Assembly: GCA_963825525.1 (NCBI GenBank)
Contig: CAWGTN010000002.1
Coordinates: forward strand, 1,408,001 to 1,472,000
Source of the DNA: an uncultured Chloroflexia bacterium
GTDB taxonomy: Bacteria; Chloroflexota; Limnocylindria; QHBO01
Direction of reading: 5' to 3'
DNA: 64,000 nt
Shown: positions 1 to 64,000 of the stretch, piece after piece
Layout of the letters: each line of letters begins with the position of its first letter
Numbering within the stretch: the first letter of the stretch is position 1
Notes under the pieces: generated by a model
The model's input: only the letters and a program-made list of their open reading frames with translations
Databases searched by the model: none
What the model was told of the DNA's origin: nothing
Made by a program: the position numbers and the translations under genes

Positions 1-42
1 TACTTCAGGCGACCGAGCAAGCCCACTACGAGGTCCGAACTC

Positions 43-201
43 ATGCAGTACCTGCCGCTATTCCTGCTCTTCATGGCCACCCTCATCGCCGCATACTTCT
101 ACCTCGAGCGGGCGAAGGCGCGCCCGAAGACCACTGATGTCGACGAAGCCACCGAGCCGGCAGCCCCAGCAGCTCCAGCCTCGACGGAGCAGGGCGAGTA
201 G
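43..201 (+). CDS. small single-TM protein (52 aa, MQYLPLFLLFMATLIAAYFYLERAK...)
   Basis: Translated by hand (below the ORF-track cutoff). GAGGT RBS at 30-34, ATG 43, TAG 199-201; hydrophobic N-terminus then a basic and acidic tail. Confidence 0.55.
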   Translation: MQYLPLFLLFMATLIAAYFYLERAKARPKTTDVDEATEPAAPAAPASTEQGE

Positions 202-461
202 TCGAGTTTCTCGCACCCAATCATTCCCCGAGAATGGCGGAACAAACTACCGAGTCAGCGCTGAACGACCGATAGACGGCATCGCAATGTTCGATACCTC
301 CGCGGGGCGTCTAACATCCGGGGCAGACCGCTCGCGTTGCCCAGAATTCGGGGTAGCCTCCAATTTCAAGCCTAAGTCGACGAAGGCCTGCACCTGAGAG
401 GCCAGCCCGACCCCTTCGACGAACGACTAACACGCCGCGTGCTTCGCTCGCGCCGCTAAAT

Positions 462-1895
462 GTGCCTAGGCCGTCGGCTTTGACCTTAGCGCCGGTCCTC
501 TTGGCGCTCGCATTCGTCCTGAACGTGTATGTCGATTCCGGCGAGGTCCTAGAAACGCTGCCGCGCCCACTTGCGATAGCGGCGGGATTGGCAGCCGGGC
601 TGCAGGTCCTCGGGACCATTCTCCTGCGATCGGTGCCGCGGGGCGCCGTCGCCGCGGTGCTCGCGCTTGTCTCGCTCGTTCACCCGATTGGCCTGGTGCT
701 GCTAGTGGCGGCCGGCCTCATTAGTCGAATCCTCACCCGCCGCGGGCTCCTGAAGGTGCCGGTGGGCGTGGTCGGTGTGCCCATCGCGCTGCTTTTCGCC
801 GTCTCGACGGTGCGGGTCGTGACTGGCCCTGCGTTTGACATCCGCGACTTGACCAACCCAACGGCCGCCACAAGCACCCGATCAGACCTACCAGACATCT
901 TCACGGTCCTATTGGATGCCTATCCGCGAACCGACACATTGGCGGGTTTCGGCTATGACAATACCTGGTTCGAGGTTCAACTGGCCGCCCGAGGGTTCGA
1001 TGTTGCACCACGATCTCGGAGCAACTATGCGTGGACGTACCTGGTCCTGCCGACCACCTTCCACATGGCGCACGCTGACGACATCGCAAGCCTAAGTCCG
1101 CCGCCCGGATCCCGGACAGAGCAGCGACGCGCGATCCGGGAGGCCATGAGCCATACGCCGGCCACCGCCAGAATGCGGGAGGCTGGGTATCGCGTGGTGT
1201 CCGCAGGGCTCCCAGGAAGCTCCCTGACGCTGCGCGATGTGGACGAGTATCGAGGTGACACCAGCATTACGATCTTCGAGCATCAGGTCCTCGAGCGGAT
1301 GCTCATCGGTCGGATCATGGAACCTATCGTGCTGTCGGCTTATCGAGACCGGACACTAAACACTTTCAACCTGATCGAGGAGGTCGCCGACGAACCGGCT
1401 TCCACCTTCATGTTCGCGCACGTGCTAAGTCCGCACGTGCCTTTCGTATTTGACCAGGCCGGCGGCATGCCACAGCCCCAATGTTCGCCGTCATGTAATC
1501 GCTACCGCCTTCGAGTTGACGAATCGGGAATGGACACCCAGGAATTCAACACTGCGTACGCCAACCAAGTTCACTACCTCAACGGACGAATGTTGGCGGT
1601 GATCGACACCATTCTCGAGAAATCGCCCGACGCCGTGATCGTCCTGTTCTCAGACCATGGCTCACGCTCCAGTCATGATGTCGCGGATGAGTGGTACTCC
1701 ACGCTATTCGCCGCGCGCACGCCTGGGCACCCCAATCTATATGGTCCCGAACCAAGGTCCATCGAGATCTTCCCGCGCCTGTTTGGCGCGTACTTCGATG
1801 ACGAAGTGGTGATTCCTCCTGACACCAGCTTTCAGTCCCCGTATCGCAACCAGTTGCCTCTGACGACTGAGCCGTGGCCGAGTCGCGTTCCCTGA
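462..1895 (+). CDS. membrane-anchored alkaline phosphatase/sulfatase-superfamily protein, paralog 1 (LtaS/EptA-like phosphoform transferase candidate)
   Basis: N-terminal TM helices; PDIFTVLLDAYPR, NYAWT, HVLSPHVP and FSDHGSR motifs. Confidence 0.8.
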   Translation: MPRPSALTLAPVLLALAFVLNVYVDSGEVLETLPRPLAIAAGLAAGLQVLGTILLRSVPRGAVAAVLALVSLVHPIGLVLLVAAGLISRILTRRGLLKVPVGVVGVPIALLFAVSTVRVVTGPAFDIRDLTNPTAATSTRSDLPDIFTVLLDAYPRTDTLAGFGYDNTWFEVQLAARGFDVAPRSRSNYAWTYLVLPTTFHMAHADDIASLSPPPGSRTEQRRAIREAMSHTPATARMREAGYRVVSAGLPGSSLTLRDVDEYRGDTSITIFEHQVLERMLIGRIMEPIVLSAYRDRTLNTFNLIEEVADEPASTFMFAHVLSPHVPFVFDQAGGMPQPQCSPSCNRYRLRVDESGMDTQEFNTAYANQVHYLNGRMLAVIDTILEKSPDAVIVLFSDHGSRSSHDVADEWYSTLFAARTPGHPNLYGPEPRSIEIFPRLFGAYFDDEVVIPPDTSFQSPYRNQLPLTTEPWPSRVP

Positions 1896-2060
1896 CAAGG
1901 GAGGCGCAAACCGAGCAATGGGCGCCTGGTACGAATGGAATCAGGGCGAGGTGATCGCCGAGATCGCAAGTCCGGACGGTCGAATAGGACGTTTGGACCT
2001 TGCCGCCGATTCCACACTGCGGCAGACTGCGCTCGCACGTGTCTCAAGGGGAATCATCTC

Positions 2061-2234
2061 GTGGTATTTGCGTATCTCGACCCGGCAGCAGGCGGCATGA
2101 TCATTCAGTCGATCGTTGCGCTCGCAGTTGCCTTGCCATTCATTCTTCGGGCCCAGATCACTCGGGGCCTCGATCGTATTCGCGGTCGGAACGCCGTCGC
2201 GAAAGCAGAGGACCAGGAGTCCTCGACGGACTGA
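2061..2234 (+). CDS. small membrane protein with AYLDP-x-x-G motif (57 aa)
   Basis: AAGGGGA RBS then GTG 2061, in frame with ORF 1935..2234; VFAYLDPAAGGMIIQ + TM + basic/acidic tail. Confidence 0.7.
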   Translation: MVFAYLDPAAGGMIIQSIVALAVALPFILRAQITRGLDRIRGRNAVAKAEDQESSTD

Positions 2235-2333
2235 CGCCTCGAAGACCGACAGGCGCGCCGTCGCTCGTCGGCGAATTCGGCCGTCGCGGGTTCGGGCTTC
2301 TCACGGGCCAATTCGAGGTGTCCTGAGGTGGCG

Positions 2334-3657
2334 ATGCAACCGACGAAGAGGACCGTCTATGTGGGCATGAGCGCGGACCTCGTGCACCCCGGCCACCTCA
2401 ACATCATCGCGACTGCTCGCGAGCTCGGCGAGGTCACCATCGGCCTGCTGACCGACGCCGCGATCGCCAGCTACAAGCGCCTGCCGTACATGAGTCTCGA
2501 GCAGCGCCGGGTCGTGGTCGAGAACATCCAGGGCGTCGCGCGCGTGGTGCCGCAGGAGACCCTCGACTACGAGCCGAATCTGCGGCGCTACAGGCCCGAC
2601 TTCGTCGTGCACGGGGATGACTGGCAGGACGGCGTCCAGGCCGCCACTGCGGCAGCGAGTGATCGACGTCCTGGCCGAGTGGGGCGGCGAGCTCGTGGAG
2701 GTCGCCGTACACCCAGGGAATCTCGTCGACGCGCGCTGAACCAGCTCGCTGAAGGAGATCGGCGTCACGCCGACCGTCCGGATGCAGCGCTTCCGGCGCC
2801 TGCTCGAGGCCAAGCCGCTGATCCGCCTGCTGGAGGCGCACAACGGGCTGACCGGCCTGATCGTGGAGCGAACGAGCGTCGAACCGAGCACGGGCCGCGG
2901 GAGTTCGACGGCATGTGGCTCAGCAGCCTCACCGACTCGACCGCCAAGGGCAAGCCGGACATCGAGGCGGTGGACGTGACCTCGACGCAGTCCAGACGGT
3001 GAATGACATCGTCGAGGTGACCACGAAGCCGATCGTCTACGACGGCGACACCGGCGGAAAGCCGGAGCACTTCGTGTTCACGGTGAAGACCCTGGAGCGA
3101 CTCGGCGTGTCCGCCGTGATCATCGAGGACAAGGTCGGGCTCAAGAAGAACTCGCTGTTCGGCACCGATGCGCAGCAGATGCAGGACTCCATCGAGTCGT
3201 TCTGCGCACCGCATCGGCGCCGGCAAGAAGGCGCAAGGTCACCGACGAGTTCATGATCATCGCCCGGATCGAGAGCCTGATCCTGGGCCAGGGCGTGGAT
3301 GATGCGCTGACCCGCGCGCACGGCCTATATCGACGCCGGAGCCGACGGGATCATGATCCACAGCAGCCAGCCCACGCCGGACGAGATCCTGGAGTTCTGT
3401 GCCGAGCTATCGCGGGCCTTCCGAGGCGCGTGCCCGCTGGTCGTCGTCCCGATCGACCTACAACAGCCATCCACGAGGACGAGCTCGAGGCAGCCGGCGT
3501 CAACATCGTCATCTACGCCAACCACTGCTGCGGAGCGCGTATCCGGCCATGGTGGCCACGGCGCGAGTCGATCCTGGAGCACGGGCGGTCGCTGGAGAGC
3601 GACGAGGCGCTGATGCCCATCAAGGAGATCCTGCGCCTCATCCCCGGTGGCTCGTGA
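2334..3657 (+). CDS. pepM: cytidylyltransferase-phosphoenolpyruvate mutase fusion (several frameshifts)
   Basis: N-terminal ADLVHPGH (HxGH) CTP-transferase domain; EAHNGL, YDGDTGG and the PepM signature [10 protein letters not shown] spread across frames. Confidence 0.93.
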
Positions 3658-4802
3658 TCGCAGCCGGCCGACTTCTACGAGTCGATGCGGCGCCACGGGC
3701 TCACGTACTTCACCGGCGTCCCGGATTCGCTCCTCAAGGACCTCTGCGCCTACATCAACGACCAGGTTCCGGCCGGCCGACCACGTGATCAACGCGAACG
3801 AGGGATCCGCGGTCGGCCTCGCAGCGGGCTACCACCTCGCGACGGGCAAGGTCCCCGTCGTCTATCTGCAGAACTCGGGCATCGGCAACGCGATCAACCC
3901 GCTGCTGTCGCTGGCGGATCCGGCGGTCTACGCGATCCCGATGCTTTTGATCATCGGCTGGCGCGGCGAGCCCGGCGATCGAGGACGAGCCGCAGCACGT
4001 CACGCAGGGCCGCCTCATGGACGGGCTGCTCGAGGCCATCGGCATGCCGTTCGAGGTCATCGGCGCCGACACGGATGACTACCGCCGAGCATCCTCGGCC
4101 GTGCTTGCCGAGGACTTCGGTCGCGGGTGCTGATCGCGCGCGTTGCTCGATCCGGAGGGAACGTTCGCAGCGCTATGCGCTCAGACAACCCAGGAATCCG
4201 ATTGGCCGAGTTGACGCGCACCGGGTGCGATCGGCTCGTCCTGGCGGAGCTCGCAGCCCGACGACATGCTGGTCTCGACGACGGGCATGACCTCGCGCGA
4301 GGTGTTGGCGTACCGGGAAGCGGCAGGAGGGCCATCACGATCGCGACTTCCTGACCGTCGGGTCCATGGGCCACAGCTCGCAGATCGCGCTCGGCATCGC
4401 CCAGCATCGCCCGCGCAGCAGGTCTTCTGCCTCGACGGTGACGGCGCGGTGATCATGCACATGGGCAGCCTCGCGATCATCGGCACGCAGCGGCCGACCG
4501 AACCTGCGCCACATCGTCATCAACAACGGTGCGCACGACTCCGTCGGCGGCCAGCCGACGGCCGCTCAGCAGATCAACCTGTCGGCAGTGGCATCTGCTT
4601 GCGGCTACGCGTACGCGGAGTCGGTTTCCGACCGTGACATGGCGCTGAGGCTCTCGACCGCCTGAAAGAGCACCCGGGCCCGACAATGCTGGAGATCCGC
4701 GTCGCCGGCAGTCCCCATACGGAAGCCGGGCGGCCGACGACGACACCCCACCAGAACAAGCTCGCCTTCATGCAGGCCATGGGTGCTCGTGAGTCCGGGT
4801 AA
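3654..4802 (+). CDS. ppd: phosphonopyruvate decarboxylase (several frameshifts)
   Basis: [49 protein letters not shown] and [11 protein letters not shown] (TPP motif); GTGA overlap with pepM stop. Confidence 0.92.
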
Positions 4803-5948
4803 CGCGTGGGAGTACCGCAACCCGGTCAACGTCGTGTTCGGGGCGGGGCGGCTGGACGAACTGGGCGACCACACACGTGGTCGTGCCCTGGTCGTGACGT
4901 CGGCCGGCACGACCGGCCGCGGAGTGACCGGCCGCGTCGCCGATCTGCTCGCGCACGAAGGGTCGGTGGTCTATGACGGCGTGGAGTCGAATCCGACGCT
5001 CGCCCAGGTCGGAGAAGCCATCTCCATGGCACGCGAGGAGCAGGTCGACATGATCGTCGCCATTGGTGGCGGAAGCTCGCTCGACGTGGGCAAGGTCCTG
5101 AGCCTCGCGCTCGTGGCGCCGAGCTTCGCGCTGGGCGACCTGGTGACAGGCGAGCACCCATGGAATGACATTGAGCCGCTACCCCTGGTCGCAATTCCCA
5201 CGACCGCCGGCACCGGAAGCGAAGTGACGCCCACGGCCACACTCTGGGACGGAGATGCGCTGAGGAAGATGTCAGCGACGACACCGCGGCTGTTCCCCAC
5301 GACCGCCCTCATCGATCCGGAGCTTGCGTTGTCACTTCCGTGGGAGGCCACGCTCGGGCCGGGACTCGACGCATACTCGCAATGCTTCGAGGCCATCTGC
5401 AATCGAAACGCGACCCCCCTGACGACACACCTCGCGGAACGTGGTCTGAGCCTGGTGCCGCGAGCCTTGCGACGGCTGCGCACCGACCCCACGTCCATCG
5501 ACGCCCGAACCGAGATGGCGGAGGCCGCACTGCTGTCCGGCCTGGCGATCAGCCAGACTCGCACCGGCGCTCGGGCATTCGATGTCATACCCGATCACCG
5601 CCCACTTCGGCGTCCCCCACGGGCTCGCCTGTGCGCTCGCGCTGCCGGCGGTTTTGGCCTTCAACCTCGAGACCGATGACGGACGCCTCGCGGACGTCGC
5701 GGCTCAGACCGGCCTCGATGGTCCTGACGCCCTGGTGCCAACGCTGCTCGACCTGTATGGCGAGCTCGGCGTTGCCGATGCGATCCGACCGGGCGTGCCG
5801 GACATCCGTGCGCTCAGGGCATTCGTGCCGGAGATGCTCACTGCGGGCCGAGCCGACAACAACATCCGTCCGGCTGATCAGGCCGATGTTGCCGAAATCC
5901 TTGCAGTGACCGACGGCGTGGTTCCAGCCCGGGCAAGGTGCATCGTGA
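4789..5948 (+). CDS. iron-containing alcohol dehydrogenase, probable phosphonoacetaldehyde reductase (FomC/PhpC-like; frameshifted)
   Basis: GGGSSLD, PTTAGTGSEVT, H-x-x-SYPIT and VPHG motifs; directly after pepM-ppd; end coordinate approximate. Confidence 0.85.
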
Positions 5949-7105
5949 ACCTTCCCGGACTGGCCTTCTTTCGCGAACAGGGTGCGATGCGGGCGTTCGA
6001 AAGCGCAGGACCCGGCGTTTCGCGAACTGGTCTTCTACTCCGAGGGCGCGGGTGACTGGCCGCACATCGGGCCGGTGATCCAGGCGCTCCTCGCCGAACA
6101 CGACCAGAACATCAGCTACCTGAGCTCCGACCCGACGGATCCGGGGATGAGCATCAAGGATCCGCGGTTCCGTGCCTTCGCGATCGGCTCGGGGACGATC
6201 CGCACGATTCTCTTTGCTCGGATGGATTGCAGGCACTTCGTCATGACCCTGCCGGACCTGGGCAACCTGTGGTTGAAGCGCTCAGTGCATCCGGTCCACT
6301 ACATCTACCTGTTCCACTCGATCAACAGCAGCCATACGGCCTACCGACCGGGCGCGTTCGACGAATTCGACACCGTTCTGTGTGTGGGCCCGCACCATGT
6401 GGACGAGATCCGCAAGACCGAAGCCCTCCACGACCTGCCCGCGAAGCAGCTGGTGGAGCACGGGAGCGCCAAGCTCGACACGGTGCTGGCCCAGTTCGCC
6501 GACGTGACCGACTCTCCGGAGCGCGCCGCGACCTCCGAGATCCTGGTGGCGCCGACCTGGGGTGACAGCTCGCTCATCGAGCGGCCGGTGGGGCGGGAGC
6601 TCATTGACGCGCTGGTGACCTCCGGTTTTCGAACGGTGCTGCGATTGCACCCGATGACGGTACGGCGGCTACCGGAACTCGTCGCGGACCTGCGCCGCGC
6701 CTATCGTGACGAGCCGCTGTTCCGTCTCGAGGACGACATGAACGTCACCGAGTCATGGCTCCGATCCGATCTGATGATCAGCGACTGGTCGGGGGCCGCG
6801 ATCGAGTACGCCTTCGCGCTTCTTAAACCGGTCATCTACGTAAATACGCCCGCGAAGATCCTGAATGATGACTGGGAGCGGATCGGTGCCGCAGTCGTTC
6901 GAGGCGAGCATTCGGAGCCAGATCGGCCACGTCGTGGAGCCCGAGGCAGTGGCCGAGGTCCCAAGGGTGATCGAGTCGGCACTTCGCGATACGGATGGCA
7001 TTCGCGACCGGCTCCTCTACTGCGCGGTCACGCCACATCTTCAACGTCGGCGAAAGCAGCCGGGCAGCGGCCGAGTTCCTGGTGTCGCTGGCCACCCCGC
7101 GTTGA
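5945..7105 (+). CDS. CDP-glycerol glycerophosphotransferase (TagB/TagF)-like protein (frameshifted)
   Basis: ILVAPTW, LRLHP and SDLMISDWSGAAIEYAFALLKPVIY motifs; coupled to both neighbours. Confidence 0.8.
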
Positions 7106-8632
7106 GCGAGGTAGCCGCCGAGGTCGGTCGGCCACGATCAGGCACGGCCGAGCGACTGCTGCTGATCGGGCAACCGTTCCTGTTCGCGCTAGCCGCGATC
7201 GCCGAGGCGTATGTCGCGGTGCCCACGACGATCGAGTCGCTCGCGCGACCGACCCTGACTGTCCTGGCCTTCGTTGGTGGGGTGCTCATCGTTGCGCGGC
7301 TCGTGACCCGAGGCTGGGTGTGGGCGACGCTCATCACAAGCTTGTTCGTCCTCTTCTCATTCCGGCAGCTCGTTCTTGCGCTCGCCATCGCGGCGGCGGT
7401 GGCGTCTTGGCCCTTGCTCATGGGATTGCGTGGCGTCACCGGTCTCCCGCCGCCGTCGCCGACAATCCCGAGGAATGTGGCGCGCGCCAGTGGCATCTTC
7501 AGTTTGGCGCTCGCGCTGATCATGACCGTGGGCGCAACGCGCGCGGCACTGGCGGGGCGTCCCGAGATGCACCTACCGCAGTACGCGGGTGCCGGGAGTG
7601 GCGGCCCGAGCATCTACCTGGTGCTGTTGGACGGATACCCGCGAGCTGACACGTTGCAGGAGACATTTGGTATCGACAATCAACCCTTCCTGGACGAGCT
7701 GGCTGGCTTGGGCTTCAGCGTCTCTGACGCGGCCAGGACGAACTACAACAAGACATGGCTCACCCTCGCGTCAATGCTGAACGGCGCATACATCGAGGAT
7801 CTGCTCGGCGATCAACCACTCCCCGCCGATGCTCCCAGTGAGCTCCGCTGGCTCCACACCTTGATCGACGAATCGAGCATCCCGAACATGCTCCGCGACC
7901 GGGGATACCTGCTCGCGACGGTGCCGTCACCTTATCTATCGACCGCGCTCACGAGTGCGGACGAGGTTCGCGACGGGGGGACTCTCAATGAGTTCGAGGT
8001 CAAGCTGCTCTCGTCGTCGCCATGGGCCACCGTGTTTCGAGATCAGGTCGCTTCCGTACTCTATGGCGGCCAAAGTCGGCAGGTCGATTGATGCCTTGGA
8101 GAGCACCTTGGACATCGCCGAGTCGAAGTCGTCCAATCCCCTGTTCGTGCTGACTCATGTCCACAGCCCTCACCCTCCATTCGTACTGCGGCCGAGCTCC
8201 AACAGTGGGCAAACATCCGTTCCGGACTGCTTTCCCGATTGTTCGTTGTGGGAGGCACGCACAGAGTTCATGGGTATAACTCCTCGACGAATACCGCGCC
8301 GGCCTGAGTCTCCAGATCGAGGCGCTCAACGAGCGGGTGTTGGCTGGGGCCCGCGGAAATTGTTGCGGCGGACCCAGAATGCAGTCGTCATCCTGATGTC
8401 GGACCACGGCACCCGGTACTCCGAGGGCGACATTGCGGAACAGTACCGGTCGTTCCTCGCCGCCCGAACGCCGGGAGCGGCTGGGCTGTTTCCCGAAGAC
8501 GAGTCGCCGGTGAACATTCTCCGGCGACTCATGGCGGCCTACTTCGGCACGGATGTCGAGGCGCTGCCGTTCCAATCCTGGAGTCTTGAATGGGCCTTCA
8601 ATCTCCGACTCACGCCGATCCTCCAGGATTGA
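7102..8632 (+). CDS. membrane-anchored AlkP/sulfatase-superfamily protein, paralog 2 (frameshifted)
   Basis: TM helices; PSIYLVLLDGYPR, NYNKT, HVHSPHPP and MSDHG; ORFs 6865..8091 and 7955..8632. Confidence 0.8.
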
Positions 8633-8743
8633 TCTCGGTGTTGTGGGACGATCGGACTAGTTACCGTTCGAGTCTGCCGCGAATAGCCTCCGAAGTCCCA
8701 CCACCCGCACCGGACCATCTCACCAAATGTGCGCCACGAATCC

Positions 8744-10309
8744 ATGAACACGGCTGACACGCCCCCAACGTGGCGACGGCTACGAGGCATACCCTGGCAC
8801 CCGGGGCTCTTCGCGGCGTCGATCGTGCTCGCGTACTGGCTCGACACGGTGGTGAGCCCGTATGCCGCATTCCGATCCCTGGTCGTCGCCGTCATCGGCG
8901 CCGTCGTCCTGACCTTGGCGTTCTGGGCACTGACACGCAACATCGCGCGCGGCGGGATTGTGGCCAGCGCGGTCATCGGTCTCCTGTACAGCAAGCACCT
9001 TGCGGAGTTCGGGTTCGATGTCCAGGAGCTTGCGCCGACCTGGCTGTTCATCACATGGATCATTGCGATCGCCGCAGTGGCCGTTTTGGCGATCCGCATG
9101 CTTCGGAAGCGAGCGGCACAATGGCCGGCCGGCCGCGTGAACGCGGTATTGAACTGGGGCGGCGCGCTCTATCTCGGGTCGACCATCGCCATGGGGCTGC
9201 TGTCGGGCAAGTTCGCATACGCTGCCGGCGAATTGGACCAGGGCGTTCCGCTGGCGGATGCCGCAAGTGAGCCGATCACGCTCGCCGACCCAACCTCACC
9301 GGACATCTATCTCATCCTGCTGGACGGATATCCAAGGGCTGACGTCCTTGCCGAAGCCTTCGACTACGACAACACCGACTTCATCGCCGCGCTTGAGGGG
9401 CGGGGGTTCACAGTCGCTACCGAGAGCCGGTCTGACTACCTGTGGACGCGTCAGTCGCTGGCGTCGATGCTCCACATGGACTACGTCGAGCGGATCCCTG
9501 GCTTCCTGGACGTCCTCGAGGGGCGGGCGCCACAGAATCCGACTCTGCGCGAGCTCGCCAATCAGAACCCCGCGTTCACGGTGGCACGGGACCACGGTTA
9601 CCAGGTCGTGGCCACTGCTTACGAGTTCGAGGAGCTCGCTTTGCGACAGGCGGACGTGTATGTCGATCCGGGGTACCTGAATGAGTTCGAGTTCAAGCTG
9701 CTCGTATCCACGTTCATCGGCGACGCGATGGCCCTAGTGGCCCCAGACTTCGCATCCGCGCAGCACCGCGACTGGATCGATTATCAGCTTGGCGCGCTGG
9801 GCGAGATCGCCGATACCGGCAGCAGCGGCGACCCGCGCCTCGTGCTCGGCCACATCCCGGCGCCGCACCAACCAACGGTCTTCGGCCCAGACGGGGAGGC
9901 GGTCGTGGTCCCGATCAGCCGATACTTTTTCGCTGATTCGCCGCTCGAGCGCGGAGAGCCCGCCGACGAGTTCGCTGACAAGTACCGAGACCAGCTTGGC
10001 TACCTGAACGAACGATTCCTCGAGATGGTGGACGACATTCTCGCCAATTCGGCTGAACCGCCGGTCATCGTGCTCTGGGCAGACCATGGATCGGCATCGC
10101 AGGTCGACTGGGTCGTCACGACCCCGGACGAGGCCGAACCCCGTGCCCTGCGTGAGCGCACAAGCGTCCTGTTCGCCGCCCTCACGCCGGGTGAGTCAGG
10201 AGTCTTTCCGAACGACATCACACCGGCGAGCATCTTCCGGTTCCTCTCCGACAGCTATTTCGGCACTGAGTACGGGCGGGTGCCGTCGTATGGTGGCTAC
10301 GGCGATTGA
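8744..10309 (+). CDS. membrane-anchored AlkP/sulfatase-superfamily protein, paralog 3
   Basis: Intact ORF; about 5 TM; PDIYLILLDGYPR, DYLWT, HIPAPHQP and WADHG. Confidence 0.85.
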   Translation: MNTADTPPTWRRLRGIPWHPGLFAASIVLAYWLDTVVSPYAAFRSLVVAVIGAVVLTLAFWALTRNIARGGIVASAVIGLLYSKHLAEFGFDVQELAPTWLFITWIIAIAAVAVLAIRMLRKRAAQWPAGRVNAVLNWGGALYLGSTIAMGLLSGKFAYAAGELDQGVPLADAASEPITLADPTSPDIYLILLDGYPRADVLAEAFDYDNTDFIAALEGRGFTVATESRSDYLWTRQSLASMLHMDYVERIPGFLDVLEGRAPQNPTLRELANQNPAFTVARDHGYQVVATAYEFEELALRQADVYVDPGYLNEFEFKLLVSTFIGDAMALVAPDFASAQHRDWIDYQLGALGEIADTGSSGDPRLVLGHIPAPHQPTVFGPDGEAVVVPISRYFFADSPLERGEPADEFADKYRDQLGYLNERFLEMVDDILANSAEPPVIVLWADHGSASQVDWVVTTPDEAEPRALRERTSVLFAALTPGESGVFPNDITPASIFRFLSDSYFGTEYGRVPSYGGYGD

Positions 10310-11812
10310 GAACGAGGGCCGGTACCGCGTTCAGACTGGTCAGCCCGTCGGCGTTGGTTGTGGCCATGGTCCTGGTGTTGCTGGATGGCCACTCCGCACC
10401 GCTCTCGGACGCACTGGCGACCGCTCATCGTTGGCGTTGCAGTCGACGCTCATCCTGCAAGTCGCAGCGACGCTGGCGCTGCGCGACCGGCTTCGTGGAA
10501 CGTACGTCACCGCCATCATCGTCTCGGGCGTGCTTGGCCTGTTTGCCGTCACGGGCATCCTGCTGGTCCTCCCGGTCTGGTGGTGGGCGGTCGGCGCGAA
10601 TCGGAGACGGACCGGTCGAGCGGCCGCGCGACCGTTCCCCATGGCGTGGATCGGGCGGGCCGGGGCCATCTTGGCAGGTGTCTTCCTACTCCTCTCGATC
10701 GGCCGAGTCGCGGTGGCGTTCAACCCGCTGGTGCCCGACGCAGCGCCACATCGGCGTAGAGCTGCCCGGGTCGGGCGGTCCCGACATCTTCGTTCTCATC
10801 CTGGACGGATATCCTCGAGCTGACACGCTCGCCGAGGACTTCGGCATCGACAACACCGACTTTCTCTCGGGCACTGGAGAGCGACGGGTTCGTCGTCGAT
10901 GACGCGTCGCGTTCCAACTACATGAAGACATGGCTCAGCGTCGCGTCCATGCTCCACTTGCGGTTCGTTGATGACATCCCGATGCTCCGAGAACCCGACA
11001 CTGGATCCGGCCGGGCAGCACCGACTCGCAGGCCGAGCCATCGAACAGGCGCCGTTCGCCGATGCCCTCCGCGGCCGCGGGTACGAGATCGTCGCCATCA
11101 CCTCGTCCTTTACCGAGACGGACCTGCTGACTGCCGACCGCGTCCTGGATTCCGGGCAACCGACCTACTTTGAAAACTACGTGATGGGGACCACGATGGT
11201 CGCCCGGATCGTGGATTCGGTCGCGCCCGGGTTGCTCGGCGGGCTCCAGGTCGAACAAGCCGATGACGGTCTCACTCACCTGCGAGAACGTCGCGCGAGA
11301 GCAATCCGCGCAGCCGCTCTTCATGCTTGCGCACATCGAGGCGCCACATACGCCGTTTGCCGTGGATGCGGCCGGAGATCCGGTCGCCGATGCCCGATTG
11401 CTACCCTGTCTCGTGCTCGGCGTTCGACCACTACTTCTCCGTCCTGGGCATGACGCGGAGTCGAGTACCGCGAGAGGCTCGAGGGCTATCTGGCCTATAC
11501 CAATCGGCATGGTGCTCGATTCGGTCCATGAGCTCGTGCAAGCATCGGCCAGAGGCTGTCGTCCTGGTGCTGTCCGATCACGGTTCCCGCTACGACGCGG
11601 ACGACCCGCAGGAGCATTTCCGGAATCTTTTCGCGGCGCGAACCCCAGGGATCGAGGGCGTGTTTCCGCCTGGGACACACCTCGTGAACGTGTTTCGGCA
11701 TCTCTCGAACGCATACTTCGATACTGACTTCGAGCCGCTGCCCTACCGGGCCTTGTTTTCGGACGGACTCCTGCTGAATCTGGTGGAGGTCGACGTCGCG
11801 CCAGCCGACTAG
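10290..11812 (+). CDS. membrane-anchored AlkP/sulfatase-superfamily protein, paralog 4 (multiple frameshifts)
   Basis: PDIFVLILDGYPR, NYMKT, HIEAPHTP and LSDHGSR in successive frames; start approximate. Confidence 0.75.
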
Positions 11813-11827
11813 GGAGGCCCGGGATAC

Positions 11828-13121
11828 TCAGCGCGCGGTGGGCTCCAGGTGGGCAACGAGGCGTTCCGCCAGCTCGATCGAGTAGTTCTGCCCTCGGTCG
11901 TGCGGATACACCTGGAACATGTTGGCCACGTAGAGGCCCGGGATCGGGGTGTCGAAGGGCGGAATGTGATCGCGATACGCGGTCGTGACGATCGGCTGGG
12001 CGAAGGGCGCGCTGAACGACCAGCGTTCCGTGACCCACGATCGATCGAAGCCGGGAGCGATGCGCGCCAGGTGCGGAATGTAGGCGTCGACGATCTCGTC
12101 CAGCGACATGCTGAAGAGCGGGTCGTCCATCGGCCGATAGTTGCCGAGGTAGACGAGGTGACGGCCGCCATAGTCCGCGGCTGGCTGGTAGTTCGTGTGC
12201 TCCACCAGGGCCAGGAACGGGAAGCCGGGATCGTTCACGTTCATCCAGTACGAATCGGTCAATGGCCGGTCAATGGCGAGGATGAGGCAGTGGGCGCCGG
12301 ACGCTCGCCGCCACTCGTGACGCGCGCGGTAGTCGTCGGGGATCCCCGGAGCCAGCCGGCACGTGAGGGTGCGTTGGCAGGGTCGATATAACGAGGTCGA
12401 ACGCCGCTTCGTCCACAGCCGTTCGAACTCGCAGGTCGGATGACGCTGGGCCCCGCCCTATCTCGATCACAGCGGTCGAGAGACGCAGCTCGCCCCGCAT
12501 CGCCGCGATCCGCTCAGCGAGTCGATTGTAGAAGCGCTGGAAGCCACCACGCAGATAGCCGAGCTCAGCGCTGCGATCGTGGACACGAGCCCAAAACCAC
12601 GGCATCGCAATCTCCTCCGCCGCCGCACCGAACTTGCCCTGCAGCAGCGGACCCCACACGACCTCGTAGGCGCGCTCGCCCATCCGTCGCCGGATCCAGG
12701 TTGCCGCGCTCTGTCCCTCGAGCGACGACGGCTCCCCGAGGGTGCGGAGATGGGCCAGCGCCGCGCCCATGCGCATGCGGTCGAGCGGCGGGAGCGGCGA
12801 GAAGCGCAGCAGGCTCATCGGCGAGTCGAGCTGGTGGGCACGGCCACCGCTGAAGGTGACCGTGCGTGGCCGGGACCACGTCAACGCGTCGCCGAGCCCA
12901 AGCTCGTGGATGAGAGCGATCGCGAACCGATCCGAGCGGAAGAGGTGGTGATAGAACTTCTCGAGCCACATCTCCGGCTCGATCTCGAACCCGGCTGCGA
13001 GGCCGCCGGGCAGCGACTCGCGCTCGTAGACGGTGACGCGATCGCCGCGTTGCGACAGCCGCAGCGCCACGGTCAGTCCGAGCGCACCCGCGCCAAGGAC
13101 AGCGACGCGCCGATCGCTCAT
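11828..13121 (-). CDS. FAD-dependent oxidoreductase (amine oxidase/protoporphyrinogen-oxidase-like family; frameshift near 12350)
   Basis: VAVLGAGALG Rossmann motif, PGGLA, EKFYHH and C-terminal YPHDRGQN. Confidence 0.85.
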
Positions 13122-14574
13122 GGGCAGCGCTCGAGGAGCACCTGCTTCTCGTCCCGGAGGACTTCGCACCAGCCGGCGTCGGTCGCCGCACCACGCGCGA
13201 TCGCCGTTTCCGGCGGGAAGAGGAGCCAGTCAGCGCCGCCGTACCTCCCCAGGATGGCCTCCCAGCCGGGGTCGGCGGCCCGGATACTCGAGTAGTCCTC
13301 AAGGATGGCCTCCGGATACATGTCGTTGCGCCCGTCGACGAAGACGCGGCCGCCGGTCGGGTGCAGCCGGTTGATGACATAGCCCGCCCAGCCGTACTCG
13401 GCCACCACACGGGCATCCGGATCCATCGCCACGAGCCGGTCGACGGCCGTCGCAGGGAACGCATTGTTGGCGACGTCGAGGCTGGCGGCATCTGGATCGC
13501 GCCGGCACGAGGATCACCCACGCCGCAATGATCACCACGAGACCGACCGACATCTCCATGATTCGCCGGCCCATGACGACCGCTGCCGGATGCTCGCGAC
13601 GTGCGGGCCGGCGAGGTAGGTACGCGTCGAGGGTATGCGCCAGCGTTGGCATGGCGAGGAGCGCGGCCAGCGGTGCGTTCCGAAGAGCAACCAGTCCCAT
13701 CGCGATTCCAACATAGGAGAGGAACTTCAGCCATCCCGGCCCCGACCGGCCCGCCACGGCAATCGCGACGATCAACCCGAGGAAGGCGAGATGCGCCGGA
13801 TCGTGGAAGTCGGGTGACTGCCACTCCTGGATGTTGGCGAGCCCCCAGTCGCTGCCGTCTACGTAGCGGAGCGGGTAGAACAGGCCGGCAGGCCCGGCAG
13901 GGGTGGCCATCGACGCCAGGCCGGAGCCGAGTGTCGCCATCGAGCATCCATCCGCGGGCGTGCGACATCGGGGTCCTGCCGAGGAGCGTGAAGAGCAGAT
14001 AGGCGCCAACGACGCCAAGGCCGATGACGTAAAGCCCGTGCAGGTTGGCCCACGCGATGAACAGGGGGATGAGCAGGAGGGATCGCATCGGACGATCCCT
14101 CCGCAGGCTCATGAGCACCACCAGCTCGATGGCCAGCAGGAGCCATGAGATCGCCTGCGGACGCGCCGTGACGTAGGGGAGGAAGACCAGGGCCGCGAGG
14201 GTCGCCGGGAGGGCGACGGCGATCGTACGCAGGCCGCGACGGGAGAGGGACAGCGCGAGGATTCCGATGGCCGTGCCCGCGACGGCCCCAAACATGACCA
14301 GCGTGGGCGTCGCGCCGATCGTTGACACCGACACGTGCATGAGGACCTCGCTCAGCCACTCATGCGGCGTCCAGGGCTGCCCCTGCCAGGTAAACGAGAA
14401 CGGATCCGTGCTCGGGACGCCTGACTCGGCAATGAGCTTCCCCGCGGTCAGGTGCCAGTAGTAATCGGGATCCCCGAGACCTTTCACCAGGCTGACGGCG
14501 GCCAGGATCACGGCGAGAACCACAGCGTGGATCAGCGACGGCGAGGGAACCCAGGACGGCAGTCGAGCTTGCAT
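13118..14574 (-). CDS. polytopic GT-C-like membrane protein, paralog A (frameshifted)
   Basis: DPDYYWHL..G, DPFSFT, W..HEWL, WANLHG and FVDGRNDMY; more than 10 TM. Confidence 0.7.
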
Positions 14575-14639
14575 TCGGCGCGAGTCTAGCCGGTGACGGT
14601 ACGCACCAGCACTGACCCGAAAGGGCTACCCATCGGCGA

Positions 14640-15668
14640 GTGCCGCGTGCAGTAGGCTTCCGCCTCGTGGACTCCCGACGCCTCACTCGCAACATCGGCG
14701 GCTGGGCCGTGCTGGCCCTCGGGGTCGCTGCGGTCGTGCTTGCCGCGATGCGCGCTGAGCAGCAGCTGGCCGCGATCAACTTCAACGCATTCGATGACTG
14801 GCGAACCTACGCTCGGGCGGTTGACCGCTGGCTGGCCGGCGAGCCGATCTACGCCCCAACCCAGGTCACGGGGTCATACCAGCTGCGCGACACTCTCCTG
14901 ACCGGATTCACCTACCCGCCGGCGGCAGTGCCGCTCCTCGCGCCTTTCGCAGCGGGCACGGCCGGGCTCATCGCGTGGATCTCCGTCAACCTCGGCACGT
15001 TCATCCTGGGGGTAGTCGCCGTGCTTCGGCACGAGCTGGGTGGCGTCGGTCCGCTTGCGATCGGCATTGCGCTCATCGGCGCGGCGGTCTTTCCCCCATT
15101 TGGGAACGCAGTCGTATCCGGCAACCTGAACCTGGGCATCGCCGGCCTTTTCGCATGGCTTTGGGTCATTCGCGCGCAGCGGCTGACGGCCGGAGTGGCG
15201 GGCATCGGAGCGGTGCTGAAGCTCTTCCCGGGCCTCCTTGCCGCGTGGCCGATGCGCCATGACGGTTGGCGCAGCTTCGGAATAGCGGCAGGCTCAGGTC
15301 TTGCCGTTGTCCTCGCGACCCTGCCGCTCGTCGGTGTGGCGTCGTGGGTCGACTTCGGCCGGGCGCTGCTCAACGCGCAGCCCGAGTGCTCGCCGCAAAG
15401 CTTCTCGATCGCCTGCGGGCTGGATGGCGCGGTTGGGCCGTCCGCCGCGCGTCTGGTTGGGGTCGTCGTCTCTCTCGCCCTGGTTGTCATCACGCTTCGT
15501 GTCAGGTCGCCGTTTGTGGCGTACGCAGCGCTTGCGGGTGCGCTGCTCGCGCCGGTGGTGGACATGCATCCGCACTACTGGCTGTTCGCCTGGATCGTGG
15601 CGTTCGTGGGCGTGGCGCGCGGGATGGGACGAAGGGCACACCGCGAGCTCGTGCCGAGGCCAGCATGA
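14640..15668 (+). CDS. GT87/DUF2029-like membrane glycosyltransferase
   Basis: D..Y, FTYPP, GNLN and LKLFP motifs; polytopic. Confidence 0.8.
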   Translation: MPRAVGFRLVDSRRLTRNIGGWAVLALGVAAVVLAAMRAEQQLAAINFNAFDDWRTYARAVDRWLAGEPIYAPTQVTGSYQLRDTLLTGFTYPPAAVPLLAPFAAGTAGLIAWISVNLGTFILGVVAVLRHELGGVGPLAIGIALIGAAVFPPFGNAVVSGNLNLGIAGLFAWLWVIRAQRLTAGVAGIGAVLKLFPGLLAAWPMRHDGWRSFGIAAGSGLAVVLATLPLVGVASWVDFGRALLNAQPECSPQSFSIACGLDGAVGPSAARLVGVVVSLALVVITLRVRSPFVAYAALAGALLAPVVDMHPHYWLFAWIVAFVGVARGMGRRAHRELVPRPA

Positions 15669-16531
15669 GGAGGAACGCGGCGAGGATCGGCCCCCTGATC
15701 GTGATGGGGATTCTCTCCGGCATCGCGGTCGGGGCGGTGGTCTTCGGCCTGGAATCGTGGACGCTGGAGGACATGCACGTCTACCTGGAGGCGGCGCATA
15801 GGCTGCGGGCGGGCGAGACCCTGTACTCGACCACGAATCCGCTCGCGGCCTACCAGTACGCGCCGTGGTTCGCCGCCGCCTGGGTTCCCTTCACGTTTCT
15901 GCCGGAGACCATGGTCGCCGTGGCGTGGTCGGTTGTCCTCGTCGCGGCGTCGTTCATCAGCGTCCGTCCGCTGCTCGCGAGCCGGTCTGCGCCGGCGCTG
16001 GCGTTGGCGCTGCTCATGTTTCCAATCCTCCTCTTCTCGTCCGCGCGCAGCGGCAACGTGCAGCCGATCCTCATTGCCGCACTCGTTACCGGACTCGAAC
16101 GCCGATGGGGACCGGTCGCCATTGCGGCCGCAGCGTCACTCAAGGCGTTTCCGCTCGCGTTCGCCTTGGTGTACCTCGGCCGTCGCGACTGGCGACGCTT
16201 CGCGATTACCGTCGGCCTGACGGCGCTGATCGTGGCGCCTATGCTCGTCTTTGATCTGGAGCGCTACACCGTCGACGGCCCACGAGCCGGAACGCTGTAC
16301 GACATCTCGCCAATTGCCTACGCGATTCCCGCCGCCGGCCTGGCCCTGGTGACAATTCTTCTCGCAAGGCGACGGTCTCGTCACGCCTGGCTGGCCGCCG
16401 CAACCACCGTCGTCGTGGGGCTACCCAGAATGCTGAGCTACGACATCACATTCCTTCTGGCCGGGACGACGACCCGCCTCACGACACCTGCAGCGGACGA
16501 GGATGTGGCCGGGCGCGGGATGGTCGGCTGA
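15665..16531 (+). CDS. GT87-like membrane glycosyltransferase
   Basis: ATGA overlap with upstream gene; DMHVY, YQYAP, GNVQP and LKAFP. Confidence 0.78.
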   Translation: MRRNAARIGPLIVMGILSGIAVGAVVFGLESWTLEDMHVYLEAAHRLRAGETLYSTTNPLAAYQYAPWFAAAWVPFTFLPETMVAVAWSVVLVAASFISVRPLLASRSAPALALALLMFPILLFSSARSGNVQPILIAALVTGLERRWGPVAIAAAASLKAFPLAFALVYLGRRDWRRFAITVGLTALIVAPMLVFDLERYTVDGPRAGTLYDISPIAYAIPAAGLALVTILLARRRSRHAWLAAATTVVVGLPRMLSYDITFLLAGTTTRLTTPAADEDVAGRGMVG

Positions 16532-16545
16532 TAGTGTCACCGCCG

Positions 16546-17577
16546 ATGTCCGCAACCTCCACGCTGCTCGCCATCGCAGGCCGACGTCGCTTCCTCATTC
16601 GACTGTCCGCCGCGGCGCTGGTCGTCTATATCGCCATCGTCGTGTCCCTCGGCTTCCGCGGCGACTGGGCGATCGATTTCACGTGCTGCTACCAGCAGGC
16701 AGGGCAGCGCCTCTTGGACGGCGGCGATCTGTATGCCTGGAGCGAGACGTACACCTTCCGGTACACGCCCTGGGCGGCGGCGTTGCTCACGGTCTTCACG
16801 CCATTCCCGGAGTGGATGGCCATCTTGCTGTGGCTCGCCATCAAGGCCGTGGTGCTGGTGGCCGCCGCCGCCCTGTTCGCGCGAGCGTGGGCAGGATCCG
16901 ACCGAACGTTCGCCTTTGGCCTGGCGGCGTTCTTCCCGCCGGCGATGCATGACCTCATGATCGGCAACGTCAGCGCCTTCACGCTGGTGGTGGAGATCAT
17001 GCTGCTCCGGCTGCGGCCGGCCATCGCCGGCCCGGCTTTCGGCCTCCTCCTCCTCCTTGTACCCAAGCCGCACTTGGTGCCGATCCTGGTTTGGCTGCTC
17101 ATTCGCCAGTCGCGAACCGGGCTCATGGCCCTGGGCGTCTGTGCCGCCGGCGTGCTGGTCGGCATCGGCCTGTTCGGCCTCGAACCGTGGCTGGGCTTCG
17201 TCGACACCCTGCGCGAGCCGCTCGGGCGGGACTTCACGGCCAACATCGGCCTCTCCGGCTTGCTCGGGCCTGTGGGCGTTGTCATCTCCGCGGTTCTTGC
17301 AGCCGGGCTGTTCGCCATGGCGGTGCAGCGGCGCGGATCGGAAGGCCTCGGATACGCGATCCTGTCGGGCATCGTGCTCGGTCCGTACACGTTCATCCAC
17401 TACTTGGTCGGGGTGCTGGTGGCCGCAGAACCTTTGCTCCGCGCCCGACCTCGCCGGTTGGTCGCCTTTCCACTGCTCTATCTGATCGCACCGCTCTCGC
17501 ATGTCTGGACGGTGCTGCTCGCCGTAGTGAGCTGGGCGACGCTCCGCGACGGAGCTCGGGCCGGTCCGGATGCGTGA
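16546..17577 (+). CDS. GT87-like membrane glycosyltransferase
   Basis: IDF..Y, FRYTP, GNVS and KPHL. Confidence 0.78.
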   Translation: MSATSTLLAIAGRRRFLIRLSAAALVVYIAIVVSLGFRGDWAIDFTCCYQQAGQRLLDGGDLYAWSETYTFRYTPWAAALLTVFTPFPEWMAILLWLAIKAVVLVAAAALFARAWAGSDRTFAFGLAAFFPPAMHDLMIGNVSAFTLVVEIMLLRLRPAIAGPAFGLLLLLVPKPHLVPILVWLLIRQSRTGLMALGVCAAGVLVGIGLFGLEPWLGFVDTLREPLGRDFTANIGLSGLLGPVGVVISAVLAAGLFAMAVQRRGSEGLGYAILSGIVLGPYTFIHYLVGVLVAAEPLLRARPRRLVAFPLLYLIAPLSHVWTVLLAVVSWATLRDGARAGPDA

Positions 17578-19198
17578 CCTGAGCGTTCGACCCCGAGTTC
17601 GGGACGTGGTGGTCCTTGCGCTCGTCGCGCTTGTCGCGCGGGTCATCGCCGGCTGGCTGGTGAGCTGGCCGCCATATACCGATCCGGGCTACTACACCCT
17701 GGTGGCGACGCGGCTGGCCGATGGATTTGGGTTCACCGTCCCGGTGCTATGGAGCTTCCTGGAGGTAGGCGGCTCACTTCCCGCCGATGCGACACTTCCC
17801 GTCGCCAGTAACGGGCACTGGATGCCGCTCACCTCAATCGTCGCCGCCGGAGCCATGGCCATCTTCGGCTCCGAATACCGCGCCGGCCAGGTCCCGATGA
17901 TCCTGCTCAGCACGGCGCTCGTACCGGCGACGTACCTCATCGGCATACGCTTCTGGCGCCAGCGATTTGTGGCGGTGGCCGGTGCACTGCTGGCAGTCTT
18001 CGCAGGGCCGTTGCTCGTGATGTATCCAACGATTGACAACTTCGCGGTCTTCGGCGCAGCTGGCTGCGCCGCGATCTGGCTCGCCTGCGAAGCCGTGGAC
18101 GCGCGTCGGCCGCTCCTGTGGCTGATCGGGTCGGGTGCGCTGGTCGGTTGCGCGACGTTGGCGCGTGTCGACGGCCTTCTCCTGGCTATCGCAACCATGA
18201 CCGCATGGGCACTCATCGCCGCTCGTCGCGGCGTCGACGACTGGCCAAGGGTTATCGGCCTGGGAGCCGCTGCGCTGGGCGCGTTCGCCATCGTCGTGGC
18301 GCCGTGGGCGCTTCGTAACGTGGCGGAATTCGGTGCGGCATTGCCGTCAGCTGGAGGACACACGCTCTGGATCACGGACTACAACGAGCAGTTCTCGATC
18401 GGCAGTGAGCCGTCGGTCGGCAACTACCTGGGTTGGGGGATCGGTCCAATCGTTGCCAGTAAGCTCGTGAGCTGGGGAGAGCTGATCGGGCGGACAGCGG
18501 TGCTGTTGGGTGGCATCTTTCTGATCCCATTCGCAGCCGGGCTGTGGCGCGAACGCCGTCGCGGAGAGCTGGCACCGTTTCTCGCCTACTTCGTGGTGAT
18601 GTTCGTGGCGATGGGGCTCGTATTCACGTTCCACGCGCCGAAGGGCGCGTTTTATCATTCCGCGCCGGCGTGGCTCCCATTCGCATTTCCGCTTGCCGTG
18701 GCGAACATGGCGCCGGTCGCAACATCAGCGGGGCGCTTCTGGCGATTCCTGCAACGTCCGCAGACGCATCGGTTCCTCGTCGTGGCCGGTCTGGTGGGAG
18801 CCGTGTTCCTGTCGATCATCGGCTCAACGATCCTCTATCAACAGTGGAGTGCTTCGCGGGCGCGCGAGCTCGCCGCGGCCGGGTTTCTCTCCTCCGGCGG
18901 CCGATCAGGCGACGTGATCATGTACAGCGACCCGGCATCCATGGCGTTGACCAGTGGGAACCCCGGCATCGCGGGTCCGTTCGACGGGTATCCGATCCAG
19001 GAGCAGGTCATCCGCGCGTTCGATGTGGCCTGGGTCGTGGTAACCATTCGACCGGGCGAGACAACCGATCCGCTTGGCTTCTGGAGGGGCGGATTGGCGC
19101 GGGATGCCAACGGCGTCCGCGCCCACTTCCTCGCGAATGAACCAGCCTTCGAGGCTGATGGCGTCCGCATCTTCCGCGTGCTGGCTCCCACGGAGTGA
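17570..19198 (+). CDS. GT39/GT83 (PMT/ArnT-like) membrane glycosyltransferase
   Basis: DPGYY in the first loop, HWMPL, LARVDG and PWALRN; about 12 TM plus C-terminal extracytoplasmic domain. Confidence 0.75.
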   Translation: MRDLSVRPRVRDVVVLALVALVARVIAGWLVSWPPYTDPGYYTLVATRLADGFGFTVPVLWSFLEVGGSLPADATLPVASNGHWMPLTSIVAAGAMAIFGSEYRAGQVPMILLSTALVPATYLIGIRFWRQRFVAVAGALLAVFAGPLLVMYPTIDNFAVFGAAGCAAIWLACEAVDARRPLLWLIGSGALVGCATLARVDGLLLAIATMTAWALIAARRGVDDWPRVIGLGAAALGAFAIVVAPWALRNVAEFGAALPSAGGHTLWITDYNEQFSIGSEPSVGNYLGWGIGPIVASKLVSWGELIGRTAVLLGGIFLIPFAAGLWRERRRGELAPFLAYFVVMFVAMGLVFTFHAPKGAFYHSAPAWLPFAFPLAVANMAPVATSAGRFWRFLQRPQTHRFLVVAGLVGAVFLSIIGSTILYQQWSASRARELAAAGFLSSGGRSGDVIMYSDPASMALTSGNPGIAGPFDGYPIQEQVIRAFDVAWVVVTIRPGETTDPLGFWRGGLARDANGVRAHFLANEPAFEADGVRIFRVLAPTE

Positions 19199-20019
19199 TC
19201 CCTCGAATGGTGAAGCGAGGCTGGGCACCGCTGTATTGGACCCTCACCCTAGTGGGTGCCATCTACTGCGGGCTCGTCCTGGTCGGGCTTGTTCCCTATG
19301 GCGGATGTACCGGGGAATTGGTCATGTGCGACGGTGCCGCCTACTACTACGCGCCGTCAGACCCGTACCGATGGGACCTGCGGCCGGAGGGCGTCGCGCC
19401 GTACCGGTATGCGCCTGCCTTCCTGGTCCCATTCGCACCCTTCGAACTGCTGCCGTGGGAGATGTTCGCCGCCACGTGGTTCGGGTTGCACGTGATTGCC
19501 TTCATATGGCTGCGTGCGGGCTGGATGATGGCGGTGCCCGGACTCCAGGACGACCTGATCCGCGGCAACGTCACGGTATTTTTGGCGGTCGCCGTCGTGC
19601 TCGCGCTGACGCGCACGGCTGCGTGGTGGATGCCGGTGTTGCTGACAAAGGTCACACCTGGGGTCGGCGCCGTCTGGCACCTCGCGCGGCGCGAGTGGCG
19701 GGAGTTCGTGATCGCGGTCGGCATCACCACCCTCGTCGTGACCGCCGGATTTATCGTGGCGCCTTCCCTGTGGACGGAGTGGTTCCGCTCGGTTGCTGCC
19801 GGCCCGGAGTCGTACGAAGTCGGGCACCCGCTGGGGCCGCTGCCGCTGCGGCTGCTCTTCGCGGTCGCGGTCGTTGCGTTCGCCGGGATGACGGACCGCG
19901 CATGGCTCTTGCCGATTGGCCTACTGGTGGCGGTTCCAGGACTGTGGCCCCTGAATCTTGCGCTGCTGGCAGCGATCCCGCGGCTTCGCGCGATGCCGGT
20001 GGCTACGGGCAGTCGGTGA
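19195..20019 (+). CDS. GT87-like membrane glycosyltransferase
   Basis: DGAAY, YRYAP, GNVT and TKVTPG. Confidence 0.72.
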   Translation: MIPRMVKRGWAPLYWTLTLVGAIYCGLVLVGLVPYGGCTGELVMCDGAAYYYAPSDPYRWDLRPEGVAPYRYAPAFLVPFAPFELLPWEMFAATWFGLHVIAFIWLRAGWMMAVPGLQDDLIRGNVTVFLAVAVVLALTRTAAWWMPVLLTKVTPGVGAVWHLARREWREFVIAVGITTLVVTAGFIVAPSLWTEWFRSVAAGPESYEVGHPLGPLPLRLLFAVAVVAFAGMTDRAWLLPIGLLVAVPGLWPLNLALLAAIPRLRAMPVATGSR

Positions 20020-21439
20020 CCAGAAGAACGGCGACATCGTCCCGGAATGCCTCGCACCACCCGGCATCTTGGGCGGCACCCCTTACGAGCGCTGCGGCTG
20101 GCGGCATGAGGATCGCGTCGGCCCCGTACGTCGCCATTAGGCTCTCCCAGCCTTCCTCCGCATTTCGAATCGACACGAAGTCATCGAGAATCCTTTCGTC
20201 GTACATATCGTTGCGTCCGTCCACGAAGACCCGCGCTCCGGTGTCGAACAGCCGATACGTGACGTACCCACCCCACTGGTACTCCGCGACGACGCGTGCA
20301 TCAGGAGCGATCTCCTCGAGTTGGTCCACAGCCGCCACCGGGAACGTGCGTGGGATTACCACGTGGCCGGCGACAGCCGGAAGGCCAGGCACGATGATCA
20401 CCGTCGCTGCCAGGATGAGCGCGGCGGCACCGATCTCCATGACCCGACGCGCGAGTTGCACGCGCCCGGGGAGGGGCTGGACCCTCTTCTGCATTCGATC
20501 GCCCAGACCCAGCGCCAGGGTCGGAAGCACCAGGAGGCCCGCGAGAGGAACGTTTCGCGTGGCCAGCAGCGCTCCGACGACGCCGCACGCGGCCATGCCG
20601 ATCAACCAGGTGGGCGTGGCTCGCATGGCGTTGGCCAGGACCGCGAGGATCAGGCCCAGCAGACCCAGCTGGGTAGGATCGTGGAAGTCGGGGGACTGCC
20701 ACTCCGAGATGTGGCTCAGCCCCCAGTCCCCCGCATCCACATAGCGCAGCGGATAGACGAGTCCTTCCGGGCCGGCCGGCGTAACCATCGATGCCGCGAT
20801 GGCGGCTGCCAGGACGCCGAGCATCTCCCACCGCCGCGGCGACATCGGCGTGCGACCGATCAACGTGAACAGGACATAGAGCCCGAGCACACCGAGGCCG
20901 ATCACGTACAGTCCGTGCACGTTGGCCCAGATCACCATGAGCGGAATGACCAACCAAGGTCGCCATCGGCGCTCCGGTCTCATCGAGACGAGCCCGGCGA
21001 GAAGGAGACCGAGGAGTAGCCATGAGATTGCCTGGGGGCGGATCGTTGCGTACGACGCGAAGAGGTAGACGACCAGCGACGTCGCGATGGTCAACGGCAG
21101 CAGCGCCACTCCCTGGCGTCGGAGCGCCCAGGCCAGGATCAGCGGTCCGGAAATGCTGGCGACGCCGAAGAGGAAGGTTGAGATGCCCACGCCCACCCCG
21201 GCGATGAGCCAATGCATGACCAGCTCCCCCAGCCACTCGTGCATGACCCAGGACTGGCCTCCCCATGTGTATGAAAACGGGTCGGTCTGGAGCACGCCCC
21301 TCTCGGCTACCAGACGGCCCGCCATGATGTGCCAGTAGTAGTCGCTGTCCACGAGCCCGCGGGCCGTCGTCAGGATCCCGAACACGCCCGCGACGGTGAT
21401 CGCATAGATCGCGAAGGGGCTGGGCATGCGGGTTGGCAT
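20003..21439 (-). CDS. polytopic GT-C-like membrane protein, paralog B
   Basis: DSDYYWHIMAG, DPFSYTW, HEWL, WANVHG, EWQSPDFHDP and FVDGRNDMY; clear paralog of 13118..14574. Confidence 0.75.
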   Translation of the reverse strand: MPTRMPSPFAIYAITVAGVFGILTTARGLVDSDYYWHIMAGRLVAERGVLQTDPFSYTWGGQSWVMHEWLGELVMHWLIAGVGVGISTFLFGVASISGPLILAWALRRQGVALLPLTIATSLVVYLFASYATIRPQAISWLLLGLLLAGLVSMRPERRWRPWLVIPLMVIWANVHGLYVIGLGVLGLYVLFTLIGRTPMSPRRWEMLGVLAAAIAASMVTPAGPEGLVYPLRYVDAGDWGLSHISEWQSPDFHDPTQLGLLGLILAVLANAMRATPTWLIGMAACGVVGALLATRNVPLAGLLVLPTLALGLGDRMQKRVQPLPGRVQLARRVMEIGAAALILAATVIIVPGLPAVAGHVVIPRTFPVAAVDQLEEIAPDARVVAEYQWGGYVTYRLFDTGARVFVDGRNDMYDERILDDFVSIRNAEEGWESLMATYGADAILMPPAAALVRGAAQDAGWCEAFRDDVAVLLVTDCP

Positions 21440-21630
21440 TGCACGGGAGTCTACGAGCAGCGGCGCACTCGCGATGCGGGAGCTGCTGGTACAACCCCGG
21501 AAATGCGGGCGTCGCACGAGGCGCCCCTAGTACTTCCGGCGCACAAAGTACTGTTGCTGGAATGCACAGCACGCCGACAGCATGGGCGCGAGGTCCGGTA
21601 CCAGTCCGGACCCGGTACTCAAGGGAGTCC

Positions 21631-22647
21631 ATGCCGAACGAAGCGGAGCGGGGAACCATCGGACGGTTCGACCGCATCGGCGCCGAAGCGAGCGAGCATC
21701 TCCGCGGAGAGTCTCGCCGCATGCACGAGCTTGCGGAGCAGTTCCGCGAGCAGTACCGGCGCAACCTGGAGGAGTGGATGCAGCTTCGCGCTCGCATCGA
21801 CCGCCGTGGTGGCGCGCTCCGACCGGTTGGGACCGATACCCTGCGCGCCGAGTACGAGGCCCATGGTCGCGAGCTCGCCAGCCTCCAGGGCCGCTTGAAG
21901 CGCATGGACGTGATCGCTCGGCAGCTGGACATCCTGTGGGCCTACCTCGAAGGCGCCGATGATCCGAGCGACGAGCCGGCCCTCATCGACGACGACTCAC
22001 CGGCAGCCATGAGCCTCCGGATCATCCAGGCCCAGGAGGGCGAACGCCAGCGCATGGCCGAGGACATCCACGATGGACCGGCCCAGGTGCTGACGAATGC
22101 CATCTTCCAGGTCGAGTACCTCAACCGCATGCTCGGCGACACTGACCGGGCCGCCCAGGCCGAGATCGCATTCCTGCGCGACATGCTGCGCGGCGGCCTG
22201 GACGAGGTGCGGACATTCATCACCGATCTCCGGCCCCCGTTGCCGGATGTCGGCGTGGCCGCCGCGCTCGCGGAGCGGACACAGCAGCTGGAGACGCACC
22301 ACGGGATCGTGGTGGAGGTCTCCCTGGACGGCGTCGACGATCGGCTCAGCCCCACGCAGCGCGTGTCGGTGGTGCGGATCATCCAGGAGGCCCTCCAGAA
22401 CGTTCGAAAGCACGCGGCGGCAAGCGCCATCGTCATCAAGCTGGAAGAGGACGCCATCGTCATCGAGGACAACGGACGGGGCTTCGACCTGATGCGCCTC
22501 GCATCGGGCAAGACCCGCAACTTCGGACTGCAGTTCATGCGGGAGCGCGCCGAGCTTCTCGGCGGCCAGCTCCAGATCGAGTCACGACAGGGTGAGGGCA
22601 CCCGCATCCTGCTTCGCCTGCCGGAGCAGGCTGCCGATGCACACTGA
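21631..22647 (+). CDS. soluble sensor histidine kinase, HisKA_3 (DegS/NarX type)
   Basis: ERQRMAEDIHDGPAQ H-box, EALQNVRKHA, DNGRGF and FGLQFMRERAE; no TM; AAGGGAG RBS. Confidence 0.92.
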   Translation: MPNEAERGTIGRFDRIGAEASEHLRGESRRMHELAEQFREQYRRNLEEWMQLRARIDRRGGALRPVGTDTLRAEYEAHGRELASLQGRLKRMDVIARQLDILWAYLEGADDPSDEPALIDDDSPAAMSLRIIQAQEGERQRMAEDIHDGPAQVLTNAIFQVEYLNRMLGDTDRAAQAEIAFLRDMLRGGLDEVRTFITDLRPPLPDVGVAAALAERTQQLETHHGIVVEVSLDGVDDRLSPTQRVSVVRIIQEALQNVRKHAAASAIVIKLEEDAIVIEDNGRGFDLMRLASGKTRNFGLQFMRERAELLGGQLQIESRQGEGTRILLRLPEQAADAH

Positions 22648-22660
22648 GGAGGAGATTCCC

Positions 22661-23419
22661 ATGGCCACCAAGAGCGAGACCCAGACCGAGGCGACGTCCA
22701 AGGAGGACGAGCGTCGTCGGGGCGGCGACCGCCGAGCCGGCAAGACCCGCGTCGTCATCGTGGACGGCCACACGCTGTTCCGACGCGGCGTGCGACAGAT
22801 CCTTGAGCTCGAGAACGACATCGAGGTCGTCGGCGAGGCGGGCTCGGGCCGCGATGCCCTGTCCACCATCCAGGAGCTGACGCCCGACGTGGTGCTCATG
22901 GACCTGGGCCTCCCGGCGCCGAACGGCATCGAGACCACCCAGCGACTGAAGCGCGAGCTGCCGCACACCGGCGTCATCGTGCTCGCCAGCAATGACGACG
23001 AGGACCAGCTCTTCGACGCCATCAAGGCCGGCGCGGCGGCATACGTTCTCAAGGACATCGACCCCACCGACCTGATCGCGATCATCCGTCGCGTCCGCTC
23101 GGGCGAGTACCTCATCAACGACAAGGTCTTCGCCAAGCCGGCGGTCGCGTCGCGCGTGCTCAAGGAGTTCCGCGAGCTGGCCGTCTACGGGTCGGAGGCG
23201 CAGCCGATCTTCGCGCCGCTCTCACCCCGCGAGGTCGAGATCCTGGACAACATCGCCCAGGGCATGACGAACAAGCAGGTGGCCTACGCGCTGGGCATCA
23301 GCGAGCAGACCGTGAAGAACCACATGAGCTCCATCCTGCGCAAGCTCTCGGTCAACGACCGCACCCAGGCCGTGGTGTACGCCATGCGCCAGGGCTGGAT
23401 CAAGATCCCCGAGGATTGA
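22661..23419 (+). CDS. NarL/LuxR-family response regulator (DegU-like)
   Basis: Receiver PDVVLMD...YVLK; LuxR HTH LSPREVEIL..GMTNKQVA..TVKNH; GAGGAGGAG RBS. Confidence 0.95.
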   Translation: MATKSETQTEATSKEDERRRGGDRRAGKTRVVIVDGHTLFRRGVRQILELENDIEVVGEAGSGRDALSTIQELTPDVVLMDLGLPAPNGIETTQRLKRELPHTGVIVLASNDDEDQLFDAIKAGAAAYVLKDIDPTDLIAIIRRVRSGEYLINDKVFAKPAVASRVLKEFRELAVYGSEAQPIFAPLSPREVEILDNIAQGMTNKQVAYALGISEQTVKNHMSSILRKLSVNDRTQAVVYAMRQGWIKIPED

Positions 23420-23864
23420 ACCCGGGGCGTCACCATTGGCACGAGGGTCGCTCGCCGGAGCGGCCCTCTTGCTTGCCCGCCGCAAGTCCTGTGGCGGCGG
23501 TACGGGAGTTCCATTGGGGATTCGGGGTGCTCGACGTAGCGTTGCACCACGTCGTCACGGGTATCCGCGGCGGCCTTCATCCGAGGGGATCGGTGTCTTG
23601 GCACCGGTCCCCGGGTCTCCTCCTCCGGTGCCCAGGGGAGCCGCTCCGCAAGGGGCGGCTCTCCTGCGTTGAGGCCTGCAAACGTGTTGACCGCCGTCGA
23701 CCGAGGTGGATCGAGTGGGGTCTGGTGTATTGACAACTTCTGCCTGGCAGTCCACGGTACGGGGACCTGTCGGTGGAGAACGGGACCATTCGGCCATGTT
23801 CATTGCCGAACTGAGCCCGTACGCTGCCGACGCAAATCCTTCCGGAAAGGAGGTACGCACCCAA

Positions 23865-24050
23865 ATGGTCAAGCACTTCATCAGCACTCTTCTGGCTCGT
23901 TTCCAGAGCGAGGACGAGGAAGGTCAGACTCTCGTTGAGTACGGTCTGCTTCTCGCCCTCATCGCGATCATCGTGATCGTCGCCCTGCTGTTCCTGGGCC
24001 CGATCGTCAGCCAGCATCTTCAGCAACGTCGCGCGAACCAGCTCACGTAG
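23865..24050 (+). CDS. flp: Flp/Fap (type IVc) major pilin
   Basis: AGGAGG RBS; EEG|QTLVEYGLLLALIAIIVIV prepilin motif; C-terminus appears locally frameshifted. Confidence 0.92.
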   Translation: MVKHFISTLLARFQSEDEEGQTLVEYGLLLALIAIIVIVALLFLGPIVSQHLQQRRANQLT

Positions 24051-24069
24051 ACGCGTCAGTCCGATTACG

Positions 24070-24107
24070 AAGACCCCCGGGGCTTCAGGCTCCGGGGCGT
24101 CTTTCTT
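24070..24107 (+). terminator. Rho-independent terminator after flp
   Basis: AAGACCCCCGGGG...CTCCGGGGCGTCTT stem followed by a T-rich tail. Confidence 0.75.
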
Positions 24108-24274
24108 GTCCGGCGGCTCGGTCACGCCCGCCGAGTACCAGCGCAGGGACTAGCCCACAAGTCCAGTCGTAGCGGGTTGCCGCGCGTGCGTAGACTGTTG
24201 ACCGCAGTCACAACGCTGCCTGCACCGCGAACTCATTCCGTACTCAGTCCACCCGAGCTCAAAGGGGTATATTC

Positions 24275-25185
24275 GTGAAGCGATCGAATCGCCTCGTCAT
24301 CCTGGTCGGCGTTCTGCTCGCCGTCCTTGCCTTCGTTGCCATCGTGATCCTGCTCAACCAGCGCGAAGAGGCCGTGGTTCCGGAGGAGGTCACCGAGACG
24401 GTTCTCGTCGCCACCCAGGACATCGACATCGGCGATCCGGTCACGCCCGACCTCGTGGAGGCCCAGGAGGTCCAGCCCGACGCGGTCCAGGGGACGCCAC
24501 TCACCGACGCTTCGGCCGTCTCCGGGCAGCCCGCCCTCTTTGCGATCCCCGAGGGATCCCAGGTAACGGGCTGAGGTCATCGGCGCAGGTCGGCGACGGC
24601 GTCATCTGCATCAAGTGCCAGCTCGAGCCCGGTGAGAAGGCGATTGCCTTCCAGGTGGATCGGGCAACCGGCCTCGACTTCCTGGTCAAGCCGGGCGACA
24701 CCATCGACATCGTCGTCTCGCAGCTCATCAACGTGCTGCAGGAGACGGCCGACAGTGCCGCCGAACGCCGACGAGAACGCGCCGCCGCGCTTCGAGGCCA
24801 TCCCCGGCCTGGAGGCCGCACGGTCAGTCAAGGCCATCCTCCAGAACAAGCGCGTCCTCTACGTCAGCGCAACCCGGGCGATCGCGCCCGAGCCCGTTGA
24901 CACGAACAACGACGGCGTCGATCGACGAGCTCGATGAGCAGCCCGCTGCTGCCGGCCATCGACAGCGTGATCATCGTCTTCGCGGGCACCGCCCAGGACG
25001 CGGAGGTCATCAAGTTCGCGCAGAACGACTTCAACGAGATCGGACCGCTGACCGCGATCGTCCGCAACGCTGACGATGATGCCGTCGAAGAGACGCTCGG
25101 CATCACCATCGACCAGCTGGTGAGCGAGTTCGGCCTTCGCATCCCGAACATCGTCGAGCAGCTCAACGAGGAGGCGGCCCCGTAG
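24275..25185 (+). CDS. cpaB: CpaB/RcpC pilus assembly protein (SAF domain; frameshifted)
   Basis: N-terminal TM, VLVATQDI (SAF), KPGDTIDI and ILQNKRVL; position in the tad operon. Confidence 0.82.
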
Positions 25186-25225
25186 AGAGGCCGACGCCTC
25201 CCTACGGTCGCCCGGAGACCCAGCC

Positions 25226-26465
25226 ATGATCAAGGTCCTCATCGTCGACGACATTCCCGAGACGCGCGACCATCTGTCGCGCCTCCTGGGGCTGGAACGC
25301 GAGATCGACGTGGCCGGCACCGCCGGCTCCGGCGAGCAGGCGATCCAGCTGTCGATGGAGATGCGGCCGGACATCATCGTCATGGACATCAACATGCCCG
25401 GCATGGACGGCATCGACGCTGCGGAGGTCATCTCCCAGCGTCTGCCGAACAGCCCGATCATCATGATGAGCGTCCATGGCGAGGCCGAGCAGCTCAAGCG
25501 AGCCATGCTGGCCGGCGCCCGGGAGTTCCTCGTCAAGCCGTTCAGCGGCGACGAGTTCGCCACGTCCATCAAGCGCGTCCACGAGCGTGAGCTCGGACGG
25601 CGCGAGCAGCTCCAGGCCACGGCCGGGATGACAACCCCGACGCCGAACGAGGGCGCGAGGCGCCGATGACCACCAGGTCATCGCCGTCTTCTCGCCCAAG
25701 GGCGGCGCCGGGCGAACCACCCTGGCCACGAACCTGGCTCTCGCCCTGAAGCGAGAGACCAACCAGCGCGTTGCGCTGGTCGATGCCAACCTCCAGTTCG
25801 GCGACGTCGGCGTCCTGCTCAACCTCAACCCGAAGAACCGGTCCGTCGTGGACGCGGTCGAGGGCGGTGAGCCGGACCGCGACATCGTCGAGTCCGTGAT
25901 GGTCGACCACTCCACCGGGATCCGCGTGCTCCTTGCACCGCCGTCCCCGGAGGGAGCGGACCTCGTCACGGCGCCCTTCATGCGAAAGATCATCGAGGGG
26001 CTGCGTGAGACTCACGATTGGGTCGTGGTCGACCTGCCATCGGGCCTCAATGATCACACCCTGGGAATCCTGGACGCGGCCGACCAGGTCATGGTCGTGG
26101 CGGCGCTCGAGATCACCACGATCAAGAACGTTCGCCTCTTCCTGGAGGTCGCGGATCAGCTCGAGTACGAGCGCTCGAAGATCCGGCTGGTCATCAACCG
26201 CTCGGATGCCTCACAGGGCATCCGAATCGCCGACGTCGAGGCGTCCATCCGGCGTTCGATCGACGGAACCATCGTGTCGGACGGACGGCTTGCCGTGCTC
26301 GCAGTGAATCGCGGCGTCCCATTCGTCGTATCGCATCCAGAGTCGCCGCTCTCGCGCGACGTCATCGCACTCGCCCGCAAGATCGCCGGCGAGGGATCCA
26401 TCACCCAAGCCCCAACCCCAAAGACCGATAAGGCCGCAAAGCGCGGACTCTTCGCACGTCGCTGA
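25226..26465 (+). CDS. cpaE: receiver domain + MinD/ParA ATPase (CpaE/TadZ; frameshift near 25660)
   Basis: IKVLIVDD...MDINMP receiver; SPKGGAGRTT deviant P-loop; DANLQFGD. Confidence 0.88.
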
Positions 26466-26487
26466 GCTGATTGGAAGGACGCAGCAC

Positions 26488-27936
26488 ATGTCATTGCTGA
26501 AGCGAATCGAGCGGGCCCGTCCCGCTGCCGAGGGGGAGTCGCCGGAGCCCGCTGTCCCGGCTGCCGTCCCGCCCACGGGCGAGGCTCCCCAGTCGCCGGC
26601 GCCGACACCGGGTGGTTCACCCACGACGCCGCCGCCCGCGGCACCCGCGTCGCGCTTCGCCGGGGCGATGCCGGCTCGGGAATCGTTCCGAGAAGCGAAG
26701 TTCCGCGTCCAGAATCGGCTCATCAACGAGCTGGATCCGAAGCTCGACCTGACGAACCAGGTCGAGGTCCGGCGCCAGATCGAGGAGCTCTTCGGCAAGA
26801 TCGCGGACGAGGAGGGCCTGGCCCTCACCCGTGCCGAGCGCGTCCGAATGCTCGAGCAGATCACGGACGAGATCCTGGGCCTCGGCCCGCTGGAGCCGCT
26901 GCTGCGCGACGAGACCCTCACCGAGGTGATGGTCAACGGGCCACAGCAGGTCTACATCGAGCGCGACGGCAAGCTGGAGCTCACCAACGTGACGTTCCAG
27001 AACGACGAGCACGTCATGAAGATCATTCAGCGCATCATCGCGCCGATCGGCCGTCGCGTGGACGAGTCGAGCCCCATGGTGGACGCCCGCCTGGCCGATG
27101 GCTCCCGCGTGAACGCCATCATCCCGCCGCTCTCGCTGGTGGGACCGGTCATCACGATTCGAAAGTTCTCCGCCACGCCGTTCACGGTCGACGACCTCAT
27201 CCGGTTCGGCACCGCCACCCCGGAGATGTTCGAGTTCCTGGAGGCCTGCGTGAAGGCCCGCCTCAACATCTTCGTCTCCGGCGGTACCGGCTCCGGCAAG
27301 ACGACCATGCTCAACATCCTCAGCTCCTTCATCCCCGATGACGAGCGGATCGTCACCGTGGAGGACGCCGCCGAGCTCCAGCTGCGGCAGGAGCACGTCA
27401 TCACCCTCGAGGCTCGACCGTCGAACATCGAGGGCAAGGGCGCCATCCCGATTCGCGAGCTCGTCCGCAACTCGCTGCGCATGCGGCCCGACCGCATCGT
27501 GGTCGGAGAGTGCCGTTCGGGCGAGGCGCTGGACATGCTCCAGGCCATGAACACGGGCCACGACGGCTCGATGTCCACCGGCCACGCCAACACCCCGCGC
27601 GACATGCTGAGCCGTCTCGAGACCATGGTGCTCATGTCCGGCATGGACCTGCCGTTGAAGGCCATCCGCGAGCAGATCGCCTCGGCGGTGGACCTCATCG
27701 TCCATCAGAACCGCCTGAAGGACGGCCAGCGCAAGATCACGAACATCACCGAGGTCCAGGGCATGGAAGGTGACGTCATCGTCATGCAGGACGTCTTCGT
27801 GTTCGAGCAGACCGACGTGGTCGAGGGCAAGATCCAGGGTCAGCTGAAGCCGACCGGGATTCGCCCGCACTTCGTCGAGCGGTTCGAGACGGCCGGCATC
27901 CACCTCCCGCCGAACATCTTCGGGTCGCCGTTCTGA
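26488..27936 (+). CDS. cpaF: Tad pilus assembly ATPase CpaF/TadA
   Basis: GGTGSGKTT, EDAAEL, LRMRPDRIVVGECR and MNTGHDG. Confidence 0.97.
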   Translation: MSLLKRIERARPAAEGESPEPAVPAAVPPTGEAPQSPAPTPGGSPTTPPPAAPASRFAGAMPARESFREAKFRVQNRLINELDPKLDLTNQVEVRRQIEELFGKIADEEGLALTRAERVRMLEQITDEILGLGPLEPLLRDETLTEVMVNGPQQVYIERDGKLELTNVTFQNDEHVMKIIQRIIAPIGRRVDESSPMVDARLADGSRVNAIIPPLSLVGPVITIRKFSATPFTVDDLIRFGTATPEMFEFLEACVKARLNIFVSGGTGSGKTTMLNILSSFIPDDERIVTVEDAAELQLRQEHVITLEARPSNIEGKGAIPIRELVRNSLRMRPDRIVVGECRSGEALDMLQAMNTGHDGSMSTGHANTPRDMLSRLETMVLMSGMDLPLKAIREQIASAVDLIVHQNRLKDGQRKITNITEVQGMEGDVIVMQDVFVFEQTDVVEGKIQGQLKPTGIRPHFVERFETAGIHLPPNIFGSPF

Positions 27937-28923
27937 TGCTGCCCATCATCATCGCGGGCCTCGCCGCGCTCGCCGTCGTCGTCATCGCCATCGGCATCTC
28001 GATGAGCGCCGGCGGTGGCGCGGTCGCGTCTCGGCTCGAGCGCTACGCCTCGGCAGGTGGCGGTGAGGCGGCCGAAGGTGGCGAGCGCGAGTCGGCGGTC
28101 GTCGCCGGGCTCTCGCGCGTCATGGAGCGGCAGGACCTCTCCACCCGCCTGGCCACCGACCTCGCTCGGGCCGACCTGAAGATGCGGCCGGCCGAGTTCG
28201 TCATCCTCTGGATGGTGACGCCCATCCTCTTCGTCGGCGCCGCGTTCGTCATCGGCATCGTCTTCCCGGGCTTCCAGAACATCGTCGCCCTCGTCGGCAT
28301 CTTCCTGCTTGGCATGTATGCGCCCCGCTGGTACATCAAGCGACGCCAGGCCAAGCGCATCCAGGCGTTCGGCGAGCAGCTGCCGGACACGATCACCCTG
28401 CTTGCGAACTCGCTTCGGGCGGGATCGTCGTTCCTCCAGGGCATCGAGCTCGTCACCCGCGAGGCGCGACCGCCGATCAGCGAGGAGTTCGAGCGCGTCG
28501 TGCGCGACATGCAGCTGGGCATGGCCCTCCAGCCGGCGCTCAACAACCTCGTCCGGCGCGTGGCGTCGGAGGACCTCGAGCTGATGGTCACCGCCATCCA
28601 GATCCAGAGCCAGGTCGGCGGCAACCTCGCCACCGTCCTCGACTCGATCGCGTACACCATCCGCGAGCGGATCCGGATCAAGGGCGAGATCAACACCCTG
28701 ACGGCCATGCAGCGCTACTAGCGGCTACGTCATCACCCTGCTGCCCGGTCGGCTCTGGCCGGGATCCTGTTCCTCATCAGCCCGCGCTACATCACGGCAA
28801 TGCTCGAGACGCCCCCGGAGATGTTCGGGCTGCCGATGGGCGTCATCTTCTTCACGATCGGCCTCATCAGCATGGGCATCGGCTACGTGCTTCATCCGCC
28901 GCATCGTCGATATCAAGGTGTAA
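27936..28923 (+). CDS. tadB: TadB (T2SS-F domain) platform protein (frameshifted C-terminus)
   Basis: QLPD..LANSLRAG and QVGGNLA; follows cpaF. Confidence 0.9.
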
Positions 28924-29849
28924 TGCAGATGCCCCCCGAGATCATCATCGCCATCCTGGCCGCAGGCGCCGTCCTGCTGATCACCTACGGCGTCGCGGCG
29001 CGCCCGATCCGAGGATGCCGTCCAGGCACGCCTCTCGCAGCTCGTGGTCCAGCCGCGCACCGTCGAGGAGATGGAGCTCCAGCAGCCGTTCTACGAGCGC
29101 ATGGTTCGACCCATGATCCAGCGCCTGGCTCGTGCCGGTCGCCGCCAGGAAGGCGGCATGATCCAGCGCGTCGACGCGAAATTGGAGAGGGCCGGCTATC
29201 CCGGCGGCCTGCGCGGCGCCGACTGGATCGGCGTGAAGCTCATGTCGGCCATCGGCTTCGCCGTCGATCTTCTTCCTGCTCGGCACGTTCGTCCTCGGCT
29301 CGCCGGTCCTCGGCCTGCTGATGATCGCGGTCGGCGGGGCGGTCGGCTTCATCGCTCCCGAGTTCTGGCTCGGGCAAGAAGGCCGCCGCCCGATCGATGG
29401 CCATGGTCCTCCAGCTGCCGGACGCCCTCGACCTCCTGACCATCTCGGTCGAGGCCGGCCTGGGATTCGACGCGGCGCTGGCCAAGGTCGTCGAGAAGAT
29501 GGAGGGCCCGCTGGTCGACGAGTTCCGCCAGGCCCTGGCGGAGGTCCGCATGGGTCGTGCCCGACGTGACGCGCTGCGCGACGTCGCCAACCGCGCCGAT
29601 GCCCAGCCGGTGAGCAACTTCGTCGGCGCCATCGTCCAGGCCGAGCAGCTCGGCGTGCCGATCGCCAAGGTGCTCCAGATCCAGTCGAACCAGCTGCGCA
29701 TCGAGCGCCGGCAGCGAGCCGAGGAGGCCGCCGCCAAGGCGCCGGTCAAGATGCTCTTCCCGATGGTCGGCTGCATCTTCCCCACGATCTTCATCGTCAT
29801 CCTCGGGCCGGCGGTCGTGACGGTCATGGGCGGCGGGACCGGGATCTAG
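28923..29849 (+). CDS. tadC: TadC platform protein (frameshifted)
   Basis: LPDALDLLTISVEAGLGFD and AEEAAAKAPVKMLFP. Confidence 0.9.
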
Positions 29850-29852
29850 CTG

Positions 29853-30567
29853 ATGCTTCCGCCGGTCCGTCCGGCCGTCCTGCTGGTCGACGACGACCTG
29901 ACGCTGCTGTCCGTCCTCTCGCGCCGCGTGAGCCGGGCCGGCTACGACGTCCGCACCGCCAACTCGGGTCGTACGGCGCTCAAGCTGCTCGAGGAGTCGT
30001 GGCCGGCGCTGCTGGTGATCGACCTCATGATGCCCGGCATGGACGGCTTCGAGCTGGCCCGCCGGGTGAAGCAGCTCGCCGACCTGCCGATCATCGTCCT
30101 CTCGGCCGTTGACGGCTCGGAGGCCAAGGTCACCGCGCTCGAGCTGTACGCCGAGGACTACGTCACCAAGCCCTTCGACCCGGACGAGCTCGTGGCCCGC
30201 ATCCAGCGCATCCTGCGCCGCGCCTCGGTCGGCAGCCCCCAGATCTCCCTTGCCGATGGCGACGTGGAGGTCGACCTGGCGACCCGGCGCCTCACCACGC
30301 CGGCCGGCACCCATCAGCTGACGCCGACGGAGGCGCGCCTGCTCCAGGTGCTCGCCTCGTCCGTCGACCGAGTGGTGCCGACCGACGAGCTCCTGAGTCG
30401 CGTCTGGACCGACGCCGATGGCGCCGACCCCTCGTACCTGTGGGTCACCGTCCGGCGCCTGCGCCGCAAGCTCGAGAGCCGATCCGGACCGCCCGCAGCA
30501 CCTCATCACCGAGCGAGGCATCGGCTACCGCCTGACCTCGATCGCGACGCCGGCCACCCGGGCCTGA
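29853..30567 (+). CDS. OmpR/PhoB-family response regulator
   Basis: VLLVDDD, DLMMP and TKPF; winged HTH LTPTE..LRRKLE; ERGIGYR read after a frameshift near 30480. Confidence 0.9.
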
Positions 30568-30572
30568 GCGCC

Positions 30573-32050
30573 ATGCCCCAGCTCGGGCCGTGGCTGCGCG
30601 TCGCCGGCGCATTGCTCCTGGCGGTCCTGCCGCCGCTCCTGCTCCTCACAGCCTCGCTCCTGCTGGCGGAAACCGTGCTCACGAACACGGATCCCAGCCT
30701 CATCGCGGGCTTCGTGGTGCTGACGGCCATCGCCTGGTCGCTGGCCCTGGCCATCGTCTACTCCCGCGGACTGGCGGAGGATGTCCGGTCCCTGCTTGCA
30801 CTGGCCGAACGGGGCGATCGAAGTCCCGATGCGTCGCTGGACGACGCCTACCGGCAGCTTGCCGGCACGCTGGACGAGCGCAACCGGCAGGTCGCCGCCC
30901 TGGCCACCGAATCCGCCCGCGTGCCGATTGATGAGTCCCCGCGCATGGTCGTGGCGGCCGTCGTGGCCTCCGTGCGCGAGGTGACCGGGGACGCCACCTG
31001 GCGTTGCGCGGTCCTGGCGTCGGAGAGCGAGGATCTCCTGCCGCCCGGCACCTACCACGCGCCCGCCGATCCGCTGGACGTGGAGCCGATCAGCGAGCTC
31101 GAGCAATGGGCCGCAGTTGCCGGCTCCCAGGAACCTGCCAGCCGCGTCGAGGGGCCATGGGGCGCCTTCCTGGTCGTCGGCCTTGCCGCCACCGACCGCC
31201 TGCGCGCCATCCTCTACGCCCCGGCCGAGGGCCGGCCGCCACCCACGCCCGCGGAGGTGAACCTCCTGACCCTGGTCGGGCAGCACGCGGCCACCGCGCT
31301 GGATCACTCGCTCCTGTACACGCGGGTGCGCAGCCAGGCGGACGAGCTGGACCGCATGGCCGCTGGTGCAGGCGGACTTCCTGCGCGGCGTGACCCACGA
31401 TCTCCAGACACCACTGACCAGCATCGCCGCGCTGGCCACCGAGATGCGCGCAAACCCGGAGATCCCCGAGCAGTCTCGATCCGACCTCGATGGAATCAGC
31501 CACCAGGCCGAGCGGCTGCGACGCATGGTGAGCCAGCTGCTCGTGGCCTCGCGACTCGAGGCCGGCGTCCTGACCGCCGAGCAGGAGGTCTTCGCGCTCC
31601 CGCCCGTGATCGAACGCACGTGGGCGGCACTGCGGGCGGACCGGCCGTTCGAGCTGGTCGTGGACGGGGCTCCGCACCTTGCGGTTGCCGATCCCGATCG
31701 GCTCGAGCAGGTCCTGTGGGCCACGCTGGACAACGCCGTCAAGTACAGCCCGGAGGGCTCTCCGGTCACGGTGACTGTCCGACCGGATGGAGTGGACCAG
31801 CTCACCATCACGATCAGCGATCGCGGGGTCGGCATGGATGCCGAGACCAGCACCCAGGCCTTTGACCAGTTCTTCCGGGCGAGCCAGGCACGCAAGCTGG
31901 CGCCCGGATGGAAGCGGCGTGGGCCTGTATGCCGCGCGGGGTCTGATGGAGACCATGGGTGGATCGGTCGAGATCGAATCCACCCTGGGCACCGGAACCT
32001 CGGTCGTGCTCCACGTTCCCGCCGAGGCCGCCGAGGACACCGGCGCCTGA
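30573..32050 (+). CDS. membrane sensor histidine kinase (2 TM, GAF-like, HisKA, HATPase; frameshifted)
   Basis: VTHDLQTPLT, DNAVKYS, DRGVG and GSGVGL. Confidence 0.88.
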
Positions 32051-32057
32051 ACACGGA

Positions 32058-32088
32058 ACGAGGGCGGTGCTCCGTGCACCGCCCTCGT
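32058..32088. terminator. hairpin between convergent genes
   Basis: Perfect 13-bp stem ACGAGGGCGGTGC/GCACCGCCCTCGT. Confidence 0.65.
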
Positions 32089-32109
32089 CTCGGTTGATCT
32101 CCGGTTGAG

Positions 32110-33115
32110 CTACCTGGTGAGGCCGATGAAGTTCGTCCTCGAGTAGCAGTCGGATCGGTCCGGTTGCACGGCGGCGTGCCGTATCCGGCCGGGACCCCCG
32201 GCAGCGCGTAGAACTCCACGAAGTGGCCCTGGATCTTCGACGCGTGGATGTCGTACGACGTGAGCGAGAACGCGGCCAGGGTAATGACCTCGTAGTTCAG
32301 GCCGGACCCTCCATGCCCGCCGGTCTGCGTCCAGACCGGGATGAGCACGGTCTCGCCGATCAGCGCATCGAGGCACGCCCGCACTTCACTCTTGTTCATG
32401 TTGCCGGGCGCACCCTCCAGCCACAATGGGAACTCCATGGCGGGGTTGTCCGGGGTGCACATGCTGTTCGCAAGGGTGCCGGCGTCAGTTCGCCCCGCTC
32501 CAGGTCAGGAAACCGAAGTTGCCCGGTCCATGGGTGCCCTCGGTCAGCTCGTACTCGATTCCAGCCTGGTAGTCGGAATCGAACGTGGTGATCGGGAGGA
32601 GGATCCCGGACGGGGCTTCATTGAGGATGCCGGAGGTCATCGCCGTCGCGTCGGTCGCGACATCGACCTTCGAGATGCCGACGACCCGCATGAAGAACGT
32701 GTCGGCCGGAGCTCGAGGTATCCACCCGGATCCCCTGCGCGCCGGCCGGGATCGAGCCCGCATTCGTCACCGCACCGAGGTCGATCTCGATTCCGGGGTT
32801 GGCTCCCGGCTTGACGTACTCGGCCGACCAGTCGCAGCCATCGGCGGCTACGCAGCCATTGTTGACCGTGCTGGCCGCGGTCGCCGTGTAGACGTCCGCG
32901 CCGGTGCGCCCGCCATCCAGGTAATGGTCCGCGATGACCTTGGTCCCTGCCATGGAGGCAAGGTCCGCGACGTTCTGCATCGAGCGCCGCTCGCGATAGC
33001 CGACACCCGTGTCGATCACGAGCCCTGCGATGAGGAGGAAAACGATCATTCCGCCGGCCACCATCACCAGGATCTGGCCGGTCTCGTCGTCTCGGTGACG
33101 AAGTCGATTCCACAT
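32110..33115 (-). CDS. tadG: TadG-like minor pilin, cassette 1 (frameshifted)
   Basis: ETG|QILVMVAGG...IDTG...QNVADLASMAG Tad_N motif. Confidence 0.8.
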
Positions 33116-33174
33116 GGAAGTGATTCCTTTCAGGGTTGAGACCGGCCAAAGAGTCCGGAGGTTGTTGCTGTCCA

Positions 33175-33591
33175 TCAGTTGTTCACGATCGCTTCGGATC
33201 GCGCCTCGAGGTGAAGGGTGCCCACGATCTGGCCGATGATCGGCGTGATCATCGAGAGGTCGGCCTTGGCCTCGACGACCAGGATGTCGTCGACCGTGCA
33301 GCCGTAGGCACCCGCCGCGGTGCAGCTCGCGGTGACGGTTGGATTGCGCACCGCCTCGAGGAGGCTGATGACGTGCGCCTCGACCCCGGCGCGGGTCGTG
33401 TCATCGAAGGCACGCGCCTGGACCGATCCGTACCGAGCGCCTTCGCGTGCCCCCTCGGAGAGGGTGTTGTAGGTGTAGACGGCACGGCCCAGGTCGATCA
33501 GGCCGAAGATGATGAGGAAGAAGATCGGGAGAGCGAGGGCAAGCTCGACCATCGCCTGGCCGCGCCGCCCCTCCTTGCGCTTGCGAATCAT
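33175..33591 (-). CDS. tadE: TadE-like minor pilin, cassette 1
   Basis: RG|QAMVELALALP..IDLGR..AREGAR. Confidence 0.88.
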   Translation of the reverse strand: MIRKRKEGRRGQAMVELALALPIFFLIIFGLIDLGRAVYTYNTLSEGAREGARYGSVQARAFDDTTRAGVEAHVISLLEAVRNPTVTASCTAAGAYGCTVDDILVVEAKADLSMITPIIGQIVGTLHLEARSEAIVNN

Positions 33592-34664
33592 CAGTTGTCC
33601 ACCGTGATCGTTGTGGTGAGGCACGGGCGCAACAGCCCCGCGGTAATGCTCTGCGAGACGACCGTGTAGTCATTGCCCGGCGGTCGCACGGGCGTGAAGT
33701 TCACGGCTGAGAAGCCCGCGCTCGACCATCTTCCCTGGGCTGCGGTGATCGGCACACCCGTGAGTACCGGGACCGTGCACTGGGCGGCCGGCGTGGCAGT
33801 CGGTGACGCGCTCGGCGACGGAGAAGGGGAGGGAGAGCCCGGGCTGGGCGTCGGCGTCGCGGTGGGCACCGGCGTCGGGCTGGGAGTCGGGCTGGGAGTC
33901 GGCGTCGACATCACCGTGCTGGAGACCAGGATCGACTGGGTCAGACACGACCCAACCGTCCCGGCCGGTACGCTCTGCCACACGATGTTCTGCCCGTTGC
34001 CACCATTCGTCGAGAGATTCGCCGCAGAGAATCCCGCGATGGTCGCCCAGACATTCTCGGCGCCGCTGATCTTGGTGGGTCCGGTCGTGAAGTTCGGGAC
34101 CGTACAACTCGACGGTGCCGGCGTTGACGTCGGCGCGGTTGTCGGAATCGGGACCGTGCCGGAACCGGTCTCGAACGAGGTGACGACCACGGCCGTCGAG
34201 GACGAGCTCAGTGTCAGGGTCCCGCCCACCAGTGAACTGATCAGCGGGGTGACGAGCGTGAACGGCGTCTTGCTGGCGACGTAATACAGGTCGCCGTCCT
34301 CGCAGTCCGCAAGCGTCTTGCCCGCACCAGTGAAGACGGTGGTGCCGGGTGCGAAGCACTTGGCAACGAAGCTCTGAAGGGTCAGGCCGTTCAGCTCGAC
34401 CTCGACCCGCGACTCGACGTTATGCGGGTCGACACAGTCAGCCGTGGTCGTTGCACACTCGGGCTCGCGCGCACCGAAGAAGGCCCCTTCCTTGACGGCA
34501 TTCTCGAGGGCCACCGAGGAGAAATAGGCCCTGCCGAGGTCCACGGTGCCGAGCACCAGGACCAGCATGACCGGGAGCAGAAGTGCGAACTCGACGAAGC
34601 TCTGGCCCCGTGCGGATCGCACCCTGGCCGTGAGCTGGGTCAGCGTCGTTCGGATCGAATTCAA
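33591..34664 (-). CDS. tadE: TadE-like minor pilin with two PASTA-like domains and Pro/Thr/Ser linker, cassette 1
   Basis: RG|QSFVEFALLLP; two CTVP...AGF...QS..AG repeats; TTG start inferred. Confidence 0.82.
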   Translation of the reverse strand: MNSIRTTLTQLTARVRSARGQSFVEFALLLPVMLVLVLGTVDLGRAYFSSVALENAVKEGAFFGAREPECATTTADCVDPHNVESRVEVELNGLTLQSFVAKCFAPGTTVFTGAGKTLADCEDGDLYYVASKTPFTLVTPLISSLVGGTLTLSSSSTAVVVTSFETGSGTVPIPTTAPTSTPAPSSCTVPNFTTGPTKISGAENVWATIAGFSAANLSTNGGNGQNIVWQSVPAGTVGSCLTQSILVSSTVMSTPTPSPTPSPTPVPTATPTPSPGSPSPSPSPSASPTATPAAQCTVPVLTGVPITAAQGRWSSAGFSAVNFTPVRPPGNDYTVVSQSITAGLLRPCLTTTITVDN

Positions 34665-34694
34665 GGGGAACCTGCAAATGCGTGATCGATCCCC

Positions 34695-34727
34695 AACGTA
34701 TGGGGCCGACCTTGCGGGGTGCCTTGC
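34695..34727 (-). promoter_or_regulatory. cassette-1 promoter motif GCAAG-N7-GCAAGGT-N8-TACGTT
   Basis: Same spacing as three other copies; 30 nt upstream of the start codon. Confidence 0.72.
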
Positions 34728-34895
34728 GAAGGTCGGAACGATCGGCGTCTGCTGGCAGTACGAAGGTCCCGGCGGTCCGCACCGGACCGACCCGCATGCC
34801 ATCGGAGGCCACAACAGGCCCCGATCACGTGGTGACGCGGCGCACCGGGGCGGACGAGACGCCGGGTCGGCGGACCCGGGACTTCGGTACTGCCT

Positions 34896-34928
34896 GTAAG
34901 CAGTACGGCAAGGTCAATCCGGTAGGTT
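34896..34928 (+). promoter_or_regulatory. cassette-2 promoter motif GTAAG-N7-GCAAGGT-N8-TAGGTT
   Basis: 31 nt upstream of GTG 34960. Confidence 0.72.
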
Positions 34929-34959
34929 GCGAACTGAGACCCGAGATTGAGATTCCGCC

Positions 34960-35943
34960 GTGCACGCCCTACGCAACCTCGCGCGACGCAGCTCGCGCGC
35001 CCAGGCCCTTGCCGAATTCGCCCTCGTCCTGCCCATCATCATCCTGCTTCTCGCGATGGCGATCGACCTTGGCCGCGTGTTCTACGGATGGGTGTCCATC
35101 CAGAACGCGGCCCGCGTCGGCGCGTCCTACGCGGCGTCAAACGCTGATGCGTGGGAGTCGCCGGCGGACGCGACACGGCAGGCCCGCTACGCGACCCTGA
35201 TCCAGAATGACCTCCAGGCACTGAACTGCGCGCTCGGGGCCGTCCCGCCACCGGCCTTCGATGACCTCGACGCCGATGGAACCTACGACACCGGCGAACC
35301 GGTCGCCGTCGCGCTGGACTGCGAGTTCAGCCTCATCACGCCGATCGGCCAGACAATCCTCGGGCCAGTGAACCTCGGAGGGGAGGCGACGTACCCCGTT
35401 CACTACACGGTCGTCACCGCGCTTCCGTCGCCACCTCCACCGCCGCCACCACCGACGTGCACGGTTCCCGGCACCGTCGGCCAGTCCCGGAACACCGCGC
35501 GAAGCCTGTGGACCGGAGCGAGCTTCCAGTCCGGCAATTTGATCGAGACCACGAACGGCAACTTCACAGTCGCCACCCAGAGCCAGACGGCGGGGGCGTC
35601 GATCCCGTGCACGTCATCCATGACGATTTCCCCGGCGGCCGGACCGACGCCGACTCCGGCGGGATGCACCAAGCCGGTGGCCCAGTTCACCGGCACGCCG
35701 ACAGTCGGTAAGTCGACGCTGAACGTTCAGTTCACGGATCAGTCGACGAGCGCAGGTTGCCCGATCCTGTCGTGGAGCTGGAACTTCGACCCAGGGTCCT
35801 CCAGCCTTCAGAGCCCGAGCCACGGGTTCGTCTGGGACGGCAATGGACAGTCGACGAAATTCAAGGTCACCCTCACCGTCACGAACGCCGCCGGGTCTGA
35901 TGTGGAAACAAAGAACAACTACATCCAGGCAAACAAGCCATGA
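34960..35943 (+). CDS. tadE: TadE-like minor pilin with PASTA-like and PKD domains, cassette 2
   Basis: RA|QALAEFALVLP (Ala rather than Gly at -1); poly-Pro linker; CTVP; PVAQF..VQFTDQS..WSWNF (PKD). Confidence 0.85.
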   Translation: MHALRNLARRSSRAQALAEFALVLPIIILLLAMAIDLGRVFYGWVSIQNAARVGASYAASNADAWESPADATRQARYATLIQNDLQALNCALGAVPPPAFDDLDADGTYDTGEPVAVALDCEFSLITPIGQTILGPVNLGGEATYPVHYTVVTALPSPPPPPPPPTCTVPGTVGQSRNTARSLWTGASFQSGNLIETTNGNFTVATQSQTAGASIPCTSSMTISPAAGPTPTPAGCTKPVAQFTGTPTVGKSTLNVQFTDQSTSAGCPILSWSWNFDPGSSSLQSPSHGFVWDGNGQSTKFKVTLTVTNAAGSDVETKNNYIQANKP

Positions 35944-36386
35944 CGCTGATGCGCGGCCGTGATCGCGGTCAGACGATGGTCGAGCTGGCCCTCGTGCTGC
36001 CGCTCCTCATCCTGCTCATCGCCGGGATCTTCGACTTCGGCCGTGCGATTTACGGCTACAACACCGTCATCAATGCGTCGCGCGAGGCCGCACGCGTGGC
36101 CATCGTTCACCAGACGGCCGGCACCATCGAGCAGCGGGCAGTGGACCACGCCGTAGCCCTCGGACTCAGCGCGACCGATGTCTCCATCGACTACCGCACC
36201 GCCGCCGCTCCGGAAACACCGGGCTCATGCGACTCGAGGCTCGGAACCCCCCAGATCGTGGGATGCACCGCCGTTGTTCGTGTCGACTACACCTATGAAG
36301 CCTCGATTCCGATCATCACCGCCCTGGTCGGGTCGATCGACCTGGCCGGCGAAACACGATTCCCCGTGGAGCACAACGCTCCATGA
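35940..36386 (+). CDS. tadE: TadE-like minor pilin, cassette 2
   Basis: RG|QTMVELALVLP..FDFGR..SREAAR. Confidence 0.88.
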   Translation: MTLMRGRDRGQTMVELALVLPLLILLIAGIFDFGRAIYGYNTVINASREAARVAIVHQTAGTIEQRAVDHAVALGLSATDVSIDYRTAAAPETPGSCDSRLGTPQIVGCTAVVRVDYTYEASIPIITALVGSIDLAGETRFPVEHNAP

Positions 36387-37585
36387 CACCCAGGAGACTG
36401 AACCCGATGGACCGATACTTCCGCTCAGGCACCGGCTCGCGATCGCGTGAGGGGCAGGTGCTCGTCATCGTGGCCGCGGGCATGTTCGTGCTCATCGCCA
36501 TGGTCGGGCTGATCATCGACGGCGGCAATGCCCTGGCTCAGCAGCGCCGCGCGCAGAACGCGGCCGATGGGATTGCCATGGCTGGCACCGCGGTCATCCA
36601 GGACTACCTCAGCGACGCGGCAACGCCGCCGACTGCGGGCGACGTGGGGTGCGCCGTTGAGACCGCAGCAGACGCACACGAGATCGACCTCGAGAAGGCC
36701 GAGTTCACGGACTTCAACGGCACCATCGTCGGCCTCGTGCCCGCGTGCGGGTCCGGTGCGGGGATTCCGGCGGGGAGCCAGGGCGTCAAGGGCTCGAGCA
36801 CCGAGGACTTCGAGACGTTCCTCATGCGTGCGGTCGGTTTCGGCACCATGACGACGAAGGCGAATGCCACCGCTGTTGTGGGAACACCGTCCGGCGTGTG
36901 CCCGGCCAGTGCCGGGTGCGGCGTGCTCCCGGTCACCTTCCCGCGCACGATCGACACCTGCGACGGGACGAACACCGGGATCGTCGGCGAGGACGAGTGG
37001 GAGATACTGGACGAGGACGCGGTGCTGGATAGCAGCAATCTCGCCATCGTTCCGCTCTGCAAGAAGGCACCGGGCGCCACCGGCTGGCTGGACTTCGGAT
37101 GCGGCAACCTCGCAGACCACATCACGAACCCGTGCAACCAGTACATCAACATCCCGGCATGGCTTCACACCAGCCCGGGCAACCCGAACTGCTGCGAGAA
37201 CCAGCTGAATGCGTACGCGGGCTCGTCGCCCGGCGTTGCCGAAACGGCCGACCAGGTCCTCTACGTCCCGATCCACGACAACACGTGCGGCACCAAGCCG
37301 GCGGACTCCGACCCCGTCTGCCCGGGCGGCAATTGGACCGGTGGAGGTGACCTCCTCCATTACCACATCCCGTATTGGGTCGGATTCAAGCTCGATGGCG
37401 CATTCACCCAGGGGAGTGACGTCGAGTGCAACGAACTCCCGGGCACGCCGTTTTCGGGTGGCAACGGGGCCACCGGCTGCCTGAAGGGATGGTTCGTCTC
37501 GAAGGTCACCGCCCCCGGACCAATCAGTACCGTGGTGATCAACCCCGGAGATCCGGTGGCCCTGGCCATCGCCCTGATCGACTAG
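36383..37585 (+). CDS. tadG: TadG-like Cys-rich minor pilin, cassette 2
   Basis: EG|QVLVIVA..IDGG..AQNAADGIAMAG. Confidence 0.83.
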   Translation: MTPRRLNPMDRYFRSGTGSRSREGQVLVIVAAGMFVLIAMVGLIIDGGNALAQQRRAQNAADGIAMAGTAVIQDYLSDAATPPTAGDVGCAVETAADAHEIDLEKAEFTDFNGTIVGLVPACGSGAGIPAGSQGVKGSSTEDFETFLMRAVGFGTMTTKANATAVVGTPSGVCPASAGCGVLPVTFPRTIDTCDGTNTGIVGEDEWEILDEDAVLDSSNLAIVPLCKKAPGATGWLDFGCGNLADHITNPCNQYINIPAWLHTSPGNPNCCENQLNAYAGSSPGVAETADQVLYVPIHDNTCGTKPADSDPVCPGGNWTGGGDLLHYHIPYWVGFKLDGAFTQGSDVECNELPGTPFSGGNGATGCLKGWFVSKVTAPGPISTVVINPGDPVALAIALID

Positions 37586-37845
37586 CCGCGCCGGGCCGGG
37601 CCAAAATCCGCCCGGCCACTCGGCAGCCCAGTCTCTCCGTGCGCCGCGCAACCCATTTTGGGTGGCGCGGCGTTCTGGCGTCCCGCGGCGATTCGCCACC
37701 GCTAACCCTGCGAGACACCTCAGATCGCCAGGTCCCCTAACAAGATTCAGTGTTGTGCGTTGTCGCAGAGCGTGTACTGTCACAACGGATACCGCCGAAC
37801 TTCGTTAGGGTCCGTGTTGCCACAATGCACCGAGATTCGTGGTTT

Positions 37846-37878
37846 GCAAGGTCAGCTGCAAGGTTGAATGCCTACATT
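37846..37878 (+). promoter_or_regulatory. cassette-3 promoter motif GCAAG-N7-GCAAGGT-N8-TACATT
   Basis: 8 nt upstream of ATG 37887, a near-leaderless arrangement with no RBS. Confidence 0.72.
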
Positions 37879-37886
37879 CGCGAGCG

Positions 37887-38774
37887 ATGACACGAGAATC
37901 TGAACCCGGCGCGACATCGGCCGCCCGCCGCGGCCAGGCCCTGGTCGAGCTTGCCCTGATCGCCCCTGTCCTGCTGCTCCTGCTCATCGGAGCGATTGAC
38001 CTGGGCCGCGTCTGGCAGTCACAGATCACCATCAACAATGCCGCCCGCGAAGGCGCGATGGAAGGGATCTTCCAGCCGAACTCATTCATCGCCGGTACGG
38101 CGTGCACCTCGGCCAACCAGGACTCGAACCGGATCATGTGCCGGGTCGTGAACGAGGTACGCGACTCGAGCATCACCGTGACCCCGGCAGACGTGGCGAA
38201 GTCCTGCAGCCCGTCGTGCACGCCGGGCAGCGTGGGCGCCCCGAGCACGTTGACGGTGACCGTTACGGGCCACTTCTCCCTGCTCACGCCGCTCATGGCC
38301 GTCTTCACCGGTGGCCAGGACATCACCCTCACGGCGGCCGCAGACGCGACGATTGCCATGACCCCGACCGGCGGCCCGGTCGCGACCCCCAGCCCGAGTC
38401 CGAGTCCGACGCCGACGCCGACGCCGACGCCGACTCCGACAGGCAGCCCGGGCCCGTCACCGACGCCAACCGCAACGGCAAGCCCAACGCCCCCACCGCA
38501 ACCGTGTGTGGCCCCGGTTGCGAATTTCAGCGTCAGTCCGGCCACGGGCAAGAAGAAGAAGACCGACTTCGCATTCACCGATTCTTCGACGAACATGGCG
38601 AACCCGGCCTGCAACCGGATCTGGTCGTGGAACTTCGGCGACGGAACCGGTGCTTCCTCGTCGCAGAACACCGTCCATCAGTACGACTCGGCGGGCACCT
38701 ACACGATCACCCTGTCGGTATCCAACAGCGCCGGCACCTCGACGTTCCAGCGGTCGGTCATTGTCACGCAGTAA
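37887..38774 (+). CDS. tadE: TadE-like minor pilin with (PT)n linker and PKD domain, cassette 3
   Basis: RG|QALVELALIAP; PVANF..FTDSS..WSWNFGDG..HQY..AGTYTITL. Confidence 0.87.
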   Translation: MTRESEPGATSAARRGQALVELALIAPVLLLLLIGAIDLGRVWQSQITINNAAREGAMEGIFQPNSFIAGTACTSANQDSNRIMCRVVNEVRDSSITVTPADVAKSCSPSCTPGSVGAPSTLTVTVTGHFSLLTPLMAVFTGGQDITLTAAADATIAMTPTGGPVATPSPSPSPTPTPTPTPTPTGSPGPSPTPTATASPTPPPQPCVAPVANFSVSPATGKKKKTDFAFTDSSTNMANPACNRIWSWNFGDGTGASSSQNTVHQYDSAGTYTITLSVSNSAGTSTFQRSVIVTQ

Positions 38775-39210
38775 GTCGTTGCGCGCCAAGCCAGCGCACA
38801 GCGAGAAGGGCCAGGCGATGGTCGAGTTCGCCCTCACGGTCGTCATCTTCATCGGCCTCCTGCTGGGCGTGCTCGATTTCGGCCGAGCGATCTTCATGTC
38901 GAACGGCGTCGCCGAGGCGGCGCGCGAGATCGCCCGCGTTGCGAGCGTGCATCCGGGGAACCCGATCTCGAACCCATCAGCCGATACCCAGCAGGTGATC
39001 GCGGGGCAGCGCAGCATCATCTTCGATCTCGCGAACCCGACGATGACGTGCGTCGACATCACCGGCCAGCCAGCTGCCACCCCGACCGGTGCCTGCCTTC
39101 CCGGCAATTGGGTGAAGGTCGAGATCCACGCTCCCTACAGCCCGGTGACACCAATCTTCAACCTGATGGCCATCGACCTCGAGTCGACCAGCAGCGTGCA
39201 AATACCGTGA
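38761..39210 (+). CDS. tadE: TadE-like minor pilin, cassette 3
   Basis: KG|QAMVEFAL..LDFGR..AREIAR; start approximate. Confidence 0.85.
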   Translation: MSRSKSLRAKPAHSEKGQAMVEFALTVVIFIGLLLGVLDFGRAIFMSNGVAEAAREIARVASVHPGNPISNPSADTQQVIAGQRSIIFDLANPTMTCVDITGQPAATPTGACLPGNWVKVEIHAPYSPVTPIFNLMAIDLESTSSVQIP

Positions 39211-39230
39211 AGTCAGAGGTACGCCCAGCC

Positions 39231-40170
39231 ATGCATCCCGAATTTGCCGATGGAGACCGAGAGCGCGGGCAGATCCTCGTCATCTTTGCTCTCGCGCTCG
39301 TCGCGATCGTCGCCATGGTGGGCCTGGTGATCGACGGCGGTTCGGCCTTCGCCCAGCGCCGTTCACAGCAGAACGGTTCGGACCTTGCGGCCATGGCCGG
39401 CGCGAACACCTACCTGCTTACGAACAGCAACGCGTCGACGATCAGTGCGGCCCGAGAGGTTGCCCGCCAGAACGGGTGGGAGCACGGCGTCGGCGGTGTC
39501 GTCGTCAATGTGAGCATCGACACGTCCAACGGGGCGGCCGTCACGGTCGAGGTCGACGCCCCACACGACAACTACTTCGGCGGCATCGTCGGGTTCGACA
39601 CGATGGATGTTGGCACCACTGCCACCGCGGTTGGTGGTTTCCCCGATACCGTGGAGGGCGCGGCGCCGATGATCTTCAGCATCGACGCATTCAACGCCGA
39701 TGGTTCGCCGAAAGCAGCCTACGGGAACTCCGGCGCCCCATTTGCGTTCGGCGAGACGAACGGAGACGTGCCCACAGGACCTGGTGATCTTGCGTGGACG
39801 AACTACGGGACCGGCAATGTCAATACGAACGACGTCCGACAGATCATCCGAGGCAACCTCGTCATCAATAAGACGCTCGACATTCGGTGAGTACATCGGT
39901 CAGCACAACAACGGCAATCACACCGCGCTGTTCGGCGAGGTGAACTCCTACCTGGCGGGCATGGACGTCCCGGTCCCCGTCGTTGATCACAACGGCAATT
40001 TCCAGGGGTGGGCTACGTTCCACATCGTCTCGGCGTCGGGTGGCAGCGCGAAGGATGTCGTCGGGTATTTCAAGAGCTCGTTCGTGAGCCAGCGGCTGTC
40101 GATCGGCGGCTGCGCGGCAAATGACTGCCCGCGCTACCTGGGTTCGTACGTCCTCAAGCTCACCGACTGA
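39231..40170 (+). CDS. tadG: TadG-like minor pilin, cassette 3 (frameshift near 39885)
   Basis: RG|QILVIFAL..IDGG..QNGSDLAAMAG. Confidence 0.83.
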
Positions 40171-40197
40171 CGCCAAGGGAACAGTCCCGACAACGCC

Positions 40198-40225
40198 AAA
40201 GCCGGTCGAGGAATCGACCGGCTTT
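40198..40225 (+). terminator. Rho-independent terminator after cassette 3
   Basis: AAAGCCGGTCGA-GGAA-TCGACCGGCTTT perfect stem. Confidence 0.8.
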
Positions 40226-40432
40226 CGCTTGCGTCCGTCTTGCTCAGGGAGCACGCAAGCCAACGCACGCCGCACCAGGTTTGTTACTGGCAGCGACGTG
40301 CGCCACAAGTACTGCGACGGACCCCACGCGACCCGACCGCCGCGCCACAGACCCCACGCGTCGCGAGCTCGTTTGGCCGTCGATTTTCCTATCGCTTGCT
40401 CGGTACAGGCTGCCTACGGTGCACCTCAGATG

Positions 40433-40465
40433 GCAAGCAAGACCGCAAGGTGGCGGGCATAGCCT
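40433..40465 (+). promoter_or_regulatory. cassette-4 promoter motif GCAAG-N7-GCAAGGT-N8-TAGCCT
   Basis: 29 nt upstream of GTG 40495. Confidence 0.72.
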
Positions 40466-40494
40466 CAGGGCATCTACCTTTTCAGGAGCCAGGC

Positions 40495-41118
40495 GTGCAG
40501 ACGATCGTTCGATTTCGGAGCCAGCGAACCCGGGACGGTGTCCGGTCCGAGCGTGGACAGTCCGCCGTCGAGTTCATCCTGGTCTTCCCGATCTTCATCC
40601 TGATCATCATCGGCCTCATGGAGTTCAGCCTGGCGTTCAACGCGCTCATCGGCGTGAACTTCGCCAGCCGCGACGCGGCACTCCTGGCCGCCGAGGCCGC
40701 CGCCGACGCGGGCGCCGATTGCGTGATCCTGAAGAGCGTGGAGTCGGACATCAACGCGCCGGCCGACCGCGACCGAATCACCGAGGTCCGCGTCTACTGG
40801 GCCACCGACACCGGGGCCATGATGCCCGGCAACCCGGTCAACGTGTACCGCCGGACGGGCAGCACCACCTGCACGACGCCCGGCGGATCGATCATCACGG
40901 TTCCGTACTCCCTGGTCGGTGTGGCCGGCTACCCGGTGAGCATCCGCTGCGACGTCATCGGCGGCTGCGGCGGCTCCCATGACACGGTCGACACGATTGC
41001 CGTCCAGGTCCGGTACACCCACGTCTGGGCCACGCCGCTGGCCCGGCTCGTGTCGCTGGGCGGCACAGGGTTCTCGTTCGAGCACACCAACGCCATGCGC
41101 ATGGAGCCATCGCTGTGA
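40495..41118 (+). CDS. tadE: TadE-like minor pilin, cassette 4
   Basis: AGGAG RBS; RG|QSAVEFILVFP..ASRDAA. Confidence 0.85.
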   Translation: MQTIVRFRSQRTRDGVRSERGQSAVEFILVFPIFILIIIGLMEFSLAFNALIGVNFASRDAALLAAEAAADAGADCVILKSVESDINAPADRDRITEVRVYWATDTGAMMPGNPVNVYRRTGSTTCTTPGGSIITVPYSLVGVAGYPVSIRCDVIGGCGGSHDTVDTIAVQVRYTHVWATPLARLVSLGGTGFSFEHTNAMRMEPSL

Positions 41119-41705
41119 GAGCCCTTCTCGCGCACCGCTACCGGCGCGACGCTCGCGGCCAGTCGCTGGTCGAGATGATCCTCATCCTCCCCGTGCTGCT
41201 CATGCTCACCATGGGCACGCTCGAGTTCGGCTTCGCGTTCGATCATCACATCACCCTCGAGTACGCGAGCCGCGAGGGCGCCCGCACCGGAGCTGCCCTC
41301 TCGAACGGTGCCGGCGACGCAACCCGCTGCGCAGCCATCGATCCGCAGATCATTGCTGCGGTCCAGCGCGTCCTCGACAGCCCGAGCTCATCGGTCGACC
41401 TGGCGGAGGTCCCCGAGGTTCGGATCTTCCGTGCCGGAACCAACGGGCAGGAGCTGGGACCCGTGAACCGATGGCGGTACGCCCCCGGCGCCGGCCCGAC
41501 CGTTGACGGGCAGCGACTCGACTTCGTCGAGGTCTCTGCCAGCTGGCCGGCGTGCTCGCGCCTCAGCCAGCCCAACCCGGATTCGATCGGGGTCAGCCTG
41601 ACCTACACCTACCGCTTCCAGACGCCGATGACCGGCCTGCTCGGAATGGCATCTATCAACATGGGCGACAAGACGGTCATGCCGCTCGCGCCCACGGACT
41701 ATTGA
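41115..41705 (+). CDS. tadE: TadE-like minor pilin, cassette 4
   Basis: RG|QSLVEMILILP..ASREGAR. Confidence 0.87.
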   Translation: MRALLAHRYRRDARGQSLVEMILILPVLLMLTMGTLEFGFAFDHHITLEYASREGARTGAALSNGAGDATRCAAIDPQIIAAVQRVLDSPSSSVDLAEVPEVRIFRAGTNGQELGPVNRWRYAPGAGPTVDGQRLDFVEVSASWPACSRLSQPNPDSIGVSLTYTYRFQTPMTGLLGMASINMGDKTVMPLAPTDY

Positions 41706-41715
41706 GGTCCCGCAC

Positions 41716-43869
41716 ATGACCCCGTCCGCCATCGCGCGCTTCATCCGCCGTCGTCAGCCACCGGTTGTCGAGGGAGGTGCTGAGCGCGCGAGCCGCGGCC
41801 AGATCCTGGTCCTGTTCGCGCTCCTGCTCACCATCCTCATCGGCTTCTCGGCCTTCGTGGTCGACATTGCCTGGATCTGGAGCAACCAGCTCAAGGTCCA
41901 GCGTGCGGCGGACGCAGCGGCACTTGCCGGCGTGGTCAACCTTCCCGGCCAGGTCACGGTGGCATTCAACGACGCGTGGGCCGAGTCGCGAAAGAACGGA
42001 TATCGCAATGGCGTGGGCGGGGTGGTCGTGACCCCGTCGCAGGATCCCGACAACCCTCGGCGCATGCGCGTTCGCGTGTCCGCGCCGGTGAGGACGTTCT
42101 TCATGGGCCTGTTCGGCTGGAGCCAGGTGACCGTCACCCGCGACGCAAGCGCCGACTTCGTGCTCCCGGTGCCGATGGGCAGCCCGCTGAACTACTACGG
42201 CGTCGGCGACTTCCGCACCCTCGTCACCGGATCAGTGACCGATACCGGCGAGCGGGCGGCCACGACGGCGGTCACCCCGAACGGTTGGACGACACCGAAC
42301 GGCGCGCATGCGTCCGGGGGGAGCACCCACGCCAACAACGCGACGGGCGCCAGCCAGGGATACGGGAACTTCGGCATCACGCTGCCCGCCGGCTCCGTGG
42401 TCCGAGGCATCGAGGTGCGGGTCGATGGCCGCTCGACCGACACGGCCGGATGCGCCATCGGCGTTTCGCTATCGGCCAATGGTGGGACGAGCTGGACCGC
42501 TCAGAAGACCCAGAGCCTGACGGGCGCGTTCGCCGTGAGGCGTCTTGGGGGCGCCACCGACATGTGGGGCGGTGTCTGGCTGCCGGCAGGAGTCACGAAC
42601 GGCTCGCTGGTGGTCCGCGTGACCGACGTCGATCCTGGGGCCGCCTGTGTCGACAGCGCTCGCACCGACCTTGATTACCTGAGCGTGAAGGTCTTCTACA
42701 CGGGTCCGCCCACCCAGCAGAACCGGGTGATCACCGCGCCGGACGGCACGGTGCTCGCGAGCCAGGGCTTCTGGGGTGCGATCGAGGGCCAGGGCAGCAA
42801 CCGATCGACCGGCGATGCCTACGCCACCGGCTACAACCCGAATCCCACCTTGAACGCCGACTACGACGCGCGAGGGTACGACTACACCCTGGAGCTGCCG
42901 GCAGGCGGCAAGGTGTCCATCTTCGACCCCACCTTCTGCGCGACGTCCGACGGACCGGGCGGCGGCCACTACGGGTCCGGCGACCACTGGCTGGGCGCAG
43001 CGACGCCCGTGTCCACCTACTTCCAGCTGTGGAACTCGAACGGCACCACGTTCCGGAGCGATGACACGCTGGTGGCCGCGAGTGGCTCCCTGTTCCAGAA
43101 CGAGTACCAGGCCGACCTCATCACCGGCGCGAACTTCAGCGACGGTGCAGAGCCGACGAACCCGACGGACTGCGGCGAGGGCCTGATCACGAACCCGGGC
43201 CAGGGCGGCGCGTACCACAACAAGTGGTGGCAGATGGCCAGCGGACTGGCCGCCGGCGAGTATCGGCTCCAGGTGACGACCACCAATCCCAGTAATCCGA
43301 ACGACAACTGGGACGAGAGCTTCGAGAACATGTGGTCGATCCTGGTCGAGGGCGGCGGCAAGCCGCACATCTTCGGCTCCGGGAAGATGGTGTCCTACGC
43401 CAACATCGAGGCCGGACAGCAGACGTTCTATCTCGCCCAGATCGACCGACAGGCGGGAGCCGGCAAGACGGTCGAGATCAAGCTCTTCGATCCGGGCGAC
43501 GTCGGTCAGAAGGCGTGGATGCAGATCCTTTCGCCGGACGGCAACGCGTACAACCCGGTGACGTTCAGCTACACCGCAGATAACGGGCGATCCGGCACCA
43601 ACGTCACGTGCATCCAGACGTATGGCGGTGGCGGGCCGTCGGCGCCATCCGGCTGCACCAACCTCACGAGCGGTGGATCCCTCTACCAGAACTCGTGGAT
43701 CACGGTCCAGGTGCCACTCTCGTCGAACTACGGGGCGAGCGGCCTCCAGCCGGCGGGCGAGACCGAATCCGGCTGGTGGAAGATCCGGTACACCGTGAAC
43801 AGTGGCAACGACACCACGACCTGGGAGGTCACGATCCGCGGCAACCCGGTCCGCCTGGTCGTTCCCTGA
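41716..43869 (+). CDS. tadG: large TadG-like tip pilin/adhesin (717 aa), cassette 4
   Basis: RG|QILVLFA..VDIA..QRAADAAALAG; long Gly/Thr/Trp-rich beta-type C-terminal region. Confidence 0.85.
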   Translation: MTPSAIARFIRRRQPPVVEGGAERASRGQILVLFALLLTILIGFSAFVVDIAWIWSNQLKVQRAADAAALAGVVNLPGQVTVAFNDAWAESRKNGYRNGVGGVVVTPSQDPDNPRRMRVRVSAPVRTFFMGLFGWSQVTVTRDASADFVLPVPMGSPLNYYGVGDFRTLVTGSVTDTGERAATTAVTPNGWTTPNGAHASGGSTHANNATGASQGYGNFGITLPAGSVVRGIEVRVDGRSTDTAGCAIGVSLSANGGTSWTAQKTQSLTGAFAVRRLGGATDMWGGVWLPAGVTNGSLVVRVTDVDPGAACVDSARTDLDYLSVKVFYTGPPTQQNRVITAPDGTVLASQGFWGAIEGQGSNRSTGDAYATGYNPNPTLNADYDARGYDYTLELPAGGKVSIFDPTFCATSDGPGGGHYGSGDHWLGAATPVSTYFQLWNSNGTTFRSDDTLVAASGSLFQNEYQADLITGANFSDGAEPTNPTDCGEGLITNPGQGGAYHNKWWQMASGLAAGEYRLQVTTTNPSNPNDNWDESFENMWSILVEGGGKPHIFGSGKMVSYANIEAGQQTFYLAQIDRQAGAGKTVEIKLFDPGDVGQKAWMQILSPDGNAYNPVTFSYTADNGRSGTNVTCIQTYGGGGPSAPSGCTNLTSGGSLYQNSWITVQVPLSSNYGASGLQPAGETESGWWKIRYTVNSGNDTTTWEVTIRGNPVRLVVP

Positions 43870-43909
43870 TTTGTCGCCGCGAGTCGCGTGACTCGGGGAT
43901 GATGTCGCG

Positions 43910-44305
43910 GTGAACGAGCAGGCACGCCTGGTACGCGTCGAGAACGTCACCCGTGGCACGACCGTCGCCGACCGTGTGCGGGTCGCCTCGTCGAGTGTCG
44001 ATCGGACCGTTGGGCTGCTACACACTCCGGGCCTCGCGCCGGACGAGGGACTGTGGATCGAGCGAGCCCCGTCCATCCACATGTTCTTCATGCGCTACGC
44101 GATCGACGCGATCTTCGTCGACCGCGCTGGCCGGGTGACCAAGGTCGTGCCGAATCTCCGGCCCTGGAGGGTCGTGCTCTGGGCGCGGGGCGCCCGGGAT
44201 TGCCTGGAGCTCGGCGCCGGCGCCGCGGCCGTCAGCGGGACGGAGCGCGGAGACCAGCTGACCCTGGTGGACGTGGACCGGGACATGGACGAGGGCTCCC
44301 GGTAA
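43910..44305 (+). CDS. DUF192 family protein
   Basis: GLL...GLWI...SIHMFFMRYAIDAIFVD...LEL. Confidence 0.85.
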   Translation: MNEQARLVRVENVTRGTTVADRVRVASSSVDRTVGLLHTPGLAPDEGLWIERAPSIHMFFMRYAIDAIFVDRAGRVTKVVPNLRPWRVVLWARGARDCLELGAGAAAVSGTERGDQLTLVDVDRDMDEGSR

Positions 44306-44350
44306 GCAAGCGGTAATCCCGCGGTACACGCGCCTGGGTCAGCATTCGGC

Positions 44351-45004
44351 ATGGAGTGGCTGCTGGACGTGCTGATGCCGCCGGCGTGCACGGGTTGCGG
44401 ACGTGCCGGCTCGATCATGTGCCAACGCTGCCGCGCGGACATGCGGCCGTTCACGGACCATGCCCCGACCTTCGTGGCGCCGGACGCCGGCGTCGTGGTG
44501 GGTGAGGCGCTGGCGCTGGCCGTCGCGGCGTTCCCGTACGAGGGAGCGCTCCGCCGCGTGCTGGCAGCGCTGAAGTATCGGGGCGCCGCCCGCGTTGCGC
44601 GGCCGCTTGCCGATGCGGCCTTTCCCTCCCTCCGCCATCTCCTCGCGGTCTCCGGGCCCGCCGTGCTCGTGCCGGTGCCCATTCACCCAGGCCGGCAACG
44701 CCAACGCGGTTACAACCAGGCGTCGCTCATCGCCACGCGCCTCGCGGCCCGCGCCGAGATTCCGATGGCCGACCTGCTGACGCGGGCGCACCTCACCGAG
44801 CAGCAGCACCGCCTGACGCGCGCGGAACGAATGAGGAACATGCGTGGCGCCATCACTCCCCGGAAGGGAGCATCGGCTCCGGCCTGCGCGGTCGTGGTCG
44901 ACGACATCCTGACGACCTCGGCCACGCTCGAGGTCTGCGCCGATGCACTCCTCCGCATGGGCGTCCAGCACGTCTACGGGTTCGCCATAGCCCGCGAAGT
45001 CTGA
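44351..45004 (+). CDS. comF: ComF family protein (zinc ribbon + PRTase domain)
   Basis: CTGC..CQRC, RGYNQ and VVVDDILTT. Confidence 0.9.
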   Translation: MEWLLDVLMPPACTGCGRAGSIMCQRCRADMRPFTDHAPTFVAPDAGVVVGEALALAVAAFPYEGALRRVLAALKYRGAARVARPLADAAFPSLRHLLAVSGPAVLVPVPIHPGRQRQRGYNQASLIATRLAARAEIPMADLLTRAHLTEQQHRLTRAERMRNMRGAITPRKGASAPACAVVVDDILTTSATLEVCADALLRMGVQHVYGFAIAREV

Positions 45005-45059
45005 CCTGGTGCTAGCCTAGGAGGCCACCTCGAGACACGCGCAGCGGAGGATTCGGTAC

Positions 45060-45644
45060 GTGAAGACGAACCTGACCGCCCGGAACCTGGAGCTGGATGA
45101 TGAGCTCCGCAGCCAGGTCGAGCGTAAGCTCAAGCGCCTCGACAGGATCACCCACGAGTCCGCGGAGGCCGATGTCGAGCTCATCGCCAACGCCTCACAC
45201 GCCAACGACGCATCCCAGGTCGCCGAGGTGACGCTGCGCAACAACGGAGACCTCCTGCGCTCGACGGCCGCCGGCGCGTCCCCCATCGCCGCCCTCGACG
45301 TGGTGCTGGACAAGCTCGAGCGGCAGGTCGTGCGCATGAAGGAGCGGCCGCGGCGCGTCCGGGAGCGTCATGCCGACGAGGTGGACACTGTCCTCGAGCG
45401 CGAGGCGATCGGCACCGTCGACGGAGACGACGGCGCAGGCGATCGTCCGCTCATCGTGAAGACCAAACGGTTCGCCATGCGGCCGATGTTCGAAGAGGAT
45501 GCCATGGCTCAGATGGAGGAGCTCGGCCACGCTTTCTTCGTCTTCCTGAACGCCGAGAGCGAGAGCGTGGCCGTCCTCTATCGGCGTCGGGATGGATCGT
45601 TCGGGCTCATCGAGCCGGTACTGGATAACGGGAGACCGCGCTGA
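45060..45644 (+). CDS. hpf: ribosome hibernation promoting factor (long HPF)
   Basis: DKLERQ; C-terminal KRF..PM..EDA..QMEELGH.FFVF..VLYRR.DG. Confidence 0.92.
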   Translation: MKTNLTARNLELDDELRSQVERKLKRLDRITHESAEADVELIANASHANDASQVAEVTLRNNGDLLRSTAAGASPIAALDVVLDKLERQVVRMKERPRRVRERHADEVDTVLEREAIGTVDGDDGAGDRPLIVKTKRFAMRPMFEEDAMAQMEELGHAFFVFLNAESESVAVLYRRRDGSFGLIEPVLDNGRPR

Positions 45645-45659
45645 GCCTCGCCGACCTGG

Positions 45660-45779
45660 TCAGAGGATGGCCGGCAGGATCAGCAGCGCTCCGACGATCA
45701 CGATCAGCGACACGAAGAAGACGAGCAGCGCGATGCCCAGGAGATCGGTCTCGGGCGTCGTCGCCGGTTCGGGTGCCAT
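45660..45779 (-). CDS. putative small membrane peptide (39 aa)
   Basis: MAPEPATTPETDLLGIALLVFFVSLIVIVGALLILPAIL; fills the hpf-nfo gap. Confidence 0.45.
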   Translation of the reverse strand: MAPEPATTPETDLLGIALLVFFVSLIVIVGALLILPAIL

Positions 45780-46764
45780 GCGCGGCACCGTAGCACGCCG
45801 GGAGCCACGGCGGCGCCTCACGTGGCCCCATGAAGCACCGCCGGTGGGCCTCCATCTCGGCGTCGGCCAGGGCCTGATGAAGGCCGCCCGGCGGTCGCGC
45901 CAGATCGGCGCCCGGGCGCTCCAGATCTTCAGCGACAACCCGACCGCGTGGCGTCGACGGCCGGAACCGCTGGACGACGCACCAGAGTTCGTCAGCTACT
46001 GCGCACGAGAGGGAATTGAGTGCATCGCAATCCACGCGTCGTACCTCATCAACCTCGCCGGCTCGTCCGAGCCGTTCGCCAGCCAATCCCGCGCCGGGCT
46101 GATCCACGAGGTTCAGCAGGCCCCGTACTACGGGGCTCGATTCGTGAACGTGCACATCGGGTCACATCGCGGGTCGGGTGCGGGCGGAGGGACGCGGCGG
46201 ATCGTGGAGAACGTGCGGGCCGTCCTGGACAGCACGCCACCGGACGTTCGGCTGGTGCTCGAGAACTCTGCCGGCGGCGGCGACCTCATGGGATCGACGA
46301 TCGAAGAGCTGGCGGAGATCCTGGACGGCGTTGGCGACACCCGGAACTCGGAGCGGCTGGCGTTCTGCCTGGACACCGCGCATCTGTGGGGAGCAGGCCA
46401 CGACATCTCGACCGATGCCGGGGCGATGCAGGTGGTGGATCGCTTCGGGGCGCTGATCGGGCTCGGTCGCCTGGCTCTCGTGCACCTCAACGACTCGCGC
46501 TCGGAGCTCGGATCTCTGACCGATCGCCACGAGCACGTGGGCGGCGGGCGGATCGGGCCGCTCGGGCTGGGATCACTCCTCCGCGATCCCCGGCTGGCGC
46601 GCACCGCCTTCATCATGGAGACGCCGGGTGCCGATGAGGGCTGGGACGCCGTCAACCTTCGAAGGGCGTACGCCCTGTGGCGTGGTGCACTTCAGCTGCC
46701 CGAGCTGCCGCCGAAGGCCTATCGCACGAACCGGCGTTCGACCCGGGTGTCAGCCGCTCGCTGA
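45778..46764 (+). CDS. nfo: endonuclease IV (start uncertain; GTG 45844 is an alternative)
   Basis: HASYLINL, LENSAG, CLDTAH, HLNDS, DRHEH and MET. Confidence 0.92.
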   Translation: MRGTVARREPRRRLTWPHEAPPVGLHLGVGQGLMKAARRSRQIGARALQIFSDNPTAWRRRPEPLDDAPEFVSYCAREGIECIAIHASYLINLAGSSEPFASQSRAGLIHEVQQAPYYGARFVNVHIGSHRGSGAGGGTRRIVENVRAVLDSTPPDVRLVLENSAGGGDLMGSTIEELAEILDGVGDTRNSERLAFCLDTAHLWGAGHDISTDAGAMQVVDRFGALIGLGRLALVHLNDSRSELGSLTDRHEHVGGGRIGPLGLGSLLRDPRLARTAFIMETPGADEGWDAVNLRRAYALWRGALQLPELPPKAYRTNRRSTRVSAAR

Positions 46765-46784
46765 GCCGACGCCATGGCATGACG

Positions 46785-46827
46785 AAGGGGCTGGATGCCG
46801 ACTCGGTCGTCGTAATCCAGCCCCTTT
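46785..46827. terminator. hairpin between convergent nfo and LPxTA-protein genes
   Basis: AAGGGGCTGGAT...ATCCAGCCCCTT 12-bp stem. Confidence 0.7.
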
Positions 46828-46882
46828 GGGTGTGGCGGGGTGATCCGGAATCGCGTCCGGCCACCCCATGGGTCCAAGCCGC

Positions 46883-47782
46883 CTACCGACGGCGAAGCAG
46901 GTTCACCGCCATCACCAGCAGCGAGCCGGCGAGGAGCAGGATCGGGAGAATGATCGTCAGCAGGCCGGTCGTCACCTGCGGTCCGGTCGCCGTGTTGGGC
47001 AGCTCCGGAACCGGCGGGGTGGGATTGCCCGGAAGCTCACTCTCGCGGGCCGTCGGCGTTGACGACTCCTCGGGGGTCTCCGACGGAGATTCGCTCTCGC
47101 TGGGCGACTCGCTCGGGGACTCGCTCGGGGTTTCCGAAGGAGACTCCGAAGGAGACTCGCTCTGGCTGGGCGACTCGGTCGGGGTTGCCGAAGGAGACTC
47201 GGTCGGGGTTGCCGAAGGAGACTCGGTCGGGGTTGCCGAAGGAGACTCGGTCGGGGTTGCCGAAGGAGACTCGGTCGGGGTTGCCGAAGGAGACTCGGTC
47301 GGGGTTGCCGAAGGAGACTCGGTCGGGGTTGCCGAAGGAGACTCGGTCGGCGTTGCGCTCGGCGACTCGCTCGGGCTGGCCGAGGGCGACTCCGAAGGTG
47401 ACTCGCTCTGGCTCGGCTGCACGCAGAGCTGCGCATCGGCAAGGGCACTCGTGCTCTTGCGCTTGTCGTTCTTCCATCGGGCGTAGAGCGTCGAGCCGCC
47501 ACGCGACGTCTCGAACGCGTGCTCTCCCGACTTCCCGAAATTGACGTTCCAGTAGTTGCTGAAGTTGGAGTTCCAGCTGAACTGGATCTTGTAGTCGGGC
47601 TCGCGGCTCAGGTTGAGGATCCACGAGTAGTGCGCTTCGTCACTTGCGCACTGAGGTGCCAGGCTGGGTCGAGCCCAGGCCAGCGCGGATCCCACCGAGA
47701 CCGTCAGCACGAGTGCCGAGACGGATGCGACCGTGATCATGACCTGCGCCATGCGGCCCCGTCGGGTGTTGAAGGTGGCCAT
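46883..47782 (-). CDS. secreted Ser/Pro/Thr/Glu-rich surface protein with sortase-type LPNTA anchor
   Basis: Signal peptide ending ALA, small globular domain, ESPSATPT repeats, then LPNTA + TM + RRR. Confidence 0.82.
   Translation of the reverse strand: MATFNTRRGRMAQVMITVASVSALVLTVSVGSALAWARPSLAPQCASDEAHYSWILNLSREPDYKIQFSWNSNFSNYWNVNFGKSGEHAFETSRGGSTLYARWKNDKRKSTSALADAQLCVQPSQSESPSESPSASPSESPSATPTESPSATPTESPSATPTESPSATPTESPSATPTESPSATPTESPSATPTESPSATPTESPSQSESPSESPSETPSESPSESPSESESPSETPEESSTPTARESELPGNPTPPVPELPNTATGPQVTTGLLTIILPILLLAGSLLVMAVNLLRRR
47172..47339. repeat. 7 perfect tandem copies of a 24-bp coding repeat with degenerate flanking copies
   Basis: Unit GACTCGGTCGGGGTTGCCGAAGGA; encodes SPSATPTE on the minus strand. 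Confidence 0.95.
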
Positions 47783-48022
47783 TGTTCGTTGCTCCCCTGG
47801 CTGATGATTCAGCTGGCCGTCCGATGAGCGGACATGACCGTCATCGCAGGCTAGGGGGTCCTGGTACCTTCGTCACCCTCGGCCGCCCGAGGCGTGATGG
47901 GCTCCAGCCCAATGCGGGGGGATCGGGTGTGGAAAGCGGTGGTGACTCACCGCAACGGGGGTACCACCCTGGGCTCCACCAGCGGTACTGGCGATGGCTT
48001 CGAGGGACAGTACCGCCGGAGG

Positions 48023-48430
48023 TTAGCTGCCGTTCGTGTACCCGTTCGGGCCGTGATGTGAGCCGTTCGAGTCGCCTCGCGATCGGCGCAGTCGAAGGGC
48101 GATGTACGCCTGCATGAGCTCGCGGACATCGGATTCGGTCAGGGCGTCATCGCCGCGCAGGGCGTATTCGACGCGGGTGGTGGGCAGGACGTGGCGATTG
48201 TTGAGCGAGGCGAAGTAGGCCGGTCCATCGGCCTCCTCGCGGATCTCGCGCAGTCCGCGGGCGAGCTTGGTGGCGGTCCCGAGCGACGGCATGCGATCGC
48301 CCTTGATCAGCCGCGAGATGGTGGAGTGATCCACGCCCGACTGGAGCGCCAGCTGCCGCTGGCTCATCTTCTTTTCCTTCAGCTGGCCGCGAAGCCAGCT
48401 GTTGAACGATCGTGGTGTCTCGAGGGCCAT
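48023..48430 (-). CDS. XRE-family HTH regulator
   Basis: MSQRQLALQSGVDHSTISRL..G.R.PS. Confidence 0.88.
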   Translation of the reverse strand: MALETPRSFNSWLRGQLKEKKMSQRQLALQSGVDHSTISRLIKGDRMPSLGTATKLARGLREIREEADGPAYFASLNNRHVLPTTRVEYALRGDDALTESDVRELMQAYIALRLRRSRGDSNGSHHGPNGYTNGS

Positions 48431-48568
48431 GTGCGACCTGTATGACGCTGTACGCCACCGGTACGGAACGCGCCGGTGGTGCGTACGAGCAACCGCAGCA
48501 TCCCAGCGCCGCGGGGTCGCCTCAATAGGAGGAAGGTACCGCGTGCATGGAGGCCGATTCAGCCGGGT

Positions 48569-49657
48569 TCAGCCCGCCGAAGCCATCCTGGCGGCCCCGT
48601 GGGCGATGCGGACCTTTCGGCTGAAGGCGTACAGGATGCCGCCAAGCACGATCACGGTCAGGATGCTGATTGCACGGTCGGTGAACGCGACCGCCGCCGC
48701 CGGGTCCTGCCCAACCCCGTAGAAGCCGAGAGCAACGGCGATCGCCAGCTCCACGAAGCCGACGCCGGCCGGCGTGAGTGGAATTGCCGTCAGCAGGGCC
48801 GCGGCCAGTGCCACGAACACGGATGCGCTGATGCCGAGCCCGACCTCAGGCAGTGCGAGCGCCTGGATGACGAAGTACAGCCGGGCCCCCTCGAGCAGCC
48901 AGATCGCCCCGGTCAGCACCAGGATCGTCGGCAGAGCGCGGAGCGAGAGGGCGCCGGTGCTTCCCTCGCGGAAGCGAGCGTAGAGGTCGGCGAAACGGGC
49001 CGGCAGTCGCACGGTCAGGCGATCCCCCAGGAACCGAAGAGACGCCACCATCAGGATCAGGAGCACGACCACGATGGCGCCGATCATGAAGATGAAGTCG
49101 ATCTCTGGACGCGATCGGCCGCGGAAGCTCCAGAAGCCGGCGGCCAGGGCCAGGATGAAGATGACGATGATGTCGGCAATGCGCTCGATGAAGATCGTGC
49201 CCACCGTCCGCGACGACGACGCCCCGAAGTTCCCCTTGAGAAGGAACGCCCGATACAGGTCTCCCAGCTTGGCGGGCACCAGGCAGTTCACGAACCACGA
49301 AAGGAACAGGATCTCCGACGCGTCCTTGAACGGGACCTGGACCCCGCTGCGCGCCAGCACGTAGCGCCAGCGGAAGCCGCGGAGCGGGAAGGTCAGGTAG
49401 TAGGCGAGGGTGGCGACCACCAGGAGGAGAAGGTCGGCCCCGGTGATCAGGCGCCAGGTGCGCCCGAAATCGACATTCAGTGCGAACCGGAAGAGCAGGA
49501 ACAGCATGAGCCCGGCGAACACGATGGAGCCGATGGTTCGCAGATTGAGGAATCGGCGAGCCAGGCTGACCTCGCGCTCGGGGATCGGCGCGTCGGCGGC
49601 TGCGTCCAGGAAGTCGGCCGGCTCGTAGACGCCATGCCGATCGTGCGAATCGGTCAT
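48569..49657 (-). CDS. lysylphosphatidylglycerol-synthase TM-domain (UPF0104, flippase-like) protein
   Basis: RGFRW, N.LVPAKLGD.YR, ERIAD and TPAGVG..E. Confidence 0.85.
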   Translation of the reverse strand: MTDSHDRHGVYEPADFLDAAADAPIPEREVSLARRFLNLRTIGSIVFAGLMLFLLFRFALNVDFGRTWRLITGADLLLLVVATLAYYLTFPLRGFRWRYVLARSGVQVPFKDASEILFLSWFVNCLVPAKLGDLYRAFLLKGNFGASSSRTVGTIFIERIADIIVIFILALAAGFWSFRGRSRPEIDFIFMIGAIVVVLLILMVASLRFLGDRLTVRLPARFADLYARFREGSTGALSLRALPTILVLTGAIWLLEGARLYFVIQALALPEVGLGISASVFVALAAALLTAIPLTPAGVGFVELAIAVALGFYGVGQDPAAAVAFTDRAISILTVIVLGGILYAFSRKVRIAHGAARMASAG

Positions 49658-50544
49658 CCTTCGTTCTCGTTTTCGGGCTCGGCCGATGGGAGCTCTGCGG
49701 GCGACGGTCTCTTGATCGGCTCCCGACGGACTTCGGCCGGGTCCTGCGGTCCGAGGATCGGCCCGGTGGCCGTACGCTTCCCGCGCCATCGGTCGAAGGT
49801 GTTCTTCCAGACCGCCCAACGGGTGGTGGCGTGGATGAAGACCGAGGACCGGCTCGCGTGCCACTCGTTGTCCGGGAGGACCGCCCTGAGCTCGGCGGCG
49901 GTCTCGAAGGCGGGCAACGCGTTGAACGCCATCGCCACCTCGAAGCTCGAGTGCGAGTCGCTGGCGGCAATGCCCGGGATGCCGTAGTGAGCGGCGAACT
50001 CCGCCGCCTCGATGTTGTGCCGCTGGAACGTGACCCGGCAGTTGAAGATCTCGACGGCGTCGACCTTCCCCATCTCCGCCAGGTTGCGGAGCGGTCCCTC
50101 CTTGATGTGCGAGCCACGGAAGGGATCGAACGGATGCGGAATGCTGACCAGGCCGCCCTGCCGATGGATCTCGTCCGCGGTCTCGTTGGCGGACAGGCCG
50201 CGCGGGATGGTCTTGGTGAGGAAGAGGCCCACGACCTCGCCGTCCGCCGTGCTGACCTCCTCGCCCAGGATCACGGTCAGCCGATCGTCGAGTCCGAGCT
50301 CCGTGACCTTGTCGCGCACCGCGACGGCGCCCTCGACGTTGTTGTGGTTGGTGATCGCGACGTGGGTCAGGCCGCGCTCGATGGCCTTCTCGATGAAGCG
50401 CTCCTCGGTGAGGATCGAGTCACGGCTGAACCGGGTGTGGATGTGAAAGTCGGCGAAGACAGGCCGGGTGGGTGGCTTGCCGGTCGTCTCGCGCTGTTTC
50501 TGGAGCGTCGTTCGCAGCTCCGTCGCCGAGCTGGCGATGGTCAC
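49654..50544 (-). CDS. PHP-domain phosphoesterase
   Basis: DFHIHT..S.D, ITNHN, GEEVST, PHPF and SDSH. Confidence 0.88.
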   Translation of the reverse strand: MTIASSATELRTTLQKQRETTGKPPTRPVFADFHIHTRFSRDSILTEERFIEKAIERGLTHVAITNHNNVEGAVAVRDKVTELGLDDRLTVILGEEVSTADGEVVGLFLTKTIPRGLSANETADEIHRQGGLVSIPHPFDPFRGSHIKEGPLRNLAEMGKVDAVEIFNCRVTFQRHNIEAAEFAAHYGIPGIAASDSHSSFEVAMAFNALPAFETAAELRAVLPDNEWHASRSSVFIHATTRWAVWKNTFDRWRGKRTATGPILGPQDPAEVRREPIKRPSPAELPSAEPENENEG

Positions 50545-50551
50545 ATCGGCC

Positions 50552-51547
50552 TCACGAGTGGCTGACCAGGCTCTTGCGGAACGTCCCGAAGTGCTCGAGC
50601 GCCATGCCGGTGCCGACCGCGACGCTGTTGAGCGCGTTCTCGGCCACGTGGCACGGGATGCCGGTCACCTGGGTCAGGAGCTTGTCCAGGTTGCGCAGGA
50701 GCGATCCACCGCCGGTCATGACCATTCCCTTGTCGATGATGTCGGAGCTGAGCTCGGGTGGTGTCTGCTCAAGCACGTTCCGGACCGCGGTGATGATGGC
50801 CTGCAGTGGCTGCTCGATCGCCTCGGTGATCTCGGTGCTCGTGATCGGGATGGTGCGCGGAAGGCCGGCGATCATGTCGCGCCCCTTGACCTCCATGCGC
50901 AGCGGCTCGTCCATGGGCAGGGCTGAGCCGATCTGGATCTTCACGTCCTCGGCCGTGCGGTCACCGATCATGAGGTTGTACTTGCGTCGGATGTAGTTCG
51001 CGATGCTCTCGTCGAAGCGATTGCCGCCGACGCGCAGGGAGTCACTGACCACGATCCCGCCGAGCGCGATGACGGCGATCTCGCTCGTCCCGCCGCCGAT
51101 GTCGATGATGAGGTTGCCACTCGGCCCGGAGATCGGGACGTTGGCGCCGATGGCGGCGGCGAGCGGCTCCTCGATGAGGTACGCGTCCTTGGCCCCGGCC
51201 TTGAGGGCGGCGTCCCTGACGGCGCGCTTCTCGACGCTCGTCACGCCGGAGGGGACGGAGATCATGACGTCGGGCTTGAAGAGGCGGACGCGGGCCACCT
51301 TGTTGATGACGTAGCGGAGCATGGCCTCGGTGATGAGGTAATCGGCGATGACGCCGTCGCGCATCGGTCGAATGGCTCGGACGTTGCCCGGGGTGCGGCC
51401 GATCATCTCGCGCGCCTCCTCGCCCACCGCGACGAGGCGGTTGTCGTCCTCACTGATCGCCACCACGCTCGGTTCGTTGAGGACGACACCCTTGCCTTTG
51501 ACGTACACGAGAATGTTGGCCGTGCCGAGGTCGATGCCGATCTTCAT
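50552..51547 (-). CDS. mreB: rod shape-determining protein MreB/Mbl
   Basis: [24 protein letters not shown] and TGGGSLL. Confidence 0.95.
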
Positions 51548-51683
51548 GAAGGTGCGCGCGGTCCCTCGTACTGGACTGGGTGGGGCGCTCGAAGTATACC
51601 GACGCACGGCCGGACGTCCGCCCACCGATGGTCCTGTCGGTCCCGGGGGTTGGGTGGGTGGCGGCGGGCGTGGGCGCGCGGTT

Positions 51684-51881
51684 GTGTTGACATACGCGCG
51701 CCAGGTGGGCGTATGTCCGGAAGGGCGCGCTCGGCCGGACAACTGCGTTCCTGGTTCGCATTAGCCGATGCGGAGGCTTGGTGAGCCGTCGCGGGGCCCG
51801 CCGTCACGCTCAGCCCGCGCTCGACGACCGCCGGATCCGCACTCGTTGCCCGCTAATGCGAACCACGCGTGCAGTTGGCAG
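51684..51881. repeat. REP-like element A: GACATACGC hairpin plus inverted pair of a ~30-bp motif (core TTCGCATTAGC)
   Basis: 9-bp stem 51689-51717; arms 51736-51765 and 51852-51881; homologous to element B. Confidence 0.75.
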
Positions 51882-52533
51882 GGAGACGAACCAGAGAAGC
51901 CCGGTCGGAGCGGGTGAAGCGGGCCGGCGCACCCAGGTGACCGCAGCCCGGCCGCGCACCGCGTATTGATCGAAGAGGATCGCGACCTGCTCGAGACGCC
52001 GGCGCGTGGTTCGGTCCTCCACGAAGATGATGGCCGGCACGACGGACCCGACCCGGCGGTCCGGCCACAGGCGGCGCGCGATTCGGGCCTTGACGTCCAT
52101 GCTGCCGAGCAACTGCTGCACGTCCACGAGATCGGTCTTGAGCTCGATCACGAGGACGGTGGCTGTCACCGGGTGCCAGGCGAGGAGGTCGATGCGGCCG
52201 CGCTCGCCGAAATGGTTGAAGCTGACTTCGGCGCGCACGGTCCAGCCCCAGCGCGTCAGCCGTGCCTTCACGTCCGCCCCCAGTGCCGCGTGGCCAGCGT
52301 CAAGGAGGCGATCCAGGTCCGTGCCCCGCCACGAGATGCGTGGCTCGAACCGAGCGCCCAGCGCAGCCAGGACGCTCTCGACGGAGCCGATGCTGAGGCG
52401 CGCCGCGTGGCCGCGTTCGAGGAGGGAGACCGCGCCACGGCTGACGTTCGCGCGCCGCGCGACATCCAGCTTGGCGCAGGCCGTTCCGGAGCCTGATGGC
52501 GCGGACGTGGCGCCCAACCTGCACGGCATTCAT
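51810..52533 (-). CDS. XRE-HTH fused to a PD-(D/E)XK nuclease-like domain (frameshift near 52470)
   Basis: VRAIRLRNGLRQ.DVARRANVSRGAVSLLERG; EVSF...GRIDLLAW...LVIELKT. Confidence 0.75.
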
Positions 52534-52588
52534 CGGTCAAGGGTCGGGCTCGGCACTTATCGGCGGCTTACGGCGCACAATCCACCCC

Positions 52589-53398
52589 ATGCCCGAAGGC
52601 GACACCATCTTCCGCACCGCCAGCGTCCTGCGTCAGGCGCTGCGTGACCGACGCGTCACGGCCGCCCGCGCGCAGGCTCGCCCGGGCATGCGAACGGTCC
52701 CCGACCTTTCCCGCCTGGTCGGTGCAACGATCGACCTGGTCGAGGCCCGCGGCAAGCACCTGATCATCGGCTTCGACAACGGGTTGACGCTCAGGACGCA
52801 CCTGCGCATGAGCGGGTCGTGGCATCGGTATCGGCCGGGTGAGCCGTGGCGGCGGCCCCAGCGTGAGGCCAGTGCCGTGATCGAGACGGCTGAATCGGTG
52901 GCCGTCGCCTTCAACACGCCGACAGTCGAGCTCCTGACGGACGCGGACCTGCGACGCTCGCGAGTTCTCACCGAGCTCGGTCCGGACCTGCTGAGCGGCA
53001 CATTCGACGCGGTTGAAGCGCTGAGCCGGCTCCGCGCACGGGACGGCGAAGAGCTCGGGAACGCGCTGCTGGACCAGCGCGCGGTGGCCGGCATCGGCAA
53101 TGTCTACAAGAGCGAGGTGGCGTTCATCGAGGGCCTCGATCCGTGGAGCCCGGTCACCAGCTTCGATGACGCGGAGATCGAGCGAACGCTGCGGACTGCG
53201 CGACGGCTCCTGCAGGCGAATACGCGAGGTGGCGCGCGCGTCACCACGGCGAGCCCGCGACGCGGGAACGAGCTATGGGTCTACGGGCGGGCCGGCCGCC
53301 CATGCCGGCGTTGCGGGACGCTGATCGAGATGCGACGGCAGGGCGAGCTGGCCCGACAGACGTTCTGGTGCCCGCGCTGCCAGCCGCCTCGGGGCTAG
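52589..53398 (+). CDS. nei: Fpg/Nei-family DNA glycosylase (Nei-like)
   Basis: MPEG start, GKHL, HLRMSG, LLDQ..AGIGNVY and CRRC..CPRCQ. Confidence 0.9.
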   Translation: MPEGDTIFRTASVLRQALRDRRVTAARAQARPGMRTVPDLSRLVGATIDLVEARGKHLIIGFDNGLTLRTHLRMSGSWHRYRPGEPWRRPQREASAVIETAESVAVAFNTPTVELLTDADLRRSRVLTELGPDLLSGTFDAVEALSRLRARDGEELGNALLDQRAVAGIGNVYKSEVAFIEGLDPWSPVTSFDDAEIERTLRTARRLLQANTRGGARVTTASPRRGNELWVYGRAGRPCRRCGTLIEMRRQGELARQTFWCPRCQPPRG

Positions 53399-54672
53399 GC
53401 CTCGATCCGGTTGATCCGCGCCCCGAGTGCCACGAGCTTTGCCTCGATCTGCTCGTATCCGCGGTCGACATGCTCGATGCCGGAGATGACACTCGTGCCC
53501 TCGGCGGACAGCGCGGCCAGGATGAGCGTGGCGCCGGCGCGCAGGTCGGCGATCCCGACTTCGGCCCCGTGAAGGCGAGTTGGTCCGGTGATCCGCGCCC
53601 GCCGCTCGTCGACAAGCTCGACGTCCGCTCCCATCCGAACCAGCTCGAGCAGGTGGTCCAGGCGATCCTCGAAGATGGTCTCGTGGATGGTGGAGACCCC
53701 GCGGGACTGGGTCATCAGGACCGAGAGCGGTGCCTGGAAGTCGGTCGCGAATCCGGGATAGGGGTCGGTCTGGACGTCGACGGCGCGCAGCTCCGCATCC
53801 CGGTTGCCGTGGACGGTGAGCGCGGCCCCGTCCGGATCGGCCTCGTACGCGATGCCCATCTGGTCGCACACGGCCAGGAAGGCGCCCAGGTGCGCAGGGT
53901 CCACGCCGGTCGCTCGCACGCTTCCACCGGTGACGGCCGCCGCAATCGCGAAGGTCTCCGCCTCGAGCCGATCACCAAGGACGCGGTGCTCAGTCCCGTG
54001 AAGGGCGGAAACTCCCTCGATCTCGATCCGCCGCTCCGCCGTCCGCTCGATCTGCGCCCCCATGCCACGGAGCATGGTGATGAGGTCGTCGATCTCGGGT
54101 TCGAGGGCCGTGTTGTCGAGGACCGTTGTCCCGCGAGCCAGGGTGGCCGCCATCATCGCGTTCTCGGTGCCCATGACCGTCACCGTCGGAAACTCGAACG
54201 TGGCGCCGTGGAGCCCCTCAGCCGGCGCCGATGCGAAGTAATAGCCATTGCGGTAGACGATGGTGGCCCCCATCCGCTCCAGCGCGGCAACGTGAAGGTC
54301 CACTGGTCGCCGGCCGATGCGATCGCCGCCGGGGTTGGGCAGGATCACTCGTCCGAATCGGGCCAGCATCGGCCCCAGCAGGATGAAGCTGGCGCGCATC
54401 TTGATCCCGGCTTCGAGCGGGACGAAGGGCCAGGTGGCCTCGACCGCGCGCAGCTCCAGGGCGTCGCCGTTGACGCGGCGGACCTCGAATCCGATGTCGG
54501 AGAGCAGCTCCCGGAGGATGGCGACATCGCTGATCTTCGGGACATTGCGAAGAAGGCAGGTCTCACCCGTCAGGACGGCCGCCGCCATTTCCTTCAGGAC
54601 CGCGTTCTTGGCGCCGGCGATGCGCACCTCTCCGGACAGCGGCACGCCGCCGGTGATGACGAACTTCTGCAT
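53395..54672 (-). CDS. murA: UDP-N-acetylglucosamine 1-carboxyvinyltransferase
   Basis: GAKNA, MRAS, PGGDRIGRRPVDLH, YPGFATD and DLRAGA. Confidence 0.96.
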   Translation of the reverse strand: MQKFVITGGVPLSGEVRIAGAKNAVLKEMAAAVLTGETCLLRNVPKISDVAILRELLSDIGFEVRRVNGDALELRAVEATWPFVPLEAGIKMRASFILLGPMLARFGRVILPNPGGDRIGRRPVDLHVAALERMGATIVYRNGYYFASAPAEGLHGATFEFPTVTVMGTENAMMAATLARGTTVLDNTALEPEIDDLITMLRGMGAQIERTAERRIEIEGVSALHGTEHRVLGDRLEAETFAIAAAVTGGSVRATGVDPAHLGAFLAVCDQMGIAYEADPDGAALTVHGNRDAELRAVDVQTDPYPGFATDFQAPLSVLMTQSRGVSTIHETIFEDRLDHLLELVRMGADVELVDERRARITGPTRLHGAEVGIADLRAGATLILAALSAEGTSVISGIEHVDRGYEQIEAKLVALGARINRIEA

Positions 54673-54765
54673 GGAACGGTGCAGTCTAGTGCGCGAGGGT
54701 GCGGCGTGCGGACCCGGGAGCTGTGCCGGGAGCGGTGCCGAGGGCGTTGCTGGGAGCCGCCACGC

Positions 54766-55092
54766 TCAGGACGGGTAGGCTTCCTTCCACTCGTGGCCGC
54801 CGAGATGGTGGCCATCACACAGCCCGACCCGACCGCCCATGTGACGTGACGGCAGGTACGGCTGCATCCCCTCCTCGAACGCCGTGGGTTCCCGGTTGCA
54901 GATCATCATGCGCGACTCCCGGGCCCACTCGTAGAGGTGGTCGGACGAGCAGAATCGATACGGCTTGGTGAAGTTCACCGTCTCGCCGTGGGCAGGAGAG
55001 GACGGAAGGCCGATGGGACCCGTCTCGCGCACCACCTCGATCCGGACCGGCAGCTGCGGCATCCGGGTGCCGCACTGGTCGCAGCTCAGCAT
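54766..55092 (-). CDS. small Cys/His-rich putative metal-binding protein (TRASH-like)
   Basis: CDQC...FCSSDHL...C...CDGH. Confidence 0.65.
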   Translation of the reverse strand: MLSCDQCGTRMPQLPVRIEVVRETGPIGLPSSPAHGETVNFTKPYRFCSSDHLYEWARESRMMICNREPTAFEEGMQPYLPSRHMGGRVGLCDGHHLGGHEWKEAYPS

Positions 55093-55104
55093 CTCAGCAT
55101 CTGC

Positions 55105-55350
55105 TCAGTCCAGGTAGTGGGCGCCGTCATCCTCGCGATGGTTCGCGACGAAGTCCGGATCCTGGTTCGGGTCCGCGCCGATCGGCGAGCCCTTGTGTGG
55201 CTTGAAATCGACCGGGCAGATGAACGGGTACTCGCGGCCGATCTTTCGGAGCTCCTGCATGCGCCGATGACCGGCATCGGGCTGGCCTTCCGGTCCGCGC
55301 AGGTGCGCGCGCTCGGCTTCCTCGGGGGTCATCGGCGTGTCGTCCGTCAC
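55105..55350 (-). CDS. hypothetical protein (81 aa)
   Basis: Co-oriented ORF 12 nt upstream of the next gene; plausible composition. Confidence 0.5.
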   Translation of the reverse strand: MTDDTPMTPEEAERAHLRGPEGQPDAGHRRMQELRKIGREYPFICPVDFKPHKGSPIGADPNQDPDFVANHREDDGAHYLD

Positions 55351-55439
55351 GGGTCGATGCTAGCGCAGGTGCCGATGAGGGGCCAGATGTGGCTTCGGGG
55401 GTGGTGGTGCGGGCGTGCGGGGCGTGCGAGCCGTCCAAT

Positions 55440-55608
55440 GGACAACCGCGCGTGTGATTCGCATTAGCCGGGGTGCGGGCGCCTGGGGGTCGTCGCCCAC
55501 GCTCAGCGGGTCGTGATTTCGGCCGTTTCGGGGCTCCCCAGACCGCTAATGCGAACCAGGACGGCAGTTGTCCGAACGAGGCGGCCGTGTTGACATACGC
55601 GAACCAGG
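55440..55608. repeat. REP-like element B (inverted pair of the ~30-bp TTCGCATTAGC motif plus GTGTTGACATACGCG)
   Basis: 55545-55574 matches the reverse complement of 51736-51765 at 28/30; 55587-55608 matches 51684-51705 at 20/22. Confidence 0.78.
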
Positions 55609-55724
55609 CGAGCGGTTGGCGGGAAGCAGCCAGTCGCGCGAGACGCGATTTCAGCTTGGCGGGAAGCGGCTGGGCCGCGCGAGACGCGGCTTCAGCTTGG
55701 CGCGAACCAGGCTAGCGGTTGGCG
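55598..55724. repeat. degenerate ~20/40-bp tandem repeats downstream of atpC
   Basis: 55616-55655 resembles 55656-55696; CGCGAACCAGGC.AGCGGTTGGCG occurs at 55598 and 55701. Confidence 0.7.
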
Positions 55725-55739
55725 AGAGCCGGCCGAGGC

Positions 55740-56150
55740 TCAGCCGCGGGAACGGCGGCGGGTCGCGATCCGTTCACGCATGAGCGCGGTCTGCAGCGAC
55801 GCCCGCACCCGCGCGATGTCCACCGGGTCCTTCGTCTGCTCGAGCTCCGCCTCGGCGTGCCGGCGAGCCTCGACGGCCTTCGCCTCGTCGATCTCGTCGG
55901 AATGCTCCGCCAGATCGGCCATGACGATGACCTTGTCCGAGCGCACCTCGACGAAGCCGCCGCTGATCAGCAAGGACTGCTCGGTGCCGCCCTTCTTGAT
56001 CCGCAGCTCGCCGACGCCCAGGGCGCTGATGAGCCGCGTGTGGTGCGGCAGGATGCCGAGCTGGCCATCGATGCCGGGCACGATGACCATGTCCACCTCA
56101 TCGGTGAACGCGCGCCGCTCGGGACTGACGATCTCCAGCTGCAGGGGCAT
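55740..56150 (-). CDS. atpC: ATP synthase epsilon subunit
   Basis: LEIVSPE, GQLGILPHH and SGGFVEV. Confidence 0.96.
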   Translation of the reverse strand: MPLQLEIVSPERRAFTDEVDMVIVPGIDGQLGILPHHTRLISALGVGELRIKKGGTEQSLLISGGFVEVRSDKVIVMADLAEHSDEIDEAKAVEARRHAEAELEQTKDPVDIARVRASLQTALMRERIATRRRSRG

Positions 56151-57584
<1,434 letters not shown>

Positions 57585-58475
57585 CTATCCGAGCGCTTCC
57601 GCGCCGGAGGCAATCTCGATCATTTCGCGGGTAATGGTCGCCTGGCGAGTCTTGTTGTAGACCAGCGTCAGGTCGTCGATGAGCTCGTTCGCATTGTCGG
57701 TCGAGTTGCGCATGGCGATCATGCGTGCCGATTGCTCCGAGGCGTTGTTCTCGAGCACGGCCCGATAGATGCCGATGGCCACGTAGTGCGGCAGCAGCCG
57801 GCTGAGCACCGCCTCCGGCGATGGCTCGAACAGGTACTCGTCGTTCGTCCGCTCGCTCTCCTCCGCCATCTCGGGTCGCACGACCGGGAGCAGCGTGTCG
57901 ACCTCCGGCTTCTGGGCCAGCGTCGACACGAAGGTGCTGTAGGCGATGTCGATCTCGTCGTACTTGCCCGACAGGAAGTCCTCGGTCACCAGCCGCGCGA
58001 TGGGCGTGACGTCGCTGAATGCCGGCCTGTCACCCAGCGGCGGGAAGTGCGCAGCGATCGGGACGCCGGCACGCCGCAGGGCATCACGGCCCTTGCGTCC
58101 CACGGTGATGGCCTCGATCTCCACCGACCCGTTGCCGGTGTCCGTCGTCGCCCGCCGGGTGACCCAGCGAAGCACCGACCGCGTGGCGTTCGCGTTGAGG
58201 GAGCCGGCGAGTCCGCGGTCGGTGGTGATCACGATGATCGCCGCGCGCTTCACGGGACGGCTGGCGAGCAGCGGGTCAATCTCCGCATCGAGTCCCGCGG
58301 CTCCACCAACGCGCTCGAGAACCGCCTCGATCTCGTCGGCATAGGGTCGCGCGGCCAGGATGGAGTCCTGCGCGCGCTTCATGCGCGACGCGGCCACCAT
58401 CTCCATCGCCCGGGTGATCTGGGCGATGTTCCGGACCGATCCGATCCGGCCGCGAATGTCCTTCAGGCTCGGCAT
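57585..58475 (-). CDS. atpG: ATP synthase gamma subunit
   Basis: ITRAMEMVAA, DRGLAG and RQATITRE. Confidence 0.97.
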   Translation of the reverse strand: MPSLKDIRGRIGSVRNIAQITRAMEMVAASRMKRAQDSILAARPYADEIEAVLERVGGAAGLDAEIDPLLASRPVKRAAIIVITTDRGLAGSLNANATRSVLRWVTRRATTDTGNGSVEIEAITVGRKGRDALRRAGVPIAAHFPPLGDRPAFSDVTPIARLVTEDFLSGKYDEIDIAYSTFVSTLAQKPEVDTLLPVVRPEMAEESERTNDEYLFEPSPEAVLSRLLPHYVAIGIYRAVLENNASEQSARMIAMRNSTDNANELIDDLTLVYNKTRQATITREMIEIASGAEALG

Positions 58476-58509
58476 CTAGCTGGACTTCTCCATGCGCTGC
58501 CCCTGCTGC

Positions 58510-58684
58510 TCGATAGTTCGCGGGATTCGCACATGAGCAGCGTTCGGCGTGCGATTTCCGCGATCAATCGAGCGTGTCGACGCTGGAACTGCACGCCGGC
58601 GGGCCACTCGTGCGGCCGGTCCATCGATAGATCGCGGGGATCGCACCTGAACAGCCGGTAATGTGAAATTCCCTCGATCTATCG

Positions 58685-58685
<1 letters not shown>
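58510..58685. repeat. two homologous 62-bp imperfect palindromes between atpA and atpG
   Basis: 58510-58571 and 58624-58685, both TCGATAG.TCGCGGG..TCGCAC...GTG.[A]ATT.CC.CGATC.ATCG. Confidence 0.75.
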
Positions 58686-60439
<1,754 letters not shown>

Positions 60440-60453
60440 GGAGTTCCTTCCTA

Positions 60454-60990
60454 CTAGACGGCGGTGAGCCGGGCGCGAAGCCGCTCGAGGCGACTCCGCA
60501 CGCTTGCGTCGTACAGTCGATCACCGATGCGGACACTCAGCCCGCCGATCAGCGATTCGTCGACCACTTCCTTCATCTCGATCGTGTCGCCGGTCAGCTC
60601 CCCGAGCCGAGCCGTGACGGCCGCACGCTGCTCATCGTCGAGCGGCAGCGCGGTCCGCACCTCCGCCAGTGAGATTCCCCGCTCCCTGCGCACGAGCTCG
60701 GCGAAGCGATCCACCATGGCGTCGATGGCTCCGGGGCGTCCGCGGCGAACCATGAGCAGCGCCAGGCTGAGCGACTCCTGGGAGACGCCCTCGACCACCC
60801 GACGCAGGACCTTCTCCTTCTCGGCGAAGGGAACCGCGGGATGCTCGACCAGCCGGCGAAGCTCCTTGTCGGCCAGGGCGTCGCGCAGCGTCGCCAGGTC
60901 ACGCTCCCAGGCGTCGAGCGTCTCATCGGCCTTTCCGATCTCGAACGCAGCGTCGGCGTAGCGACGGGCGGCCGTCTCGCGTCGTGCCAT
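60454..60990 (-). CDS. atpH: ATP synthase delta subunit
   Basis: ARRYA.A and [13 protein letters not shown]...DAS. Confidence 0.95.
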
Positions 60991-60994
60991 CAGA

Positions 60995-61522
60995 TCAGCT
61001 GCGGGCCGACTTCGATGGTTTGGTCGGCTGGACCTCGGCGAGGAACTCCTCGACGAGTCGCCGCTGCGCCTTGTCGTCCATCTCGTGTCGGATCAGCTTG
61101 CCGGCGGCCGCCAGCGCGAGCTCGGCAACCTGGCCGCGGATCTCGGCCATGGCGCGATCCTTCTCGGCCACGATCTCCTCCCGTGCGCGGGCGGTGACCT
61201 TCTCGGCCTCCGCGCGTGCCTCGGTCAGGATCTCGTTGCGGGTGTCGTCGGCGATCTTGTTGGCGCGAGCGATCATCTCGTTCGCCTCCTTGCGCGCCTC
61301 GACCACGGCGGCCTCGCGCTCGGCGCGGGCTAGCTCGCGATCACGTGCCGCGACCTCCGCGTCCTCCAGCCCCTTCTCGATCTTCGATCCGCGCTCGTCC
61401 ATGCGCGCCAGCAGCGGCTTGAACAGGAAGCGGTTGAGGATGTAGAGGAGCAGCAGGAAGTTGACGACCTGGAAGAACAGGCCGACGACGTTGACATCGA
61501 ACGCCTCGATGAGGGCTTCCAC
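60995..61522 (-). CDS. atpF: ATP synthase b subunit
   Basis: QVVNFLLL..L..FLFKP followed by a coiled coil. Confidence 0.95.
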   Translation of the reverse strand: MEALIEAFDVNVVGLFFQVVNFLLLLYILNRFLFKPLLARMDERGSKIEKGLEDAEVAARDRELARAEREAAVVEARKEANEMIARANKIADDTRNEILTEARAEAEKVTARAREEIVAEKDRAMAEIRGQVAELALAAAGKLIRHEMDDKAQRRLVEEFLAEVQPTKPSKSARS

Positions 61523-61533
61523 CTACCGGGGTC

Positions 61534-62680
<1,147 letters not shown>

Positions 62681-62699
62681 GCAGGATCCTCTTCGTGTG

Positions 62700-62951
62700 C
62701 TAGCGCGAGTTCATCTGGTGTCGGGCCACGTCCCAGATGGAGTACATCGCGGCGCCGATGCCGACCGCCACCCCGATCAGGGTGAACAGCGGCGAGGTGT
62801 TCGCCCAATTGTCGAGCAGCACGCCTGCCACGACACCGATGACGACCGAAAGGCCGAGCCGCATCCCCAGGTCGAGCACCATCCCCCACTGCGGGGGACG
62901 TGCGACCGGACCGGGTTTGCCCTCACGTCCGTTCGGTTGTCGACTGCTCAT
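62700..62951 (-). CDS. AtpZ/AtpI (ATPase_gene1)-family protein
   Basis: G..LD....TSPLFTLIG..G. Confidence 0.8.
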   Translation of the reverse strand: MSSRQPNGREGKPGPVARPPQWGMVLDLGMRLGLSVVIGVVAGVLLDNWANTSPLFTLIGVAVGIGAAMYSIWDVARHQMNSR

Positions 62952-63207
62952 GTTGCTCCGCTCCGGGTCCACCCGCGACATCCTCGCCGCGCAGTCGGGC
63001 CATGTTGGTCGTGATGAACCGACGAAGCCAGAGTGCGGTGACGAGCGTGCCGATCGCGAGGCCACTCAACACGAAGAGGGGCGCAGTCCCCAGATTCCCG
63101 TCGACGACGAGACCGGCGATCACGCCTCCCACCAGCGGCAGGGCCACGATGAGCGTCACCTGGGCCAGCACTCTGCCAGGCCCGAAGCTCTGCCGTTGTT
63201 GTGTCAT
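62923..63207 (-). CDS. second AtpZ/AtpI-family protein
   Basis: GLVVD...GTAPLFVLSG...G. Confidence 0.75.
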   Translation of the reverse strand: MTQQRQSFGPGRVLAQVTLIVALPLVGGVIAGLVVDGNLGTAPLFVLSGLAIGTLVTALWLRRFITTNMARLRGEDVAGGPGAEQHEQSTTERT

Positions 63208-63291
63208 GTTCGAGTTCGACTCACAGCGGTCGGACGCCGGGAGTATAGCCGAGGCTCCCTGATCGTGCCCATCGCGGGCAGGTACGACGTG

Positions 63292-64000
63292 TCAGGCGGG
63301 CACGTCAGCGGTCGAGCGGGTCCCGGGCAGGCCGGGGACCGGGAAGCGGTCGGTGATGGCGGCCACGCGCTGGCGAATGGCCCCCTGCGCATCCTCGTCT
63401 CCGCGTGCCGCGACGCCGTCGACGATCAGCTGCGCGATCGAGCGCATCTCGGCCTCGCGCATGCCACGCGACGTGACCGCCGGGGTGCCGACCCGGACCC
63501 CCGAGCCGATCATCGGCTTCTCGGGGTCGTAGGGAATCGTGTTCTTGTTCACCGTGATGCGGACCTGGCCGAGGGCCGCATCGGCCTCTTTGCCGTTCAC
63601 GCCCAGGGGTCGCACGTCCACCAGCATGAGGTGATTGTCCGTGCCGCCCGAGACGATCGAGGCCCCGGCCTCGGCCAGCGAGGCGGCAAGGACGCGGGCG
63701 TTGTCCACCGTGGCCTGCTGGTCGGCGCGGAATTCGGGGCTCATCGCCTCGCGGAAGGCGACCGCCTTGGCCGCGATGATGTGCATGAGCGGCCCGCCCT
63801 GGAGGCCGGGGAAGACGCTCTTGTCGATCGCCTTGGCGTGCACCTCACGGCTCAGGATCAGTCCCCCGCGAGGGCCCCGGAGCGTCTTGTGGGTCGTGGT
63901 GGTGACGACGTCGGCGTGCGGCACCGGCGAGGGATGGACCCCGGCGGCAACGAGACCCGCGAAGTGGGCCATGTCGCACATGTGGAGCGCGCCAACCTCG
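63292..64000 (-). CDS. glyA: serine hydroxymethyltransferase (5' part beyond the window)
   Basis: [21 protein letters not shown] and GGTDNHL. Confidence 0.97.

Follow-up and report, generated by a model that had tools for sequence, protein, structure and literature searches.

A secretin-less Tad locus of an uncultured Limnocylindria bacterium carries several minor-pilin triplets that may act as alternative pilus tips

The closest described counterpart of the locus analysed here is the Kil system of Myxococcus xanthus, for which four interchangeable Tad tip trimers have been shown genetically (Herrou et al. 2025, PMC12075869). In the passages of that paper on its components, Kil has a single Tad machine and a single major Flp pilin, alongside at least four paralogous three-gene clusters of TadE/F/G-like proteins, whose products are predicted to form heterotrimers on an α1N bundle and carry variable C-terminal domains and many cysteines; the choice of a Tad machine among several tips is stated there as open. 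Two type IVa systems likewise have one machine with several priming or tip complexes, as described in passages on the two minor-pilin sets of Synechocystis (PMC13759059) and the PilY1 clusters of Myxococcus (PMC7541494), although these belong to other pilin families than the Tad system considered here and have been shown to give different filaments. Passages on other organisms describe Flp-dependent transformation in Micrococcus (PMC4322843) and Tad pili observed in a member of the Chloroflexota, Litorilinea aerophila (PMC13319060). In the limited collection of literature searched, no paper turned up on pili or Tad pili in Limnocylindria or on TadE or TadG proteins with PASTA or PKD domains, and no title among the papers listed for two-component control of Tad loci concerns the lineage.

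The window, a 64,000-nucleotide stretch of contig CAWGTN010000002.1 (positions 1,408,001 to 1,472,000), holds a Tad core followed by an array of minor-pilin genes (Table 1). CpaF/TadA, TadB, TadC, CpaE/TadZ, CpaB/RcpC, Flp and an A24 prepilin peptidase are all encoded in the genome, several by frameshifted genes, and the peptidase is a single PF01478 gene unlinked to the Tad locus (C2:670.7 kb). The flp product has a G-X4-E-Y motif and is the single match genome-wide by Pfam, tblastn and motif scan; the relatives G009 and G017 have two flp genes each. One ATPase, one TadB/TadC pair, one Flp and one peptidase thus stand against 11 TadE and 6 TadG proteins. The core has the gene order of the canonical monoderm Tad/Flp locus (flp, cpaB, tadZ, tadA, tadB, tadC and one tadE/F/G set) and, like it, no secretin, but differs in that its one motor is matched by five triplets plus an additional E-G-cpaB set, and in its unlinked peptidase. 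The first-pass annotation had read the locus as a single Tad machine with interchangeable tip complexes and had named, among the findings that would speak against this, cassettes served by other Tad motors elsewhere in the genome. A second motor serving the cassettes is rejected, as genome-wide profile searches for the ATPase and T2SSF families found none, and no second platform, Flp or peptidase was found either; these results hold for a genome that is 91.84% complete, so that a second motor could have been missed. No type IV filament other than the Tad system was detected in the genome, and from its genes this uncultured bacterium appears to make one kind of Tad pilus.

Table 1 Features of the Tad locus, with positions in the window
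Feature	Position	Strand	Evidence
flp, sole Flp-type major pilin detected in genome	23865..24050	+	PF04964 E 1.3e-5, below cut-off
cpaB/rcpC, split by frameshifts in assembly	24275..25185	+	SAF domain; synteny in relatives
cpaE/tadZ, receiver and MinD-like, frameshifted	25226..26465	+	domain matches
cpaF/tadA motor ATPase, genome's only one above cut-off	26488..27936	+	domain matches
platform genes tadB and tadC, each frameshifted, with their boundary near 28920	27936..29849	+	genome's only two PF00482 (T2SSF) matches
OmpR/PhoB-family response regulator, candidate activator of triplet promoters	29853..30570	+	Response_reg and Trans_reg_C
frameshifted histidine kinase with a close pair of hydrophobic segments at the N-terminus and GAF, HisKA and HATPase domains	30573..32050	+	domain matches; membrane topology read off sequence, no prediction tool
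13-bp perfect hairpin between converging kinase and TadG1 ends	32058..32088	.	read off sequence
TadG1, ~325 aa in relatives, three frames here	32110..33142	-	PF13400
TadE 1b, short	33175..33591	-	PF07811; start overlapping TadE 1a stop
TadE 1a, pilin domain and two PASTA-fold domains on Pro/Thr linkers	33591..34664	-	Pfam, profile, fold match
putative promoter element, triplet 1: direct repeat of period 12, then -10 box	34695..34726	-	matrix score 30.3
putative promoter element, triplet 2	34897..34928	+	matrix score 28.4
TadE 2a, pilin, PASTA-like and PKD	34960..35943	+	Pfam, profile
TadE 2b, short	35940..36386	+	Pfam; start overlapping 2a stop
TadG2, 400 aa, mature chain with 14 Cys	36383..37585	+	Pfam; trimer model with 2a and 2b
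putative promoter element, triplet 3, -10 box ending 9 nt before ATG	37847..37878	+	matrix score 38.4, genome's best
TadE 3a, pilin and PKD	37887..38774	+	Pfam
TadE 3b, short	38779..39210	+	Pfam; start codon read off sequence
TadG3, ~310 aa, two frames here	39231..40170	+	PF13400
terminator-like perfect hairpin of 12 bp with T residues at its end, 3' of triplet 3	40198..40225	+	read off sequence
putative promoter element, triplet 4	40434..40465	+	matrix score 23.0
TadE 4a	40495..41118	+	Pfam
TadE 4b	41115..41705	+	Pfam; start overlapping 4a stop
TadG4, 717 aa, CBM-like jelly-roll at residues ~172-330, large beta-rich C-terminal part	41716..43869	+	Pfam, structure model

A Pfam scan of the 34 window proteins places eight TadE (PF07811) and four Tad (PF13400) matches above cut-off, arranged in four E-E-G triplets (34664-32110 on the minus strand, 34960-37585, 37887-40170 and 40495-43869). 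Both this layout and the gaps between triplets (295, 301 and 324 bp, given earlier as ~300 bp) bear out the first-pass annotation, which had also set the triplets behind the core; the order is right, but the response regulator and kinase (29853-32050) intervene after tadC. Its count of four cassettes holds for the window and falls short of the genome, where a fifth E-E-G triplet and one E-G-cpaB set are located outside it. With several TadE/F/G-like triplets for one machine and one major pilin, the arrangement in this 91.84% complete genome resembles the Kil tip system in this respect. The resemblance does not extend to the secretin and needleless type III secretion system that define the myxococcal Kil predation system proper: the incomplete genome gave no PF00263 secretin match and no export-gate match (PF00771) above cut-off, and predation is not indicated. 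Pfam, tblastn and motif scans of the incomplete genome found no adapter Flp like KilK or KilO. The locus also differs from Kil in its phylum, in that four triplets are clustered behind the core at a single variable site, and in having accessory domains on the lead TadE too rather than on TadG alone; the main text of PMC12075869 contains neither 'Chloroflex' nor PKD nor PASTA.

The accessory domains of the lead TadE proteins fall into recognizable families. PKD is above the Pfam cut-off in triplets 2 and 3, whereas the Pfam PASTA family (PF03793) matches no window protein at E<=0.01. The absence of PASTA suggested by this result is overturned by two other lines of evidence. PF03793 is above cut-off in four of 18 lead TadE proteins of relatives, and a PASTA profile built on relatives alone recovers a pair of domains in lead TadE 1 and a single domain in lead TadE 2, with no match in the other 15 of the genome's 17 minor pilins. 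In a Foldseek search with the TadE 1a model, the ten best matches are all PASTA-bearing entries (best E 2.8e-4, probability 1.00), which confirms the PASTA fold in TadE 1a at the level of the predicted structure. The domains first proposed for the cassettes are therefore retained: PKD by Pfam, PASTA by profile and fold though not by Pfam, and the 717-aa TadG as described. For TadG4, the whole model gave only diffuse beta-sandwich matches in Foldseek, and a sequence search with its insert against solved structures and a protein atlas returned nothing usable. The CBM-like jelly-roll at residues ~172-330 is confirmed, whereas residues 335-717, which the searches covered only slightly, carry no fold assignment.

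Comparison with relatives addresses the age of the triplets. Across 60 triplets, clusterings of the pilin domains of lead TadE, second TadE and TadG are concordant (adjusted Rand 0.87-0.91), and the genome's five triplets occupy five separate clusters. Less favourable to fixed cognate partners, nearest neighbours agree for all three genes in only 17 of the 60 triplets, for two of three in 28 and for none in 15. The pilin domains are 0.38-0.83 similar to orthologues in other genomes and at most 0.20 similar among the genome's own five triplets, on which grounds we reject an origin of the array by recent tandem duplication. Judged from these sequences, the triplets are old, distinct types that are inherited as units.

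A complex model was obtained for triplet 2, one of the five. It scores 0.74, against 0.01 for the best of three controls, and reaches a mark that 116 of 157 solved complexes pass, as do 2 of 215 mismatched pairs. At least 84% of contacts recur between runs, and partner pLDDT is at least 75. The contacts include those of the three N-terminal helices and of residues 128-141 of the lead TadE against residues 349-376 of TadG. The model predicts that cognate triplet 2 forms a heterotrimer on an α1N bundle, as predicted for Kil.

The reading we prefer, at a probability of roughly 70%, is that one pilus machine is served by alternative priming or tip trimers within a common regulon. One secretin-less Tad machine would be primed by any of several minor-pilin heterotrimers, each encoded by an E-E-G triplet that would form a separate transcription unit and be expressed when the OmpR-family regulator reads an activator-type promoter common to all five. 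The three prepilins would be cut at a G/A-X4-E or G-Q site, and their N-terminal helices would bundle and nucleate Flp polymerisation, which would locate the trimer at the pilus tip, where its own PASTA-fold, PKD, CBM-like or Cys-rich heads would be displayed. Processing, priming and a place at the tip are extrapolated from the biology of type IV pili and of the Myxococcus Kil pilus, and what the tips bind is likewise inferred. The earlier proposal that several tip complexes may give one pilus several adhesive specificities is partly supported. It gains from unit inheritance, the cognate trimer model and a promoter element for each triplet; its count has to be raised to five triplets plus an E-G set, and the idea is known from M. 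xanthus.

The putative promoter element is a direct repeat of 12-bp period followed after 8 nt by a -10 box, and the transcript of triplet 3 would be leaderless. With a matrix trained on 29 sites of relatives, the five best matches in the whole genome are those of the five triplets (38.4-23.0), and the next match scores 16.6. The element is absent ahead of flp among the top matrix matches, which suggests that tip supply is under a control separate from that of the fibre. A pattern search yielded 77 matches in 32 of 60 genomes, against 4 for the reversed control. The motif is not confined to tip genes, as 39 of 69 inspected matches lie ahead of a minor pilin, 17 ahead of a 150-165 aa protein without a family assignment, 8 ahead of other genes and 5 at contig ends. 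A consensus promoter and terminator scan, which is uninformative for activator-type promoters, gave no promoter and one terminator-like site inside a gene, and missed both hairpins of Table 1. Promoters of the pho-box type have a tandem direct repeat instead of a -35 hexamer, with constant spacing to the -10 box, and OmpR/PhoB boxes have a period of 10-11 bp. The element shares the tandem repeat replacing -35, the fixed distance to a sigma-70-type -10 box and the two-component genes adjoining their targets, and differs in its longer period of 12 bp, its 8-nt spacing and a regulator that matches no named subfamily at its cut-off.

The regulator between tadC and the array is a likely activator of the triplet promoters, judging from co-occurrence and adjacency. 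A regulator homologue and the motif occur in families f1 and f3 and in none of the 13 genomes of f2, f4 and f5, and in f3 the regulator often lies directly ahead of tip sets that are distant from the motor. Against this link, 13 genomes within the genus, including two that are 94-95% complete (G018 and G035), have the motif but gave no regulator match. Of 80 loci retrieved as related to the regulator, one (L043) is a true orthologue. Neither a common promoter element nor an adjacent regulator is described in the Kil passages of PMC12075869.

It is unlikely, though the best placed of the other readings, that the triplets prime functionally different filaments, for instance with DNA uptake served by one tip and attachment by the rest, for which the Synechocystis minor-pilin sets (PMC13759059) and transformation in Micrococcus (PMC4322843), as far as the passages go, are precedents. 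The Tad pilus is the only candidate filament, comEC and a comEA-like gene are present in the genome, comF lies 480 bp downstream of the array, and dprA- and comM-like genes, read from translations, lie 6-9 kb or less from triplet 5. Neighbourhoods of the comF-hpf and dprA-comM kind are, however, common housekeeping ones, one promoter element common to five triplets does not suggest separate programmes, and no tip domain matched a DNA-binding fold. Different filaments would be compatible with alternative tips on one machine.

Somewhat less probable again is that the 12-17 minor pilins act as a combinatorial pool or as one larger complex, with co-regulation making all of them at once. The common promoter element does suggest simultaneous expression, the N-terminal helices are 35-58% alike across triplets, and some relatives (L005, L023 and L031-L033) carry an extra TadG behind a triplet. 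Yet the genes of a triplet stay with the same partners from species to species, the triplet 2 model has contacts beyond the common helices, and relatives have one to three triplets of differing types at the same site, which argues against a fixed large complex.

The frameshifts bear on a third alternative. In the assembly they split TadG1, TadG3, the kinase, the regulator, cpaB, cpaE, tadB and tadC, and a partly decayed repertoire, with TadG1 and TadG3 as genuine pseudogenes and no more than some of the triplets functional, would account for the two broken TadG genes. We consider this very improbable and the TadG1 and TadG3 frameshifts probably a sequencing error, given that core genes are likewise split and that 15 of 67 conserved stretches tested genome-wide change frame (a rough count that includes overlapping frames). 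Contigs from other samples have one base fewer at 24763, 28722 and 30477-30479, the one-base difference at 24763 (cpaB) being seen in contigs of four of four sequencing runs; their pieces across the TadG1 and TadG3 breaks have gaps somewhere within them. Past the breaks, identity to the intact G002 orthologues persists, at 62-68% across residues 1-312 of TadG1 in three frames and 69-78% for TadG3 in two. Least probable of all, and rejected, is a shufflon-like switch or phase variation that inverts or shuffles cassettes before one promoter to express one tip at a time: triplets, DUF192 and comF do vary in order and orientation between species at the same site and triplet 1 is inverted, but a separate promoter element precedes each triplet, the repeats listed include none that would bound an invertible segment, none of four tyrosine-recombinase matches lies within the window, no strand-changing joint is among the 15 of 94 joints listed, contig pieces from other samples span kinase-TadG1 and TadG4-DUF192 in the present arrangement, and G002 likewise carries its type-1 triplet in inverted orientation behind the kinase.

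The principle of swappable tips is already published for Myxococcus, and the locus is a clear new variant of it rather than a new principle. Alternative trimers on one machine would carry the multi-tip Tad pilus beyond predatory myxobacteria, to a Chloroflexota machine that has no secretin, and provide a lineage-wide catalogue of tip types with PASTA-fold, PKD and CBM-like domains. The sharply defined common promoter and the adjacent regulator make tip control directly testable. A tentative and rather doubtful extension is that the two-component system, an intramembrane-sensing kinase with an OmpR-type regulator, gates piliation at priming by switching on the five-tip library and not the fibre. 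The prevailing tip might then depend on how strong each promoter is and on a second palindromic operator (GTAC-N4-GTAC-like) whose position is constant within each tip type, and PASTA- and CBM-like tips might recognise the walls and glycans of other cells on contact; the full GTAC-N4-GTAC palindrome shows no genome-wide enrichment (7 found against 11 expected). If true, this would be a programmable tip-choice circuit in abundant, uncultured, small-genome soil Chloroflexota, at a step that is open in the Myxococcus work.

The array of TadE-TadE-TadG (E-E-G) triplets is real and well supported. Four triplets lie where the first-pass annotation had placed them, with eight TadE (PF07811) and four Tad (PF13400) domains over the Pfam cut-off among 34 window proteins; triplet 1, on the minus strand, is divergent from triplet 2. 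The prepilin cleavage motif claimed for 12 genes is present in 12/12: the TadE proteins have G/A-Q-X3-E, the TadG proteins G-Q but no glutamate. Of the eight within-triplet junctions, five overlap or are at most 10 bases wide. The core gene sets also stand, but they do not run directly into the triplets as described: an OmpR-family response regulator and a histidine kinase, omitted earlier, lie between tadC and the array. As a NarL/HisKA_3 pair lies 5′ of flp, a different two-component system borders the Tad core on either side. Gene positions hold throughout; frameshifts in TadG1 and TadG3 were overlooked, and the two align in three and two frames, respectively, to intact orthologues of relative G002 (62–78% identity). 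Six core or regulatory genes are likewise split, frame switches occur in 15/67 conserved stretches tested (a rough count), and at three core breaks one base is absent from the contigs of four runs (three studies). The assembly is therefore error-prone, and the breaks are probably sequencing errors, with base-level support at the three core breaks; contigs that span TadG1 and TadG3 have gaps as well, and the same cause is presumed there.

Close homologues bear the names Candidatus Limnocylindrales or Limnocylindria, which makes Limnocylindria (Chloroflexota) the probable class. The 2.58-Mb genome, G000 (four contigs, 91.84% complete), encodes one secretion ATPase over the cut-off, two T2SSF genes, both at the window Tad locus, one A24 peptidase far from it and one Flp; no secretin was found at this completeness. 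Its minor pilin genes number 11 TadE and six TadG, since an orphan E-E-G triplet and a TadE-TadG-cpaB set on contig C2 accompany the four cassettes originally claimed. Other Tad motors elsewhere, named in the first-pass annotation as evidence against a single machine, were not found in this incomplete genome. Because one ATPase, T2SSF pair, peptidase and Flp face many tip sets, all of these must use the window motor, unless a second motor is missing from the assembly. The TadG of the fifth triplet contains 18 cysteines and weakly matches DUF7305; the neighbouring cpaE-like gene is 4.5 kb away with dprA/comM-like genes beyond, an arrangement shared by several relatives. The E-G pair of the cpaB set is also seen in loci L022 and L042, and the additional CpaB, linked to a single tip, could form a dedicated alignment ring.

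Features of the window, of contig C2 and of a relative's locus
Feature	Position	Strand	Remarks
Phosphonate-type PEP mutase/decarboxylase cluster	2328–5700		before glycosyltransferase-like run
Row of glycosyltransferase-like membrane proteins (GT87/GT-C kind)	12565–21517		from translations only; many frameshifts
NarL-family response regulator, HisKA_3 kinase	21433–23419		directly 5′ of flp; conserved in genus
flp, cpaB, cpaE, cpaF, tadB, tadC	23865–29849		upstream of array
Two G(G/T)AC-N4-GT(A/C)C palindromes	34758–34769, 34879–34890		divergent spacer of triplets 1 and 2
299-aa protein	46883–47782	minus	
XRE-family HTH regulator	48023–48430	minus	several GTAC words upstream
TadE-TadG-cpaB set	C2:170.8–174.2 kb (L002:5814–9210)	minus	between uvrB and coaE/mutM; without promoter element
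Fifth, orphan E-E-G triplet	C2:490.5–493.3 kb (L001:10524–13338)		promoter element score 35.1; near second cpaE-like gene
Conserved 150–165 aa protein	L135:5250–5726	minus	also at 16 other loci

In the class, 55/61 genomes have TadG matches, often more than one, a tally that includes one unpublished genome (G034); all other results rest on the others. An ATPase match is found in 18 of 35 genus genomes, 14 of these with one match; G002 (96% complete) combines one ATPase with six Tad matches and G017 one with five. The kinase–hpf site of 11 other genus genomes, in some cases broken off by contig ends, holds one to three triplets of varying order and orientation, and the four of G000 are the highest number seen there. 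Across 60 of the 61 triplets collected, whose kin are not independent, the pilin-domain clusterings of lead TadE, second TadE and TadG agree (adjusted Rand 0.87–0.91; rank correlations 0.55–0.61), and the five G000 triplets fall into five clusters. The array thus brings together old tip types, and recent tandem duplication is rejected as its origin. Partners agree at the level of types, since in only 17/60 triplets do all three genes share their nearest foreign neighbour; in 28/60 two of three do and in 15/60 none. Relative G009 carries two complete Tad core loci (L005–L008), one with two flp genes, and G025 a partial tandem repeat of cpaB-tadB (L017) that may be an assembly artefact.

Pfam confirms the claimed PKD domains in the lead TadE proteins of triplets 2 and 3. 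The Pfam PASTA profile has no match in the PASTA-like repeats of the window, and among relatives 4/18 lead TadE proteins pass its cut-off; with a profile built from relatives' sequences the PASTA-like domains are recovered, two in the lead TadE of triplet 1 (TadE 1a) and one in that of triplet 2 (TadE 2a). PASTA domains of PknB and PBPs are the best matches of the TadE 1a AlphaFold2 model (pLDDT 83). In the TadG4 model (pLDDT 91.9, pTM 0.78), residues ~172–330 form a jelly-roll domain similar to carbohydrate-binding modules (best Z 11.0, rmsd 3.0, 126 aligned; Z 10.5–10.7 for CBM32), a likeness of fold that by itself implies no ligand. The best alignment spans no more than 68% of the region searched in 64 among the 120 homologues listed, and conserved columns jump from residue 163 to 350, one cysteine excepted; the domain therefore looks like an optional insert. 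Separately, the 299-aa protein has many tandem ESPSATPT repeats and a C-terminal hydrophobic segment preceded by an LPNT motif, a layout reminiscent of sortase-anchored surface proteins; Pfam gives no match.

The pilin domain of TadE 2a, the second TadE (TadE 2b) and TadG2, modelled together with an 18-row alignment each, give a complex score of 0.74 against 0.01 for the best control. The score mark, reached by 116/157 solved complexes and 2/215 mismatched pairs, is only rough for a three-chain job with its own alignments, and the score may partly reflect likeness to solved pilin bundles. At least 84% of contacts agree between runs, with partner pLDDT of at least 75. Contacts are made among the three N-terminal helices; others, between TadE 2a 128–141 and the C-terminal strands of TadG2, are a possible basis for partner choice.

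The triplet spacers contain a period-12 direct repeat (G-C/T-AAGGT, five bases, GCAAGGT) with TANNNT eight bases after it, the whole always directed toward the triplet. Using a matrix of 29 sites from genus relatives and none from G000, the top five sites of the whole genome are those of the five triplets (38.4, 35.1, 30.3, 28.4 and 23.0; next 16.6), a test not fully blind since the window was part of the set behind the seed consensus. The same scan finds no element at flp, the regulator or the TadE-TadG-cpaB set. The pattern, written after its four window matches had been seen, has none in 100 shuffles, and across 60 genomes gives 77 matches in 32 genomes (reversed control, 4). Behind the 69 of these 77 matches that were inspected lie 39 minor pilin genes, 17 genes for a conserved 150–165 aa protein, eight others and five contig ends. 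This protein, which has an N-terminal hydrophobic stretch, no Pfam family over a cut-off and no counterpart found in G000, could be a feedback partner of the two-component system; it also bears a GMGWGxIA motif.

Regulator homologues (E ≤ 1e-45) occur in 17/35, 11/11 and 0/13 genomes of families f1, f3 and f2/f4/f5, and the promoter pattern in 28/35, 3/11 and 0/13. Among 20 f3 loci selected for holding regulator or TadG matches, 17 have pilins, a weaker element precedes the first pilin in 11/17 and a regulator homologue lies just upstream in nine. In L167–L171 (f3, genus g11), a second OmpR-type regulator copy sits directly before the tip set with no kinase between, ~15 kb from the regulator–kinase pair. 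Against the regulator link stand 13 genus genomes in which the motif occurs but no regulator match does; as 11 of these also have no ATPase match, their lack points to missing assembly, although G035 (94% complete) speaks against this. Of 39 upstream regions in the genus, 20 contain a second element, a palindrome (G-G/T-AC, four bases, GT-A/C-C) whose offsets do not vary within a tip type. The XRE-family regulator, with an orthologue in G018 and a paralogue in G029, behind the tip promoter element, is a candidate reader of it.

We favour, with a probability of about 0.7, a reading in which one pilus machine would be primed by alternative trimers that come to sit at the pilus tip, with tip supply controlled by the adjacent two-component system separately from the fibre. 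Functional specialisation of the triplets, DNA uptake included, is the strongest rival, and G000 has comEC and a comEA-like gene. A mixed pool of minor pilins ranks next, then decay of the repertoire; recombinational switching comes last. Published work describes, in Myxococcus, four paralogous TadE/F/G-like trimers shown genetically to serve one Tad-like pilus, any single trimer being enough for polymerisation (Herrou et al. 2025, PMC12075869), in Synechocystis, one type IV machine with two priming sets (PMC13759059), and Tad pili in a cultured member of the Chloroflexota (PMC13319060); our literature searches found no publication on Limnocylindria pili. The window locus would work like the Kil tip system. 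It does not belong to the myxococcal predation system, since none of the secretin, T3SS partner and adapter Flp was found in the 91.84% complete G000. TadEFG tips have been proposed (PMC12075869) to customise Tad pili generally; the present analysis adds a count of the pilus genes over a near-complete genome, the ranking of the promoter element against all other genome positions, the apparent inheritance of tip types as units and the predicted trimer.

Follow-up and report, generated by a model that had tools for sequence, protein, structure and literature searches.

A strictly spaced direct-repeat box precedes the Tad minor-pilin cassettes of an uncultured soil lineage and is a candidate activator-dependent promoter

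All four pilus-tip cassettes in the window (the whole stretch of 64,000 nucleotides analysed) are preceded by the same element, a heptamer direct repeat, GYAAGGT-N5-GCAAGGT, followed after 8 nt by TANNNT. Based on comparison of sequences, we consider it probable that this box is an activator-dependent promoter, with the OmpR/PhoB-type regulator encoded at 29853 as the candidate binder. The four boxes are:

34727-34695, minus strand: box A, GCAAGGC-N5-GCAAGGT-N8-TACGTT, with the TTG start of cassette A 30 nt downstream
34896-34928, plus strand: box B, GTAAGCA-N5-GCAAGGT-N8-TAGGTT, with the GTG start of cassette B 31 nt downstream
37846-37878, plus strand: box C, GCAAGGT-N5-GCAAGGT-N8-TACATT, with the ATG of cassette C 8 nt downstream
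40433-40465, plus strand: box D, GCAAGCA-N5-GCAAGGT-N8-TAGCCT, with the GTG of cassette D 29 nt downstream

A pattern search of the window re-found these sites at the coordinates and on the strands given in a preliminary description of this DNA, and the distances claimed there from box to proposed start codon (30, 31, 8 and 29 nt) are correct. Boxes A and B are divergent, with 168 nt separating them. With up to 1 mismatch allowed, there are 4 matches in the window compared to 0.00 expected, and 100 dinucleotide-preserving shuffles of the window yielded a mean of 0.00 and a maximum of 0. The four-site pattern is real, far beyond chance. The 12-bp repeat period and the invariant 8 nt to TANNNT both hold at all sites, while the spacers are unrelated, as had been claimed: the column consensus of five sites (these four and the one described below) is empty outside the motif, and likewise in the flanks.

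Past each box, the first ORF encodes a TadE domain, the next is another TadE gene and the third is Tad/TadG-like:

32618..34664, minus strand: cassette A, TadE-like 34664-33591, TadE-like 33624-33175 and Tad/TadG-like 33175-32618 (Pfam PF07811, PF13400)
34960..37585, plus strand: cassette B, TadE+PKD 34960-35943, TadE 35940-36386 and Tad/TadG-like 36383-37585 (Pfam)
37887..39890, plus strand: cassette C, TadE+PKD 37887-38774, TadE about 38761-39210 and Tad/TadG-like about 39207-39890, the last two starts being uncertain (Pfam)
40495..43869, plus strand: cassette D, TadE 40495-41118, TadE 41115-41705 and Tad/TadG-like 41716-43869 (Pfam)

The motif is not scattered through the 2.58-Mb genome. 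The exact pattern has 5 matches, the four window boxes and one 950 kb away at G000:C2:490215, which is followed after 215 nt by a fifth, orphan TadE-TadE-TadG cassette; all five are intergenic and oriented toward the gene. The proposal of a minor-pilin regulon is supported: 5/5 exact matches precede such cassettes, and all five cassettes carry the minor-pilin signature, that is, TadE (PF07811) and Tad/TadG N-terminal (PF13400) domains in consecutive genes. The box is present at 5/6 TadE loci of the genome, and is absent from the TadE/TadG-like pair at G000:C2:173506-174260 on the minus strand. Scored with a position matrix derived from the five sites, these reach 35.7-39.2 bits, values that are circular for its source sites, but informative for the gap to the next-best genomic place, at 20.6; a genome scan with this matrix bore out the observation that no box precedes flp (about 23868-24050) or cpaB. 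We also applied a non-circular spacing test to the genome, in which the spacer lengths k (2-13) and j (3-13) were varied. G[CT]AAG-N(k)-GCAAGGT gives 7 matches for k=7, 4 for k=10 and no more than 1 for any other k; for GCAAGGT-N(j)-TANNNT there are 6 matches when j=8 and again at most 1 for each remaining j, leaving k=7 and j=8 as the only strongly enriched spacings. A search for canonical -35/-10 promoters between 32000 and 44500 found 0, compared to 1.0 expected.

The box is conserved throughout the bacterium's own family, f1, in which the exact pattern is found in 95/153 genomes; it is found in 5/137 genomes of family f3 and in none of the three sister families f2 (0/92), f4 (0/16) and f5 (0/2), 0/110 in all. 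A reversed-pattern control at class level gave 2 matches in 401 genomes. In the same genus, the exact box is present in 26/36 genomes, with 1 control match in 61 genomes, and at up to 2 mismatches we counted, by hand from table rows, 83 matches versus 11 for the reversed control. In f3, the TadE gene directly after a regulator homologue of about 50% identity carries variant boxes, GTAATGG-N5-GCAAGGA-N8-TACCCT in G046, G054 and G058, and GAGAGGT-N5-GCAAGGT-N8-TACCAT in G048. The regulon is wider than was visible from the window, since it includes the orphan cassette here and, in relatives, the genes for an exported protein of about 150 aa and an XRE regulator as well as a small, conserved hairpin RNA; the exported protein has no Pfam family, and neither it nor the hairpin RNA is annotated.

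Among the candidate binders, the regulator at 29853, already named in the preliminary description, is the best supported, by conserved adjacency and shared phylogenetic range. It and its partner kinase are:

29853..30567, plus strand: OmpR/PhoB-family response regulator, REC plus winged helix (Pfam REC and Trans_reg_C), candidate binder
30573..32050, plus strand: partner sensor kinase (TM, GAF, HisKA, HATPase), broken by 1-nt insertions near 31360 and 31902

The regulator is encoded by the last-but-one gene of the tad operon, 4 nt after tadC. A 1-nt insertion near 30479 shifts its C-terminal wing (ITERGIGYRL) out of frame, compared to four orthologues. This extra base is absent from 4/4 metagenome contigs that cover the position (the contigs used for both genes came from three runs), and the extra bases in the kinase gene are missing from such contigs as well; the frameshifts in both genes are therefore probably assembly errors. 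An intact kinase orthologue of about 497 aa is found in G017. The nearest solved structures to the regulator, with an intact orthologue as the query, are RegX3, MtrA, KdpE and PhoP, all full-length matches, and its closest named records are from MAGs labelled Chloroflexia and Thermomicrobiales. The recognition helix, ADPSY(L/V)WVT(V/M)RRLR(R/Q)K, is nearly invariant throughout f1 and f3, which agrees with the conserved proximal half-site.

Orthologues of the regulator (E<=1e-47) are found in 96/153 f1 and 112/137 f3 genomes, and in 0/92, 0/16 and 0/2 genomes of f2, f4 and f5. By a hand tally of the listed box and regulator rows, which also underlies the co-occurrence figures below, the regulator gene and an exact box share one contig in 41 f1 genomes, and in 37 of these 41 the box lies within 6 kb downstream of the regulator on the same strand. 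It is about 130 nt past the regulator in 7 genomes of genus g19 and, in most other linked genomes, about 1.6-2.3 kb past it, just after the kinase gene. Co-occurrence in f1 is imperfect (154 genomes: box and regulator in 73, box only in 23, regulator only in 24, neither in 34). Part of this mismatch is an assembly artefact: the regulator is split into 4 pieces in G217 and 2 pieces in G010, and in G018 the kinase end, a box and tadE lie together on one 4.4-kb contig. Boxes with up to 2 mismatches are found 1.7-2 kb past the regulator in G065, G067 and G069, whereas in G064 and G068 there is none past the regulator even at that threshold. In G356 (8 contigs, 89% complete), box-bearing cassettes adjoin unrelated genes and no regulator orthologue was detected; TadA was not found in this genome or in G016, G029 and G108. 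No box precedes the tad operon to which the regulator gene belongs, and thus there is no signature of autoregulation.

In the mechanism we propose, TANNNT would be the -10 element of a promoter with no usable -35 hexamer, and the heptamers GYAAGGT and GCAAGGT, set head to tail with a 12-bp period, would take the place of the -35. If transcription starts 6-8 nt past the -10, the heptamers would span about -39 to -21, and a winged-helix activator may bind them as a dimer and recruit or position RNA polymerase. The fixed distance to the -10 at about 180 sites suggests that the bound protein contacts polymerase stereospecifically and hence activates. Of the candidates, the regulator at 29853 is the most likely activator; the adjoining GAF-domain sensor kinase would phosphorylate it, such that one signal could turn on all of the alternative minor-pilin/tip cassettes jointly, apart from the box-less flp-tadZABC operon. 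Start codons fall 6-11 nt after TANNNT at five targets (8 nt at cassette C, and 6, 7, 10 and 11 nt at L016, L025, L027 and L012), which fits leaderless mRNAs that begin just after the -10 box; the cassette C transcript, in particular, would be leaderless or nearly so. The assignment of TANNNT as a -10, the activating effect and the identity of the binder are each putative.

The box might instead be a real activator-dependent promoter with another binder, either an unlinked factor or one of the proteins below, a reading that we regard as rather unlikely but worth weighing:

48023-48430, minus strand: XRE-family protein
22592-23416: NarL-type regulator
G000:C2:1387785-1391138: large STAND-TPR protein with a C-terminal SARP domain

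The XRE protein matches the box in family range (f1 128/153, f3 135/137, and 0/110 for f2, f4 and f5 together), is 75-90% identical throughout f1, and in many genomes is encoded at the far end of the tad island. It is present in more box-bearing genomes than the OmpR-type regulator, although also in 44 f1 genomes that lack an exact box (by hand tally: both 85, box only 11, XRE only 44, neither 14). Its promoter carries a variant box (GCAAGGC as the proximal repeat, and TACCTT) in G018, G009, G028 and G356, which could reflect autoregulation, but this box is lost in the present genome. Moreover, proteins with an XRE-type HTH usually dimerise symmetrically on inverted repeats, while the site here is a direct repeat, and in f3 genus g11 the XRE gene is not linked to the unit of regulator, box and TadE (about 207 kb away in G050). 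No BTAD protein other than the SARP-domain one is encoded in the genome, and PMC10936776 describes the 8-bp geometry as a SARP hallmark, but the SARP-domain protein is not found or only weakly matched in 14/26 box-bearing genomes of the genus, including G018 (95% complete), and its gene has stop codons in G009 and G016. The NarL-type regulator, although 94-97% conserved and encoded about 7 kb upstream of the OmpR-type regulator in the genus, is disfavoured, since its family range differs from that of the box: its orthologues and TadE genes are found in 11/11 sampled f2 genomes, with 0 exact boxes and 0 orthologues of the OmpR-type regulator, and the single match at up to 2 mismatches, in one of these 11 genomes, is at the level of the reversed control.

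The fixed register bears on whether the repeats serve repression, in which the regulator or another protein would block the -35/spacer region of a -10-only promoter until a signal frees it. Promoters with only a -10 element exist in high-GC Gram-positive bacteria, and a protein bound from about -39 to -21 could hinder polymerase. Nevertheless, a repressor needs no fixed register to the -10, yet the 8 nt is invariant in every recovered site and is the sole enriched j in the genome, and activators with the same DNA-binding fold use the same geometry (PMC10936776); we judge repression improbable. A similar judgement, slightly more sceptical, applies to an alternative sigma factor, for which the whole 33-bp pattern would be the promoter and one heptamer its -35. 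The pattern is indeed bipartite and strictly spaced, with a small and functionally coherent regulon, but the proximal and distal heptamers end 8 and 20 nt from TANNNT, neither of which fits the 16-19 nt spacers of sigma-70-family promoters, the obvious tandem repeat is unnecessary for a sigma factor, and TANNNT resembles the housekeeping -10. That the repeats are recombination sites that shuffle or invert the cassettes, as in a shufflon, is hardly credible: there are several alternative cassettes, of which A runs opposite to B-D, with boxes A and B pointing away from each other across 168 nt, and their order and orientation vary among relatives, but the window ORFs scanned contained no recombinase domain, the copies share only 7-12 bases, and the box also stands before single, unlinked genes (those for the ~150-aa protein and XRE) and before the orphan cassette, always oriented to the gene and at promoter distance.

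The many alternative TadE-TadE-TadG cassettes appear to be transcribed as separate units that answer to one shared signal, distinct from the pilus machinery, and this arrangement frames how such bacteria may alter what their pili adhere to. An extended reading, which we put forward tentatively and hold to be possible rather than likely, is a dedicated, family-wide pilus-tip regulon. In it, a GAF-sensor kinase and a classical REC-winged-helix regulator would turn on every alternative Tad minor-pilin/adhesin cassette, under control separate from that of the pilus motor and major pilin, and would control the exported ~150-aa protein, the XRE regulator and the hairpin RNA as well, by means of a SARP-like box that has its centre near -30, a distance of 8 bp to the -10 and a 12-bp phase. 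What emerges for the Tad pilus-tip genes of this uncultured soil lineage is a precise cis-element with a few candidate regulators, and the box is usable for annotation, having led in relatives to the exported protein and the hairpin RNA.

The box appears to be a familiar kind of switch, an activator site that replaces the -35 box. Sites for OmpR/PhoB-family activators, such as the Pho box bound by PhoB in E. coli, replace the -35 element; the CpxR site is GTAAA-N5-GTAAA, and the PhoP and PmrA boxes are hexamer-N5-hexamer. In common with such sites, which use words of 5-7 bp, the box has head-to-tail words about 5 nt apart, a half-site that starts with GTAA or GCAA, a fixed 8 nt to a putative -10 without a canonical -35 and, nearby, a REC plus winged-helix regulator encoded with a kinase as its candidate binder. 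The repeat period in the OmpR/PhoB family is usually 10-11 bp, about one helical turn, whereas it is 12 bp at every site here, and the targets are Tad minor-pilin cassettes; we found no description in the literature of a 12-bp phase for receiver-domain regulators.

SARP promoters, exemplified by the afs box of Streptomyces AfsR, have direct repeats of which the 3' copy is 8 bp from the -10, a combination that PMC10936776 states to be the hallmark of promoters activated by proteins with an OmpR-type DNA-binding domain. The box shares this 8-bp distance, a centre near -30 that overlaps the spacer and a poor -35, and a candidate activator with an OmpR-type DNA-binding domain, but its 12-bp period differs from the 11 or 22 bp between SARP repeats in that paper. 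SARPs have a BTAD domain and no receiver domain, and across genomes the occurrence of the single BTAD protein corresponds poorly to that of the box. Whether SARP-like geometry with a 12-bp phase can serve a receiver-domain winged-helix regulator is a question for which the box is a natural test case.

Two-component systems encoded beside the flp/tad locus, as is the one here, exert positive control of Tad pilus genes in Pseudomonas aeruginosa (PprA-PprB; PMC6821963) and in Pectobacterium (PMC3767616). The PprB site quoted in PMC6821963, GGCTAATAC, is unrelated to the box. Those systems act on flp and the biogenesis genes, whereas here flp-tadZABC is box-less, and the box is confined to the minor-pilin/tip cassettes and a few unlinked genes.

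Each of the four TadE-TadE-TadG cassettes in this tad locus is preceded by one copy of a 33-bp element, G(C/T)AAG-N7-GCAAGGT-N8-TANNNT (the box), which a preliminary description had read as the mark of a minor-pilin regulon. A pattern search of the window confirmed all four sites where they had been reported and, with up to one mismatch allowed, found nothing more; 100 dinucleotide-preserving shuffles of the window contained a mean of 0.00 boxes. The features on which the analysis bears are as follows, in window coordinates unless contig C2 of the source genome G000 is named (the map from the NarL-type pair to the XRE gene is from Pfam scans).

14640-20016, three consecutive GT87-family glycosyltransferase genes, upstream of the tad locus
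21433-23416, NarL-type two-component pair, upstream of flp
about 23868-24050, flp, followed by a cpaB-like SAF protein and then a TadZ-like receiver protein
26488-27933, TadA, followed by TadB and TadC
29853, start of the OmpR-type response regulator, 4 nt past tadC, followed by a TM-GAF-HisKA-HATPase kinase
34727-34695 (-), box of cassette A (inverted)
34896-34928, box of cassette B (forward)
37846-37878, box of cassette C (forward)
40433-40465, box of cassette D (forward)
43910-45644, DUF192, ComF-like phosphoribosyltransferase with double zinc ribbon and ribosome hibernation factor (HPF), 3' of cassette D
48023-48430 (-), XRE gene
G000:C2:173506-174260 (-), sixth TadE-like gene with TadG-like neighbour, directly after a helicase-like gene, without a box
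G000:C2:490215-493337 (= L001:8216-11338), fifth, orphan TadE-TadE-TadG cassette, beside NfeD/SPFH genes
G000:C2:1387785-1391138 (locus L086), the sole BTAD/SARP-domain protein of G000, about 17 kb before the window, ~1,117 aa

The source assembly (2.58 Mb, 68.7% G+C, 4 contigs) contains the exact pattern five times, that is, the four copies in the window and one at G000:C2:490215. A position matrix built from these five sites scores them at 35.7-39.2 bits, and the next-best genomic position reaches 20.6. The wording of the pattern does not explain the spacings: G[CT]AAG-N(k)-GCAAGGT, searched with k from 2 to 13, occurs in G000 seven times at k=7, four times at k=10 and zero or one time at every other k, and GCAAGGT-N(j)-TANNNT occurs six times at j=8 and zero or one time at other j. 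As had been reported, flp and cpaB lack the box; a scan of G000 with a hand-made matrix found no weaker sites before them, nor any before regulators or elsewhere. A consensus scan of 32000-44500 yielded no canonical sigma-70-type -35/-10 promoters and one terminator-like site. At five targets in G000 and its relatives, the start codon lies 6, 7, 8, 10 and 11 nt past TANNNT, distances that fit a -10 box followed by leaderless or near-leaderless mRNAs.

The fifth box played no part in defining the pattern and is thus an independent copy before the same kind of gene. It lies ~950 kb from the tad locus and 215 nt upstream of the first TadE of the orphan cassette, which has an unusually long leader. 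Orthologous orphan-type cassettes in relatives have leaders of 150-290 nt with a common word soon past the -10, and their distal repeat is often GTCAGGT. Several relatives without a tad island retain just one TadE, of the helicase-adjacent, boxless type.

Conservation of the box extends throughout the genus and the host family (f1). Among 60 relatives searched, the exact pattern is found in 26 of 36 same-genus genomes, plus a single genome from a different family, while the reversed pattern gave a single match across 61 genomes; with up to two mismatches, there are 83 matches in the genus and 11 in the control (a hand count of table rows). The distal repeat in genus relatives is usually a full heptamer, and we therefore write the element as GYAAGGT-N5-GCAAGGT-N8-TANNNT. 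In an even, class-level draw of 401 genomes, the exact box occurs in 95 of 153 f1 genomes, representing 20 of the 23 sampled genera, but is rare or absent in the sister families f2 (0/92), f3 (5/137), f4 (0/16) and f5 (0/2); the reversed control matched twice in total. TadE genes are common in f2 and f3 (11 of 11 genomes checked in each), and thus TadE genes are not invariably accompanied by the box. Some of the relatives counted are unpublished genomes, namely G006 and G034, which also supplied loci L009, L017, L035, L040 and L088, and, in the class-level draw, G116, G125, G151, G185, G271, G344 and G391. Dropping the unpublished genomes would not change any conclusion.

The genes behind the box in relatives include TadE genes and others. 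Using simple protein signatures, we classified 56 distinct sites (≤2 mismatches) in the fetched loci: 23 lie before TadE, 12 before a ~150-aa protein, three before an XRE orthologue and 18 were unclassified. By eye, the last group includes boxes B and D of G000, two further ~150-aa genes, four orphan-type long-leader sites and four sites with a conserved hairpin after the box. The ~150-aa protein, the second commonest target, combines a membrane anchor at the N-terminus with an acidic linker and a conserved C-terminal half, belongs to no Pfam family and is found in varied genomic contexts in relatives only (for example L062:9949-10395, L071:9258-9740 and in L102); tblastn of G000 found none at E≤1e-3. 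In L005, L018 and L104, and more loosely in L068, a ~90-nt conserved stretch with a perfect 10-bp stem directly 3' of the box takes the place of a protein start. This stretch, also confined to relatives and absent from G000, may be a small RNA or a structured leader under control of the box. Neither it nor the conserved orphan-cassette leader matched Rfam, where all that scored E≤1 was a tRNA at another place plus noise, four hits in total.

Four candidate binders were compared by distribution and position, and the OmpR-type regulator, an ordinary member of the OmpR/PhoB family, fits best. In the G000 assembly, its sequence runs on into that of its kinase as one 670-aa frame. A GC-frame plot and three-frame translation place one frameshift in the C-terminal wing of the regulator, a single inserted base relative to four orthologues at position 30479, and two in the kinase, with extra bases near 31360/31362 and 31902/31906. 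We compared contigs of four public metagenome runs over 29700-32300: the base at 30479 is absent from all four covering contigs (runs X1 and X4), and those in the kinase from contigs of X1, X4 and X5. Thus, the breaks are probably consensus errors of the assembly, or else private to the strain. Intact orthologues elsewhere have regulator frames of 236-253 aa and, in G017, a kinase of about 497 aa. The TadZ region (25226-26462) and an amine oxidase (11828-13169) also appear split, and several split genes suggest indel errors in the assembly.

Orthologues of the regulator (E≤1e-47) occur in 96 of 153 f1 genomes and 112 of 137 f3 genomes (46-55% identity), but in none of the f2 (0/92), f4 (0/16) or f5 (0/2) genomes, the same family range as that of the box and its variants. 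Among the matches listed, 41 f1 genomes have an exact box on the same contig as the regulator, and in 37 of these a box lies ≤6 kb downstream of the regulator on the same strand (tallied by hand, with 29 box rows and 90 regulator rows outside the tally; the 37 include the unpublished G006, G034 and G151). The distance from regulator to box is about 130 nt in seven genomes of the f1 genus g19 (G113, G119, G122, G165, G277, G280 and G399) and about 1.6-2.3 kb in most other cases, where the box stands right behind the kinase gene. In the remaining four genomes the arrangement differs: the box is on the opposite strand at 4-5 kb in G088 and G208, 13 kb upstream in G007 and 1.3 Mb away in G063.

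Initial searches for exact and near boxes beside the f3 homologues found none, but the intergenic DNA, read directly, holds diverged boxes before the TadE gene immediately 3' of the regulator homologue: GTAATGG-N5-GCAAGGA-N8-TACCCT in G046, G054 and G058, and GAGAGGT-N5-GCAAGGT-N8-TACCAT in G048. The recognition helix of the regulator is nearly unchanged in f3. The closest named public records of the regulator are from metagenome-assembled genomes labelled 'uncultured Chloroflexia bacterium' (68% identity) and Thermomicrobiales (48%), which makes Chloroflexota a more probable lineage than Actinomycetota. The locus of the former, L106, reads regulator, kinase, box and then a TadG-like gene, and is the only one of the regulator-homologue loci (80 returned, 514 kb) with a box at ≤2 mismatches.

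Within f1 (154 genomes, tallied by hand), 73 have both regulator and box, 23 the box only, 24 the regulator only and 34 neither. Several discordant cases shifted on inspection: the regulator lies in four pieces in G217 and in two in G010; G018 has the kinase end, box and tadE together on one 4.4-kb contig; the contig of G005 stops just past the regulator; and in G065, G067 and G069 boxes with ≤2 mismatches follow the regulator at 1.7-2 kb, whereas G064 and G068 lack them. Four box-only genomes, G356, G016, G029 and G108, have no TadA at E≤1e-60, and the cassettes of G356 adjoin MarR, efflux and other unrelated genes. Since these four have no machinery half of the island, or have lost it, they are no evidence for a box independent of the regulator. 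The gene order DUF192-ComF-HPF was also found in G356; in the window, this neighbourhood hints at a tie between these pili and DNA uptake.

The XRE protein, syntenic at the far end of the tad island, has a range that matches that of the regulator (f1 128/153, f3 135/137, others 0/110), and in G018, G009, G028 and G356 its own promoter has a variant box, with GCAAGGC as proximal repeat and TACCTT. In G000, however, this promoter (48430-48575, minus strand) has no box, since TACCTT and its flank are kept but both heptamers are lost. By distribution, XRE is a candidate binder as well. We rank it below the OmpR-type regulator on three grounds: the repeats of the box are direct and keep a constant register relative to the -10; in the f3 genus g11, XRE is not linked to the regulator-box-TadE unit; and a hand tally gives 44 f1 genomes that have XRE but no exact box.

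The NarL-type regulator, about 7 kb upstream of the OmpR-type regulator, is disfavoured, as its orthologues occur in all 11 of the f2 genomes sampled, none of which has the exact box. The NarL-type pair is far more conserved than the OmpR-type pair (identity is 94-97% within the genus, 73-78% with f3 and 59-64% with f2), and given this very high conservation may control the flp-tad machinery operon. The SARP-domain protein was rejected for its poor distribution: of the 26 box-bearing genomes of the genus, 14 yielded no match to it or only a weak one, and it has stop codons in G009 and G016. Its domains are a P-loop STAND NTPase, TPR-like repeats and, at the C-terminus, an OmpR-type DNA-binding domain plus BTAD, a domain order reversed relative to AfsR-type large SARPs.

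As far as the sequence goes, the reading of the box as a minor-pilin regulon element is supported, and the orphan cassette and the family-wide copies extend it. The comparisons point to a well-defined regulon box of a known type that runs through the whole family, with a candidate binder. Its unusual details are the 12-bp phase, the SARP-like placement and the putative control of tip cassettes separately from the pilus machinery. Among the papers listed on Tad pili, TadE, response regulators and two-component systems of actinobacteria and Chloroflexota, we found none that describes the box, and the matches listed by a full-text search for the heptamer were unrelated, mostly primers and genome notes.

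The box is similar to those of the PhoB, CpxR and PhoP type. It is also like SARP-dependent promoters, in which, according to PMC10936776, direct repeats have the 3' copy 8 bp from the -10 and the afs box is centred at -29.5 over a poor -35. The repeat period differs, being 12 bp here but 11 or 22 bp in the SARP promoters covered there. Tad-adjacent two-component systems are known from Pseudomonas (PprAB; PMC6821963) and Pectobacterium (PMC3767616), and act on flp and biogenesis genes. In contrast, the genes that carry the box described here are limited to those of the tip cassettes and a small number of unlinked ones.
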